A stretch of DNA of 64,000 nt from Takakia lepidozioides (taxonomy: Eukaryota > Plantae > Bryophyta). How positions within the stretch are numbered: position 1 is the first letter of the stretch; the number at the start of each line of letters is the position of its first letter. Shown here piece by piece: positions 1 through 64,000 of this stretch. The notes under the pieces are model-generated. The model saw only the letters and a list, made by a program, of their open reading frames with translations. It was not told where the DNA came from and searched no databases. Made by a program: the position numbers and the translations under genes. The stretch is from assembly GCA_030704615.1 (NCBI GenBank), contig CM060732.1, positions 49,476,001-49,540,000 of the forward strand, given 5' to 3'.

Positions 1-443
1 CCAACATTCACAGGGTTGTTCCGACCTTATCATAGTGGGGAGTCAAAGGACCACAAATTTTGGTTCTGCCCAGACGATATGGCACGATGCGTGAAGGGAA
101 CAGTTCGTCCTTCGGTGATAATGAAACCCCCTCCCCCCGCAATTTGGCCTGTGCAAATTGGGACGTCGCTGTCATCAACCGAGATAAGCATGCTGGAGGA
201 GGGAGGGTTCTGTCTTACACGGTCCCGGGTGGTGCCCTCATGCACTATCGGCACAGATGTGCCACATGCTCCGGCAATGCCGCCACTCGGTGCCGACTCC
301 CACCCAACAAAAAGAGATGGAAAAACAGTGCGCCGTTTCGCTTCGGGTGCAGATCACGAATGCAAGATGGAATCTGCTAGAATTTTGCAGGCTCGGGTGT
401 AATCACCGAAGTCCCTTCTCCGGGGTATGGACGGATTTACACA

Positions 444-725
444 GTGCTGTCAATTGGGTCAGTTCTTCATGGCAAAGAATATCAGGTTACCGTCGGGAAT
501 TTCCCTTCGTGCACTTGTCCGGACTTTGTAACGATGCGTGAGGGCGCTCTCGGCATGAGAGGGAAGTGGGTCCCCTGCAAGCATCAATATTACATATACC
601 TTGTGATTATGTGTTGCGACGGTAAGAGAGACCAATTCATCCACCAAGCCACACTAGGCTATGGAGAAGTGAACACCCTTCTACAGCGGGACACCTCGCG
701 TGGAGCTCCGCCAACTTCTCTTTGA
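444..725 (+). pseudogene. SWIM zinc-finger ORF (MULE-associated type), 3' fragment
   Basis: YQVTVGNFPSCTCPDF...PCKHQYY matches the SWIM CxCxnCxH motif. Short GTGAGC/GCTCAC palindromic repeats follow at about 1040-1140, resembling a transposon subterminal region. Confidence 0.6.
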
Positions 726-1310
726 ACACATACGAGCCATGCCCGCTTCCCATGCTGGTTTGCAGGTTGCCGTGTGAAGACTTTGCATTTCTGACAAACA
801 TATGGATTTCGTTTACGGAACCAGGGCAAATGCACATGCAATTCATTGTAAGCGTCTATCTGTGAATTGAAATAAACTGTGACAATCATTCTGAGCTCAA
901 ATCTGCCATGTTTTCATATTTCTGTTTTTGAGCGGGCATTGCACACATGGTGTGTGTTGGCCCCCTTTGTTTTGTCCACGGTAATAGGCCCTCTTCCTGC
1001 AATCCTCGCCTATAGGACCTTCTTCTCCAGCAGATTGGTGCCGCTCACGCTTCCCTGAAGCGTGAGCTCAGCTCACGCTTTCTAGCTTGGACGTGAGCTC
1101 AGCTCCCAGGCTCACGGGGCTGGGCTCATGCCGTAGCTACGCTCGTCCTATCTGGTCATAATATATGGAGTGCATGCTAGTGAGTCCTACTTCTAGTCCA
1201 TCCTAGTCACATTACAATGAGTACCAGTCCATGAACAGGAGGGACATCTTGAAGACACTCCAATTCAGGACATGAGTTGGACATAGTGTCCACAATTGAG
1301 TACAGTAATC

Positions 1311-2327
1311 TCAGTCCACTGGTAGGTTTACAGGTGACAATGTACCTTGTCTAGGGAAAATGTACTCGTGAGGCAACCCAAACAATACAATGGCAGTTGA
1401 CAAACTCCAACATAGTCCAATACAGTACAGTAGTAAGTGTAGAAGGACTGTAAAGTACTGAGAGCCCACACAAACACTGCAAAGAGAGGGTGCGATTACC
1501 TGAGTCTCAAGAAGATAGTGAGCAGGTTGTGTATCATAGACTTTCCTCGACACGCGCTGCCTCACGACATCTTTCTTGTTGGGTGACACTCGTGTCTCAT
1601 TTACCCACCAAGCCAAAACAATTGCTCGGGTCGCATCTATTACATGATCAGACCTTTTCTTTCTCCCACCCAAAGCCCACAAACCCTCACCTCTTGAATC
1701 AATGACTCTTCGTCGTACTATTGCACGAATTATATTGTTGTGATGAATATTAAGGATACGAGCCATTGCCCTTACAGTAGTGGTCTGGGTTCCACTAACA
1801 GACGCTGTTAAGAATGAGCGTTTACTCGCAAGCTTATCTAAAGACTGCACACCCTTAACAAGTTGCATGGAGCTCTGCTGGTTCTTCAATAGATCAGCAT
1901 GCGCCTTGGCCTCCTTAGGCGCCAAGTAATAGGCAGGCAAGCTGAGTTTAATGAGATGGTGACCCAAAAATAACTCCATTACCTCTGTTTGTGAATGAAG
2001 TGTTGGGCATTCCCTCAATTGCTTGTAACAGAAGTCGGCCATTTTCAAAGCCATTCTCCTCTTCTCTCGTTATGAAAACCCCACCCTGGTATCTGCCACA
2101 GAACCTTGCCCAGACGTTGTAGCAGCCGCATTAATCTCTGCCTCTTTTTGGGCTTCAAGTCTCTCCCTATACATTCTTTTCCGGTCAGCCTGGGTTTCTT
2201 TGCGTGCATCCTCAGTGGGCCTGGCTGCAGCCAACAAAGCCAATTTTGCCCTTTTTTGGGGGCCTGGTCTTACCTCTCCATTTACCCTATACTTGTTCTT
2301 CTTGTTCCCCATTGAAAACTGATACAA
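1311..2327 (-). pseudogene. Putative DNA-transposon protein fragment (family uncertain)
   Basis: HTH-like segment, then RKKRSD...WWVNETRVSPNKKDVVR...HYLLETQ ending at a CAG|GTAATC donor-like site. Resembles N-terminal regions of eukaryotic DNA transposases; family not assignable by eye. Confidence 0.3.
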
Positions 2328-2455
2328 CTGTTAGCAAGTATAGAGATCTGAAACCAGACAGCAGTTTACTTAAGTGTCCTCTCTCTCCCAATGGTTGTCC
2401 CAGTCCAATTCAGTTGTATGAAGACATGGCCTGCAAACAACCCAAATGTGAGAAG

Positions 2456-2642
2456 AATATCAACACTCTCGGTTTTTTTTGCACCAATTTACACCAAGTA
2501 GCAAAATCTGCAATGAATATGAGAACAAATGGGAGAGCCCCCACCTTTAATATCAACACTCTCGGTTTTGTTGCACCAATTTACACCAAGTAGGAAAATC
2601 TGCAATGAATATGAGAACAAAGGGGAGAGCCCCCCACCTTTA
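2456..2642. repeat. Tandem duplication, about 93-bp unit x2
   Basis: AATATCAACACTCTCGGTTTT...GAGAGCCCCCACCTTTA occurs twice in tandem with few differences. Confidence 0.85.
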
Positions 2643-2715
2643 CTTCTTCTCTAATCAGCCACAAACCCAATGCTTCCACGATTTACTTCACCATTCCTAT
2701 TATTCTCTTGCCCTT

Positions 2716-2900
2716 GTCATCCGGACTGTGGACATAATCAGAATGTCAACTTCATGTCCTTGAAATCCATCCACAGTATTGAACTCAATGTCACATGCTA
2801 CACCAGAACCTAGTGCACGAATAAAGCGATTCTGAAGCAGTAATAGCTGCTGCTTGTACGGTATAATTATTATCCCAAAGCGCCTTGGCCTCACCTCAGC
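2716..2900 (-). pseudogene. SF1 helicase (Sen1/UPF1-like) C-terminal gene fragment
   Basis: GIIIIPYKQQ...IEFNTVDGFQGHEVDILIMSTVR matches the conserved TPYxxQ and TVDGFQGxE motifs; isolated fragment only. Confidence 0.75.
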
Positions 2901-5900
2901 TAAATACCTGGTAAAATTCCACCAAACGCAACAGCAGCAAAGAACTTGTGAGTGCCAACTCAGATCTGAAAGAAGAGAAACTACCATGACAAAGACCACC
3001 CTGTTATTGGAGAAATACCGAGCACCAATCCAGGTCCCATAATGAGCCATAGAGACAACCTCAATTCATCCGACTTCATGGTTCCCATCTTTAATCAAAG
3101 TAATGCATCTTAGAGCGATCTGGCCTAACTTTTGGATATCTAATCCCAAGATGGAGGGTAATGTTTCCAAAACATGTGGCAGCCTGGGGATCTCTTGCAC
3201 GGGGCCTGTCCACAAAACTCATCCTAATATTGTAGCTAAAATCTTTTGCCCTCATCTTCGCTCTATGATTGCAACCACCACCCACCTATGCTTATGTATG
3301 TCAGTATAACCCGTCCTCCCCTATAACCAGTCAAGCCTGTCTATGGTAGCACGCACTGACGTTGTAACAGCCGACCTAACCAGCAATCCTCATGATCGTA
3401 GCTCTCTTCTGAATGAAGAATAAAGATCTAGCAAATATGGAGCCTATATGATGATCTCAATGCCTGTTCAGTACAAACCCAAGCAACCATTGACCTCACA
3501 AACGCAAACACAATACCACTTACAGCTAGTTATCACTATACAAAGATTGCAACCTCCAAAACTCACACATGTATCACATAAATACTACAGATAGCACTTT
3601 CTTCGAACTCAGGTGAGCAACATAGACAAAAGAATGTGCGTGCATAGTGAGTACGACAAGAGCAAAACCAAATACCCGAATGCTGGAGGAAATGGCGAGG
3701 TTGCACGTAGATGCTGCCCGTGTCGCACTCCGTATCCAACGTGTTCCAGGGCAACTATGCGCTCTACTGCATTACATAGCAACTGAAAGCATATCATGCA
3801 CGGCTATCTCTGCACACTCAAAAATATAAGAAAGAAGGTCGATAGCACAAATAGAACGATAGGCCATTAGGGCAAAGGTGTATGGGCCACACTTGCAAAC
3901 GCGCAGACATTTTGAAAATCTATGTTGACAGACCAGCCGGCGACGGGTGACCCGCTGTCTCGCACATTCCATGTGCGAGTCTGTTGTCTTGAAGCTTTTC
4001 ATGCAGCTTCCATGGCGGACGCAGCCGCGCAGTCCATATCTCACGGTAGGCAGCTCGAACGACTTAGATTCACCAAAATGGCATACGTAGCAACCTTTAG
4101 TGTCTCCTACAACCCCTTTGAACGTTACATTATTTTCTAGATTTTTCCAAAATATATACCAATGTAACCTTCTTCATGAAAAATCATCAAGCAGTTCATT
4201 CCTTCATAAAAACCTCCATATCATTGTGCAGTGCCTTAGGGAGTGTTTAAAGCTCCACTTCTTATGAAAGGACCATAGCAAGAAAATGAGTGGAAGAAGG
4301 TCTAATGAATTAGGATGTTCCAAGATAAAATGATAGATTTTGAAAATTTCTCACATATCTCATAAACTAATTTTTAGGGCTACATTGTGGTTTCCACGTA
4401 TAACGGTGACCTTCCTACTGGACAATAAAATCCCTATGTGAATTGAAGTTTTCCACCACTCCATTTGATTCCATATAGTCCACAACCTTACTTTGGACAT
4501 CATACATACTTTTACGTTTGGACTTCATTCAATGCTCAAATCTCCATGGATTCCAAAAAAAAAAACCATCGTTATTTTCAGCACAGAATAAGGATCGATG
4601 ATTCATGTCTAAACTTTCAAAATGCACTTATATCCCATATCCATGTCAGTCCTTCTATGTGACACTGCATTCGTAGAGAGCTTGGGACGTCCATTTTGGG
4701 TAGACCGTAACATGCTTTGACCCTTCAGTGCTTCCTGAATCTCCTTTATGATCTCTACATCGTCATAGGTGGACATGGATAGCATATTCACTTGGAGACT
4801 CTGATTTTAAGATGATGGATTTCTGTTGGTCAAAAACTGCATCCCTTCTTTTGGCGCAAGATACGATCGTCGAGAAAGAGCATCTGGTTTTCCTTGAAGA
4901 TGTCCGGGACGGTAGGTAATAACAAAATCAAACCTTGCTAGTGATATACTTCATCTTGCTTGACGTCGATTCAAAACACGAGCACTCATAAAATACTCGA
5001 GGTTTTTGTGATCGGTATAGACTGTGACCTGATGTTTACCTCCCTCCAATAGATGACGCCACTCCTCAAAGCATCGATAATCGCTAGAAGTTCTTTGTCA
5101 TGGATTTCATAATTGATCTCCGCAGCGGAAAATTTGCGAGAACGAAAACCAACAGGGTGAAAACGGCCATCTGTACCGTATTGAGAGAGTACTGCGCCAA
5201 GTGCAAAGTCCGATGCATTTGCTTCCCAAAAGAATGATTTAGATGGGTCTGCATGTACCAGTATTGGAGCCGTTGTAAATGCCTGCTTCAACTTTTCAAA
5301 TGTTTGGTCAGTCTTCTCGTCTCATACAAATTTGTCCTTCACTGTGAGTCGTGTCAATGGTGCAGCAATTTTGGAGTAGTCATTGATAAAGATTCTATAG
5401 AAATTTGCAAATCCTAGAAAACATTGTACATCTCGGACCGAAGTTGGTTTAATCCACTCGATGATGGTTTGTATTTTCTTCTGATCCATAAAAACTCCTT
5501 TGTCGGAAATAATGTAGCCCAAAAATTCGACTTCAGATTGGTGGAAAAGACATTTTTCCAACTTGGCATATAAACTTTTTTCCCTCAATTTATCAAGGAC
5601 AAGGCGTACATAGCGACCATGTTCTTCTTCATTATGTGAAAATATCAAAATGTCGTCCAAATAGATGACTACAAAGTCATCTAAAAATTCTCAAAAGATG
5701 TCATTCATCATGTGTTGAAAAATTGCTGGAGAATTTGTAAGACCGAAAGGCATAACACTATATTCGAAATGTCCGTACCTTGTGCGAAAAACAGTCTTCC
5801 ATTCGTCTCCTTCTTTTATTCGTACAAGGTTGTAAGCTCCTCTCAAGTCGATCTTTGTGAAAAAATTTGCTCATCCAAGTTGTTCGAGGAGTCCGGGAAT

Positions 5901-8019
5901 CAGCGGTAGTGGGTAACGATTTTTTATAGTGACTTTGTTGAGCCCACGATAGTCCACACACATGCGTAACGATCCGTCCTTCTTCTTCACAAATAAAATA
6001 GGTGCTCCCGCGGGTGATTTCAAATGTCGAATGAAATTCTTTGACAAAATTTCATCAATGTATTCGTATAAAGCATCTAGCTCCGTCTGAGATAAATTGT
6101 AGATCGGGCCGAATGGTGGTTGAGCTCCTTCTTGCAACTCAATTACACAATCATAAGGTCGATGTTCTGGCAACATGTCTGCATTTTTCTTCTCGAAGAC
6201 ATCCTTGAAATCTTGATATTGAGTGGGTAATGTCGAAGTAATTTGGTCTGTTGTGGTTTTGATCGGAGTTGCATAAAGTGCAAATGTCACGTCTTTCTTC
6301 GTAGCTCTCATGAAGGCTCTAGCTCCAAGAAACAGGGGTTGAATACCTTTGGTACTTTTGCATTTTTGTCTTGCCGAAATTTTTCGTGATCGCCAGTCGA
6401 TGTCAGGATTATGAAGTACAAACCAGGGAAGTCCAAGGATCATAGGATTCGTAGGAGACTGGATGACATTGAAAACAATATGTGATGCTTGATTTTTAAG
6501 CTTCACTTCAAGGGGTCGAGTTTCATGGTCAATATTTCCTGATGCTAACGGTCGTCCATCGATGACTTCAACAGGGGCCGAGTTCTTACGAGCGTTAAAT
6601 TGTGTTGTTTCGCAAAGTCTTTGTCAATAAAACACGCTGAAGCACCCGAGTTCAAAAGTGCTTCTACGGAGATATCTCGATTTTGCATCCTGATCTTTAC
6701 TGGAACTGTGAAACAAAGTATAGGGTCTGGAGGTAGAAAGAGACTTTTTTTTTTTGAGTAATTTGGGGTGTCCAGCCGCATGGTCCCTACTGTGACTGGA
6801 CATCTTCGTTTTCCGACCTCCTCGTATCGAACACTTGAGTTGTGCCCCAAGCTTTGAATCTTCTCTTGTTGGGGCAGTTTAATGCTATGTGATCATTCTC
6901 TCCACAATAAAGGCATAATCCATTTGAGCGTCGTCTTTGTTTTTTTTGTGGCGTCAATGGCTTGAATCGGACAACATCAATCTGCATAGGATCATTACCG
7001 GATGTCTGATGGATCGTTGTGTTTGGTGCCGTGGTAGCAGCGGCATGGTGCGTCGTCAACCATCCAGATCGCTTCTCTTGACGTCTTTCGAACAAACGAT
7101 TATCGTATGCAATGACTTGGGTGATGAATTCGCTCAGTGTACTCACGTTTGCACTAGTACAGATTATCGTTTTTATGACTACAAATATCATTACATTTGC
7201 AGTGATAAGTGTGATTATAACTACATCACTCTGCAGTGACAAACATGAAGTCAGTTCTACCATCACTGCGGAGTGATAAGTGCGAAGTGATGGTCGTCAC
7301 TGTAGACGTGGCACCTGCCAACGACTCAGAGTGACGTGGTGTGTAGTGTTGTAGTCATAAGTATACGACTACAAGGCTACGTGTCATGACTACACTTACG
7401 ACTACGTCACTATAGATGAGCGCCAACATGGAAAGGTCTCTCCATGACACGCGTGACCCCCCAGATGTATATGACTACACAACTGTACCTTATGACTATA
7501 CTTATGACTATATCACTACTCACTACATCAGTGAGGGTAGCATGTGGGATATTTCATGACTACAAATACGATTCCATCACTATAGGTTTGTACTGGTTCT
7601 GGTAGGTCATCTAACACGTGTCTTTATTCGATTAGTTATAAAAACCATTAAATATTATTTTATTTATTAATGTCATGTAAAATTTATTTATCGTTTTGAT
7701 ATTAAGATATGTTTCAATATACAAAGCAATATATTTAATTGAATGAAAGAATTTCACACAAATACATAGATTGTCTCTGGAATGTCGATCATACAGCAAA
7801 AAACCAATGGGGAAAATGTTCCCATGGATGCCACAGAGGCTCTACAATGAGCATTCAAGAAGCCTGAAAGGTCACATGGATAGATAACCAAGCCTCAAAG
7901 GCTACAAGTCCCAAAACCCAAGCCCACACAGGGGCAGCAGTCCACTAGTACTCCTACAATTGAAGAGCTTTATTTACAAATCACCGCTGTGGCATATTTT
8001 CAACTACATTGCATCACAT

Positions 8020-9636
8020 AGTCCCACCATTGACTGAGATCAGAAAAGTAATCATTCCACAGCTTCTCGTCATTTGCCCCTAGGTCTCCAAAGCCTCCAT
8101 CCCGCGCACTTGCTGTGTATATCTTGCATTCATCACACTCCACAAACACCACATGTCGTTTAGCCATACTGTCAAACACTCCCTTTGTATCCTCAATGCA
8201 CCCACATTTGGCATACATGTCCACCAGGGCAGTGTTCAGAATAGCAGGTGCAATTCCAGATTTGATGATGCCACCATGCATCTCTTTGCCCTTTTCCAGG
8301 GCTGCCAGGCTTGCACAAGCATTGCAAACACACAAACGTGATCTGGTTACACTTCACCCCTTCCCCCATCATTTGCTCATATGTCTCCAAGGCCTCCATC
8401 TCGCGCCCCTGCTGTGCATATCCTGCAAGCATGGCATTCCATGACACCATATCTTGTTCAGCCATACTATCGAACACTCCCTTTACATCCTCGATGCACC
8501 CACATTTTGCATACATGTCCACCAGGGTATTGTTCAGAATGACATCGGGTACAATCCAGCTCTGACAATGTCACCATGGACCTCTTTGCCCTTTTCCAGG
8601 TCTGCCAGGCTTGCAAATGCACACAAACGTGATGTGGTTGGGCTTCACCCCTTCCCCCATCATTTGATCATAGGTCTGCAAAGCCTCCATACCAAGTCCT
8701 TGCTGTACATACCCTGCAAGCATCGTGTTCCACGACACCACATCTCGTTCAGCCATAGACTTGTTGAAAAATCCCTTCGCATCCTTAATGCACCCGCATT
8801 TCGCATACATGTCCACCAAGGCAGTGTTCAGAATGACATCTAGTACAATTCCAACTTTGACGATGTCACCATGGACCTCTTTCCCCTTTTCCAAAGCTCC
8901 CTTACTTGCACACGCATTGCAAACACAAACAAATGTGATGTGGTTGGGCTTCACCCCTTTGCGCAACATTTGCTCATAGGTCTCCAAAAGCATTTCTACC
9001 ACACCCATGCTTGGTAAATCCTGCCAACATTATATTCCACGTGATCAAAGATCGTTGAGGCATTCTGTTGAACACTTGGTGAGCATCCATGATGTTCCCA
9101 CACTTAACATACATGTTGACAAGGGTGTTGAGTAGAAAAACATTTGGTGTGAATCCACTTTAGATAATGTGAGTCATGTGTACCTATTTTCCAGCTTCCA
9201 GACCTTTCATCTTGATGCACTTAAGCAAGAGACAGACATACGTACCTGAATCTGCTGAAATGCCTCCTTGGTTTAAAGTCTGTAGAGCCTCTGACAGTCT
9301 GCCTGCCTCACAAAGCATCTTCACATGCCCAGAAGTTCCAGAAGAGGCATTGTGGATTCCCTCTCTTGATCCTCTATTTTCAGAAGTTGTGGTCATGGTT
9401 GAGGTGCCTGATTTTATCAACTGTGCCGCTGCAACTCCTGCCTTTACTTGACCATCTACCCATGCAGGTTTCTTGTAGCTACTGATCCAGCTGGAATCAA
9501 GGTAATCTGGAGCTTGAAGTCCAGCCCTCTTGGATGAATCTGCACCCACTTCAACTATCCAAGCCTCTGCACAAATCATGCATACATCATTGCCTTGCAG
9601 CTGATAATGACAACCTAGATTTGTTCTAGGAAACAC
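8020..9636 (-). pseudogene. PLS-class PPR gene fragment (N-terminus plus repeats)
   Basis: LCEAGRLSEAL, then repeated NTALVDMYAKCGCIEDAKGVF...DVVSWNAMLAGYAQQG...GVKPNHITF motifs with frameshifts. Confidence 0.9.
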
Positions 9637-9889
9637 CCAACTCAGCTTATTACACTAGTTCCTATACTGAATTGCGTCTGCTACTCTCCTGTAATCTAAT
9701 AGGCATTCACCTTTTTGCCTCAGCGTCCTACCATTGATTGTGGTCAAAAAAGTATTCATTCCACAGTTTCTCCTCATCTCTGTTACGGGTTTTTGGATAT
9801 GTTCCTGTTGTCACAGTGGCAGTATCATGTCAAAGTCACTCCAAACTACATTCACTCAACCAGCTAACTTGCAGAATTCAACATGGAAA

Positions 9890-10450
9890 TTTAGGGCCGA
9901 TTCTGATAAGAGGGAAAAACAGGGTGAAATGTGTTGAAGAAGGTGCCCTGATTACCAGTGCCTGATTTTATCAGCTGTGCCACTGCTGTTGAGGCATCCA
10001 GTTGACCATCTACCCATGCAGGTTTCTTGTAGCTATTGATCCACAGGGAATCATACGCTTGAAATATGGCCCTCTCGGATGAATCTAGACCCACTCTCTA
10101 TCCCTGCTCCTTCAGCTATCTCTGCCTCTTTGTTCCAGCAAACACCCTAACCCTACTTATCACTCAAGTTCCTATGTTGAGCTTCCAACGGGCATTCACC
10201 TTTTACACCAACAAGCTAACTTGCAGAATTTAACCTGAAAATTGAGGGACGACTCTGATAACAAGGGAAACAGGCTGAAATGTGTTGAAGAAGGTGTTCA
10301 TAGGTCTCCAAAGCCTCCATCCCGCGCCCTTGCTGTGCATATCCTACAATCATCGCACTCCACGACAACACATCTCGTTCAGCCATACTGTTGAACACTC
10401 CCTTTGCATCCTCGATGCACCCACATTTTGCATACATGTCCACGAGAGTA
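9890..10450 (-). pseudogene. Duplicated PPR N-terminal piece and isolated PPR repeats
   Basis: SYKKPAWVDGQ segment repeats 9410-9560; DMYAKCGCIEDAKGVFNSMAERDVLSW at 10290-10443. Confidence 0.8.
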
Positions 10451-11120
10451 CTGTTCAGAAACAGTTAAGCTACAACATAGCAACAGGTTTGTATAAACTC
10501 AAACCTAAACTCCATAGTGGCATGTGCATTTTTCTTGTGCCTTCTTTCTTGTTCCATCATAAATGAATAGATGAGAAATTAGGATAGAAGCAGCATAGGG
10601 CAGCATGTGGAATGGGGTGTATGACAAATAGAAAGCGAGCCCGATTTGAACCCGAGTAGCAGACATCGTATGGTCATACCATATTGGAATGTAGAGAATA
10701 TGGCTAGAGAAATCAGAGGATAGCCAACAAATCATACCTTTTTGTTCGCAGGTTGAGAACATGTGAAGATCACCCCCTTTACACCTAGCACCTGTCGCTA
10801 TCGAAAATTTAAGAAATCTTTCTCACTCGCGCCCAATCTTTTCTTTGAACCACAAATGTGTTAGTCCAACGACAACCATGTGTCACATCCGCCACCAAAT
10901 TAGGAGTTAAAGCAGTAGTGCAGCATACATGCAATTTCAGTCTCAGTTTCACCCTCCTTGGTGGGTAGACCCCACAATTCGCTCTCTTGAGGATTGGTAT
11001 GCCACAGAGGAAATGTCCTCAACAATACATCACAGACACCATTTGCAGGGAGAGGTTAATGAACCAAGGAGAGTAATCAATGAAGCAAGACACTCTCACC
11101 TTTCAAAAAGAAACATCGTT

Positions 11121-13030
11121 TCACCAGTACTCCCCACAACAATAAACCCTATCTTCAAAGTGGTGAAAGGGGTTGGCATCCCGTACAATAATTGCTCGTC
11201 CAACAATCTTTGAGATGAACTTAGTGGCCGTGTGGAGTCACCACATACCCAAAGAGGCGTCCCTGGGGTTGTGTTGATCAGCCCAAAAGCAATGGCCAGC
11301 TTCTCACTGTGGTGGCAAAGAGAAAATTCCTTTGCCTCCTCCTCCACATCATGCAACACAAAGTGCGTGTCAGACACATATGCCTCCTCCTTCATCTGCC
11401 AAGACAATCTTCTCAGTTCTGCTTGGATTTCCTCAATCTGTGGATGCAAGTTGTCATCTACTACAAAAGTGTGCAATGCAGGGTTGACTGGACAATGAAT
11501 GGAATTATAATGGACTCAAGTTCTCCTATGTGCCATTGGTGAATTCCATTGAAATTTTGACTTAAGGTGGCCATTTTGGTCCACATCATAGGTATGGATT
11601 TGAAGTGGCAAAATCATTTGTCATTTGACTCATATGGACTAATATATCTAAAAAAAATAGGCGTTTTTTGAAAAGTCCATAGCTCATCTTGTTTTTTGGA
11701 TTTTGGGTGTCATATTTTTTCTAGAAGTATAAAAGCCTATAATCTTCAATGGCTAGGTGACATATTGAAGTTTTTCTGTAAACTATAATTTTTAGTTTTT
11801 CATAATTTCTCTAAATAATAGACTAAAATATCAACTTTTTGTTTTTTGGTCATGGACTTTCATGGAGCAGGATCTGGCATTTTTAGTCCACTCAACCCTG
11901 CAACTGCCCCCCATCGCCAATCTCACTGAAGCAGCGACCTGGCTGCTTTCTGACACCTCTGACTTCCATCATTTTCCTCACCTTTGCAGTATCATCCCAC
12001 CTGCCAGCTGCGGCATAAATATTTGACCTGGGACGATATCAGCTTTCATGATGTCAACATGGACCTCTTTGCCCTTTTCCAGGGCAGCCAAGCTCGCACA
12101 CGCACTGCAAATGAAACAAACGTCACCTGGTCAGGCTGTAGCCCTTCCCACATCATTTGTCCATAGGTCTCCAGAGTCAGTTTCAGCTCTGACAATGTCA
12201 CCATGGACCTCTTTGTCCTTTTCCAGGGCTACCAGGCTTGCAAATGCAAACGTGATGTGGTCGGGCTTCACCCCTTCCGCCATCATTTGATCGTAGCTAT
12301 CCAAAGCCTCCTTCCCGCGGCCTTGTTGTGCATACCCCGCAAGCATCGTTCAGCCATTCCATTGCAAACTCCCTTCGCATCCTCGATGCACCCACATTTC
12401 GCATACATGTCCACGAGGGTATTGTTCAGCATGACGCCGGGTACAATTCCAGCTCTGATGATGTCACCATGAATCTCTTTGCTCTTTTCCAGGGCTACCA
12501 GGAACGCACACGCATTGCATATACAAAGGAACGTGACCAGGTCTGGCTTTACCCCTTCCTACATCATTTGCTCATAGGTCTCCAATGCCTCCATCCCACA
12601 TCCATGCTGGGGAATATCCCGCCATCATCACGCTCCAGGACACGACATTTCGTTCAACCATATTCTCAAACACTCCCTTTGTATCCTCAATACTGCCACA
12701 TTTGGCATACGAGGGTATTGTTCAGAATGCCATCGGGTACAATTCCAAATTTGACAATGGCACCATGGACCTTTTACCCTTCTCCAAGGCTATCAGGCTC
12801 GCATACGCATTGCCAACACAAACAAACGTGACCCGGTCCGGCTTCACCCCTTCCCGCATTATTTGCTCATACATCTCCAAAGCCTCTATACCACACCCCC
12901 GCTGTGCATATCCTCGCCCTTCCTGCATCATTTGCTCAAGAATAAGCTCAAGAAAGCTGCATAAGTTGCTCAAGAATAGGTCGCAAAGCCTCAATCCCAC
13001 GCCCCTCCATTGCATATCCTGTGATCATCC
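11121..13030 (-). pseudogene. PPR-E-DYW (C-to-U editing factor type) pseudogene
   Basis: PLS repeats, then PG box (VRKQPG), HTFVV, HSEKLAIAFGLI, VCGD and ...RDANPFHHF...CGEYW* across frameshifts. Interrupted by a MITE. Confidence 0.9.
11479..11900. mobile_element. MITE (hAT-like TIRs) inserted in the DYW domain
   Basis: TIRs CAGGGTTGACTGGAC / GTCCACTCAACCCTG with an AT-rich interior. It splits the ...GGQL|HTFVV coding sequence. TSD not clean. Confidence 0.75.
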
Positions 13031-14344
13031 TGTTCCATGACACAAGTTCTCACGGCTCGATGCTAAGAAAATATATGGTAGCGAGGGAGGCAAAAGGAGG
13101 CTAAGTCCCCGCCCTCTCTGTTCGCGGCTGAACGTGGGCAACCCTAAAGCAACTTTTTGAATTTTTGAATTTTTTGCATTCTGTGTCATTCCATTGACAC
13201 AAGTGCTTCGAAGATAGATGGATGAGGTCATCCAATGGATGAACCCATTCATGTGTATGCCTTAAGATGCCACGTGTAGTGATGTAGTCATATAAATAGA
13301 GCTGTGAAACCTCCTGTAATCATGTAGTCATAAGCTTCTATGACATGTCATCAATGTGTAGTAGTGGTATAGTCATTTAGTCATACGCTTATATGGCACA
13401 CGTGTGTCTGACGTGTAGTATTGCATGTGACTACTAGCTATATAAACCAAGCCTATGTTCTTGGTCAACAATAGTTGACCGCGGCTCCTAGTCATGTAGT
13501 AAAACGTATGACTGCATTAGATTAAAATATATTAAAATGCGCCCAACAATGGGTTTCATCACTTCGTAGTCACATATATAGTCATGGTTACCAAGGTTTA
13601 TATCACCCGTAGTCATAAAAACGTTAATCTGTAGTAGTGTTGGCATCGTCAGCAACAAATCTTTTACATCCTCTTTTAGGCCACATCGAAATTGATAATG
13701 AGACTCTTCTCATTCCAGTCGAGGTCGCACGCAAGTTGTCGAAATTCGGCAGCATAAACGGAAGCTGGACATGCTCCTTGTCGAAGATTTTGCATCTTTG
13801 TCTCTGCAACTCTCTCTCTATCATTCTCTCCAAACGTTGTAGTGAACTCGGACATGAACGCTTCAAAATTGTATAGTAAATGCGAATGTTTCTCTAATAG
13901 CGATGCAAACCAAGATAGGGCAGTGCCTGATAGAAAGGTGCCCACGAATCCCACTTGAATACCTTCATCAGGGTAGCGTTGTGGATGTAGTTGTAGGAAC
14001 AATCGTACTTGTTGAACAAAACCGCGAAATCTTGATCTCGTCCCATCAAATTTTTCGGGCATGCTGACATTTGGTTCCCTTGTAATCTGTTAAAGATTTG
14101 GAGAAACCGTGGCAGTAGGATTTGTTGTAGTACAGACTCGTAAGGTTGAAGATCCATTGTTCGACTCCTTCAACTCTGAAATTTGTTGTTGCAAATTGTT
14201 GAGAGCGTTGCTAAGATCTTGAGACTGATCAGCTTGTAGTTGGGCAGTAGAGGCACGAAGTTCTTGCATCTGGAGCTGAAGCCTCTGCAGTGTGGCGACC
14301 ATTTCCGCAAATGTACCTTCCATCTTAACTAACTAAGGAACAAA

Positions 14345-14359
14345 CTTCAGTCTCGCCAA
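14345..14359 (-). promoter_or_regulatory. Self-priming primer-binding site
   Basis: CTTCAGTCTCGCCAA (14345-14359) is the exact reverse complement of TTGGCGAGACTGAAG (14641-14655) inside the LTR, just downstream of the TATA in element sense. Confidence 0.75.
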
Positions 14360-14361
14360 AC

Positions 14362-14981
14362 TGTCAAGGACAAGAACATGACTGAACACAAACAAGAGAT
14401 CAGACTAGAGGTACAAGACTAGACAAGAAGTCAAGGTCGGCGTGGCCGTATGCACTATGAGTAAATAGGAATCAAGATGATCTTTTAAACAATGAACAAG
14501 AGTACAAGATATTGGAACACGACTTGAATACTGGAATGCTGGAAACTAGACTGAAGTACCAGATACTGGAAACTGGGCTAGAGTACTGGGAACTGGACTG
14601 GAGTACTGGGAACTGGAAACAAGAGTAGCTTGAACTGGTGTTGGCGAGACTGAAGAGTGTCCAGTCTCGCCTCCTATATATACTAGCTACTAAGAAACTT
14701 CCCCTTATGGAGGTTTCTTGCTGGAGAAGTTTCCAAGATTAAACAAAGGTTTCTTGATGGAGAAGCTTCCTTAAACAAATGAGGTATCTTGATGGAGAAG
14801 TTTCCTCCAAAGGAAGCTTCCTGAGCAGTTTCCCAAGTTACTCTTGATAATTTGGTAAACTCCTGGTAACTTGGTAAGTAATGGTAAATCATGGTAGATC
14901 ATGGTAACTTCCAGTAACATGGTAACTTGATAACTTTCGGTATTTATTCCTGGTAAGTTCATCTGGGCTATGTCCGTGATA
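14362..14981 (-). repeat. 5' LTR of the Tcn1-like element
   Basis: Imperfect inverted ends TGTCAAGGACA / TGTCCGTGATA, TATATATA at about 14675-14682, lies immediately upstream of the PBS and gag. Confidence 0.6.
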
Positions 14982-16076
14982 CCAGCCTGAAGTGCCCCAA
15001 CAGCCATTCAGCTGGGAATGCGGGTTTTACGTCATGTCCTTCATCTAAGGATATTATGAATGGCTTCAAACTGGGCATAGTCGAACCTCTTCTAAAAGGG
15101 CAGAGAGAGGAGTACCTTTCACGAAACACTGGTTTACGTTCAAGTTTGCACTTGGCCAACGGATGCAGTGTCTTAAGTACATCTTGACTGGTTTGACCGC
15201 TGCTGAGAAAGTAGTATCCTCATAGATATTCATCTGGGCCCGAGATTAGAGTTGCACCGTAGGACGCATTTGTCATGTAAGAATGTTTTTGAGCATTTGC
15301 AACGAAATAAAAGATGACTTTGCATACACATCCTATTGGTCGCATATGAGTGCAGTGTGGAGTAGTCGTTGTAGACTTGTGACCAATTCACTGTATGTTG
15401 TTAAGCGGACTTACCCCTGCACACACAATCATTTTGTTTAACATACCAATGGAGTACACTGGTCAGCAAACAACCGAGAGTCAGCAGACTGCTAGAGTAC
15501 GGGAAGAGGGTATGCCTAGGCTTATGAACAGATAGAGGGCAATGTCGCCAGACTGACGAAAGTCCGACAGACTAAGGAGTTGGGACCAGTCCGGCAGACT
15601 GGCAGATGCGATTGGGAACCATGAGCCTGCACTGGTGAGCAGACTGTGAGAGTCACCGGAGTGGTAGAGTACAGGCGGATGACATTGGTCAGTAGTCTGC
15701 CAAGTCTGGTTAGCAGAGTAAGTGAGAGTCCACCGTACTGAGAATGGCCAGTCTGATGGGCAGACCGCATAAGGCTCACTGGTCAGCCAGGTGCAAGCAC
15801 GTTCAGAACCGGGAGACTGGTCTGCTCAGGAGAAGGCTGGCACAGCAGACTGTTCGAAGACCGAGTCCCAGCCTGGTACTGTTGACTGGTTCAGATGGTT
15901 GAGCAGACTGGTTCAGACGGTAGAAGACTGGTTGAGCATACTGGTTCAGATCCCAGAAGACTGGTTTACCAGGCTGGTTGGCAGACAGGTTGGAAGTCTG
16001 GTGCACATGCAATCGTACCGCCGAAATTTTATTTCATCGGGAGAATGATACTGTACCATTTCCTACATTTCCTACT

Positions 16077-19000
16077 CTATTTTACAACTGGTATACGGTC
16101 TGCAACCCTCCGGATTGTGGAGTATATGTGTGCTGTAGGTGTTGGGGCACCAACCCTCTTCCCTATTTTGCGTAAGACCCTGGGTCGCGTTTCCCATGCC
16201 TCAACGAAATCTCGTTTCCTTTTCAGTGACATATTGTTGTTGTCATTTACAGGACGGAAGCTCTTTGCTGCCGCAGGGTGCAACATTCCTGCAACACTCT
16301 TGGCGAGAATATCAACAAGCTGCCCCCTACAGATACGAAGAGAAGACAACACATGTTTCTCCAGGTATTTGTCGTCCCCAACAATGCGAAGTATGTCTGC
16401 AAATTCTTCATTCATGGAGGATGGTACGAGGACAGGCTCCGCATCATAGGGGAAGTCATATGTGGAAGGGCCCTCTGTTGCATTTCCCAAACCCTCTTCG
16501 TCGCCGCCACTTGCATGAACCCTAAATACATTATGCAATCCTCCATGAATGGTTTCCAGCGCCGTGCCACAAGCACGCACTATGAGTCCATCCTACAAGT
16601 GTGGATGAAGCAACTTCAGGACTTGGACTTGATGCTTGCACAAATTGCCCTTCATTGCCCATGGTCAAGTGCAAGAAGCCCATTCGCATCCGGGGTTGTA
16701 AACAATGTAAATTGTGTTTGGGTGATTGGTGCTTAGAACATAGGCTGGTTGCCCAGGATGGAACGGAAGAGTGATATTGCAAGCTGGGATATCGTGTGCC
16801 GCAAGCACAGATTGGACATGTACTTCTCTTGTTTGTCATTCCTTATGAATCCATGCGTTTTCAGGTGAATTGCATACCAGTAGTGTGTTAGCACACGGCC
16901 TGTGAGTTCCTATATGAGCCAATCTACTCTACGCCCAGTCATTTTGTCTTTCCCCATCCTCAGTCTTGCCTTCAAGTTTCCATGGTATGCCTCAATGCTA
17001 GCGTTGATGTCTTGACTGGCATGTGGAACATGGTGAGCTGCTGTACACCACATTGCTATTTTAGGACGCCATTCCTTATCGATGTAGTCCATAAATTCAT
17101 GCCCATTCGGATATTTCTTTCTCATGCGTCGGAGCATTGTTGCTACCCTTGCAAGACCTTCTTTGGGATTGCTTGGTCCACCTCTACAGTACACGAGGTC
17201 TCCCATATCTTTCAGCAGTTTGCGGCAGTGATATGATCTTTGGTTTTCGCGCATGATTGCTTCACCCAAGCCCGCCGGACATGCCAAAGGCAAGGAAATT
17301 GAGCACTCCTTGAAAAACAGCCCTGCAAAGTACACATGCCCGCATGAGAGACTTCAAAGAGGACTTCGCCGGTGGACTTGGGCACTAACCCAGTAGACTC
17401 TTTGGTTGACTGGTCTGCCCGTCTGTTCCAGTGGACTTGCCCAACGGATTCAGGTAGCAGACTCGCCCACTCTGACCTGTCATGAGTGTTGCCCTCACGA
17501 CACCGCCAGCAGACCTGACCACGCTGACCTCGCAACGGACTTACGTAAGTGAGTCTTGCAACGGACTTGGCCAGAGGGCATCCCGAGCGGACTGGATTGC
17601 CAGCAGACTTCCGAACAGTCCCCTCCGGCGGACTCGCCTGCGAGCGGACTTGCTGGACCAGACTGAGGTCGCAGCAGACTGGCGCACGTGAGTCTTGCAG
17701 CGGCCTGCTTGCAAACAGTCTCCTCTGGCGGACCTGCCTGCCAGCGGACTTGCTGGACCAGAGTGAGGTCGCAACAGACTGGCGCATGTGAGTCTTGCAG
17801 CGGATTGCTTGCGAATAGTCCCTTCCGGCGAACCTGTCTGCCAGCGGACTTGCTGGACCAGACCGAGGTCGCAGCAGACTGGCGCACGTGAGTCTTGCAG
17901 TAGAGCTTGCAAACCCTCGGCATTGGGCCTAGACTTGCCCTTAGGGAGAGCAGCAGACCTACCAAACTTTGCTGCTGGCAGCACACCGAGCAGACTGACC
18001 TTGCAACATACTTGCGCAAGTGAGTCTTCCGGACTTGCTTATCAGCGGACTGGTTTGCCAGCAGACTTGCAGAAATGAATGGGCCAGACTTGTAGCCAGG
18101 ACTGCGTTGTATGGCAGGGGACTTGCCGAAGAGACAGACAATGGACGCAAACGACGGACTTGCACGCGAGTGTACACGAGGGTACGTGAAACTTACGTTA
18201 TGGCGTTTATTTCGGCGTCGGCATCGTCCACAATGAAGGCATTGGGTCGCCAGTCTGGCATTTCTGCGAGGAGAGAGTCCTGCAAGGCTGCCATCCACGG
18301 CACCAAGTCTGTTGTCCGCTCACGCGCGCATATGATGTACGCAACTGGTATACCGTTAAGCCACTCGTCGAAGACCATCAACGTGTACAATGGGAACTGT
18401 TCAAATGCAGAATGTCAGATGCTACCAGTGTGCGTACATCCACTACTTCTGCAAGTGGATAAATTGTGAAAGGGATGAAGAGTACCTTGTGGTGATTTGT
18501 CCCGAAGGTTGCATCGCATGCAACGATACGGGCATGGCCTAATTGAAGCATTCGCTTCTTCTGCCACTCAGTCTGTATGCCGATTGTGAATGTTAAGTCA
18601 CCATCGTAGTGCTTGAATGTTGGCGCCAATTTCTCCTCTTGATAGAAGAAGACCGATTTCGGGTTCTGGTCTTTCCACATGCGGACACTTTCCGCATCGT
18701 TGGCATGTTTTTTGAACGTTTGTCACGCCCGTTTCTCGGCCAGGTTGCGCACATCCTGCTCCAGCAAAAAATCATCTCGTGTCCATGCATCCCCCAACCC
18801 GGTGTTGTTCATGACGTGCTCTTTATGTTCCATCATGATTTGGGCGACTGACAGGCCTCGGCACCGACACTCCATGACCCATGCTTTCACTTCCTCGCTA
18901 ATGTGTGGTGCATAGGCGTGGCGAGTGTTCCTGAACTCAATGGACTTCCCATGACAGGCGTTCCCTTTCGCGTCTGTATGCTCCATATTGTTGTAGTACT

Positions 19001-19672
19001 TGAGGACACAAATGTCGGGGGCGAGATAGCATTGCTGGACCTTGAAACAGCACTGGCAACCACGCTTGTAAGACTCTCCATATTCCGACTTCTTTCTCCT
19101 TGGGCCTTTATGAGGGTGAGATGTTCCAGCACTCACAAGAGGTCCTCCACGTTTCAGTTTGGGATCCTCCACTATCGCATTGTTGGTGCGCTTGTCATCT
19201 GGACCGTAGCAGCATTGATACCTGGACATAAAAATCACAATGGATATCCATCGACTTTATGGAAGCATGAAATCACAGAACGTGGGTACGAAAAATGGCA
19301 ACAGACATGCAATCAGACTACAAAAGGACGATGAGGATGGTGCACACATGATACTGTTCAGAGAACTGTTGGCTCTCGGCTCTTTTTAACATGCCGGATT
19401 GCATTTTAGTATGGACATTCACCCAAAACTGAGTGGGGTAGTCCACCAAATTCTCCTCTCCAAGGAGAAAGTCATCAACTCTATTCCACGGTATGCAGGC
19501 CTTCAGAACATTATGTCTGGCACCCATATAACCATATTGCGTGTCTCTCTTCCATTGGAGGTCCTTCGTGTTGAAGGGTCCTGGTTTGGATGTTTGCAAA
19601 CTTTGTCGAAGAGGCCGTATAATCCAGCATCCCGTTTTTAGTATATCATCATCTTCTGCTTCCACGTCCATG
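16077..19672 (-). pseudogene. MULE-type transposase with SWIM finger (degenerate, intron-containing)
   Basis: KRGCQCCF...H...CHG finger, IVACDATFGTN, LMVFDEWLNGIPVAYII, FIVDDADAEINAI, CLWHVRRAW, SIEAYHGNLK...RRVDWLI. Element termini not resolved. Confidence 0.8.
17550..17900. repeat. 100-bp tandem repeat (about 3 units) inside the MULE
   Basis: GTGAGTCTTGCAG recurs at 17688, 17788 and 17888. Units are built from CAGACT/CGGACT submotifs. Confidence 0.85.
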
Positions 19673-21164
19673 CCATGTACAGTACAGAGGACACGCTTCA
19701 GAACCTGCAAGAAACGCGCCGCAATACACTGGACACGATGGACAACGTGCAAGGAGCATCAGTGCGCACGTTCGCGGCTGTTGGCAAGTGGCAGGTGGCA
19801 GGGATAAGGTTTGAATTCATGCCCTACAAATGGAGGGCTCAGATGGCATTTACGAATGGACGGTCCAGATGCGGCATCATCAGTGGACTGGAGGAAAACG
19901 GACTCATGGGCGGCGGACTGGCGGGCAGACTGTTGGGTGGACTGGCATGGATGGTGCGGATGGGTTTCTTAGAATGGACGATCTAGATCCTTCGGCCGGC
20001 GCGGACTGGCAGACTGGCAGACGGGCACAACGGACAGTTGGGTGGACTTGCGGGGACTGGCACGACTGGCGTGCACAACGGACTGGCCGACAGACTGGCG
20101 GTTTGGCGGACTGAGGAGAACTGGACTCACGGGCAGCGGACTGGCGGGCGGACTGGCCGCACCGGATTGGGGGCGCGGCGGAGCACGGGCGGGGCTGTTG
20201 CGGGCGCGCGGCAACAGCTGGGCAACCGCGCGCAGCGGCGGGCGGGGGGGGGGGGGGTGTCCAGGTGGGGGGAGCCGGGCGTCCGTGCGCGGGGCCCATC
20301 GGTCAGCTCGCGCGTGCGCCATATCGTCCCAATTATTGTAAAATGAGAGGCAGGTTAAATTGGACAAATTTCACATCCTAAGGATACATTAAACTTTTCA
20401 ATACTAATGCCATCAATTATTCTCAAAACAAGGTCTTTGCAAAGAATCAAGCTCCAACTTAAAGAACTGAACTCTAAGAACCAAAACTTATAGCTTTGCA
20501 CAATAATACGATGTATGACATTCATGTTACTAACTAACGGAGCGGTTTGATGGTCCAAACCAGTGTTGGGCGGTTATCAGGTTTTCGTGAGCTCCTCCGG
20601 TGCAGGTTCTTTGCCAATTGGCCCTTCTTTAAAACCTCCGGAGGCGGGTAAATGGCAAAAGAAAAAATTAAATAACCTGCCGGAGGCGGTTCTTTGATGT
20701 TTTCAAAAAACCCGGTTAAGTTCAATTCCGGTTATTAAAGACCTTTGCACAGGCGGTTTTTTGAACCGGTTCTGGAAGTTCAATATACTTCATAACCCGG
20801 TAGATAACCGGCGGTCCTTAAAACGGTTATATTGCGGTCATGTAAACGAACTACTTATAAAATAAAAATTTACATATATTGAAATGATGAAAATATTAAT
20901 TTTAAAAAAACTTAAATAAATGCCAAGCAGGGATTGACCAGCCATGCAAGATGGTTAGCCCTTGAAATTGGATCATCAAGATGATCAATAATGGACATCT
21001 TAGTTACCAGATTGGTGTCACATTCATCTTAGCAAAGGTATATGCTGACACTATTTATTGATAACCGGGTCCTTTTTTAAGGCCATGGCCGGATACCAAT
21101 AAATAAAAAACCAAACTTGCTCGCCGGTTCTCAAAGCCCGCCGGTTATCTCAACCCCTAGCCTC

Positions 21165-21249
21165 TGTCGTGCGCATACATATCGCTACACAACTACATCG
21201 CTGTCCAAACCACACCACACATATATGCACAATAAAGTAGTCTGCCACA
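21165..21249 (-). repeat. Repeat B, outer copy (element 3' terminus)
   Basis: 85 bp TGTCGTGCGC...CTGCCACA; direct repeat of 21603-21686 with a 1-nt indel. Confidence 0.9.
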
Positions 21250-21252
21250 ATA

Positions 21253-21600
21253 GATAGAAAACCCACGAACACACTGGTTACACAAAACATGAAAACCAAA
21301 CCATCACTCTTTAAAACAGTAGTCGAGCCAGGGGCACCCCAAGCTATGGGGACTCCACCCCACAACAACCTACACTCCCATCATGAGTACACTCAGACCT
21401 AAACGCATGCAGGAGTTCGGTCGCGCAGGCTCAACTCGAGAAAGATGAGCCGCGCGACTGCCGCTCTCGTGAAGATAAGACGGACCAGGTGTCAAACTAA
21501 ACTTGACACCTGATTTAACACTTGACCTAAATCCAAGTGTTAAATACAAATAACTAGTTTTATTCTAGCTGTTTTCACACTGTGCTTATTTAACTTGACA
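21253..21600 (-). repeat. Terminal repeat L (3' copy)
   Basis: Direct repeat of 32579-32926, flanked on both sides by repeat B. Confidence 0.93.
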
Positions 21601-21602
21601 GC

Positions 21603-21686
21603 TGTCGTGCGCATACATATCGCTACACAACACATCGCTGTCCAAACCACACCACACATATATGCACAATAAAGTAGTCTGCCACA
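21603..21686 (-). repeat. Repeat B, inner copy, preceded in element sense by a PPT-like tract
   Basis: Sense TAGGGGGCGAT (21687-21697) directly precedes TGTGGCAG... . B joins L through the palindrome GACAGCTGTC (21597-21606). Confidence 0.85.
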
Positions 21687-21944
21687 ATCGCCCCCTAGCT
21701 GGTGGATAGGTCCCTCTACCTCCAGATAGCTACAAGATGTAATAGCCACAGCCGTACTAAGTCCTCTATCACTGTCCCTATGTACTCAAACTCTATAGAC
21801 CAAGAGGCCGGGTACAAGAGTAGCCCCATCGTTAGTCGCCGTCTTGCAATCTATGAACTTGAGCCAAGATCTCGTGTGTTCAAGGTCTCCTAGTAGCTGG
21901 GTCTTGCGTTTCTTGTTAACCTCCCATGGTTGTATCCACTCCCA

Positions 21945-23290
21945 CTATCCAATGCATGTGGACAACCAATCCCCATCCGGAACCATCTCAAGAGGTGGAG
22001 TCAAGCATCCCATATGCCAACCTCTAGAGCACCGATCACATACCAGCATGGTGGCTGCCCCTTTAGCAGACCCACACAACATGCACCTCAAACCTGCAGA
22101 TACCACTGCCAGGTTTGGGTCAATCCTGCCATCGACATTCGGAAGGTGACATGGCGCACAATTACGCACATGGTCCTTCCAAGTGATGCCATCCCGACCC
22201 TCCAAGACCAAGACGCCTGAGGGCAAGACCTCTCGAACCCTCAAAATAACACGTCCTGCAGTCACATCCAGGGTCGTAGGAGCAGTCTGCTGCAGATAGA
22301 CATAGTCACCAGGGTTGAATCTCCGAACCCCAGGACGATAGCCCCCACCACGTATGGTAGCATACCTCAACGTATCACGGTGTTGTGCAATGGCAAGGTT
22401 CTCGAAAGCCATGGGCATGACTCTCTTGAACAACTCTGCACGCTGCTCACATGCACGTGCCCACACGTCCGGATCGTCAAGGTTAAGAACTAGCAGCTTC
22501 TCTGCGAATGGATGTAGGCAAATCCGGCTCTCGGCCAAAGAGAAGAAAGTATGGTGAGAAAGAGGCAAGTGATGCTTGCTTGCTGAACCTGTAGCCCATG
22601 GCTAACCAGGGTAACTGAAGGTCCCAATCTCCTAGGTGTCCCTTCTGCAAGCCATACTTGCGCAAACCCCTCTTTACTGTCTGAACAACTCTCTCTGCCA
22701 AGCCATCGGCTTCAGGATGATCCCGAGAAGTGGTGCGGTGGTCTATCAAGGCTTGTCACACAAAGCCTGAAACTCCCCCAAGAACTCTCTCCCTTGGTCC
22801 GTGAGTACCTCAGCTGGAGCACCGAATCGGCTAAGCACACAATCCAGGAATGCATACGCAGCTCCCTCACTAGCCTTATCAGGCAATGGAACCAATTCAA
22901 TCCACTTGGAGAAGTGCTCCACCATCACCAACACGTACTTGTTGTGGCGCATGGTCAGTGGCAACGGCCCTGCGAAGTCAAGACTCCACCTGTAGCCAAT
23001 CCCATGATCGGAAGAGGGTGCAATTGTGGAGTAGGGGCGTTGAATGAAGCACGCACCCTGTCACACACCATGCACCTAGCCACAAATTGTTGCACCTCTG
23101 TGCATACCACGCCACCAATACTGCCCCTGCAGTAGACTATGAGTGCGTCGCACCCCAAAATGCCCCAACTCCTCATGGGCATGCCGCACTAACCGGCCCG
23201 CTGTGTTGGGTGAGGCACAATCCTCACTCGACCATCCTCCCACACTCGGAGCAGGTGTGTCCCCTCCCACCTGAACCTCTTGGCTCGTTG
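21945..23290 (-). CDS. DDE integrase with C-terminal PHD finger
   Basis: HEELGH...CMVC (HHCC), LDFAGP, LTDQG, LAERVVQTVK. The PHD CMLC...CDRC...WHMGC LTPPL..VPDGDW lies at about 21950-22085. Confidence 0.92.
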
Positions 23291-23599
23291 TAGGATCCGA
23301 TCCCTCTCCTTGGCAGTCATAGTGGCTGCCGTGTCTCCACTGCGGAGGTAGTCCAACACAACTGAATCCTCATGTATATCTTTGGCGCCACCCTGCTCAT
23401 TGCTGGCCTCAGGGTCCTCAGACACTTGATCTACAGTCATCCCTGTTGTAGGTCCAACCTGGCCTTCCGCTGCCAAGATACACAGAAATGCAGATGCATG
23501 CCATCCGGGCACCATCTCCTCGTCCGTCTCACCATGCCACCGAGCTCCAGTGTCATCCTGCTGGCTCGTGCATGGATTGCGACTCAACCCATCTGCATT

Positions 23600-24960
23600 T
23601 CGATTGACCAAACCCGGTCGATGCACCACCTGAAAGTCATACTCTTGAAGGATGAGTGCCCACCGTGCAAGCTTCCCCGTAAGCTTGTCTGACTCCATCA
23701 ACCACTTGAGTGGTTGGTGATCCGTGACAAGGGTGAAGAGATTGCCGTATAGATAGCACCTGAAGTGTGCCACGGCCCACACTGCAGCTAAGCATTCTCC
23801 CTCATATGAGCTATACTTAGACTCTGCAGCATTGTTCGAGCGCTAGCATAAGCCACTACGAACTCTCTTCCCTCATCATCCACCTGTGTGAGCACCGCTC
23901 CAAGCCCCAGCATGCTCCAATCTGTATGCAGCTGAAAAGGACGCCCCCTGATAGGTCGTCTCAAGATGGGCGCCGAGGTCAACCTCGCCTTGAGCTCTTG
24001 AAAAGCTTGTTCTTGCTCATCTTCCCACTGCCACTCCTGGTCCACCTTGGTCAGCTTGGTTAGAGCCTTTGCAATGGCACTAAATCCCTTAACAAACCGT
24101 CTGTAATAGTTTGCTAACCCCATGAAAGCTCGAACTCGGCTCACATCCGTGGGCGTGGAACCTGTGCAATGGACTCTACCTTAGTCTGCTGTACCCCCAA
24201 TCCTCCAGGATATATCATGTGACCCAGATACTCAATCTGGTTGTGGAAAAACTTGCACTTGCCCGGATGTAACTTCAATCCGTGCGTCCTCAAGCGCTCA
24301 AATACCCCCTGAAGGTGTCTCTCATGCTCCTCCACCGCAGCACTAAAGATGATGATGTCATCTATGTAGCACCGAGCAAACTCCACCCCTGCTAGAATCC
24401 TGTCCATGACTCTTTGAAACTCAGCGGGAGCGTTTTAAGCCCAAATGGTAAGAACCGCCACTGGTATAGGCAATCCTTCCCGTGCTCATTGATCCCCCAG
24501 AATGCCGTCTTTTGCTTATCCGCCTCCTTGATCGGCAACTGGTGATATCCGGATCGTAAATCCAACGTGCTAAAGACCTTGGAATGCCCAATGGCATCAA
24601 AGATCTCCTCTGGTGTTGGCATGGCATACCTATCGGACTTGGTCTGACGATTTACAGGCCGGTAATCACCGCACATACGTCTCTCCGTCCAATTGCCATA
24701 GACATCCTTCTTAGCTGGCATCACTGTGGCTGAAGCATACTCTCCACCAGAGAGCTCCACCAAACCTGCCTCCCAGAGATCTTGAGTCCTCATCTGAATC
24801 AAAGACCTCTCCATGTCACTGTATCTATAGGGTCTCCGAAAGATTGGCGTGTCAGTGGCCAACTCAATACGGATCTGACCCTTCAGTGCTCCCAAGTCCT
24901 TCAAACTGAAGGCAAAGCAATTCCTGTAAGCCCTCAGGAACCGCCGTATACGTCGTCTCT
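23600..24960 (-). CDS. Reverse transcriptase and RNase H
   Basis: RMCGDYRPVN, FSTLDLRSGYHQ, PFGLK, YIDD; RNase H LHTDWSMLGLGAVL and TDHQPLKWL. Confidence 0.95.
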
Positions 24961-25339
24961 CTCCTCCGGTGACAATGGGTCCAATGTCAGGCTCCCAATT
25001 GTCCTCCGTAACTGCAACCTTAAGTCCAGTGGGCTTAGAGGTAGAGGACCCGTCCCGTGGTGCTATGCTGCAACCTCTTGAGCAGTACCCCCTTCCTGCT
25101 CAGTCAATGACAAGGCTCATCCTGCCCCCATCATCATCATTGAGAACCTCCTCATCCCGAGAAGAATCCCCAACCTCATCCATCACAGCTGCCTTCGCTG
25201 CCAACTCCCTCTGAACCTCGAGCACCTCCCACATGTGCCATGGATGTCTACACCTCGTGGTCCTCACCGGCTCGCCCCCACACTGCCTGTACCGTCTCGG
25301 TAGGCAGAGAGACCGTCAAGGGAAGTGCACTCCGCACTC

Positions 25340-26292
25340 TACGTTGCTCAGCCATAGCCAAGCTGACAATCCAGGTCAAGCAATTGAGATCCATTGCTTG
25401 CCCCAACACCTGACGACGTGATGCCTCAGAAAGAGAAGGCACCGCCGTGGTCCCAGTGGAAAACCCCATAGCCCGCTCTCGCTCGTCGGCATTAGGCTCC
25501 ACTAACTGCTGCAACTGAGCATCCCACAGGAGGCCAGGTCCACCATCCCGAAAAGCATGGGATCCTGGGAAGCTGAGCAGTGTAGGTAATGCTGCTCGTG
25601 GTTGACCCACCCTGTTGACCACTGCCAAAGGCGAACGGTCATCGTGTCTCACACGTTGAGACTGCCTTCCTGTGTCCAAAATGCCATCCACGGTGAGGTG
25701 TGCTGGCCGCTGCACCCCATCAAATGCACGCTTGAGCAGTGCGGGTGGCATCAAGTTAGTCCACCATAGTCGTGGACGATGAGCCCGTGACCCCACTGCA
25801 GCTGCATCCAGCAACACTGCTGACCCAAGCCACGACCGGACTTGATGCACACTGGCCATCACCCTGGCCCGAGAATCACCCATCAGTGGTACATTCTCCA
25901 AGATGTATGCTGGAGATACAGCTTGATGAAGCTGCAAGCAACGCAAAATCCGCACCATCTCCCAAAACAGACCCGTCCTCGAGTCTCAATCCATTGCCAT
26001 GCCCGGCTGATGAATGCCCTTGGCAGGGCCAACCTGCCACTATCAGATCAATAGAGCCAACCTGCTCCAAATCTTGCGCCCCCAACAAGGAAATGTCTGC
26101 TGGCAAGGCTTGTTGGTATCCACGAACTGCAGACACAGGCAACAAGTCAGGGTACTGCTGTACCAACTGAGCAACATGGCGCAGTGAGACGCGTCGTGCA
26201 GTCATCTCTTCACAGGTAACGCCTTACCCGCACACCTGCAGCACAGCAGCCAATTGCTCGCCCAAACAAGTCCAGAAGGCAATGCCTTCATC
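25340..26292 (-). CDS. C5-cytosine DNA methyltransferase domain (DNMT3-like) inside Pol
   Basis: Motif IV DLIVAGWPCQGHS, VI YILENV, VIII SRAHRPRLWWTN, IX ERERAMGF and X RRQVLGQAM. Motif I is damaged here but intact in copy 2 (LDLFGGISTG). Confidence 0.92.
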
Positions 26293-26561
26293 CGGCCGCT
26301 GCCATACAAGAGGTGTGGTGTCCAATGGCGACAACTGAGGTGGCCCTGGTGCAATCACCGAACTCTCCTCCTCCTGACGGTACAAAAGCTTCTTCCCAAG
26401 CTTGTTGCACCCAGGCCCTTGCTCGTACCCCACAAAGCAACCATGGCAGGCAACTCCGCCGTACCATGCATGTCATCCTGCTCTGCTGGAGGTGGCACAT
26501 CCTCTGCATGGCATTGCTTCCAGCAACTCTCCAGGCCAACTAACGGCAGCTGTGAAGGCGG

Positions 26562-27308
26562 CTAGTGTTGGCATCTGCCCCGCTGGGCAGCTGCAATACC
26601 CCCAATGAATGTCACAGGGAGCTGTGCACGGCGACCATCCCCTGACTGCCATCCAGGCCTGTAGGATGCTGACTCCTCCCAGAAATCCAGGGTGAAGCCC
26701 ATGGGGTATAACACTGCCCCACCAACGAGGACATCGTAAGAGACCGCGTCTGTCACAATGGCCTTGGCTCGCATCACTGAGCCATCTACAGGATGATCCG
26801 GCTGCAGTCTAATAGCCAACTGATGTCGTGTCATGCCGCGAGCCTGCTCTGATCCTCCCAGAGATGTCTGTATCTGGAAAGGACAAGGCTCCATATCCGC
26901 CTCCATGAGGCCCAAACCTGCAATAGCAGCTCTGCCCAACATCAGTGGCTGAGCTCCTGAGTCCAACAAGACCCGCAGTGGCCGGTACTTCTTGCCTGCC
27001 GGTCCACTCAAAGTGAAAATGCCTCCCTGGTTGTCTAACAAGACAACTCCAGGTGTCACCATGGCGCGCTCAATGGCTGGCCTAGCTGGCAGCTCCGTCA
27101 ACCTAGCAGCTGCAGCTTGCCAGGGCGCTGCCGTGGCAGTCTTGACCCTCAAATCCGAGGATCCCTCTGCCACTACACCTTCCACTAACTCCGCAGAAGA
27201 TGAAGTGACCTCCCCACTCTCACAGAGTGTTGCTGCTAGTCTGAACACTGCAGCTGGTCTCACCCCGGCGTCGCAATCATTGTTGCCGAGAACAGTGGGG
27301 CCTGACAC
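26562..27308 (-). CDS. Aspartic protease domain
   Basis: LRVLLDSGAQ active site and YDVLVGG (ILG-like) motif. Confidence 0.85.
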   Translation of the reverse strand: MSGPTVLGNNDCDAGVRPAAVFRLAATLCESGEVTSSSAELVEGVVAEGSSDLRVKTATAAPWQAAAARLTELPARPAIERAMVTPGVVLLDNQGGIFTLSGPAGKKYRPLRVLLDSGAQPLMLGRAAIAGLGLMEADMEPCPFQIQTSLGGSEQARGMTRHQLAIRLQPDHPVDGSVMRAKAIVTDAVSYDVLVGGAVLYPMGFTLDFWEESASYRPGWQSGDGRRAQLPVTFIGGIAAAQRGRCQH

Positions 27309-27363
27309 ACAGAGGTGGCTGCCCCCAATAACACACCGGCCGCACTAGCCTTGGCAGCAGGAG

Positions 27364-29196
27364 TCAATGCTGCACGTGTAGCTCTCCCAATGGCATAGAA
27401 CTCCGCCTCGGTAACAGTCGGGCGAGAACTAGGTGCCATGGATGGCGTTGACACAGTCTCCGCCAATGTGAATGACTGAGGAAGCCTTGCCTGACGGCTT
27501 GCCTCCCACACTGTGGATCCAATTCCACCTCTGCACCTCGTGGCTCAGGAACTCGTGCTGCTCCTCGAGTCACGGCTGCAGCAGACTCCACCTGCTCTAG
27601 TGGTAGTGCTGCTCCGCACATAAATCCCATGCCTCCCATATCTCCTCCCTCAGGAGCAGGAGGTGGACCATCCCGCCTGGGAGCCGGTACCGCCTGAGCT
27701 ATAGCCATGGCAGCGAGCCTCTGCTCTAGCTGCTGAAGCCGGTTGGCCATGCCTTGATCAACGCCCTGACCTCCGCGTCCTTGGCCATGTTGAGCTTGCC
27801 CTTGGCCTGCACCTCGTGCCCGACCACCTCGTCCTCTCTGGGCTGGTCCACCTCGCCCCCGGCCACCATTGTTCCCTTGGAACTGGCCTGGGCGCAACTC
27901 AGGATGCAAGTCATAACACTGGGCATCTCCATGCCCATACTTGCCACAATGCCCACACTGCAACTGTGCAGGCTGTGCTTGTGCCGGCCTTCTGCCACTC
28001 TCTGGGCAATCTCTCTTGACATGGGGTCCTCCACATGTCCAACATATCACCCCTGGTTGCTGTTGGCCTGCAAAAGATGCCACGGGCCTCTGCACCTGAG
28101 GCCCCCTGTAAGCCATGGAACTTGGGCTGGGCAACCTTGCCCCCCTGACCACGCTGTTGGGCAGTCCCTTGTGCTTGTGGGCTGACAGCTGTGCCCCGTA
28201 CAGGCATGTCCTTGCCAAATCCAATTGTAACAACTCGTTCCTCCACCATGTTGAGCTCAATCCGCTCAGCCAGCAGAAACACATCTGCTAATGTGGGTTG
28301 GGCTGCTTGTAACAGGGTTGCATCTCGCACCCTTCTCTTGAGCTCCTTGTCCAGAATTCCATACCAAAACTGGATTGCCTGAGCTTCAGTAACCCCTTGG
28401 GTCACACTTATCAAGCGCCTCATACGAGTGTACGCCTCTCGCAGGCTCTCACTGGGTTTGCGCTGGAAGTCTTGCAAACTTCGCAGCTTCTCTGTCCGTA
28501 CACCTTGGTAGTTCCTCCGCAACTCCTGGAAGAACCACCGGGTTGAATCTAGGCACATGTGTTGTAGTGTGGCAGGAGGAGTAGTAGCACCTTTGAACTG
28601 GTACCACCTGCAGAAGTACCAGCACTACCTGCTCCACTACTAGTGCTGGCAGTGGGAGCTATTGGTACTGATGCAGCTACTGGTCGCGTCGTGCCTCGAG
28701 TAATGGAGATGTAGTCAGGTGACCAATACATCCTCCACTCCTCAATCTCTGCTTCATGTCCTCGCCTGAACTCGTGGTAATCGTCCATAGGCGGGCCTTC
28801 CAAATGCTGGAACAGTCCCTTCCACGCCATGAATGGGGTGAATAGATGTGGATTGCGCATCTGCTGCAAATCACACCAGCTGTCGAACTCCTGGATAAAG
28901 TCATCCAACTCGATTGTGCCCACAGCTCCAGAGTACCTACGAGGCCCCTTGGTAGCTCCATACATCTCCTCCATGTCGTCCCACAACAATGGCGAATGAA
29001 AGTGCACACCTGTTGATGAAGCCTCCGAGTCTGTGTCTGACTCTACAGTAATTGAGGGTGGCGGTGAAGGTGGTCTGAACCGAATACCTCGTCTTGTGAA
29101 CCCACTCTCACTGTTACTGCCTGTAGCCGTACTCCCCTCAAAACCCTTGGGTAACTCCGTAATGACACTCACAATGTGCACCTCCTCCAGTGACAC
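27364..29196 (-). CDS. gag: Gag with two zinc knuckles (frameshifted)
   Basis: Major-homology-like region FQRKPSESLREAYTRMRRL; knuckles CWTCGGPHVKRDC and CGHCGKYGHGDAQC. Confidence 0.85.
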
Positions 29197-29695
29197 TATA
29201 AGGCTCTAGTACTAATCTAATAGTGACACGGGTGGGCACCTGTTGCAGTCTAAGGGTCATATCCCAGTGGCTCAGGGCACCTGCACCTGCATCCACCGCA
29301 AGAACTCCTATGGTTGGCTGGTCATCAACCCAGCCTCACCATAGAAGAAACACTGGTGGTTGCTGGTCATCACTCCAGCCTCACCACCGACAGCATACTC
29401 TAGGATTGACCGGTGATCAAATCCGGCCTAATCCCTATGAAAGCAAGCGCCCACACAAAACCAACATGGCGCACAGTCAAGCATGCAGGTGTTGGGGGGG
29501 ATCCAAACACAAGAAATCAAAACATCAACACCCCCACACCAAAATCCAGCTGCAATGCTGATCCTGCAGAATATCCCAGCCCAAAACCCCGGACTGACTG
29601 GCCTCCACCAAGAGAGGCTTTGGCAACTACAAGTATAAGGTAATGAAAATAGTACAGAGATGGAGGGGAAGAATAGAAGCCCGCCCAAGCAAGAT

Positions 29696-30340
29696 CTAAC
29701 CCTGATATGCTATCAACTTCCAGACTTCTCTCAAAGTACCTCGCTCTGCTTGATGGTAAGGTGTAGGAGGTATATCTATGTCCAGAAACCTGCCACTAAC
29801 CTTGTCCCAAGCTACAGTAGCTCGCTCTAACCAACCCTCCTCCTCTTTCTGCCAGGTAGAGACAAAGCAACACTCTGCTATCTCCCGCTCACTGAACACT
29901 AAAGAAAACAAAGGTAGGGTCTGATAGTCTCTCAACTCGAAAGCTTTGAGACGGTTTGGTGTCTTCATTGCGAATGACTGCATCGCCTTCAAACAGAACA
30001 AACTTGTCCTCGCTAATGAACCCCGCTCGTGGTTGTTGCAGAGCGTGTCCGACTGCAACACTGTCTAATTGCACAAACTTGTGCAGCTCCTGCTCCTCTG
30101 CTCCAGTACACCACGGCCTTGTGGCTGAACACCTTGGTCCCCGGTGCTGTCTTTGGCTGTGTTCCAAGCCTAGCTTTCACCCACTTTGGTATTTCACCTA
30201 CAGCTGCAGAACTGCTGCTCCAACAGAGTTCTGACTGTCCAAGGCGATATTGAGGCCCTCAATGCCAACTACAGCAGTCTGTTGTCTACTGCTAATGCCT
30301 GACTCCAGTATGCAATCAACTCGTCCAACTGTTCTCCACT
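29696..30340 (-). pseudogene. Unidentified degenerate ORF upstream of gag (element sense)
   Basis: 121-aa ORF 29696-30061 plus interrupted upstream coding-like sequence; no recognised motif. Confidence 0.3.
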
Positions 30341-31000
30341 CAAATCAGTCTGAGTTCCTTGGGAAACATAAATCCTGTCCCCTTGTGTGCACAGGCTAAG
30401 AGAAGAGACCTGCCTTCAATTACGTCCTCATTTCCCCCAGCCATGCAAGGAGTACATCCACAGGTTTGTCTCTCATATAGGCCAGCACAGGTTCTAGAAA
30501 CAGGATTGTGGATATTTCGTGGCACACTCACACTCTAAAAATTCCATAGATTTTTAGCAGAGTCCCAAAAAACAGAAACCAGGTCTAGATAGGTAGATTC
30601 CCTTTGCAGCTATCCCCTCAAAAACTGTGTCAAACAGAGTTCATTTGCCAAAGATATGACCAATTAGGCTCTAAATCCTTTAACTTAGATCAAAAGGGTT
30701 TTTTCTTTTTTCTTTTTCTTTTTCTTTTCTTTTCAAATTTAAAAATTCAAAGGAAGGTGAGAAGCTCTTTGGAAACTTCCCCTATCCTTACATGCTTTTC
30801 CACCTGGGTCATGCTTCTCCCTGCATGGGGTGGAATTTGCATATGCTTATCAGCGTTGGAGAGGGCGGCAAGAGCGGACGTACTGATTGCGGGCGTACAG
30901 AGCTGAAGGATGGGCTTTAGGGGCTATGGCGGCTGTCTCAATGCAGGTTGTAGCGGAAGTCTCCTGCTCGACTCTGTGGCAGTCGGGCTTTCTGGCGGGT

Positions 31001-31198
31001 TCCAATGTGCAGATGGTTACCACCTCCATGGGGATGCTCAATAGGGTTCATGGCCACACCCCGCACCTTAGTCCAGCTATTGCGCTTCACCTTGTACTTG
31101 TGATATGCACACCTTCAGCATAGTCTACTCTGTTCGGCCCCTTCCAGCAACTGCCCTACCATCGCTCGGCATCCGCTTGGTATAACCTTCTTTGCTCC
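31001..31198 (-). pseudogene. RPL8: Captured fragment of 60S ribosomal protein L8 (uL2)
   Basis: GAKKVIPSGCRAMVG...[36 protein letters not shown], read across small indels. Confidence 0.88.
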
Positions 31199-31656
31199 CT
31201 TAGTGAGAAGGATGTATCTTTTGTGCTCGTTGCATTTCGTGTCCAATTACTCCATCTACGTTGAGGATCAAAGAGAAAGCAACGACACCTGCTCGTCAAG
31301 CGAGCACTCAACACAGCACGAAGTGCGGCAGCGAGCTGGAATGAGCACAAGGCCCAGGCTACGTTGTTCCATAGGCGGGGGCTCCTTCATCACTGATGCA
31401 GAGGGGCAGGAATTTGCCTGAACTCCAGAGTGTCATACAAAATTATGTTCCCTTGTTTGTCCAGACAATGAAATTTCTCCACAAACACTCGTCCGTCCTC
31501 TACTCCCACACGCAGCCTGCGATACAGAAGCTTCCGCGCCCGCTTCACAATGGGCTTCACCGTCTCCACTCCCTGCTCCTCCTGCTTCTCTTCTCTACCT
31601 TCTTCTGCTGCAGCCGTCCACTTTGTTGGAGTAGGATCCCCTCCTCGGGTCGAAGG

Positions 31657-31927
31657 ATGGCGTCTTCGGACCTGATCTGGTTGTTGGTAAAGAACAGCAA
31701 CAAGTTTTTGGTGAAGAGGAACGGCAATGGCAATGCCTCTGTGACATTCAGCTCTGAGCCGAACAATTGTATGACTTGAACACGTTCCAATATTCAGGGC
31801 TTGCCAATAAGAAGACAGTGGCTGTTGCCTAAGCTGGTGAGGGTCTATCAGTTGTGCTTGCCACCACCAAAACTAAGAAGGTGAACCAGCCCTCAGTTTC
31901 AGTTCACCGATCACACTAAAGAAGGAT
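31657..31927 (+). pseudogene. RPL28: Captured uninterrupted 5' fragment of 60S ribosomal protein L28 (eL28) with its UTR
   Basis: MASSDLIWLLVKNSNKFLVKRNGNG..VTFSSEPNN / YSGLANKKTV..VVLATTKTKK.NQP, preceded by a pyrimidine-rich leader. Confidence 0.88.
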
Positions 31928-32561
31928 GTCATCTGGCGTTGCTGTAAATCCATCGCGAGCAATGAGACCAGCTGCAATGTCGTCTCGACATGCTCTAATT
32001 CCCTGACTATTGACTGTAAGCACCCGTGGCTTGGCCTGGTATACTTTCAGGAATTCGCCAATATTGCAATACACAATACTTGATCACCTTGCTGACACGG
32101 AGAGGAAAAAATCATGCATTCATGCAGGAAGCAAACAGCCTGCCCCACAGCCCGCCTCATGGCTACCGCTCTCCGGTGCAACGTCCAGCAATGCTTCCAG
32201 CCCTCAGACTGCCATCAACACCGAAGTTGCGCATGGAAAATCGCTCCTGCAAAAAGCGCCTCTGCTCGCAACAACCTCAAGTGTGCAGCCAGCTTCTCCT
32301 CATCTCCACTGCCCACTGCTTTCTTCAATTTCGGAAAGGCAGTCGCAGCCATGCTTGCTGGATTGCACCGACTCCCTCTTTGTCTATCCTCTTTGTTATT
32401 GCTGCTACTTGACCCCATTCTCAGATATAGCCACATGTTGACAAAAAATTGCAGCAACATCTCAAGCCTCCCGTTTCTGCTCCCCGTGACCAAGCTATAT
32501 TATAATAGTGCTTAAAAAACAAAAACATCATATCTAGCTTAGCACTGGAAAACTAGATAGA

Positions 32562-32577
32562 GCTCATCTTTCTCGAG
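32562..32577 (-). promoter_or_regulatory. Self-priming PBS of copy 1
   Basis: GCTCATCTTTCTCGAG abuts the LTR and is the exact reverse complement of 32761-32776 within the LTR. No TGG tRNA-type PBS is present. Confidence 0.8.
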
Positions 32578-32926
32578 TGATAGAAAACCCACGAACACAC
32601 TGGTTACACAAACATGAAAAACCAAACCATCACTCTTTAAAACAGTAGTCGAGCCAGGGGCACCCCAAGCTATGGGGACTCCACCCCACAACAACCTACA
32701 CTCCCATCATGAGTACACTCAGACCTAAACGCATGCAGGAGTTCGGTCGCGCAGGCTCAACTCGAGAAAGATGAGCCGCGCGACTGCCGCTCTCGTGAAG
32801 ATAAGACGGACCAGGTGTCAAACTAAACTTGACACCTGATTTAACACTTGACCTAAATCCAAGTGTTAAATACAAATAACTAGTTTTATTCTAGCTGTTT
32901 TCACACTGTGCTTATTTAACTTGACA
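32578..32926 (-). repeat. Terminal repeat L (5' copy)
   Basis: TGATAGAAAA...AACTTGACA. Identical to 21253-21600 except for two A-run lengths and the terminal base. Confidence 0.93.
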
Positions 32927-32978
32927 CCTCCGCTGGACCTGTTTATATCCGGTTTTTTGATTTTTGCAGCTCCTCCGG

Positions 32979-33001
32979 ATATATATATATATATATATAT
33001 A
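32979..33001. repeat. (TA)n microsatellite
   Basis: Direct observation. Confidence 0.9.
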
Positions 33002-34189
33002 ATCGGTCTAATAACATGCGGTTATAAACGGCCAAAGTTCATAACCGCCCAACACTGGTCCAAACTATGGGACACTCCATAGCCAAATCCTTGAAACTTA
33101 ACACTCATGCGCTATTGGCCCGTCCCCCAAAAAAAATGCTTGTGGGACTATTCTATACATTCCTACCAGAGGGTCTTAATCTTCATTAGTTGAGAAGGTA
33201 AAGGAACCACAACCAGTAAAAAAAAATTCCCTACAAAGAGCAAGGGGCAATTTTGTACGATAAAGCACTTAAAAATTGTCCAACAATCTTTATTGAAGAT
33301 TTTAATATCAAACTTCAGAAACCCATTGTGGTTGAATCCATGTGCATCATATCATGAGAAACTGAATGGGCACGCTCAGAGACAATGAATGGAAGCTAAC
33401 ATGATGCTATAACCACAACTCTTCTAGAATGTATGCAACTGCTTGCATATCATGTTGGTTTTTATAGCGATCACTTGCTTTGCGACAAAACAAGAAAATA
33501 AGTTCAAAGATCATACAAGCGTAAAAATCAGCTGAAAAGATCATTTTTTGGAGGTTGTTTTCTTTTGGGGGAGCTGTACGTATGATGTTGGTTGTATACA
33601 TCACAGTACATGTAATCATGTTGATCTTATATACACTGAATTCAATGAATCGCAAGTGTCAATTTTGTTTTGCTGCAGCCTGAGTTACGGTCACATGATG
33701 AGGCAACCATCGGCAAATAACATAGAGATGATTCCAAAGGTGAATACTGTAGTCTATCCCCTTTACATGTAAATGAAAAGTGGAGAGGGGGTGGAGATGA
33801 GGATACCGAGTCGGTTTTTCACGCGTTCATCATGTTTTGGCAACAGCCGGTGTGACGAACGACAACCGCGACATGATATCATCGACAGGCGGAGCAGGGG
33901 TCTCGAGCAGAGTCTCGTTGATGTATTCAATGATCTCGTAGCGGATGTCTAACGCGTCATCTCTGCTGATACTTCTGAAATCGTCGTAGTCATCGTCCGA
34001 TGTCACCGATGAGTCTTTGTCCCGGGCTATGTAACGTAGTAGGCGCATTCCCATTTGGCCTTTTGCTCGGCACAATGTTTTTTTTGCGTCGATTTACATC
34101 TTCCGTTTCGTTACATGCCCGGTGGAAGTGGTCGCAGCTACAGTTTTACACATATGGTTATTTTGGACAATTCTGCTTCACACAGACAA

Positions 34190-34480
34190 GGGGAAATGAA
34201 AGAACTTTCTACGAGGGTTTATGGGAATGGTGAAGCTAAAGAGCCGTGACAGTGGGAAATGCAAGGATCACAAGAGCTCAATGAGGCGTTGCTTGATCCT
34301 AAACATGCCACAAAGATACTGGAAGTAGTTCAACAGTTGTATGGTGACATGATATTAGACGAAACGAGGTATGGCTTCCTGACCAACTTCAATCAAACAG
34401 TATTTTTCAGACGAACAACCGATGTTCTAGACAAGACATTAGAGTTTTCACTTGTCGTTTCAATTGGGAATGCCCCCAAT
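34190..34480 (+). pseudogene. Degenerate PD-(D/E)xK-like domain of Crinkler/fungal-kinase-associated type
   Basis: GEAKEP*Q...QQLYGDM...YGFLTNFNQTVFFRR pattern, with an in-frame stop. Confidence 0.4.
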
Positions 34481-36054
34481 TGAAGCATATGTGTTCGTTT
34501 TGGTTCAAGCGCACAGTGATAGAGATTTGAAGCAACATCTTCAAAGAGCGCTTGTTCCCGCCACTCCAACAACAGATTATGATTTGCAAGTACCCAATAG
34601 CTCTCATTGTCACTTTTGGAATCAATGGGGATCTGAGAGTCCGTCCTCTTGAGCTCTTCTTGATTAGTGAAGATTCATGCACACAGAGTTTTACACAACG
34701 ACCTGAAACTTTCACACGTTCGGCTGTCGAAAGGGAATGCAAAGTTTATCGATTTCGATGCAAGTTCGACCTCAAGCAACCCTCAAGATCTCGAGGATGA
34801 GGATCGAGTAATGGAAGAGTTGTTAGAGACTTGATGTCACCGTCATCATGGTGTTGGATTTCGGGTCGACCATATATTGACATATCATTTTGTGCAGTTT
34901 GACTGTGTCGTCATCGGTAGGTTTTTGTTCGAGCGAATTGAAATGCAGGAATCGCCTCCCTATTTCCCATACGATCAGACTCCAATGATTCCTGCCAACG
35001 AAATTAGACTTGGTTGTCAGAGTTGAGTGTCATGCGCAAATCTCATCATGTACGTCCAAGGGGCTGGTAGGTACGTAGCAATTACCTGGCAAGCACAGGG
35101 AAAAGAACGGCCTGCACGCCGCTCAAATCGAACGAGGGCGTTGCGTCTGCGATGTCTTCGGGTTTCCTGATCAGGTAGGTTCTCGCCACTCGGAAAGGGA
35201 GTTTCTCCTCCGTCTTCTTCCAACGCCGATGACGATATATCCGTCGATACCATGCATTGCATACCGTTTTTTTTTCAAGCTGTTGATCAAAACCTCCAAT
35301 TTCCAATATTTGATTTTTTTAACTTTCAATCAACATCATCTTACCTGACATCTTTTCACCAAGACACGTATGGCCGATATTGTGGCACAATTTTTTCGTG
35401 CTACGAAGTACATCATCTTCATTACGTAAAATGGTTGTAGGAGGAAGTAACAACAACTCATATCTAAATGAATCAATTGCCAAATAAAGTGTATTGTTGT
35501 CACTTGAGGTAATACTTATAATTGTACATACATGCATTACGATAACTGAGAAATACAAACATGGAAGCTTATAAATTAGAAACTACATCACGAACTGTCT
35601 TATCTTTTTCCTCAAACCAGCCACATGTGTCTCCCGATCAGTGATTTATGACTATCAAAATTTGAAAATGACACCACAAAGTACAGATTGACAAATTTGT
35701 TTACATGCTCAAAACAATGAAGAGTGACGGTGCAAAAAGACTAAGTATAGACTTTGTATTCATGTAGAACCTTGGCCAATAATACATACCATCCATTTCA
35801 TTATTTATGAGAAACCATTCATTTGAATATCACTTTGCCTTAACGATGTGGTAGATAAGACTGCTTGCAAATGGAGGTAGGTAAGCTTGCAATTGCTTTA
35901 ATCTAAATTTTCATTTACACCTCAACATCAATATGTTGTGTGAATAGATTTAAAGCTTTCAAATATGGCCACATATGCATTTTGTTGGAGACTTGGGCTC
36001 TAGGGTTGAATTCATGTCTTGATTTCTTCTTATGTACTTTGCATAAAATTTCAC

Positions 36055-36497
36055 AACATTTTTTTTAACAACAAATTGAGAAGTAAACACTGTTTTATTT
36101 TTATTATATTCTCAATGAATTACACCTAAGTAGCATAGAAATAGCTAAACTCATCAAAGACGTCCATAACTGATCCAACGGCTTGTATGACATTGTCCAT
36201 GTATGTTTGTTATGTACATGTATATTCAAAATGTGTTCATAGAATGCAACAAAGTTCATTTGAGCATCATTGTTAGATGTACGAGCACATTCATGCGTCA
36301 AAAAACCTATACAAGAGGTTTTACATGGTCATCCTTATGAAAATAGATAATCCATTATTTAAGATGCGGTGGCTTGTTTGCATTTTGAGGTGCCTCAACT
36401 TATTAAGTCAACAATGACATAATCAATTGTCTCATGTAGTGTTGGTAGGTGCAACCAATCCTATTGCAATTATTCACAATTCAAAAGATATCGTTGA
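36055..36497. repeat. Repeat whose inverted paralog is at 57949-58392
   Basis: About 440 bp of high-similarity reverse-complement match. This copy continues uninterrupted (TCGTTGA|TCATTGAG). Confidence 0.88.
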
Positions 36498-37140
36498 TCA
36501 TTGAGTAGTATGTAGTCATCTCTCTCATTTCATGTCAAAGGTTGATAAACGATCACCACCCATGCCACAAGATCAACAATCAATGAGAAGTTTTTTTTTT
36601 TTGGCAAGAAACAAGCAAAAACTTGGAAAACTTTGGAAAGGTGTATCAAAACTCCCAAATGTGTTTTTTGTTTCAACCATGATGTTTTTAATTCATTAAA
36701 AAATTTAGGACCGCCAGAAAAAAATGATTATGAAGAACAAAGTTTTACTTTACTTAGAATTTTATGTAGAGATATCTCCTGCACCACTTGACACCATAGA
36801 AATCAATTCTGAAGGCAAAAAAGTGGACACAGAATGCACATATATACATCATAAAGCATATCTATACACGCCAAATAAATTTTATTAGATTATAAAAGAT
36901 AGTTGTGTGATCAACAACGCCAATGCAAATACTAGTTGATCATCAATTTGGAAAACAAGATTGTCAACAACACGTGTATTTGTCATTACTATGCAAATCA
37001 AATACATAAAAAATGTCTCAATACGTGTTCATTAGTTACAATAATAATTGGATCTTAAAAATCCATACAAAATGTAAAATATAATGTAAAATATTTGACT
37101 CCAATATGTTTGCAAATAAAAGACTATCAACTGAAATAGA

Positions 37141-37149
37141 ATATATATG

Positions 37150-37213
<64 letters not shown>
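37141..37213. repeat. (TA)n(GA)n microsatellite
   Basis: Direct observation. Confidence 0.95.
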
Positions 37214-37216
<3 letters not shown>

Positions 37217-37519
37217 CCTGGGAGCAACAACCCATAATTCAGGCCCTTGAGAAGGGGGAATAATTTTCCCTGTTCTGTTAAAAAAAAAGGGTAATTAAGC
37301 GACATACCACAATTTAATTACATCGATATTGATGTTATGCAACAAACTGATAATTCATCGTGTGGCGTATTTGATGCCACACATATAACATTCGATTTAA
37401 GTCCAATTAATTTAAGATACACAAGTTATTTATAGAACACATGTGAGAGATTGCGTAAACGATCGAAAAATAAATCTATTTCCAAAACAACATTCATAAT
37501 ATAAATCTATATATTAAGA

Positions 37520-37936
37520 CATGCTAGTTTTGTGTGGGCGGTTGTTTTTATAGGTGATTGGTCCGGATTTGATCACCGGCCAGTCCTAGAGCATGCTGTC
37601 GATGGTGAGTCTGGGGTGATGACCAGCCAGACCATCATTGTTTCTCCTGTGGTGAGGTTGGAGGTGATGACCAGCCAACCATAGGAGTGCTTGCGGTGGA
37701 TGCAGGTACAGGTGTAGGCTATGTTAGGAACTTAGTATTCCAAACCATAAGCCGCAACAGGTTCTCTAGCCGGTTACCTTGTGGAGAGGGGGTTATGGAC
37801 ATGTTCATGACCAGTTAAGTGTCAACATGGAGGTGCCACTAGTTGCTGGGGACAGTGCCGGTTCGAGCACTAGCGATACTAGTGGGTACACGAGATGAGG
37901 TGTGCGGTTTAGGCCACCTTCACCTCCCGTGTCTTC
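37520..37936 (+). mobile_element. Isolated internal fragment (leader plus gag start) of the DNMT-retrotransposon family
   Basis: Near-identical reverse complement of 54408-54823. Confidence 0.88.
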
Positions 37937-38189
37937 TCTTTTTTCTCTTTTTTTGTGTTCTTCAATATGTACGAAACACAAAAAATACAATCTATGGTAA
38001 AAGAGAAAATTGATAAGATATTGCATAATATTTTGGTGTTAACTTCCAATGCAAGATGGAGGACTCCTCGGTCAAAATAAGGCGGCCAACGGGCATCTAA
38101 GGGTTTAAAGTTTTCCCTTCAATAATTTTTAATAAAGTTCTCAAGGGCTACCTCCCCTTTCCAAAAAAAAAAAAAAAAAAGAGGCACAT

Positions 38190-38270
38190 CGGCTGGTAGC
38201 CAGTCAGCTGGTAAGTGCACAGTGTGTGTCGCTCTGGTGGTTCGGGGTTCGAACCCGCTGCCCTGCCCCG
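38190..38270 (+). other. tRNA-derived SINE-like head
   Basis: B-box GGTTCGAACCC with a weak upstream A-box; no convincing cloverleaf. Confidence 0.35.
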
Positions 38271-38289
38271 TATGTGGGATTATTCATGA

Positions 38290-38530
38290 CGGTATGTTTG
38301 GGCGTTGACTGTCCTGTAAGTCTCATGGCCCATAAATGAAAGGGGGTTAATTTTTACCACCCATTTATAACCAATGACATCTCCAACCAGTTTATCCGAC
38401 GTTTCCAAGTTTCTTGCCCCAGCACAGATGGAAATATCATTAGTCCGAAGAACTTGTCCCATTTCGAGTTGTTTCCTTTGGTTGGTCAGCCCGGAGAAGT
38501 TGAAAGTGGCCAGCCGCAAGCCAGCCCTTT
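38290..38530 (-). mobile_element. LINE ORF2 endonuclease (APE) fragment
   Basis: LRLATFNFSGL...DISICAG(QETW) matches the N-terminal EEP motifs. Confidence 0.65.
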
Positions 38531-39341
38531 GCATGTGAATTGTTTGTCGTCTAGGTAGCTTAAGATTGCTCCTGGACAGCCAACCCTTACCCCGTGTATA
38601 GATTTTGCTCGTCTTGTGTAAACTCTGAGAATTGGTAAACCATTCAGAGTACCAAATCCTTCAGTTACACGATGTTCAGACTCCACACACATAGGGACAA
38701 GTTCCTCAAAGGCCTGAATTGTGGGCTGTCATGGTTTCTTATATATATATATTCCCCATTTTTCTGAACATTGTTTTTTTTTTCTCTCTCATTTTCTCTG
38801 AGCATTGTTTTCCAAAGTCATCACTAGTAATGTGGAGCAATGCGAAGTCAGTATGTATGTACAGAAAATAGAACCAACTTAATCAAGAAACCATAGGTCT
38901 ACCCCCTGGTAGCTGAGTGCCCACTCAGGTGAGTCTGGTTCTATGGGATGTGGTGTAAACTTCTTCCCCTTCCCTTGGGCAGTGTCCCATTGTGCCGGGG
39001 CTTCACAGTAAATCGTCAGACACTGATGAACCTGAGGTTATTATGAAAGAGGTTATTTTTTCCTCTCACTATAATTAACGGGCCTGATTTGTGATTGAAC
39101 GGTCGCTTGAGTGTTTCCTTTTGAAAGAAAACAAACAATACAAAAGAACAAACAACCTCAAATTCTGTTGGTAAAGTTTTTCTTGGGTGGGGTAAAGTTT
39201 TTGACAGAAAAAAGAAAATTAACCCTGCAGAAATGAGGACTCAATCGTATGAGTAAATTGGTCAGCCTTAATACTTAATACTTAATACTTAGTACTTTAT
39301 ACCTATCCGTGTCTGTAGAGACCAGCAAGAGAGTGTGGGCG

Positions 39342-42300
39342 ATGGCGGATGGCTCTCTCGCTGCACACCGTCTTGCTGGCGCCATCGCTCAGCCCGCCCG
39401 CAAGCTCGCGCAGCTGTGGGGCCACTGTCAGGTGTGGCCAGTGATCACCAGCTCTTCGCACCCATCGCATCATCTGCACAAGTCTCCGCACTCTCCATCC
39501 TCTCCAACCTCCGTATCCACCCGATCTCTCGGTGCCTCGCGCTCCGGTAGGCGTGCCCTCCCGCTTCGAGCCCTTTTGGCGCTCTCCGTAGCTGCCGCGC
39601 TCGTTTTCCTGAGGAGGTGCGTGTTTGGATGGTTTGGATTTGTGGGTGAGTGAAAATTGGAGTGCAGACACAACCATGCCGACACTTTTGTTTCCCTATG
39701 TGCCCAATTTGGTAGAATCTGGAATTGGGCAACGTGAAGCTGTACTGAGGTGTGTTTCATGAATTTGAGGAATCTATGCTTACTTATGAAGCTTCCACTT
39801 TGGAATCCATACATATCATGTAAATGCGAATGTTTCAATGTTCTTCTGAAAAGATTAGAGAGTTCTAAACTGGATGCCTCAGAGGTAACACATTCTCAGC
39901 TAATGGTTGTTGTAAATGTCAGGAGGCGAAACTTGCAACAATTGAAAGCTCAAGGATCTATGGCATTCCAAGAAGATGAGTCAATGATTCCCAAGCTGAA
40001 GAAAATTGACACACATTTGCATGTCTGGGCATCCCCTGAAGAGGTGACACAGATAGGCTGCATTTATCTTGGCCAGGATTGCTTTGTCAATTGTCTATAA
40101 TATATAAGCATGTCATACCTAAACGAGTTTGAATTGAGGGTATTATTCTACCATCAGTTCTTCACGCGAGAAGGGGTGCTCATTTCCTGGTGAACAAAGT
40201 TATCTATCTACAAGTGCACATAATGCTAATCTTCAATCTCACTGAAAAGCTGATAAGACTTGCTAATATATCTGCGGTTTGCGCCAATCACTGATGGTCA
40301 AGAATATAGCTTCTGAATAGAAAACAATACCGATGTACCAAGCCCACAGCCACTTAGAGCTGCCAATCGCGGTACATGAGGCTTGACTTAGCTCATGTGG
40401 AAAAATTGGAAAGCCCATCCCCTCAAGCACACAGTACTCCCCACTTTGGTACCTCTAGAGATGATTATGTGGTCTCTTTGCATAGAGCCCAAGCGACACG
40501 TTGGAAGGTCTTTGTTACCCAACTAGGCATCTTACCTTCATTGAGTCATGCCTTCGTGATTGTAACTGGTGGCTTGTTGTTCTTAGGCAAAGAAGTACCC
40601 GTACTTTCCTGGCCAGGAGCCGACCACACCAGGACGTGCTGAAGATCTGTTGAAAGTAATACTACTCAACCTCTCGTCATTCCAATGCTTGCATTAATTG
40701 TGCTCATTTTGCCTTTCTGACTTTCAGGTTCTTGGTTCTTGATTGCTCCAGTATGTCAATGACTCATTTCTTACAGTCTTTTTATTTTAATCCCTGAATG
40801 TTTCACTAAACCATCTCAGAATTCTATTCCAAAAAAACTAGACTTGACCACAATAGAAGCTCCCCCACCTCCTACCTGAGACATCCTCTCTGGGTTTATT
40901 TTAACTTCATGGATTTTGTGGCTTTGAGAGATTTGATCCACTGATCTCTGTGGGCAAGCCTGCCCTATTGTTTGGATCACATGAGCTGAGTACATGGCAC
41001 CTGTGCTTCTTTATTCAAAGGATCTCAATAAAATTGTTCCTTGATAAAAGTGTAGCAGCTCATGGCACTATTTTAGCTTGTTGGGGGCAGTTTAGAGAGG
41101 CTGAATGCCAGACTATCTCCTGAGCCTAAAGGATCTCAATAACATTAGCCAGCCTGCACCTGCCACCCAGCAAATTGTCTGCACTGAGCTTTAAGGAAGT
41201 TCTTACTCATTCATATCTTCACATCTGAGAGGTCGCTGAGGTAATTGTCCATGTCGATGACAGAACAGATGTATATTTGGGCCTGCCATACTCAGTTTTG
41301 GGCTTGCCGTACTCCTGGTTGCGTGGTGATGTCAACTCCAGTCATGGATTAAAAAAAGTGCTGATATTGTTTGACAGTGCATGGCAGAGGCAGGTGTTGA
41401 TGGTGCTCTGATAGTGCAACCTATCAATCACAAGTTTGATCATTCGTATGTCTCAAGGTCTGTGGGACAGGCTATGTGACAAACCCTGAGAGAATAATTA
41501 TTGCTCTAATTGAGTCATGTATAATTATGGTCAGCACTTAGAAGTCATCCCTTGCCACTCACTGGAGTCTCTTTCTGCCTTCCTGCTTATAGCTGTCCCT
41601 TGCATCTAGTAGATCCATTTCCACGTAGAGACTTTTCAGCACAGTCTTTCAACTTTGATGGCTCAAGTGCCTGGCAGCCTTCGTGCAAGAGGCACATTTG
41701 GTCATTGGGTGTCATTAAATGTTTCTTGAATGGTTTTCTGCTGCATCCACACAGGGCAGAGCCTCTGTGATCACAAGCCAGTACAGTCTTAAGATCAGAG
41801 TTCTTGTGCTTCTCTGCTCTGTAAAAAAGGGTTGACTCCTGCCCAAGCAACGGGAATTATGGCTTCACTTCACCCCCAAAGGACAGTAGCCCTTCCATTT
41901 GGAAGGTGGACACCTTTCTGCTCTGCATGTCTAGTTGACTTTATTTCCTTTCTGCAGTGTGTTGGAAAGATATCCCAGCAAGTTTGTTGGTTGCTGCCTG
42001 GCTGACCCAACTGAAGGAGGAGGAGGTGTGAAAGAACTGGTGCGCCTTGTTGTTGAGGTATTCTTCTGAGGAAATTTGCTCTTCTGCAGTTCTTTGGTGG
42101 TGACTAAATCTGCTCAGTAATGACTTTCTCTGCAGATTCTTACGAATTGATCCCTGCATGGCCTCATGTCTCAGAATTCTCTATCTGCCATCAATCGAGA
42201 AAGGGATGTTGCCACTATAACATAGGCAAGAGTGAAATTTGAGAGATGATTCGTCCATTATGGACTGATTGCAGTGTGTGGCCATAGAGTTGAGACAGAC

Positions 42301-44885
42301 ACAGAGCCTGAGAGATCAAATTCAAGTTCGTGTGAAGCGTGGCAGTTGTTTACAGGTGCTGATGCCTAGCTTTTTCCATGAGGAGAAAATTGCACTCAAT
42401 AAACTGTGTTGGGGTTGGCATGTTTGTAGCCAAGTGATCTGTCAAGGGTAAAGGACTCAGAATCTTTTTGAATGCTGCAGGAGGGATATAAAGCTGTGAG
42501 GTTCAATCCATATCTCTGGCCTTCTGGCCAAAAGGTGATTCTTTTATCATGGTCACTTTCTTTCACAACATTATTTATATGGTTGTAGGTGTATATGTGA
42601 TTGTGTGGGGGTACTTCACTTCAGAGTCTTCCTTCAGCTTCCTTCAGATTTGGGAGATTTCTACAAAGATGTACCCCTTGGCCTATCCTTTGAGCCCGTG
42701 GACTTTGAAGCGTTCTCCTCACAGAATTCCCCAGGGTACGAAAACCTATCCTAGCTGTCACTTTCAGTGGATGGCAGTAAAGTAAAAGAGGTGTGAATGT
42801 TTGGTTTTAGGTTGGGAGCTGACATCTAAGTCATAGCATGCTGTTGACCAGCCTGCTACTTGGACCTCTCCTTTCACCCAGATGTCACGCATGTTTAATT
42901 GCACTGGCAGTCTCACTTGAGATGAAAGAAGAAACAGAAAGAAATTGTATGAGGTTCACAGGAACTGGAACGTCTCTGATAGGGAACAGCTTTGGTGATG
43001 GAACAGATGACCAATGAAATGGGCAAAGCCATGTTTGCTAAGGCTGGAGATCTTGGTGTTCCTGTGGGCTTCATGTGCTTCAAGGTACTGACATGCATGC
43101 ACCTTACAAGGCCATTGCATGCAATGTGCTGGTGAATCTGAATGAGAATAAACTGGGAGTCAGTGGGAGAGTGTTGCTTACTATTTTGTTTCTTGTGCAG
43201 GGGCTCCTATTGCACATTGAAGACATTGAGGAGTTGTGCACCGAGTTCCCTGCGACAACCGTACTGATGGACCACCTGGGCTTCTGCAAGCCACCCATGT
43301 GAGCAGTCGTTCTTTGATTCATGTCTCCCATGATGGTTTCCCATTCCTGTGATGATTTTAGCCCTCTCTTCAGTGACTAGCCATTGCGAGTGAGCGGTCT
43401 GTCGTCAACTTTGGCGGGCTGTAATGGCAACTTTTGGTGACCAAGAGCAAATACTTCCTTCTTATCAGATATAGATTGCGTATGGAACCAACTTCTCAGC
43501 TTACTTCTGGCACTGAATCAAGGGGCCACAGTTGTGCTATTTTCCTTACCCTCTCCTACACCACCCACCTGCCCTTTTTGTCCTACCCCACTCTTGTCTG
43601 CTCCATCTTAACTGGTCCTGGGGTCATTGGCCTCATGGTCGCAGCGACCTGAGGTTATCTGTGGGTTGAGTTCAGCTGCTTGTTTGGGATGGTTATTGCA
43701 GGAATGGTGAGGAAGCAGAAGCATGGACACGACTCTTAAACCTTTCCCGGTTTCCACAGGTGCTTATGATGGCCGGATGATGCCTATAATTAAGCCTATG
43801 ATGTTCCGGTGAAACTGATATACAGCCATTCTAAGCTGAAGGGGTGCCTGACAAGGTCAATCATGACTGAATTGGTCAAATTTTATGTTCCTCCAAGTTC
43901 ACCTAGAAATTGACAAAGTTAAAAGTGCGTTGGGACTCAGATCCCTATGCATGACTTGTGGAACAGTAGCACTGTTGCTGTACACTTTATCAAGTCTAAT
44001 TGACAGATATGGTGCAGTTTTCACATTGCCCATGAAACATACAGCATTCTGTAATTTAGAACAATAGCTGTCTTCTAATTACAGATCTTTCCTTCCAGGT
44101 CTATGTTAAGACGAGTGCTTTTTTCCGCGTCTCAAGGGACCCTTATCCATACAAGGACACCTGGCCTCTTGTCAAGCAGCTGTTAGAAGCTTATGGTGCT
44201 GACCACCTCATGTGGGGCAGGTACTCCCTTACCCTCCAGTCTTGTTTTCTCACGGTCAATGACCTTTAATTGGTGATTCAGCAGTTGCTACTTTCTGTAC
44301 TGTTACCAGTGCACATTAGGCAAATTTCAAAGGGTGGATTCTCTAGGTTGTGAGTATGCTACACAATATTGGAACCTGCAACCTGGGCTTTGCGGTCAGG
44401 ATGGCAAAATTGCAGAGACCAGGGTTGGTCAGGGGGATGCCTAGGCTTGTCATTAGAGGAGAGAATCATCATCTGTTCTAAATTCAGTGCATGTGGGGAG
44501 GAGGTTTAAAAGAACAAATAATATTGACATCTATCTATTTGGATAATGCATCATCCAGGATCTTAACTCTTCTTCCTTGTCTCTACCAAGTCTAACTTGT
44601 TTATATATGGGCAAATGGTTCCATTGCATATGGGTTTACTTGAACTACACACATCTGACTATTTGCATGTATTCTTTGGGCAGCGACTTTCCATTTGTAA
44701 CAGCTGAGTGTGGGTATGCCAATGCCTGGCGGGTGCTGCCATCTGTGGGCTCACCTGAAGCTTTCTTTTCAGAGCGGGAGGTTGAAGCCCTTATGGGCGG
44801 CACTGCTCTCTCTGTCTTCAAGGGTGGTTGGAGAAAAAGGGCTTCTGGTATAAGTCAACTGGATTTCAATGCCGCACAGCATTAG
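39342..44885 (+). CDS. Amidohydrolase family protein (multi-exon, possible transit peptide)
   Basis: Exons with GT-AG borders encode IDTHLHVW, YPYFPGQEPT, AGVDGALIVQP, KFVGCCLA, AVRFNPYLW, LGVPVGFMCFK, LMDHLGF, VYVKTSAFFRVS and LMWGSDFPFV. Exon 1 boundaries are less certain. Confidence 0.88.
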
Positions 44886-45934
44886 CAGCTCAATTATGTG
44901 TCCCAGAACGGAGGTGTTCAGAAAGTTAGAGAGCTGAGAGCTTGCCATTTAAATCAGTGACCTGTCCCCATGTGTACATCATTTTTTGTTCGTAGCTTTT
45001 TAGTGGTGGATTCATGTTGTAGTTTTATCCTTGTCATACCACTCCGAACTACTTTAATTGCTAAGCAAATCCAACTTAATACATGGATCCATTGGAGGGC
45101 AAATTGGAGGGCAAGTCTTCTTAGTGGCATGTTGAACCAGAAAGGAAGTAGTGTCCTATGCAGCTCCTCTAGGACTCCAAAACAGATGTTGTCATGTCCA
45201 GCATCACAAGGCTTCATTATTCTGTATCTAATTATCCGCAATACCAATGGTTTTCCAAGTTCAGATCCTGAAAGCTCCCAAAAAAACCTTGGAGGAAAAG
45301 ACAGTAGTTTGTTTCCCCTATGGGATGATTTACCATACCTTCTTTGTGGTATATGATTACAAGGTAGCTGCAAATGCTTATGAAGCATGTTGGAGCAATT
45401 CACATGATACTTAGGCAATAGAAACTGGGTAAGGGTGAGGCAGTCGGATGCCCGGCATCAAGCAGGTGACAACACAAGTACCCTAAAAAACCTAGCAGCC
45501 ATTGTGCGATTGAAGGAAGGTTAAGATCCAGCCCTCACACAGCAGATTCCTTATTTGAACTGATGGCAGAACAAGTAGTTGAGAAACCTCAAAAACTTAG
45601 GCTGGGTTTAGACTGCGCCGAAACGAGCGGCTAAAATGCGATGGTGGTCAATGATTAGACGAATTTCAGGTGAACTTCAATTTAAAACGAAGAGTGAGGT
45701 TGATTCGAGCACTGCAGCTGTCTTGTAGTTTCTGTGGTTGCCTGAGAACCCTTCCATGAGGAATGTTTATAATTTGGACTCAGTAGGGTGAATATGAGAT
45801 GTTAGATGAGGGAGACAAAGAATGGAGTGAACTTACAAATGGACGTGGTGTGCTAAGCAAGATGGGCATTTTTTGGTTGGGTGTCTCCAGTATGAGACAA
45901 GCAGATACCACGCAGCCAGTTTAATTCGTGGTGG

Positions 45935-46545
45935 CTACACACCCCAACTTATCAAGCCTACACTGTGGACGGGATGTACATCTCTTTGATCTTGGATGCA
46001 GTGGGGGCTGTGAAGAGCGCTCGCAGTGCTGCGGTTGTGTTGCGCAGCCTCACACCCAATGCTCAGGGTGTTTTTCGAACTCTTGCAGATTTCCAGCTTG
46101 CCCACCATGACGAACAAGGCACCGCCCTTCCTATAGCTTTATGGGAATTCAATTATGTGGGCTGCTTCTGACATCCAGACGACAGTACACTGTCTGGTGT
46201 TCACATGGCATGTTTGCAAAGGGTGTCAGATTCCATTTCTACAATCTGACACCAGAAAGGCATACCCATGCTCTGTACCTTAGACACACATGGAGCAATT
46301 TGACTGGAAAATGAATTCAGAAACGAAACTCCCCCAATTGAGTTAACTTTCAGGATGGGAAAGATGAATACAAGAATGACTGCATAGATTGCAAGGATGT
46401 CAAATACTGGATTGGTGATGTCAGACGCAGGCCTGCCATTGCACCGCTTGTACATAGCATGCAAGGAACAGTTTTTGTTCAGGGGTGAGGTGACTCCACG
46501 CACTCACTTGACTGAATTCAAAGACCATAACCTGCTCTGGGGTCA
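45935..46545 (+). pseudogene. ORC2: ORC2 C-terminal fragment (two exons)
   Basis: VLRSLTPNAQGVFRTLADFQL...G / LY..CKEQFL...THLTEFKDH. No upstream exons are visible. Confidence 0.75.
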
Positions 46546-46876
46546 ACGAGGCGTAGAGTTTTGTTTGTTGAGTTTTTACAAAACCCTGAGTGTGATCCTG
46601 CAATATTGTACCGTCCCTAATATATAAGTAAAAACAACCAAGTCCCAGTTAGAACCAGTGAGCACGTTCATGGCTGTTACATAATTTGTGCCGCGAAACT
46701 CTCAAGTGACATTCCTGTTGTTTAGAATGAAAGGAATCTTTATGATTTTAAGCTATGGTGGTGTTTGAGTTCTTCAGTACAGATAGATCATTCTATAGTT
46801 ATCATCATGTATGAGAAATAGTGATCCAAGACCCCCAAAACGATGTGACTGTGTATGTGACATGTATAGGCTGCAG

Positions 46877-49147
46877 TCAGGAATGCACCAAGGGGGCTGC
46901 AATCGTGATTATTTGAGTATCCAGCGTGAACGTCTCCTTCTCGGTTGCTGGACGGAGTAAAAACGTTTTGAACCTCCTTTGCCTCACAAATGCTGTGTGT
47001 AATGTCAAGCGAACATCCCACTTCATTTCAGTTTCAAATTCCACTTTTGCTATTGGCACTTCCCATGTTGCATCTGCATGCGGATTGTTAAGCTGCACGC
47101 TCTTCGGGTTGACTGGGAGCTTGGGTAAGTGTCCCCATGATACTCTGTCGGGTCTTTCAGGGCGAAAGCTCTGTCCGTCTTCCCATAGTGAAATCCTCCA
47201 AGTCCAGGTGACAGATTTCGAGTCGAGGGGGTCCACTGTTGCAGCCGTCCAGCCATGTTTGTAGAAATCTTGAGAAACCGCAGAAGAGACGCTGGCCGAA
47301 ATTTGAGCACTTGATCTAGGGTCGAAGGAGACCCCCACTGTTTGTGATCTCTATGCATTCAGACACATGGAAATATTCATGAGCAGACAGAACAACACTC
47401 AAGACATATCTGAAGTTGACCTAATCTGGGGAAAACCATATGCTGGGAAGGTGCTGGACAACATTAGAGCCCACACTTGAGGCACTGCTTAAAGTTAGGC
47501 TCCAATAGCATGTTCAGAGCTGGCCATCCTCCCACGAAAGTAGCAGTGAGTAAATCTAAGTTTCTTGACATGCGCCGGAGAGCATGTAAGAACTCCACAT
47601 AATTTTAAATCATAATTTGTCCAGATCTCACTTGGGATCATACCTGCTTGTTAACAACATCTTGGCAGGCGTCATCTGCAGGGTTGGCGAACATGTGGTC
47701 GACTCTGTTCCTCCACTGTTCTGAGGGCTTCACAGTCACATCAAGCTGGTAAATGAAGTGGCCTCTATTGTTCTTGTCGTCGACGCAATTATAAATCCCG
47801 AACTGAACATTGAACAGTTGTAGCTTTAGTGAGGCTCGGCTTCCGGAAGTGTTTCTGTTGTGAACAATTCACCCAGGCTGGAAAATTAATACTTACAATC
47901 CTGATGTACAAGAATTTGACACATGTTCTAGTAGTGCATTACAGTTCTGTGGAGAAGAATCACCTGTCACAAGAAGTTTCGAACTTCACAGCAGCATAAG
48001 CCTTTTGATCATCCATTCCTGGCACCTTCCACTGAGATTCCATAACACAATCATGAGCCATGCTCATGGGAGGCTCTAACTTTTCCAGCTGGGCACTGCA
48101 GAGGTACCTTTGGCCGCTTGAGAATCGCCAACTTGGTATCCGACCCTTGATCGTACACTCCTCCTTCTAAGAATTTACAAAGGAAAGTTTCAGCTACACC
48201 CCCCTACGACTTGACAAAGACACTTGTAGAGTGTGCCTTTCGGTAAAACAATATTTTTTAATGTGGGTTAAACGAAGTGTTTCCACTGTGTTTGAACCCT
48301 GTTCCAAGCCTTCTTTCAGAAAACTGCAAACAAACTGAACCTCCAGCCACTGAAAGGGGCATATCAAGTAGAATACTAACATCCATAGAAACTGACCCTA
48401 TAGAAAGTGAGCTAAGTTGGACCCCTGCCACCTCAAAATGTTTCGGATAAATCCACCCTAGACATTGGTAGATTATAACGATTTGGCGGAAAACCCCAGC
48501 AGTTTTTGAGGGGCACAAATGTGGGTTTTCTTATCAAAATTTCTAACAGACAAGTTGCTTTTTGGGAGCACATTCTTCACTGGCAGATAACCCACCTCGA
48601 TGCTGTCACGGCCTTCTCCTTCTCCAACAAGCAGCGGCTCCGCCTCATGACACAGCTCCTCGAATTCACTGGCAGACGCACTGCTCGACTCAGGGCTCGA
48701 CACAGACTCCGCCTCATGAGACAGATGATACTGTTGATTGCCTTGACACATCCAGTGCAGTGAGCCAATGAAGCCATCCCAAAAAACTTGTGCACAGCTG
48801 CACCTGAAGAAAGTTTGATCCGCAAATTCAATGGCAGACGCAATGCTCGCGGGAGACTCAGGGCTCGACACAGACTCGCGCTCTTCCTCTTCCTCGACTA
48901 ATACGATCGTTCCTTCGCTGCCCAAGAACTCAGAACCTGTTGCGGTTTCTGAGTTGCCATGAAAGTGGAGAACTACTTCGTTGTCGGTAGATTCCACTAC
49001 AGTGAACCCCAGCTTCTTCCATCTCTCAACTTGTGCTTCACCATCGTCTGAGGTATTCAAGATGATCTCATCTCCAACAGTGAAAGCCAAGGTTGGTGGG
49101 GTGTCAGATCCAACCATTGGAATCTGACAATTCAAGGAACATTTCAC
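46877..49147 (-). CDS. Unknown multi-exon protein (acidic N-terminus, beta-rich C-terminus)
   Basis: Coding-like exons at about 48510-49147, 47965-48170, 47644-47830 and 46877-47345; exon chain not fully resolved. Confidence 0.5.
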
Positions 49148-50055
49148 GAGTAATTAGTGAAGATGCTACAAAAGCTGTACATGGCGCTGAGTTGACTACC
49201 TTGGGTCACTATGTGCATCTTAGGAATGTGAGTGTGAGCTCGAGTATTTTGAGAAATGGTTTCTACCGTCTTCAAAGAATCTAGCACCAATCTACAATAA
49301 CATCGTCGACACTGAAATTGCACACTTCGACCGACATCGCAAGGATGTTACCTCCCTATTCGATGCATGAGGCTCCATGGAACCTCTTCCAGCTCTGAAT
49401 TTAATCTCCTTTAGCACGCTCTGCGGCGTTCAACCCCAAGTGTGTGGACCTCGTGCACGCACTTCCTTCTCAAACCCGTACCATCAGCTGTGCATTGCCA
49501 TACGGAGACATTGTCAAAGCTTCAACCTTAGCGACCTCATCTACGTCTGTTTGCACGGAAATTGAATCGCCTATACCCTACTCGGAAGCAGTACAGGACC
49601 CAAACACAACCCCCCTCCCTCTCCCTCTCCCTCTCCCTCTCTGTAACTTCACTTGGGGTTACACGACGGGGTGTGTAACTCCACTCAGGGTTACAAAAAA
49701 GTGCATATCTATGCAGAAGCAGTTACCCCCTAACTTACAAGCCCAACTTGGAAAGGGAAGGAAGTTGATTGCATCTGTAGAACGAGTGCAGCCCATCCCC
49801 ATCATTTCCACCCACAAGTTCATGCTACTGAAACATGTAAGGCAGGATGAATCAGGCTCAGCGAAGAACGGCATCGCGGGACAAGTTTGAGGCCTCGTCT
49901 GTTTTGCAAATACACTGGGAGAGGTTGTTGGTTTGGAGCGTAGCGTGGGTGTGAATGCAAAGTCTCTTGTTGCTATCCTCGAAATGGTCTAGTTCGGGAG
50001 ACAGCGAGAGGAAGAGAGGTGGAGAAGATATAGCACTCCGCAGGAACAGTAAAGG

Positions 50056-52422
50056 ATGGCGTTGATGGTTAGAGGAGAGTTTCTGGGAAGCCCTAATTGC
50101 AGGCTTTGCTCTCTCTCACTGTGCGAGCTGCCATCGTCGTTTTGTTCGCAGACTTACTGTGGCCGCCCTCTTTCGTCTACTTCTACTTCAGCCATAGCCA
50201 CTGTCATTGCTGTGCATTGCCTACAACCCGTACCTCCTCTATCTCTTTTTGCTTCTATGCCAAAACTTAGTTCTGGCTGTGGAAACCCTCCTAATATATC
50301 TCGATATTTTCTTCACGTGTCAAGTACTTTAGTGACCTTAGATGTGGACAAAGAGGAAGATGAAGAAGAGATAGAGGAAGAAGACGACTATGAAGATGAC
50401 GGCGACCAGAGGGATGAGAAGCTGGAAGTGCGAGAGAGAGGTAGGGAGGGCGTGGTTAGGCGCTCGTTTCGGCTGTTGGGGAACAAGGAGAAGAAGGAGC
50501 TTAGGGCATATGCGCACCAACTAGGCAAAGACATTTGTGTGCACCAGGTCTCTCTCTTCCAGCCTCCTTTTTTGTCTTAGTGCGGCTCTTTCTCCGTTTT
50601 CAACTGGAAAAAGGGAAGCCTCTTGGATCAATTACAGTGCGCCTCATTCTTCTTTTCCCTCGTGAAATAGCAGGCATCCCAGATTAAACTTTGTGAACCT
50701 TGGTAAGGCAAGAAATGTCAGTACAATACCAAAATGACAATCCATCCGTACTAAAAACTAACAGCACAACTAGGTGGAGCCCCTCAGAAGCTGAGGACAG
50801 GCAAAGAGTACTAAAGCCTGGCAAGGCCACAACCAGCTAGCAATGCTCGGGTGGGGTGCAAGCAAGCCTTGAAGTCAAGTTGTGTTAGTCTCAACAGATG
50901 TTGCCAATGTTTAATTTTCAAGTTTGTGACACCCACAAATTGAATCTTGAGTGTAGGAAATTTCCTGTCCAATGTCACAAATTTTATGTTGTTTGGCCAG
51001 CACAATTTATGTTGCTCATTGTGGCTGTTAGAGGAAAACGCCTTAGTCCTTGGGGGATTCCCAAATCTCTCGCAAATTACCGGATGGATTGGATAAAATT
51101 TTTGTTTCCTCATTTGCGATTGGAGTCTGACGCGGGCCTCAATGTGTTTGTCTTTGAGTTGGCAGGTGGGAAAATGGGGAGTCACTTCAACTGTTATCAC
51201 AGCGATCAGTGATGCTTTGGAGGCTAATGAACTCATCAAGGCATCTCTCTCTCTGCCCTCCTCCCAGTTGTTTTTTTGTCTGCCTGTTGGACTCTCTCAC
51301 CACTCAATGGAACATTCATGTCGGAGATGAGTCAGTCTCGAAATGGAATATTATTAGCTTGGAGGGAGTATGGCGGTTCCATACTGAGATTTCCACCAAA
51401 CCAAAAGCATTCCATTCCTTGGAGGCCAATGGCCACATGGGTACAACATGTGTGTCATTGCAAAGCATTACATTTTTCACCGTATTCAGTCTTCTCTCTT
51501 GTCTTGTCTTCCTCTTTTTCTGCCCAAACTGGGCATGGGGTCTATGGCCAAAAGTCTACGGAAAATGTCTTACTACTACATTCTTTTTGTCTCCCTCTCA
51601 TTGGGCATTATGTTGATATCATAGATCCCTTGTTTATTTTCCACTATGCATTGTTTTGCGTCTTAACTTTCGAGTTCACAATTCTTATTACACAATGGTC
51701 TCCATCATTGGAACGGAAAAAGGACGAGTGTTCCGTCTTCCTTTGAAGTAAGCTGCCCCAATGTTTGAGTGACCTACGCTACATGAGGTGTGCTTGTATG
51801 CATAGGACATGATGTACTCTTTCTTGACTGTCATCCTACATTGTAACAGGTGAGGGTACTAGATAACTGTTCTGATGAGCTAGATGATACTGTGAGGGAA
51901 TTGGAGGACAAGACAGAAGCCCAAATTGTGGGGCATATTGGGCGCACACTTTTGCTGTACAGACCCAGCCTATGCAAACTAGCAGCAGCCCAAGCAGCTC
52001 AAGAAAAGTCACAAGCTCGACCAAGGAGAAGCCGTCTGGGGATGTCTACAGGACAGGTGCGTTCCCATCCCTTTCCACAATGTCGTAGAATGACGGATTT
52101 CTATGTGAAGTTTTCATGTTTCTCTTTCCATGGCTGAGTTTTGGTCAGACTGGATGTGGAACTTCAGGTGGATTTGGTGGTCAGTAATACAGTACCTGTA
52201 TATTTACCTTGGATAGCCTACACTGCCTACAGTGCTATAATTTGGTTGAAACTGAGAGACTTGGGAGATAGCAACCTTTTTTGTGTCGTATCTGCACAGT
52301 TAAACTGCCACATGAATTGCTTGCTCATTCCATTTTTATGTGCGCAGAAGCCTAAAAGTTCGTGTAAAGGAGCGTCCAAAGCCAATAGCAGATTTGGGAA
52401 ATCGCGAGCTTCTACCAGATAG
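50056..52422 (+). CDS. Single CRM (CRS1/YhbY) domain RNA-binding protein, probably organelle-targeted
   Basis: Exons 50056-50547, 51166-51240, 51850-52056 and 52348-52422 give KEKKELRAYAHQL...QVGKWGVT...DALEANELIKVRV...VGHIGRTLLLYRPS. Confidence 0.9.
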
Positions 52423-52707
52423 TCAAACCATTGTTTGTATCTATTGGCATATTTCGCTTGCCAAATGGATGCAAATTGTTGTCATTCTGTAGATGAGGGG
52501 AAGTTTCAAATTCTTTCCCAAATCATCACCACTCTTTATCAGCTTAGATGGAAGTCCCCCAGAGCAATGTACTTATTCTTCAAGGGGGAGAGCTTTTCTG
52601 CCAGTGGCTGCAATTTCTGCCTTCAACATTTTTCGTCCCCTTGAAAAAGTGTCTGATGTGGCCCCAAAGGAGATAGAGCGGAATATGTGTTTGTTTATGG
52701 GTAGTTC

Positions 52708-52841
52708 ACTCAGTAGGGTGAATATGAGATGTTAGATGAGGGAGACAAAGAATGGAGTGAACTTACATATGGACATGGAGACTGTGTGCTAAGCAAGATG
52801 GGCATTTTTTGGTTGGGTGTCTCCAGTATTAGACAAGCAGA
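52708..52841. repeat. About 130-bp direct repeat of 45778-45905
   Basis: ACTCAGTAGGGTGAATATGAGATGTTAGATGAGGGAGACAAAG...AGACAAGCAGA occurs at both sites. Confidence 0.85.
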
Positions 52842-54121
52842 GGTGATGTATATCGGGCAGCCCAAACGTTTTTTTCTTGTTGAGGGCCCAACATTCTCTC
52901 TGGTATCCTGAGGTTCACGAATTGGTTAAACCTTCCGGGCTGAAGGTCGATCAAATTGAGGCCTTAGTGAAACTGCGATACTGTGCTGGGTCAGGTGCTC
53001 CATAATACAAAGAGAAGACGAGGACTTGATTTTACGGAAACCAAATCTGCATTTTGAGATTCCTACCATGAAGTTTCCATTTTGTATTCTGCTTGAGCAT
53101 GCAATGCCTGTTACAGAGAGCATCTTGCTGTAATCACCTCTCCAGCCGCTTTATCCAAAGGTTCTGTCAGCATCCTTGATGGAAACCTTCTTATTTTCTT
53201 TTAGAGTTGGTCTAAGATGCCTGATAAATCTGCTTGTCAGGTGACCATTTGAGCCCAAGGTCCTTTCCCTCAAGCTGCATTACCCCCGGTTTGTGCGTCA
53301 CAGCCCCAGGTACAACCCTCTCTGTCAAGGATAGGATAATGGAGTTTTGTAGCAGGGTGTAGAATAGGTCTCCAAGTGCAATTGGCTTCAAATCATGAAT
53401 ACCTTGTACTTTGGTCTTTTTATAAAGCTATGCAGGTTTCTCTTGTACTGTCTCATCTCAAAACATTGCCCTGTCATTGCTGGAAGGGCTGTGGAAGCAG
53501 TACTCCACCTTGGGGGGCAGCTTACTATGTTCAAAAGAGACCACAGTCACAGCATGGGAGAGAGATTTTCATGCAATGTGACTACCTAATATCGCTATGG
53601 AAAATGTGCAGGTGAGGTGACATCTCCCAAGACAAGATTGACTTGTTGCTAACAAGCTGCTGGTACAATGTTATGGAAGGTTTTTGCTCAGGACACTCGC
53701 CAAAAGATAAACGATCCAATTCAGTTTGACATTTGAGATTTTCAGAAGTGAAAGAAACATGAAATATATTGAAATTTTGAGGTTGCAAAGCAGCATTGGA
53801 AAAATCTACTAGGTTCCAACATTTGTGTGGCGGTAGCCCTTGATTGGCCATTGGTGAATGGCTTCCGGCTAGAGCAGACTGTCCGGAGAGCTGCTCAGTC
53901 TTTGTAAGGTAGGAAGTGGACTATCAGGAAATGGTGCATGGTCTGAGTAGTATGGATGGTGCTGAGGGTAGGGACTTGCCACTATGAATTATCCTGCAAT
54001 AACAGAAGATCTTTGAAGTTGTCCAATAGTAGAAAATTCGGCTCAAGACTGGCTCCTTATCTGTTCGATGATGTTTTGTTGCCTTTAAGCCAAAGATGTT
54101 CGACCTTGGGAAAGATTGTAA

Positions 54122-57100
54122 ATGGTAATCATCCATAGGCGGCCCCTCAAGGTGCTGAAACAACCCTTTCCATGCCATGAACGGCGTAAATAGTTGTGGA
54201 TTGCGCATTTGCTGCAAATCACACCAACTATCAAACTCTTGGATAAAATCATCCAACTCGATGGTGCCCACCGCCCCAGAGTACCTTCGTGGCCCCTTGG
54301 TAGCTCCATACATCTCCTCCATTGTGTCCCACAACAATGGCAAAGAAACAACTTGCACCGCCGGTATGAGTCATCCTGATTCACAATCCAAATCAGAACC
54401 TTCCGTGGAAGACACAGGAGGTGAAGGTGGCCTAAACCGCACACCTCGTCTCGTGTACCCACTAGTATCGCTAGTGCTCGAACCGGCACTATCCCCAGCA
54501 ACTAGTGGCACCTCCGTGTTGACACTCAACCGGTCATGAACATGTCCCTAACCCCCTCTCCACAAGGTAACCGGGTAGAGAACCTGTTGCGGCTTATGGT
54601 TTGGAATACTAAGTTCCTAACATAGCCTACACCTGTACCTGCATCCACCGCAAGCACTCCTATGGTTGGCTGGTCATCACCTCCAACCTCACCACAGGAG
54701 AAACAATGATGGTCTGGCTGGTCATCACCCCAACCGCACCATCGACAGCATGCTCTAGGACTGGCCGGTGATCAAATCCGGACCAATCACCTATAAAAAC
54801 AAGCGCCCACACAAACTAGCATGGCGCACAGTCAAGCATGCAGGTATGGAGGGGATCCAAACACAAGAAATCAGAACGACAACTCCACGGTGTTGCTCCT
54901 GCAAGGACACCCCAGCCCAAACCCGGACTGACTCTTGCTTCCACCTACGGAAAGGTCTTGGCCTAATGAGAGGGTGGAAACTACAAGGAAGAGAAGCTAA
55001 AGCAATGCCTAACCCCAGCATGCCCTCATCCCAACACTCTTCCTCTCCTCTCTTCCCTCACTTGCATGACCATGGGAATATCATGAAGATACTCCTCAAA
55101 CCGCCCTCCACGAGCTTCAAAATTCGGCTTCCAGACCACATGCCAGTCCTTAGGCAGTCCACCAGTGCCTCCACGAGTCAGCACAGGCCGTCCACAGGTC
55201 AACACGGGCCACCACAGACCAGCAACAGGCCCACACAGCTCACTGGTCACAACCGTCAACAGTCCCACAGGCCACTGGGCACAGCCTGTCCACAGCCCCT
55301 CACAGCCCCAAAGGCCTCAGGCACGGCTTGTCACAGCCCCTCACAGCCCGTCGTCACAGCCCCACAGGCCACTGGGCACAGCCTGTCACAGCCCCGCACA
55401 GCCCGTCACAACCCCACACACAGGCCACTGGGCACAGCCTGTCACACAGCCCCTCACAGCCCCTCACACCCCACAGGCCTCAGGCACGGCTTGTCACACA
55501 CAGCCCCTCACATCCATCACAGCCCCAAAAGCCATGGGCACAGCCTGTCCAGCCCCTCACAGCCTGTCACAGCCCCACAGGCCGGGCACAGCCTGTCACA
55601 TCCACACGCCCCGCACAGCTCGTCACAGCCCCACAGGCCACTGGGCACAGCCTGTCACAACCCCTCACAGCCCCAAAGGCCACGGGCACAGCCTGTCACA
55701 GCCCCTCACAGCCCGTCACAGCCCCACAGGCCTCAAGCACGGCCTGTCACACAGCCCCTCACAGCCCATCACAGCCCCAAAGGCCATGGGCACAGCCTGT
55801 CACAGCCCGTCCCGCACAGCCCTCACAGCCCCACAGGCCACTGGGCACAGCCTGTCACAGCCCCGCACAGCCCGTCACAGCCCCACAGGCCTCAGGCACG
55901 GCCTGACACAGCCCCCACCACCAGCCCTCACAGCCCCAAAGGCCTCAGCACGGCCTGTCCCACAGCCCCTCACAGCCCCTCACAGCCCCAAAGGCCTCAG
56001 GCACGGCCTGTCACAGCCCCTCACAGCCCCTCACAGCCCCACAGGCCTCAGGCACGGCCTGACACAGCCCCTCACAGCCCCTCACAGCCCCATCCATGGC
56101 CGCTCTGGCAGTTTAGAGCCATTTCTCCAAGGGGTTTAGCCACGCCAAGCTAGGGTTTGTGTCTCTTGGACTCTAGGCTTCTTTTCCACCGAGCTATGGC
56201 GGCTGTGAGGAAATCAGCAAGGTATTCTTGCTCTTTCGGCTCCCACACACCACCATAGTAGCCCTAAGCCATGAGGTGGTTGCCACAAACCAAGCCTTCT
56301 TTCTCACTTAGCCTCCCCAAACACGTCACTAAACTCAATGGCAAACAACCAAGCCCTGCTGGTTCCCAGCCCTTGTGAGCACTCATTCAAGCACTCTCCT
56401 TGGCCATAGCATCTGTCTTAGAGCCTATTCTAGCCCCCTACACCTGCTGCTTCAAGAGTTGCGCTCCCTTCAAGCTTGAAGTTGAAACCCCAACTCACAT
56501 AGGCCCTACAAGTGCTTTTCTTTCACTCCAAGTGGAAACCAGCCCTAGACCTTTCCGTTCTAAGCTCTCTGAAGCTTGAAAACAAGAGCCTCAATGGGCT
56601 GAAGGCATGCTCCACACATGCCCCACTCTCACCATAAGAGAATCAGCCCCTTTGCTCCATTTCTTGCACCCACAAACCTGAAAATACAAGCTTCAGCAGG
56701 CTGAAAGCATGCTCCCACATGCCCTACAGGGAAACCAGCCCTTCCTTCCTTTCTTTCTGCACTCCCACACCTGCAAGTGCAAGCCTTCACCAGGCTGATA
56801 GCATGCTCCACACATGCATTGCCCTCACATAAGGGAAGTCAGCCCTTCCCTCTTCCTTGCTTGCCCTCCAAGCTTGAAGATGGAAGCTTCAATGAGCTGA
56901 ATACATGCTCCACAATGCAACCTCTTCACACAAGAGATATCAGCCCCCTATCTTGGCTCCTTGGCTCCTTGATGCTCTCTAAGACAAGACTAAGCACTCC
57001 ACAACCTTGCCAAGCTCCTGAAACCCTAAGGCTTACATTTCCAGCCACAAGACACTTCTCTTGTGGTGCAAGAGCTCTTCTTCCAAGCTCTGAACCCTAG

Positions 57101-57948
57101 GTGCACATTCCATGGCCTTGCCGCATCTCTTAGCTCCTGTTCCAGCCCTGCTCTTGCCATGACAAGAGCCCTCTCAATGCTGAAGCTCGAGATTGAAACC
57201 CAATCTCACCATACTCCACAAAGTGCACTGATTTGCCCCAAGCCAAATCAGCCATTTCGCTTGGTCTTGCAATCCTTCACACAATGAAGCTCGCATTCCC
57301 AAGTCCAGTTCTCAGCTTTGCCACCAAGCCACTATAAAAACCTGCTCTTGACTGGTCCTCTTCCCAATCGTGCTTGCTCAGCATGTACACAATCTGAAAC
57401 CATCAAGGTGCTCTGGAATTACCTGCAGCATTGTGCTTTCATCTCTGAAGCTGAAGATCGAATGCCAAGGTCACCACCTCGTAACCCACATCGCCTCCGC
57501 TTCTAACAACCAAGAGCTCCACGGTGTTTCTTGCATAACAACTTGGTTTCTTCTCTCATTCTCAAGAAAAACCACAAGTGCTACAACTAACTCGTATTTG
57601 GCAACTCACAGATACGAGCTGATCTTTCTCGAGTGATAGAAGAAGAATACAAGCACGAGCTCACAAATCTGAAGCATAAACTCATGCATATATAACCTCA
57701 TCACTCATAATACAAGTCAAGCCAAGTGCACCCCCACGCCATGGGGAATCCACACTACGGCGCCATAGCTAGGCGCGGTGAGGCTCAACTCGAGAAAGAT
57801 GAGCCTTCCGCGCTTGCCGTGAAGATAACCACTCCAGGGCCTAAATTGCTTGACCCCTGGATTGACACTTGGGCCAATCCCAAATGTCAATATTCGTAAA
57901 AGCTACTCTTCCTAGCTAGTTTCACACTAGTGGTAAAATAACTTGACA
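54122..57948 (-). mobile_element. DNMT-retrotransposon copy 2, 5' part (L repeat, PBS, leader, gag start)
   Basis: L at 57634-57948 (TGATAGAA...AACTTGACA). PBS 57618-57633 is complementary to 57789-57804 (15/16). Gag MEEMYGATKGPRRYSG...PPMDDYH is identical or nearly identical to copy 1. Confidence 0.9.
55258..56092. repeat. Degenerate tandem array built on TCACAGCCCC within the copy-2 leader
   Basis: Dozens of CACAGCC units with a higher-order period of about 50 bp. Confidence 0.92.
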
Positions 57949-60417
57949 TCAACGATATCTTTTGAATTGTGAATAATTGAAATAGGATTGGTTGCACCTA
58001 CCAACACTACATGAGACAATTGATTATGTCATTGTTGACTTAATAAGTTGAGGCACCTCAAAATGCAAACAAGCCACCCCGCATCTTAAATAATGGATTA
58101 TCTATTTTCATAAGAATGACCATGTAAAACCTCTAGTATAGGTTTTTGATGCATGAATGTGCTCCTCCATCTAATGCTGATGCTCAAATGAACTTTGTTG
58201 CATTTTGTGAACACATTTTGAATATACATGTACATTACAAACATATATGGACAATGTCGTACAAGCCGTTGGATCAGCTATGGACGTCTCTGAGGAGTTT
58301 AGCTATTTCTACGCTACTTAGGTGTAATTCATTGAGAATATAATAAAAATAAAACAGTGTTTACTTCTCAATATGTTGTTAAAAAAAATGTTCTTAAAGC
58401 TCTTAAAGCTCTTAATGTTCTTAAAGGTTGTAACAAAGCTCTGGCAAATATCCGAACAGGCGGATGTTGGAAAAATTTAAGGAGCACCCAACACTGGTGG
58501 TAACAGTATTTGAACTCTGAGATGGGTAGGTGGTGGAGCAGTGGATGCCTGTTAACCGTCTCTGTAGTGCTCACTCCAACGTTGACATTTTAAATCTGAA
58601 ACATCGTCATCGTCATCACAGAAGCTTTTGCTGGAGCGGGGTTCAGCTCTGTTTTCACTCGATGCTTGGTCTGCAGATTGTAACAGAGTCTTAGAGTTAG
58701 AAGACGCTTTGAGTGTTACTCATGCTGAGTTGCACGTAGTAGTCCTTGTTCATCATACTCACGTTAAGATATATGGAGAGAGGTATGTCAATCTTACCCC
58801 ATCCTCTCGCGTTTGGGATTGCCTCATGAGTGTTCTATCTCCTCTTTGCTTCGTTGATCACACAGGGCCAAAACCAAAAGAAGTACTTGATTAACTTGCA
58901 TGCCATGCAAGAGGGACAACACTACACATGCAATCAACGCTGCATGTAACGAGTAATAAAGGATTTTTTCAAAGAGTGGAGCACTGCATGCAATTAGGGC
59001 AAGAAGAACCCAATAACCAAGATATCACAGTTTCCAGAAATCCCATATGGAAACTTGACCGACGTCAATCAACTGGGAACCCCATAAGTGAGGACGCATT
59101 GCCGAGGAAGGAAGCATAAGAAACTACTTACAACAGCATCAAATTTCGGTGGTAACCTTATTGCAAAGGTATACAATTTGTTAACTGGTCTGCGGGAAAT
59201 GCCTCGAGAGAGGGGCAGGTCAGCAAGCAGAACCACGGAAGACCAGAAAAGCCATATCAGTGCCTCCTGGCAGGAAGGCCAAGAAGCCAAAAGGAAGAGT
59301 GTCCCAGAAGTCCAAAGTGTCCAAGTATAAGAAAAATGTCAGAGCTTTATCTGAGACCACCCATAATGGTACCGACGTATCAGACATGGGGAGCGATGAG
59401 ACCACTGATCCTGTTGGGTACTTGTGTTAGTGCATAACCTAGGTGATCTAGGGTTCAAAGTGTACAACTCAACAGTCCTTTGTGATGTAGTGACACTATA
59501 ATGTATGCTTCCTCCGGGAGCAGTCATCTTTCTTTTGTGTGTGGGTGTGTATGTCCCCAATGCATGCATCTAAGGAAGCCCAAAAAGGCCAGAACAGCAA
59601 AGCCCAAGACAAGATTCTGTCGGGTGTAAGATTCCATAATCTGGGTTAAAGATTCCACATCCCAGAACAAAGATTCTGCAACCCGGGACAAGACTCCAAA
59701 GCCCAAAAATGCAGCGAATTTTTGTCAAAAGACTCCCTTTTTATTGCGCTCCTACCTCACTACAGCAAAATGAAGGGGTTTTTTTCCAGTTCTTCGCCAA
59801 AATATGAGAGAGATTGTCGCCAGAAATCCGTCTGATTGCCATCGTGGCCCTGTTAGAACGTGCCACCTGTCATATAGTGATCTGTTTACAGGTGCCAGCT
59901 CGTTTTTCTGGCCACCTGTGGCGCATGGTAGAATACACAGGTGGCCGCTCGCGCTACTTTTGATACATGAGAAAAAAATGCTAAGCAGCAGGTATAGAAA
60001 AGCCCGGCGGGCATGGCAAAGCCCAGGACAAGATTCCGTTGGGCTTAAGATTCTGTAGTCTGGGCTACAGATTCCATAGCCCAAGTTTCCGTCCGCATGG
60101 CAAAGCCCATGACAGTAGTCTGGGCTAAAGATTCCATACCGTGGGACGAGTATTCCGTAGCCCGGGACAAATTCCGAAGCGCAGGGCTTCCTCCTTTCTA
60201 CCCGGTGTGAATTTAGCTGCGTAAAAATACCGCAGGTATGTATTTTTGAGCTCCATGTACACCGCCTGGAAATATACGTACATGTCTTGCAACTGTCCAG
60301 AGACAGAGACGGACACACGGAGTGGACAGCTCGACAGAACCCACGTTTACACTCGGACCTCACTTCGCTGACGATCTGCACTCCACTCTGCGGGTTGGGT
60401 TGATTGAAGCTGCAAGG

Positions 60418-60921
60418 ATGGAAATCGCAGCAGCAGCAATGGACGAGATGGTATCGATTGTGGAGGGAGTGACAGGCGATCTGCGCAGGCAATTTCAGGA
60501 TTTCACAGCGGGAAGCGGCAGCTTTCTGGACCCTATCCTTGGATTTGTTCATGCAGTTGATTGGACAGAGCCGTGGTTGATAGGTCTGATGGTCTTCCAT
60601 GTTGTGATGCTCGCAGTGGCCGTGGCCAGCAGGAAGCACAGCAATGTGCAGATGACTCTCTTCTTCTCTGTGCTTTTGTGTGTGTACTATGCAGAGAGAT
60701 TGAACACATACCTGAACCGGCACCGGAAGAGGTTTGCGCGACAGCCCTATTTTGATTCCCAGGGCCTTTCCCTGTCCACCGTGTGGTCGGGCCCCTTGCT
60801 GTTGGTGTCTACCCTAATTCTTGTCAACAGCTTGTTCACTTTGACTAGCCTGCTTGTGAAATGGAATAGAGCGGAGCTCAAGCATCGAGCTCGTGTCTAT
60901 GGGGACAAGAAGCAAGAATAG
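60418..60921 (+). CDS. TMEM18: Transmembrane protein 18-like, intronless
   Basis: VDWTEPWLIGL..FH, YYAERLN, YFDSQG, WSGPLL and KW.RAELK motifs in an open 167-aa frame. Confidence 0.8.
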   Translation: MEIAAAAMDEMVSIVEGVTGDLRRQFQDFTAGSGSFLDPILGFVHAVDWTEPWLIGLMVFHVVMLAVAVASRKHSNVQMTLFFSVLLCVYYAERLNTYLNRHRKRFARQPYFDSQGLSLSTVWSGPLLLVSTLILVNSLFTLTSLLVKWNRAELKHRARVYGDKKQE

Positions 60922-61353
60922 GCCTGCATCGCCCTTAGGGCATATGTTTCAAGGTTTGTCGACTGACCTCATGTGGCCATCATCTGCTCGGCTGTGATGC
61001 CATACTGGCAGATGCCAAAGTCGCAACTATGACTAGTGAATGACTGAGACAGGTCCAATGTATTTTTTCCTGTCTGCAGATCTCCATTTTCTAACTGACC
61101 AACTTCACAAATGATGAGAATCTTTCTCACCCACAAGGCAGTCGGATTCAGAGAAAGAAAGCATTGGCAAGTGTCACAAAGAAGTGCCTCAATGTCATCA
61201 GTCGCATCCAAGCCTGCTAATTGTGCAGCTGCTGAGAATTTGGCAACTGACAGATGGTCTTTAGTAGAGGAACCCCCTAGCATTGGACCTGCTGAGACTG
61301 ATGACTCTTGGCCTTGAAATTGCTGGCCTGCCAAATGCAAAGAGCAATCTGGT

Positions 61354-64000
61354 GAGTTCAGGCGGGGGCATGAGGTTGAGATCGAGGAGTGGAGGATGTA
61401 CTGGTCACCCGACTATGTCTCCATCACTAGGGGCACTAGAGCCACGAGGGCAGTGGCTACACCTGCCGCTGCACCGGCAGCTTCAGCAAGTAGCAGTGGA
61501 ACTAGTGGGACTGGTGGTACAGTAGCTACGACGTCCACCCAAGCCACTACCGCACCAGCACTAGCACCAGTGTCTGCCTTCAACCCTATTGTGGAGTTCT
61601 TCGAAGAGTTGAGAGGGAACTACCAAGGGGTGAGGACAGAGAAGTTGCGGAGCTTGCAAGAGTTCCAACGGAAGCCGACCGAGAGTTTGAGTGAGGCTTT
61701 CACTCGCATGAGGCGCTTGATAAATGTAACCCAAGGGGTTACGGAAGCTCAGGGAAGGGCAGAGAGGACCTCAGATGCAGGGGTCTCTCCCTTCATTTGC
61801 TGGCCAACAACGGGCGGATATGGTGTGCTGGACATGTGGAGGACCCCATGTCAAGAAGGATTGCCCAGAGGGAGGCAAAGGGTCGGCACATGCACAGCCT
61901 GCACAGTTGCAGCGTGGGCATTGTGGCAAGCACGGGCATGGAGAGGCCCAGTGTTATGGTTTGCATCCTGAGTTGCGTCCAGGTCAGTTCCAAGGGAACA
62001 ATGGTGGCCGGGGGCGAGGTGGAGCATCCCAGAGAGGACGAGGTGGCCAGCCACGAGGCCAAGGGCAAACTCAACGTGGCCAAGGATGCGGAGGTTAGGG
62101 TGTTGACCAAGGCATGGCCAACCGGCTTCAGCAGCTAGAGCAGAGGCTCGCTGCCATGGCTACAGCTCAGGTGGTACCGGCTCTAAGGCCGGATGGTCCA
62201 CCTCCTGCTCCTGAGGGAGGAGATATGGGAGGCATGGGATTCATGTGTGGAGCAGCACTACCACTAGTGCAAGTGGAGTCTGCTGCAGCCGTGACTCGAG
62301 GAGCAGCACGAGTTCCTGAGCCACGAGGTGCAGAGGTGGAGTTGGATCCACAGCGTGGGGAGGCAAGCCGTCAGGCTAGGCTTCCTCAGTCATTCACATT
62401 GGCGGAGACAGTGTCGACGCCATCCATGGCACCTAGTTCTCGCCCGACGGTTACCGAGGCGGAGGTTACTATGCCATTGGGGAGAGCTACACGGGTAGCA
62501 CCACTACCTAGTGTTGCCAAGGCTGCGGCAGCTAGTGTGCTGCTAGGAGCGGCCACATCTGTGTGCCAGGCTCCATTGTTCTCGGCTACCATGATTGCGA
62601 CGCTGGGGGTAAAACCAGCTGAGGTGTTCAGGCTGGCAGCTACACTCTGTGAGAGTGGGGAGGTTACTTCATCTTCTGCGGAGATAGTGGGAGGTGTAGT
62701 GCCGGAGGGATCCTCGGATTTGAGGGTCAAGACTGCCACGGCGGCGCCATGGCAAGCTGCAGCTGCCAGGTTGATGGAGCTGCCAGCTAGGCCAGCCATT
62801 GAGCGCGCCATGGTGACACCTGGAGTTGTCATGTTAGACAACCAGAATGACATTTTCTATTTGAGTGGACTGGCAGGCAAGAGGTACCGGCCACTGCGGG
62901 TCTTGTTGGACTCGGGAGCTCAGCCATTGATGCTGGGCAGAGCTGCTATTGCAGGCTTGGGCCTCACGGAGGCGGATATGGAGCCTTGTCCTTTCCAGAT
63001 ACAGACGTCTCTGGGAGGATCGGAGCAGGCTCGGGGCATGACACGGCGTGAGTTGGCTATCAGACTACGACCGGATCACCCTACAGATGGCTCAGTGATG
63101 CGAGCCAAGGCCATTGTGACAGACGCAGTCTCATACGATGTCCTGGTTGGTGGGGCAGTGTTGTACCCCATGGGCTTCACCCTGGATTTTTGGGAGGAGT
63201 CAGCTTCCTATAGGCCTGCATGGCAGTCAGGGGAGGGCCGGCGTGTGCAGCTCCCTGTGACGTTCATAGGAGGAGTTGCGGTTGCCCAGCGAGGCAAGAT
63301 GCCGATACTAGCAGCATTCACAGCGGCAGTGAGTTGGCCTAGAGAGTTGCTTGAGGGCAATGCTCATTCAGAGGATGTACCACCTCCGGGAGAGCAGGAT
63401 GACATGTATGGTATGGCGGAGTTGCCTACCATGGTTGCTCAGACTCCATTGTGGGGCACGAGCAAGGATTTGCAGCGGGATGCTGATCGACGGGTGCAAC
63501 AGGCCTGGGTGGAGGCTTTTGTACCGTCAGGAGAGGAGGAGAGTGCGGGGATTGCACCAGGACCACCTCAGTTGTCTCCATTGGACACCACACCTATTGT
63601 GTGGCAGTATCCGGATGAAGGCATTTGTCTTCTGGACTTGTTTGGCGGGATCAGCACCGGATTGGCTGCTGTGTTACAAGCAGGTGTACGAGTTCGGCGT
63701 TACCTGTATGTGGAGAGGGATGAGACTGCACGACGCGTTTCACTTTGCCATGTTGCTCAGTTGGTGCAGCGGTACCCTGAGTTGTTGTCGATGTCTGCAA
63801 TTCATGGATATCAGCAGGCCTTGCCAATAGACATTTCGTTGCTGGGGGCGCAGGATTTGGAGCGGGTTGGCTCCATTGATCTGGTAGTGGCAGGTTGGCC
63901 CTGCCAAGGGCATTCATCAGCCAAGCATGGCAATGGATTGCGAGACTCGAGGTCGGGTCTGTTTTGGGAGATGGTGCGGGTTTTGCGCCACTTGCAGCTT
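61354..64000 (+). mobile_element. DNMT-retrotransposon copy 2, gag-protease-DNMT part (runs off window)
   Basis: Starts EFRRGHEVEIEEWRMYW. Internal gag deletion at about 61752 and one CAG>TAG at 62096. The frame is then open from 62099 to 64000 through LLDSGA, LDLFGGISTG (63632-63661), YVERD and AGWPCQG (about 63900). Confidence 0.93.

Follow-up and report, generated by a model that had tools for sequence, protein, structure and literature searches.

A Ty3/Gypsy retrotransposon of the land plant Takakia lepidozioides carries a DNMT3-type cytosine methyltransferase domain at the end of its Gag-protease reading frame

Introduction

The closest described relative of the element reported here is KnitGypsy-Dnmt3 of the freshwater alga Klebsormidium nitens, in which, according to the legend of Fig. 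4c in the original report, Gypsy domains and an intronless Dnmt3 under purifying selection are accompanied by DIRS-like repeats (PMC5890265). The Ka/Ks reported for its methyltransferase domain is < 0.2 (de Mendoza et al. 2018, PMC5890265). KnitGypsy-Dnmt3 produced no methylation in yeast, a result that its authors treat as inconclusive because DNMT3B failed there too (PMC5890265). SymbioDIRS-Dnmt3 and SymbioLINE-Dnmt of Symbiodinium are also retrotransposons with a DNA methyltransferase, and the former carries out de novo CG methylation in yeast (PMC5890265); DAM-LTR and EpiLTR elements likewise carry a DNA methyltransferase (bioRxiv 10.64898/2026.05.21.726589). As described in these sources, the Symbiodinium, DAM-LTR and EpiLTR elements belong to other retroelement classes and are independent captures; they have a tyrosine recombinase or a LINE-type endonuclease, or their methyltransferase acts on adenine.

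What retrotransposon-carried methyltransferases do has been an unsettled question since 2018, in part because their hosts are algae for which few tools exist and because the Gypsy enzyme showed no activity in yeast. If such an enzyme methylates the new DNA of its own element, a retrotransposon would set the epigenetic state of every new copy. We describe here a land-plant variant of KnitGypsy-Dnmt3. The kind itself has already been published; our literature searches found no earlier land-plant description of DNMT-bearing Gypsy elements, in agreement with the preliminary description of this locus.

Results

We analyzed a 64,000-nucleotide stretch of T. lepidozioides DNA (GCA_030704615.1 CM060732.1:49476001-49540000; hereafter the window), in which positions 21165-32926 are a single Ty3/Gypsy element on the minus strand; all features below lie on that strand unless noted. 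The interval first proposed coincides exactly with the element ends, both of which are flanked by a 4-bp GAGG target-site duplication (5' copy at 32927..32930, 3' copy at 21161..21164), and the host is a land plant, not the charophyte that had been considered as a caveat. Pfam searches and motif positions give the Ty3/Gypsy order Gag-PR-RT-RH-INT, with a DNMT3-type methyltransferase after the protease and a PHD finger after the integrase. ORF1 starts with Gag (27400..28974; Pfam Retrotrans_gag, below cut-off), which has two zinc knuckles (28044-28006 and 27957-27916), and continues through an aspartic protease (26690..27110; LLDSG at 26969, Pfam match below cut-off) to the C5-cytosine methyltransferase domain (25340..26320), its last domain. 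ORF2 starts with the reverse transcriptase (24180..24990; RVT_1, E 5e-09; YIDD at 24368-24357), followed by RNase H (23603..23973; RT_RNaseH, E 1.8e-22), a DDE integrase with a zinc-binding domain (22500..23200; rve and Integrase_H2C2 matched in the intact relative L066) and, at the integrase C-terminus, the PHD finger (21950..22090; Pfam PHD, E 2.4e-08). This PHD finger is also found in relatives, and Pfam searches of the window element and a relative returned no chromodomain, the PHD finger being there instead.

The methyltransferase is integral to the element and not a chance neighbor, as had been proposed. Chance similarity is excluded, since 79 of 5933 candidates are homologues at E<=0.001, the best of them with E 7e-101, and Marchantia, Calypogeia and Sphagnum harbor relatives. 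The family is abundant, with very high read depth, and the window element is a young copy: its 2232 codons include no premature stop, and the frameshifts have the appearance of assembly errors. Its two A repeats (see below) show no internal substitutions, differing by two 1-base indels and one terminal base. An insert specific to this copy (30690..32515, edges approximate) consists of host mRNA pieces with an A-rich tract at its end and includes the C-terminal coding sequence of RPL8/uL2 (PF03947, E 4e-10); read depth is single-copy across the insert and at family level on either side. The window also contains a second, diverged copy on the plus strand (61354..64000) that runs from Gag through methyltransferase motif IV, where the window end cuts it, and in which host-like sequence takes the place of the 5' part. 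The two copies are 86.7% identical in DNA over 2244 columns, and the second has, at 62099-64000, the stop-free frame noted before (634 codons), which holds the Gag C-terminus, protease and motifs I-IV. A third, partial family member (54068..57948) has an A-like repeat (71%), a leader with tandem repeats and, of Gag, the N-terminus only.

The methyltransferase motifs previously read from the sequence all lie on the minus strand in canonical order between the protease LLDSG and the reverse transcriptase YIDD: GWPCQ (motif IV, 26037-26017), ENV (motif VI, 25907-25887), AHRPRLWWTN (motif VIII, 25784-25755), ERAMGF (motif IX, 25478-25461) and RQVLGQA (motif X, 25415-25395). These five are intact in the window element; motif I, which starts at 26278, is garbled there by a cluster of small deletions and is intact in the second copy and in relatives. 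A Pfam search matched the second copy to DNA_methylase above the cut-off (E 2.3e-08), and the C-terminal half of the first copy alone (25248-25985) matched no Pfam family. The proposed DNMT3-type assignment was borne out by a search of solved proteins, in which DNMT3A/B/C were nearest (E 4e-20), followed by DRM2 (2e-08) and HhaI (8e-06), and by the predicted structure of the intact relative L012 (pLDDT 79, pTM 0.85), for which DNMT3A/B was the top match among solved structures (E 5e-17). Among solved families and folds, DNMT3 is nearest by both the search and the L012 model, rather than DRM, DNMT1/CMT, DNMT2 or a bacterial enzyme. We aligned 212 family domains, a set chosen by a profile of the methyltransferase domain itself. 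Of these, 207 retain the catalytic Cys, 210 the Glu of ENV, and 205 and 208 the respective Arg residues of motif VIII; the SAM-binding Gly and acidic residue are conserved too, and 87 of the 212 have Glu in place of the motif IV Pro.

Host DNMT3 enzymes (human DNMT3A/B and Physcomitrium PpDNMT3b) can be aligned with this domain in fold and in motifs I, IV, VI, VIII, IX and X, in the same non-rearranged order, with about 21% identity between the window-type domain and DNMT3A. Unlike in host DNMT3, no PWWP/ADD or plant accessory domain was seen beside the element's methyltransferase, and its sequence preference cannot be read off because the target-recognition region differs from that of host DNMT3. 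The domain is intronless and is closer to the K. nitens protein GAQ93235.1 (41% identity over 213 residues, E 1e-40), which falls in the same tree and, although partial, has the same knuckle-protease-DNMT order. In midpoint-rooted trees of retrotransposon domains only, the window lineage groups with the Marchantia, Calypogeia and Sphagnum domains in a separate clade (aLRT 99.9), and in one large clade of 129 tips the domain is placed between RNase H and integrase.

The methyltransferase domain is under purifying selection, as dN/dS estimates of the kind earlier suggested indicate. Between the two window copies, dN/dS is 0.30 for the domain (95% 0.12-0.59, 121 codons) and 0.22 across 600 codons; L066 and L069 give 0.13 (0.07-0.23, 320 codons), and values for the domain between lineages are 0.11-0.19, with several pairs near saturation. 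Close Sphagnum-type copies give 0.51-0.85 for the domain, as expected for decay and without support for selection.

The domain had been assigned to a polyprotein together with reverse transcriptase and integrase. It does close the Gag-protease frame, but a conserved in-frame stop precedes reverse transcriptase and integrase, so that ORF1 encodes Gag-protease-methyltransferase and ORF2, beyond a conserved UAG, RT-RNase H-integrase-PHD. The junction is spanned by 56 of 82 sequences, 45 of which have both ORFs in one frame. Sphagnum-type loci have the stop at the same place in 47 of 50 cases, followed by CAACCC in 41 of 50; this commonest context, CAA-CCC, has five of the six bases of the CAR-YYA signal, and the exact UAG-CAR-YYA is found in four of five divergent loci (L012, L066, L069 and L073). 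UAG-CAR-YYA has been reported as essential for read-through in TMV (PMC2754532), and both sequence features of this type I (TMV-like) class, the signal and a shared frame on either side, are present in the family. In the window assembly the homologous TAG (25063..25065, followed by CACCAC) is one base out of frame with the reverse transcriptase. Five Marchantia proteins of 1278-1281 aa share the same terminal motif after the methyltransferase domain, and other branches contain fused forms with the domain and reverse transcriptase in one frame.

The repeats of the window element, L072 and L074 follow an A-ORFs-B-A-B layout. In the window element, A1 (32578..32926, 349 bp, TGTCA...CA) forms the left end and presumably contains the promoter and RNA start. 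The predicted RNA 5' end (32761..32776) is an exact 16-nt complement of a primer-binding site (32562..32577) that abuts A1 and lacks the tRNA-type TGG start. None of 2000 shuffles gave a self-primer match longer than 9 nt, and the MFE fold pairs the two segments (z -3.3); L066 has a different match of 15 nt, and 15 decayed copies have 9-10 nt (seven copies) or <=6 nt (eight copies). At the other end, a polypurine-tract-like sequence (21689..21705) abuts B1 (21603..21688, terminal CACGACA), followed by A2 (21252..21600) and B2 (21165..21251), the right element end. The B1/A2 junction is an internal palindrome, GACA-GC-TGTC (21596..21607, no strand assigned), with a 2-base spacer in eight of eight junctions, including divergent L066 and L073, and in every lineage seen the outer element ends are the same two sequences as the palindrome halves. 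Nine elements have both ends; their 4-bp duplications are perfect in six, match at three of four bases in two and at two of four in one. The A-B junction is flush in four of five cases, with extra bases only in L072, and thus offers thin support for end-joining. The first B is the end of 20 of 28 B-bearing loci, some of which are one insertion in several assemblies. The element does not have the form of a canonical LTR retrotransposon, since the purine tract precedes B1 rather than A2 and terminal B2 is absent at the left end; a DIRS-order tyrosine-recombinase element is ruled out by the DDE integrase, the protease and the 4-bp duplications.

Discussion

Split repeats are common to the window element and KnitGypsy-Dnmt3, as far as the layout of the latter can be taken from its figure legend, and the two differ in host (land plant versus alga), in copy number (few in K. 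nitens versus a family very deep in reads) and in the placement of the domain, which the published account puts in the Pol ORF and which in the window element ends ORF1 before a read-through-type stop. The main-text parts and three supplement files of that account contain no mention of PHD, and its text parts none of self-priming, 4-bp duplications or an internal palindrome (PMC5890265). Tcn1 and the Tf1-Sushi chromoviruses share self-primed reverse transcription with the window element, but have ordinary LTRs in place of its split repeats (Neumann et al. 2019, PMC6317226) and a chromodomain, which was not found in the window element; the text of this REXdb survey makes no mention of PHD, Marchantia or Klebsormidium. 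Gypsy-7a_cRei of Chlamydomonas, like the window element, has a PHD finger as an accessory domain (bioRxiv 10.1101/2022.06.16.496473).

Split direct repeats in an A-ORFs-B-A-B layout are known from PAT/Ngaro tyrosine-recombinase elements, from which the window element differs in having a DDE integrase and 4-bp duplications and no tyrosine recombinase. Its layout, duplications, self-priming site and palindrome together imply integrase cleavage within the LTR, with a circle as the likely substrate. Retroviral integrase is said to cleave palindromic LTR-LTR junctions on circular DNA; there the palindrome is a side product, and here it is a constant component of the repeat, so that a retroviral side reaction would become the main path of integration. 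Programs that find LTRs would probably miss elements with such repeat anatomy.

In the mechanism that we propose, self-primed reverse transcription after A1 and plus-strand priming at the purine tract before B1 would very probably yield a linear B-A-internal-B-A DNA. Integrase would then, as we consider likely, ignore the linear ends and cut the GACA-NN-TGTC palindrome inside the repeat, giving 4-bp duplications. The A-ORFs-B form would result from cuts at both palindromes or from cutting a one-repeat circle, and a single cut in an end-joined circle would, with somewhat better than even support, produce A-ORFs-B-A-B, the only form to carry the 3' repeat required for the next round. An alternative without a circle, in which an additional template switch during reverse transcription creates the full form and B1/B2 recombination after insertion creates A-ORFs-B, seems to us the less probable account. 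It would explain the one shared base at the flush A-B junctions, and a target duplication would survive recombination too; nevertheless, recombination between repeats of 110 bp would have to be frequent to leave 20 loci ending at the first B, the unit delimited by the purine tract and the primer site is B+A and not A..B, and the outer ends agree with the palindrome halves in every lineage seen. On the expression side, a minority of ribosomes would probably read through the UAG, so that methyltransferase outnumbers reverse transcriptase and integrase. The latter two could instead be translated from an RNA of their own, spliced or independently started, or by re-initiation, with the TAG perhaps a splice acceptor, as the T-rich run before the Sphagnum-type TAG and the ATG three codons after the stop (L007) or at codon 14 (L073) would allow. 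The bypass of the gag-pol stop in Tca2 of Candida was reportedly an open question. We regard this as unlikely, given that four divergent loci share CAR-YYA after the stop while the preceding bases differ and are only 52-60% pyrimidine, that L012 and L066 are free of ATG for 47 and 116 codons past the stop, and that the ORFs share a frame in most junctions.

Because the domain precedes a read-through-type stop, the methyltransferase is likely made in amounts near those of Gag, although its position between RNase H and integrase in the 129-tip clade means that not all members need a Gag-level dose. We favor, by a modest balance of the sequence evidence, an ORF1 enzyme that is abundant like Gag, packed into particles and methylates the element's new DNA before integration. 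Whether the marking of unintegrated DNA would make new copies arrive methylated is evenly poised; such copies could have limited expression or be hidden among methylated host DNA. An active enzyme could instead target chromatin, at the insertion site or in host DNA, via the integration complex or nuclear release. The integrase PHD finger, the clade with the domain fused directly ahead of integrase, and moss DNMT3b, which de novo methylates CG and CHH in heterochromatin (PMC6453930), are in keeping with this. We think it quite unlikely, as in the window lineage the domain lies in ORF1, distant from integrase and before the stop, and the Klebsormidium methylome is described as ordinary despite such elements (PMC5890265). 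Retention for a non-methylating role, such as DNA/RNA binding, particle structure or a silencing-factor decoy, would fit the inactivity of the Klebsormidium enzyme in yeast (PMC5890265), the motif IV Pro-to-Glu change and the lack of extra CpG loss: CpG observed/expected is 0.50 and 0.54 in the copies and 0.48 in flanking host DNA, with no self-methylation footprint beyond host level by this measure (single control Gypsy fragment, 0.99). Such a role appears improbable, since the Cys, Glu and both Arg are near-invariant across clusters of <50% identity, the SAM-binding residues are kept, and dN/dS between lineages is 0.11-0.30. As a tentative and, taken whole, rather doubtful generalization, a green-plant-wide Gypsy lineage that combines a palindrome-cut circle with a capsid-level DNMT3 pre-methylating each copy's DNA may be alive in bryophytes.

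A family so deep in reads may also shape the host methylome. Marchantia contains several full-length ORF1 copies (e.g. Mp4g09160, Mp5g06330, Mp5g06860, MpVg00370 and MpVg00540); they carry hypothetical annotations, and our literature search found no paper that names them. Their presence brings the question within reach of a model plant for which methylation mutants exist.

The methyltransferase domain is DNMT3-like and continuous with Gag and protease

We found the cytosine methyltransferase motifs of copy 1 (the Ty3/Gypsy element at 21165-32926, minus strand) at the positions reported in the preliminary description, on the minus strand between the protease and the reverse transcriptase (RT). 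In copy 2 (61354-64000, plus strand, cut by the window end), 62099-64000 likewise form the single open frame described earlier, which runs from Gag through the protease to motif IV, and a Pfam check of this copy matched DNA_methylase above the cut-off. The RT, RNase H and PHD finger of copy 1 pass their Pfam cut-offs, its Gag and protease matches fall below theirs, and the C-terminal half of its methyltransferase alone gave no Pfam match. When a profile of 15 family sequences was compared with solved structures, DNMT3A/B/C were the top matches (E 4e-20), followed by DRM2 (2e-08) and HhaI (8e-06). The predicted structure of the intact domain from the related metagenome locus L012 (pLDDT 79.1) was closest to DNMT3A and DNMT3B, and matches in the ESM Atlas were generic C5-methylase clusters only. 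Catalytic residues are almost invariant across 212 family domains; motif IV reads E-C instead of P-C in 87 of these 212 domains.

The proposed dN/dS check gave 0.22 (0.16-0.31) between copies 1 and 2 over 600 codons, with values of 0.30 (0.12-0.59) in the first half of the domain and 0.24 in the protease. A value of 0.53 for the same pair was set aside as inflated by a frame-shifted stretch, and a DNA-level codon alignment was used instead. Among the metagenome loci, dN/dS was 0.13 for both L066/L069 and L066/L073; comparisons of the window with other lineages gave 0.11-0.15, near saturation, several lineage pairs in this set being saturated. Close decayed copies gave 0.51-0.85. The CpG content of the element copies showed no sign of self-methylation above the host level, with one other Gypsy fragment as control.

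A stop codon separates the methyltransferase from reverse transcriptase

The preliminary description had assigned the domain to the polyprotein. Its continuity with Gag and protease holds, but in the least damaged loci a stop splits it from RT. In L066, ORF1 (Gag-protease-DNMT; 976-5082) and ORF2 (RT-RNase H-integrase-PHD; 5086-8226) lie in the same frame, divided by one stop codon, and the same is true of L012 and L073. The junction is spanned by 56 of 82 sequences, and one frame is kept in 45 of those 56. The window copy 1 has the homologous TAG at 25065-25063, 1 base out of frame with RT, and five Marchantia proteins of 1278-1281 aa have a common terminal motif after the domain. The 'fused' Marchantia/Sphagnum proteins P0002, P0007, P0011, P0036 and P0037, which lack junction residues, are probably gene models spliced across the stop.

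From the sequence context we infer that the stop is bypassed by read-through. The exact motif UAG-CAR-YYA follows ORF1 in L012, L066, L069 and L073, and L062 has TAG-TAG-CCA; for TMV, the portion of PMC2754532 on read-through describes CAR-YYA as essential and gives 32% in a plant reporter. Against read-through, the Sphagnum-type loci have a context that fits at 5 of 6 positions, together with a nearby ATG: among 50 such loci (47 distinct once identical rows are removed), 28 have TAG-CAACCC, 13 TAA-CAACCC, 6 a stop with another hexamer and 2 TAC, with 1 unmatched. Read-through of this kind would yield the methyltransferase together with Gag, and more of it than of RT and integrase.

Repeat ends suggest self-priming and cleavage within the repeat

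The order of parts in copy 1 is A1-leader-ORFs-purine tract-B1-A2-B2, where A and B are the two repeats of the element ends. A DIRS-like repeat layout is noted in the Fig. 4c legend of PMC5890265 for KnitGypsy-Dnmt3, the Dnmt3-bearing Gypsy element of Klebsormidium nitens. The 16 bases directly 3' of A1 complement A1 positions 151-166 exactly (0 of 2000 shuffles exceeded 9). In L066 a different complementary pair, 15 bases long, lies 26 bases downstream of a TATA box, and 7 of 15 decayed copies retain 9-10 complementary bases. This complementarity points to self-priming, as recorded for Tcn1/Tf1 in the relevant part of PMC6317226.

With B+A delimited by the primer site and the purine tract, reverse transcription should yield B-A-internal-B-A. 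Integrated copies instead have A at their start and B at their end, and their 4-bp duplication is perfect in 6 of 9. The outer A and B ends are the halves of a palindrome, GACA-NN-TGTC, which joins B to A; its spacer is 2 bases long in all 8 junctions. In 28 loci with B, including some duplicates across assemblies, the first B is the end in 20, A follows in 7 and 1 is cut off. The simplest reading of these arrangements is an integrase cut within the repeat, in which case the full A-ORFs-B-A-B form would require end-joined DNA, likely a circle. Of 5 A-B junctions, 4 are flush and that of L072 contains 18 additional bases. Foamy virus and HIV-1 integrases are reported to cleave palindromic LTR-LTR junctions (PMC1180852, PMC1905944). 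Contigs over the A2-B2 junction showed B then A, or mixed flanks, with the purine tract preceding B; they do not measure junction variety, since only a few of them span the junction and contigs end where the assembly branches.

Related elements at L071 16213-16865, L077 9107-9565, L029 1-1896 and L074 2601-4751 have other B and A sequences with the same B-A-B end. The L071 16213-16865 and L077 repeats belong to other sequence families and were excluded from support for the window family. Some neighbours of these loci show RT-RNase H-integrase and no visible methyltransferase; enzyme-free members may thus be part of the split-repeat lineage.

Copy 1 is likely young and its family abundant

Over 2232 aligned codons, copy 1 shows 0 premature stops. 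It does show 23 frameshift calls, of which 19 reflect a shortfall of one or two bases; 2 of the calls also appear in stop-free copy 2 and are aligner noise. ORF1 of three Sphagnum-type controls contained 10, 10 and 7 stops. Compared with the window, a short-read contig over single-copy 31255-32514 showed 1 base difference and 14 gaps, and A1 and A2 differ by 0 internal substitutions. Given the lack of stops and the contig gap differences, the frameshifts of copy 1 are likely assembly errors and the copy young. The reading as a dead, decayed copy was rejected on the 0 stops against 23 frameshift calls. Small deletions seem to affect about 1% of the window assembly in places (14 gaps in 1264 bases), and further claims on the window that rest on frameshifts therefore call for caution.

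Summed contig depth in sequencing run X1 was 5,195-40,125 over the element body versus 7-9 over 31175-32407, and its methyltransferase bins (20,451, 15,472 and 5,925) lie within the range of the remaining element. Contig depth is not equivalent to copy number, and we read these values only as pointing to a very abundant family, most members of which have the domain. Contigs from run X5, which is RNA by guess only, covered most of the element and almost none of 25421-26242, a gap that speaks neither for nor against the domain.

The element probably belongs to one family found across green plants

With the C-terminal half of the domain as query, we recovered 79 proteins among 5933 candidates, with identities of 72% in Calypogeia fissa, 51-55% in Sphagnum and, where most of the query is covered, 56-71% in many Marchantia polymorpha genes. 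A profile search of 1.84 billion representatives gave 495 proteins at E<=1e-30. The 150 of these 495 that were listed and analysed fall into three layouts: protease-DNMT at the protein end, fused protease-DNMT-RT, and RT-RNase H-DNMT-integrase-PHD. Named relatives among 30 proteins looked up include three from Closterium, the chlorophyte Hariotina, Calypogeia, Marchantia and Klebsormidium nitens GAQ93235.1, whose species hosts KnitGypsy-Dnmt3 and which is 41% identical to the window domain. A metagenome scan found 161 relatives, and the 80 best were retained; 48 pattern matches in viral contigs included 0 relatives.

In domain trees (212 sequences; 43 sequences, aLRT 99.9) the window clusters with Marchantia, Calypogeia and Sphagnum, and an RT-RNase H tree of 66 sequences gives a consistent picture. 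The RNase H-DNMT-integrase layout forms one large clade (P0059, P0062, P0067, P0068 and 125 further tips), with the chlorophyte Hariotina reticulata as a named member; no description of chlorophyte members was found in the literature searched. These trees, built from retro-domains only and without firm rooting, suggest a single old family spanning the green plants, with at least one relocation of the domain. Branching among bryophyte elements departs from host phylogeny and may reflect old parallel lineages or horizontal transfer.

Possible role and published record

The anatomy, the homology, the selection, the stop with its context, the duplications and the primer complementarity are observed; read-through, packaging, the internal cut, the circle and methylation of the new DNA are inferred from them. 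The methyltransferase would be packaged with the particle and could mark the element's new DNA. For DIRS elements, methylation of new DNA had been put forward in the discussion of the 2018 paper (PMC5890265), and in its account of yeast expression the same paper reports an inactive KnitGypsy-Dnmt3 enzyme, a result its authors call inconclusive.

In keeping with the earlier statement that no land-plant description was known, the 2018 paper was the only description found in the text of mostly non-subscription literature. A later preprint of 2026 (10.64898/2026.05.21.726589) names 'streptophytes' as hosts of DNMT-bearing Gypsy elements, with 0 mentions of Marchantia, bryophyte or land plant in portions of its main text. 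Portions of PMC12344493, also later than the 2018 paper, likewise name 'streptophytes', and neither Marchantia nor Sphagnum has a row in its supplementary table. The available parts of a chromatin-fusion survey (10.1101/2021.11.30.470311) and of the REXdb survey (PMC6317226) make no mention of these elements, and six Marchantia gene ids returned 0 papers in a literature search. We conclude that the copy 1 element is real and is a land-plant variant of the published kind, with two testable features for which no description was found.

Probable captured host sequence and other features of the window

Copy 1 alone contains, at 30690-32515 (minus strand), joined pieces of host mRNA, about 1.8 kb in all, with an A-rich tract at the end. 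These include an RPL8/uL2 piece (Pfam E 4e-10), an antisense RPL28 piece (Pfam below cut-off) and, at 31390-31872, what we take to be a NAA38/LSM-like piece, a reading for which there was no Pfam match. Depth over the insert is at single-copy level in the DNA runs and high in the one presumed to be RNA, and the insert is likely a template-switching capture.

At 60250-61350 (plus strand), a TMEM18 frame and its 3' sequence join copy 2 mid-Gag, copy 2 being without its own 5' end. The intronless frame (60250-60921) has its best named match in Sphagnum troendelagicum (75%), with 69% for Physcomitrium and Marchantia, and a tree of 38 sequences places it among mosses near Sphagnum with weak support (47-54). 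By these matches the host is a land plant, likely a moss. As in copy 1, a host mRNA was likely captured here, the second such case in the window.

The family has a third member, a partial one, at 54068-57948 (minus strand); its leader contains a tandem array of 1 kb (about 55200-56300). Segments of this member and of its flank recur inverted at 36049-36498 and 37520-37936 (95-97%), perhaps through duplication or as remains of a deleted fourth copy. An unrelated Ty3/Gypsy fragment at 4864-7296 (minus strand) is 32% identical in RT-RNase H and has a CpG observed/expected of 0.99, unlike the remaining window. We presume 8000-13100 (minus strand) to be a degraded PLS-class PPR repeat cluster. A 100-bp tandem repeat occupies 17500-18040 (3 copies, 85-88%), adjoining frames at 16077-19256 that are presumably transposase-like.

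Follow-up and report, generated by a model that had tools for sequence, protein, structure and literature searches.

The question raised by this locus, a stretch of 64,000 nucleotides of Takakia lepidozioides DNA that was analysed at its full length (hereafter the 64-kb window), is whether an integrase of the Ty3/gypsy type ends there in a genuine PHD finger, and what such a finger might do for a retrotransposon that also encodes its own DNA methyltransferase (DNMT). The finger forms the final 46 residues of the integrase and lies at the C-terminal end of an open reading frame of 218 amino acids (P0001; 21945..22601, minus strand), the translation of which closes with CMLC-x11-CDRC-x4-H-x2-C-LTPPLEMVPDGDW-LSTCIG-stop. 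Its first cysteine (C1) is encoded at 22083-22085 and its final residue at 21948-21950, with a stop codon directly afterwards (21945-21947, minus strand); the bounds of 21950..22085 given in the original prediction therefore fit, and the motif described there is real and lies on the minus strand, except that the spacer between C2 and C3 holds 11 residues rather than 12. The segment matches Pfam PF00628 (E 2.4e-8; 34.3 bits, against a gathering threshold of 24) across profile positions 1-43 of 47, and this E-value, together with 262 strong relatives, rules out a chance pattern of cysteines. The motif is confirmed as a genuine PHD finger.

The finger is not intact in this copy, in which six of the eight zinc ligands are present and the last pair is broken as assembled. 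The seventh cysteine, which had been described as lost, is indeed replaced by Ser at a position that is a ligand in relatives (P0002, P0308 and P0310), but the damage goes further, in that the eighth cysteine is also out of register and is followed by the stop. The canonical C4-H-C3 spacing, which this finger lacks, is found in 258 of 379 family proteins, the nearest ones (P0308 and P0310) included. When sequencing-run contigs were compared with the window, small length changes appeared in exactly the PHD tail.

The finger closes a polyprotein with the domain order gag-PR-DNMT-RT-RNaseH-IN(H2C2, core, SH3-like)-PHD (Table 1). The proposal that a PHD finger and a DNMT belong to one polyprotein is borne out both by Pfam and by the translations, and the element is a damaged copy of a ‘Gypsy-DNMT3’ retrotransposon. 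Its reverse transcriptase and RNase H are 80% identical, over 372 columns, to a protein of Calypogeia fissa (P0220); its integrase profile also matches the Ty3 integrase (7q5b, 2.8e-22); and Pfam gives no chromodomain (PF00385) match in the element. The DNMT retains its PCQ and ENV motifs, with the region of motif I broken by a frame change. All 12 of its matches in the PDB are to DNMT3A but are weak (E 0.03-0.35), so that its assignment to DNMT3 is drawn mainly from the published account of such elements in PMC5890265.

Table 1. Positions of the retrotransposon's features, and of further family fragments, in the 64-kb window
Feature	Positions	Strand	Basis
PHD finger, C-terminus of polyprotein	21948..22085	-	translation; Pfam PF00628; AF2; Foldseek
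Integrase C-terminal region: long helix, then SH3/Tudor-like beta barrel, in frame with PHD	22152..22472	-	AF2, Foldseek
Integrase H2C2 zinc-binding domain and catalytic core (rve), two frames as assembled	22746..23198	-	PF17921 E 9.6e-10; PF00665 E 2.9e-13
Reverse transcriptase and RNase H, four frames as assembled	23638..24682	-	Pfam RVT_1, RT_RNaseH, RT_RNaseH_2
DNMT3-like C5 cytosine methyltransferase domain, between protease and RT	25344..26295	-	PF00145 E 1.7e-5
Aspartic protease	26763..26984	-	weak Pfam match, gag-asp_proteas E 0.0088; DSG motif in translations of both copies
Gag with CCHC zinc knuckles	27364..29205	-	Retrotrans_gag E 0.0017; CCHC in translation
5' region within element bounds, absent from the window's other copies	29524..32578	-	self-BLAST: others stop at equivalent of 29523
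5' terminal long repeat, 349 bp, starts TG	32579..32926	-	99.4% identical to 21253-21600 (BLAST)
3' repeat block: short (21602-21688), long (21253-21600), short (21164-21251), ends CA	21165..21688	-	BLAST 98.9%, 99.4%
Second family copy: end of gag, protease, start of DNMT	61354..64000	+	87.5% identity to 25929-28044
5' family fragment (start of gag, leader)	54123..54877	-	matches 28775-29001 and 29278-29523
Another 5' family fragment	37520..37936	+	96.9% to 54408-54823 (inverted); 87% to 29278-29468

The terminal repeats follow a ‘split-direct-repeat’ layout, with a long repeat at the 5' end and a short-long-short arrangement at the 3' end; the 88-bp short pair was detected by BLAST, the repeat finding having given the long pair alone. 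Identical bases, four in number, flank the two ends of the element (32927-32930 and 21161-21164), and BLAST found no repeats of its flanks within the 64-kb window. The 5' region that is peculiar to this copy contains fragments of host-type genes (Ribosomal_L28e and Ribosomal_L2_C); the label ‘LSM-like’, given by eye to an open reading frame at 31393-31872 (minus strand), was dropped for want of a Pfam match. In the second copy, a single open frame (62099-64000; P0190) encodes the protease and the start of the DNMT and shows the DSG motif, motif I and PCQ (PF00145 E 2.3e-8); this copy starts at the equivalent of position 28773, where, in family coordinates, the break point of the fragment on the minus strand abuts it. 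It leaves the window inside the DNMT, before RT, integrase and PHD, and no second finger was found by tblastn within the 64-kb window, which thus contains a single such finger.

Searches with P0001 returned 3444, 888 and 262 cluster representatives at E<=1e-3, 1e-10 and 1e-30, respectively; in the 262 strongest the match extends through the finger, and the C-terminal region as a whole is kept across the family (query residues 38-214 are matched in relatives). An rve domain is followed by a full PHD in all 24 of the long representatives scanned. Co-occurrence of PHD and DNMT across related elements, a check put forward with the original prediction, was found in 27 of 29 long representatives, and an intact close relative (P0196, a metagenome protein) reads DNMT-RT-RH-IN-PHD. 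Judged from these sequences, the PHD finger is a family trait that is nearly always paired with a DNMT in relatives.

The nearest named relatives of the window element are proteins of liverworts (Marchantia and Calypogeia; 78-81% identity), and members of the family occur in green algae as well as in liverworts and mosses. Among its chlorophyte members, the DNMT stands between RNase H and integrase, whereas in the window lineage it stands between protease and RT, positions that were judged from Pfam coordinates and tree rows (an RT active-site pattern caught 29 of 104 DNMT-bearing proteins); the window DNMT is nevertheless 42-44% identical to its differently placed chlorophyte counterpart (for example, 44%, E 4e-43, to the pol protein P0079 of Scenedesmus). 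Metagenome contigs contributed 21 related loci (38-55% identity), each either incomplete or of the chlorophyte type; the contigs of the closest relative, P0002, were not among them. Among the 120 relatives listed for P0002, 42 carry PF00628, six carry PF00385 and none carries both. Relatives from Closterium, which are nested within the PHD/DNMT clade, have no finger, and the domain is therefore dispensable for some lineages.

A tree built from RT and RNase H places the PHD/DNMT elements (37 rows) in a clade with support of 100, apart from the one in which the chromodomain elements group (support 99). The family is its own clade beside the chromoviruses, and membership in the latter was rejected on the grounds of this separation and of the missing chromodomain. 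Inside the PHD/DNMT clade lies a streptophyte clade of 22 rows that includes the window element (support 80), at the base of which stands a protein of Klebsormidium nitens (P0379; DNMT-RT-RH-IN). Another K. nitens protein (P0316), at 54% identity to the window, has an integrase with a canonical PHD; the K. nitens gene models are truncated, and none was seen to join a DNMT to a PHD.

Ahead of the finger, the AF2 model of P0001 contains a helix (H44-84) and a set of strands (E100-150), and the barrel formed by the latter is matched by Foldseek to the Tudor domains of PHF1 and PHF19 (target-normalised TM-score 0.76-0.82) and to Tudor-PHD cassettes. The finger itself was modelled with a pLDDT of 83-94 (residues 171-210, falling to 55 over the tail) and was matched to the PHDs of DPF2, DPF3, BAZ2A and ATXR5 with an rmsd of 1.6-2.7 (1.7 A over 44 columns for DPF2, 1.6 A over 42 for ATXR5 and 2.0 A over 48 for BAZ2A). 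As modelled, the finger adopts the PHD fold, and it sits after the SH3-like domain at the position of the chromovirus chromodomain, in agreement with the suggestion that one replaces the other at the integrase C-terminus.

PHD fingers that read H3K4me3 carry an aromatic-cage Trp at position H-2. That position is Gly in 89% of family fingers, and the only well-kept aromatics of the family finger are W/Y at H-1 and W40, as in KDM5A PHD1. The best matches of the finger among solved structures, all of them PHDs of the group that reads the unmodified H3 tail, are DPF3 PHD2 (8.8e-11), CHD4, PHF12, KDM5B/A PHD1, ATXR5, BAZ2A, PHF21A and AIRE. Identity as an H3K4me3 reader was set aside as unlikely because of the Gly at H-2 and because no such reader occurs among the 60 matches listed in either solved-structure list, the class labels being those of PMC3241642 Table 1, PDB titles and paper titles.

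The contacts that KDM5A PHD1 makes with the histone tail, as named in 10.1101/715474, were mapped one-to-one onto the family by spacing. The hydrophobic residues L308, L309 and L310 correspond to M13, L14 and L15 (kept in 88, 76 and 81% of the family), and the hydrophobic residue before C3 (L/V15) is present in the window finger. The Asp after C3, which binds Arg2 (D312 in KDM5A), corresponds to D17 (89%); V330 corresponds to V/I35 (85%); and the loop that anchors Ala1 is represented by P36 (P331; 97%), G38 (G333; 89%) and W40 (W335; 97%). In all, the window finger keeps eight of the ten contact residues named in that source. At position 10, the equivalent of the acid that contacts Lys4 (E305), the window has Ala, and just 51% of 178 fingers have E or D there; at the counterpart of D315 the window has Ser, where 7% of the family have Asp. 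An acidic cluster before C1 is a hallmark of readers of unmodified H3K4 (PMC3241642), and the corresponding residues in the window (VSAGLR) include no such cluster, with D at -2 in 38% of the family.

Both its sequence and its predicted fold, then, liken the finger to PHDs that read the unmodified tail of H3. The corresponding part of the original prediction is favoured by the group to which the best solved matches belong and by the kept Ala1 and Arg2 contacts, but it is weakened by the missing K4 acid and acidic cluster; since the acid that contacts Lys4 is not kept, a reading of Ala1/Arg2 is better founded than a reading of K4me0.

Armed with these comparisons, we lean towards a reading in which the PHD finger that ends the Gypsy-DNMT3 integrase serves, in intact relatives, as a tether to unmodified H3 tails. 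In favour of this predicted role, chromodomains at the same, post-integrase position do direct integration (Gao et al. 2008, cited in PMC6673714). A grip on the unmodified N-terminal tail of H3 would hold the integrase on nucleosomes, with the likely result that new insertions avoid promoters methylated at H3K4; the target of the DNMT would be the cDNA or the insertion of the element itself, in line with proposals for published relatives. We infer here the binding to histones, the choice of target and the link between landing site and methylation by the DNMT. In the window lineage, the mature protein that bears the finger probably lacks the DNMT.

Of the alternatives, one in which the finger docks elsewhere (on another histone state, such as H3K9/K14 modifications together with the tail, on a host chromatin protein or on the element's own proteins) seems unlikely, although several features speak for it. 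The K4 pocket varies, as does the charge of the C2-C3 loop, which is basic or neutral in the liverwort lineage and acidic in chlorophyte relatives; among PHDs of this sequence type are some that recognise other states of H3 or partners other than histones (PMC3241642, PMC10124903); and the barrel followed by a PHD is reminiscent of the Tudor-PHD cassettes of PHF1/MTF2 and UHRF1, readers of combinations of marks. However, integrases ordinarily possess an SH3-like barrel, and the best-kept positions other than zinc ligands are the Ala1 and Arg2 contacts (89-97%), which favour the H3 N-terminus.

We think it distinctly unlikely that reader and writer are coupled, such that recognition of H3K4me0 by the finger steers or activates the element's DNMT at the insertion site, much as the ADD domain does in DNMT3A/3L. 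The reading of unmodified H3K4 by the ADD/PHD domains of DNMT3A and DNMT3L is established (PMC3241642 Table 1), and the DNMT and PHD have been kept together in nearly all of the long representatives although the DNMT changed its place in pol; shared descent alone, however, explains co-occurrence within one clade. A DNMT-IN-PHD protein is conceivable in chlorophytes, where the DNMT is directly N-terminal to the integrase, but in the window lineage RT and RNase H lie between the DNMT and IN-PHD, and these would end up on different products after the usual cleavage. The K4-contact acid is, moreover, poorly kept, and the isolated DNMT of KnitGypsy-Dnmt3 produced no methylation in yeast, a result that its authors regard as inconclusive (PMC5890265). 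That the finger has no reader role and is a zinc-stabilised cap for folding, multimerisation or DNA binding is very improbable: integrases do already use zinc modules (H2C2) structurally and the Closterium relatives manage without a finger, but Pfam and the fold alike mark the domain as a standard PHD, and what it conserves includes, besides the ligands, surface positions at which solved complexes touch H3.

If the preferred reading, that of a tether to the unmodified H3 tail, is correct, then integrase tethering would have been solved a second time, independently of the chromodomain, and the finger would offer a natural test case for reader-guided integration. Transposons with their own chromatin reader and their own writer of DNA methylation can choose both landing site and marking, and such elements bear on the shaping of plant and algal epigenomes. 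A more ambitious proposal, which we consider improbable, is that a clade as old as the split between chlorophytes and streptophytes carried a reader and a 5mC writer throughout, despite a move of the DNMT from its place between RNase H and integrase to one between protease and RT, with the finger steering to H3K4-unmethylated chromatin and the DNMT marking the new copy. If true, the element would copy the logic of DNMT3 (to read K4me0 and then methylate) and would write part of the host methylome, that of land plants (liverworts and mosses) included.

Several systems already described share parts of this arrangement. The closest is Gypsy-DNMT3 (KnitGypsy-Dnmt3), published for Klebsormidium nitens by de Mendoza et al. 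in 2018 (PMC5890265), with a Ty3/gypsy pol and a DNMT3-like domain inside the pol reading frame; the kinship is supported by the position of P0379 in the same RT clade as the window element. The two also share a repeat layout, KnitGypsy-Dnmt3 having DIRS-like repeats and not plain LTRs, according to the legend in PMC5890265, and the window element its split repeats. The host of KnitGypsy-Dnmt3 is K. nitens, whereas the nearest named relatives of the window copy are liverworts. PHD occurs nowhere in the text and three supplementary files of PMC5890265.

The chromoviruses, which form the neighbouring RT clade, likewise place a histone-reader domain after the SH3-like domain of the integrase (Gao et al. 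2008, cited in PMC6673714), but there the reader is a chromodomain rather than a PHD, and the ligand is H3K9me rather than, as predicted here, the unmodified N-terminus of H3. PHDs are common accessory domains of C. reinhardtii transposons (PMC9940879, PMC8557442), and REM1/Gypsy-7a_cRei of Chlamydomonas, compared by description only, is a Gypsy element with a PHD in pol (Craig et al. 2022, PMC9940879 figure 6 legend; PMC8557442), for which that figure legend gives no DNMT. The EpiLTRs, as described in 10.64898/2026.05.21.726589, are LTR retrotransposons that combine a histone reader and a cytosine DNMT in one element; their reader, however, is a chromodomain, they add a DAM adenine methyltransferase, their DNMT, of DNMT4-like type, is attached to pol at its 3' end, and their hosts are Cymbomonas and Euglena.

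Among cellular proteins, the best sequence and fold matches of the window finger are KDM5A/B PHD1, DPF3 PHD2, BAZ2A, AIRE PHD1 and BHC80. KDM5A PHD1 shares with it the same spacing from C3 to Trp, and the residues that contact Ala1, Arg2 and Thr3 are kept in the finger; what separates it from these cellular readers of unmodified H3 is that the window lineage has kept neither the Lys4-contact acid nor the N-terminal acidic cluster. PHD fingers in green-algal transposons and retrotransposons with a reader plus a DNMT are thus already in print, and a literature search, the scope of which stopped short of bioRxiv supplements, brought up no account of a Gypsy element that names both a PHD and a DNMT. 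What the present finding contributes to the known Gypsy-DNMT3 kind is one more domain and a broader range of hosts, not a new kind of element.

The integrase of the damaged Ty3/gypsy element in the window ('copy 1') carries a PHD finger at its C-terminus. Its 218-residue open reading frame product, P0001, closes with 46 residues that read CMLC-x11-CDRC-x4-H-x2-C-LTPPLEMVPDGDW-LSTCIG-stop, and the Pfam PHD profile (PF00628) matches the finger over positions 1-43 of 47, scoring 34.3 bits where the cut-off is 24 (E 2.4e-8). The original prediction of a finger at this place, with its first zinc ligand encoded at 22083-22085, is thus borne out, as is the loss of the seventh cysteine: a serine stands at the position of the relatives' seventh ligand. 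The cysteine after that serine is out of register and is followed by the stop, leaving the last zinc pair broken. Two details required correction: the spacer between the second and third ligands, given as 12 residues, is 11 in the translation, and a tblastn search of the window returned one finger only, rather than the two copies that had been proposed.

Judged by sequence comparison, the finger is a trait of the family and not peculiar to copy 1. A search with P0001 across 1.84 billion representatives gave 3444 matches at E<=1e-3, 888 at 1e-10 and 262 at 1e-30, and the alignments of the best 150 run through the finger. An rve domain followed by a full-length PHD was present in all 24 long representatives scanned. 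The canonical C4HC3 pattern occurs in 258 of 379 collected proteins (a set that includes chromoviruses and other Gypsy elements), and the exact spacing C-x2-C-x11-C-x2-C-x4-H-x2-C-x14-C-x2-C in 199, yielding 178 unique fingers. The closest relatives, at 78-81% identity, are an ENA protein (P0308), Marchantia polymorpha MARPO_0060s0038 (P0309) and Calypogeia fissa P0311, with Marchantia Mp_7g09570 (P0310) at 68%. The finger is intact in P0308 and P0310, P0311 lacks one ligand, and all three stop a few residues past it; a regular-expression scan did not find the canonical pattern in MARPO_0060s0038. Further named hosts are Klebsormidium nitens, Sphagnum magellanicum, Pleodorina, Volvox, Haematococcus and Scenedesmus. 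The C-terminus varies within the clade (P0226, P0213, P0232, P0239, P0247): one finger in this set ends in C-x2-H rather than C-x2-C, one protein has a divergent Cys/His-rich tail with no Pfam call, and Closterium proteins lack a finger, their last domain being the SH3-like one. Chlorophyte-type relatives (loci L002, L003, L005 and L008; P0050, P0323 and P0324) have giant gag-side reading frames (1949-2738 aa) and extend about 400 aa past the finger; a G-patch domain lies between the methyltransferase and integrase in P0050 and is recorded for P0323 and P0324 in precomputed Pfam lists.

As assembled, the coding region of copy 1 contains about 13 frame changes, and contigs of four public sequencing runs (X1, X3, X5 and X6) were aligned to window positions 21100-29600. 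The source organism holds the element family in great abundance, with 67,602 contigs of run X1 matching this interval. Differences between the run contigs and the window are unusually rich in single-base gaps, which are located at the window's frame breaks; three longer X5 contigs show 20 substitutions and 29 gaps across about 4 kb. Natural divergence would be expected to leave far fewer gaps, so some of the damage in copy 1 may stem from errors of assembly. Over the final ~20 bases of the finger, two small length changes, three letters in sum, separate the window from the single X5, X6 and X9 contigs and, at one of the two places, from roughly half of the X1 coverage. The break in the zinc pair thus belongs to this copy or to its assembly and not to the family, in whose natural relatives the canonical ending is present.

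Pfam matches and translations of the minus strand give the order gag-PR-DNMT-RT-RH-IN-PHD for copy 1. Copy 2 (P0190) has a single open frame across the protease, methyltransferase motif I and PCQ; the window ends before its reverse transcriptase, integrase and finger. Its start corresponds to the family position at which the opposite-strand fragment at 54123 stops (equivalents 28773 and 28775), and these break points suggest either that ~7.2 kb was inverted, with a break inside the element, or that the region is misassembled.

Features of the element family in the window
Feature	Position	Strand	Basis or remark
Open reading frame of P0001, 218 residues	21945..22601	-	translation
Integrase SH3-like region	same frame as finger	-	Pfam and translations
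rve	22746-23060	-	Pfam; Integrase_H2C2 also on - strand
RNase H and RT	24141-25099	-	Pfam and translations
C5 DNA methyltransferase, PCQ and ENV motifs	about 25344-26295	-	Pfam and translations
Aspartic protease		-	Pfam and translations
gag with CCHC knuckles	27364-29205	-	Pfam and translations
Ribosomal_L2_C fragment	30941-31114	-	inside 29524-32578
Ribosomal_L28e N-terminal fragment	31672-31776	+	inside 29524-32578
Two 5' fragments of element family	54123-54877 and 37520-37936		BLAST
Copy 2	61354-64000	+	87% identical to copy 1

The ends of copy 1 are not plain LTRs. A 349-bp repeat (32579-32926 versus 21253-21600, 99.4% identity by BLAST) is combined with an 88-bp repeat that lies on both sides of its 21253-21600 unit (21602-21688 and 21164-21251, 98.9%), so that the order along the element is long ... 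short-long-short, a split-direct-repeat layout of the kind named 'DIRS-like' in a figure legend for KnitGypsy-Dnmt3 of K. nitens (PMC5890265). The element's two ends, joined together, appear to be copied at the inner short-long junction. The outer ends are TG...CA with four identical bases next to both, which sets the bounds at 21165-32926, about 11.8 kb. Within them, 29524-32578 is not common to the window's other copies and holds long reading frames with no family matches together with two ribosomal-protein fragments; no other exons of either gene lie near the fragments in the window, and they may be pieces of host mRNA acquired by the element.

Several further features surround these copies. 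Directly upstream of the copy 2 gag, an unbroken 223-aa reading frame (60250-60918, plus strand) encodes a complete TMEM18 domain (E 2.4e-42) and could represent a retrocopy or a gene that has no introns. A minus-strand frame at 11099-11515, with PPR E+ and partial DYW deaminase motifs of the land-plant RNA-editing factor type, may be a fragment. Other mobile-element remains on the minus strand (2703-3065, 4989-5690 and 13679-14089) comprise an AAA_12 helicase fragment, RT and RNase H from a different Gypsy element, and a gag of the Ty3 type. Tandem arrays occupy 8070-8988 (period 291 bp, with relatives at 10.3 kb and 12.0-12.9 kb) and 55291-56092 (period 51 bp).

The suggested test of whether finger and methyltransferase co-occur gave a positive result. 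A profile grown from the methyltransferase of the Scenedesmus polyprotein P0079 and scanned over 29 representatives of at least 1400 aa found a methyltransferase in 27 (the exceptions being P0005 and P0027), and all 29 have the finger. Its position differs: in chlorophyte-type proteins, and in metagenome loci L002, L003, L005 and L011, it lies between RNase H and integrase, whereas in the window's lineage it lies ahead of RT, as in P0196 (67% identical to P0002, a close relative of the window's element), where DNMT-RT-RH-IN-PHD is intact, and in P0208, P0213, P0226, P0229, Marchantia P0253 and K. nitens P0379. The window and P0079 methyltransferases share 42-44% identity (E 4e-43 and 2e-23), and this is therefore one module in two positions.

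An RT-RH tree of 50 rows (quick IQ-TREE search with SH-aLRT support, the window's row carrying X at frame breaks, root not established) places all PHD/DNMT elements in a single clade of 37 rows (support 100). Fifteen of these form a subclade (support 100) in which every row has the methyltransferase after RNase H, and the finger; in the remaining 22 (support 80), it precedes RT in all six rows long enough to show its position, and the Closterium rows have no finger. The window pairs with Calypogeia P0220 (80% identity, support 97). Four of five chromodomain rows occupy an adjoining clade (support 99), and the fifth, P0306, falls on a long branch among outgroup rows. Shared descent alone can explain the PHD-DNMT pairing.

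What the finger may read was approached by comparing two queries, a 52-member family profile and the window's own 60 residues, with all PDB chains. Among the 60 matches listed for each, the PHDs that match best are CHD4 PHD1/2, PHF12, KMT2C/D, Lid, KDM5A/B PHD1, ATXR5, WSTF, BAZ2A/B, UHRF1, DPF2/3, KAT6A/B, PHF21A (BHC80), ORC1B and AIRE. AIRE, BHC80, CHD4 and DPF3 are tabulated as readers of unmodified H3K4 (PMC3241642, Table 1), and PDB and paper titles describe BAZ2A, KDM5A/B PHD1 and UHRF1 likewise; BPTF, ING, TAF3, PHF2/8, PYGO, RAG2 and YNG, classed as H3K4me3 readers (PMC3241642), are absent from the 60 matches listed per query. An AF2 model of P0001 (mean pLDDT 78.4; finger 83-94; broken tail 55) superposes its finger on those of DPF2, DPF3, MOZ, BAZ2A and ATXR5 at 1.6-2.8 Å.

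In KDM5A PHD1, the carbonyls of P331 and G333 hold Ala1 in a pocket of L309, P331 and W335, D312 (essential) and D315 hold Arg2, V330 contacts Thr3, and E305, L308 and N-terminal main-chain atoms contact Lys4 (10.1101/715474). The spacing from the third cysteine to the tryptophan is the same in the family, and positions therefore map one-to-one. Across the 178 fingers, conservation is 76-97% at M13/L14/L15, D17, V/I35, P36, G38 and W40, all of which are present in the window; the D315 position is seldom acidic. A predicted grip on Ala1 and Arg2 of H3 is therefore well supported by conserved contact residues. The sensing of Lys4 methylation, which the original prediction had included, is much less so: only 51% of the 178 fingers have E or D at the position of E305, where the window has Ala, and the acidic cluster before the first cysteine, described as a hallmark of unmodified-H3K4 readers (PMC3241642), is absent in the window's lineage (VSAGLR-C).

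The original interpretation is partly supported; in its widest form, the element would target H3K4-unmethylated chromatin and couple integration to de novo methylation. Such a coupled 'reader-writer' is less likely in the window's lineage than in the chlorophyte type, because RT and RNase H separate the methyltransferase from IN-PHD. No methylation was obtained in yeast with the K. nitens relative's methyltransferase, a result that the authors call inconclusive, and self-methylation of cDNA has been proposed for DIRS elements (PMC5890265).

Gypsy elements with DNMT3 were published in 2018 for K. nitens; the text and three supplementary files of that paper make no mention of a PHD (PMC5890265). 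PHDs are a common accessory domain of Chlamydomonas transposons, including Gypsy-7a_cRei (REM1) (PMC9940879, PMC8557442), and the PHD-DNMT pairing was not named in any paper that full-text literature searches turned up. In the model, the barrel and finger of the window's protein, taken together, look like the PHF1/MTF2 and UHRF1 Tudor-PHD cassettes. The finger is the positional analogue of the chromodomain of chromovirus-type integrases, which directs integration (Gao et al. 2008, as cited in PMC6673714); its most probable role would be to anchor the integrase on nucleosomes by way of the unmodified H3 tail. In EpiLTRs, described in a 2026 preprint, a chromodomain is combined with DAM and DNMT (10.64898/2026.05.21.726589).
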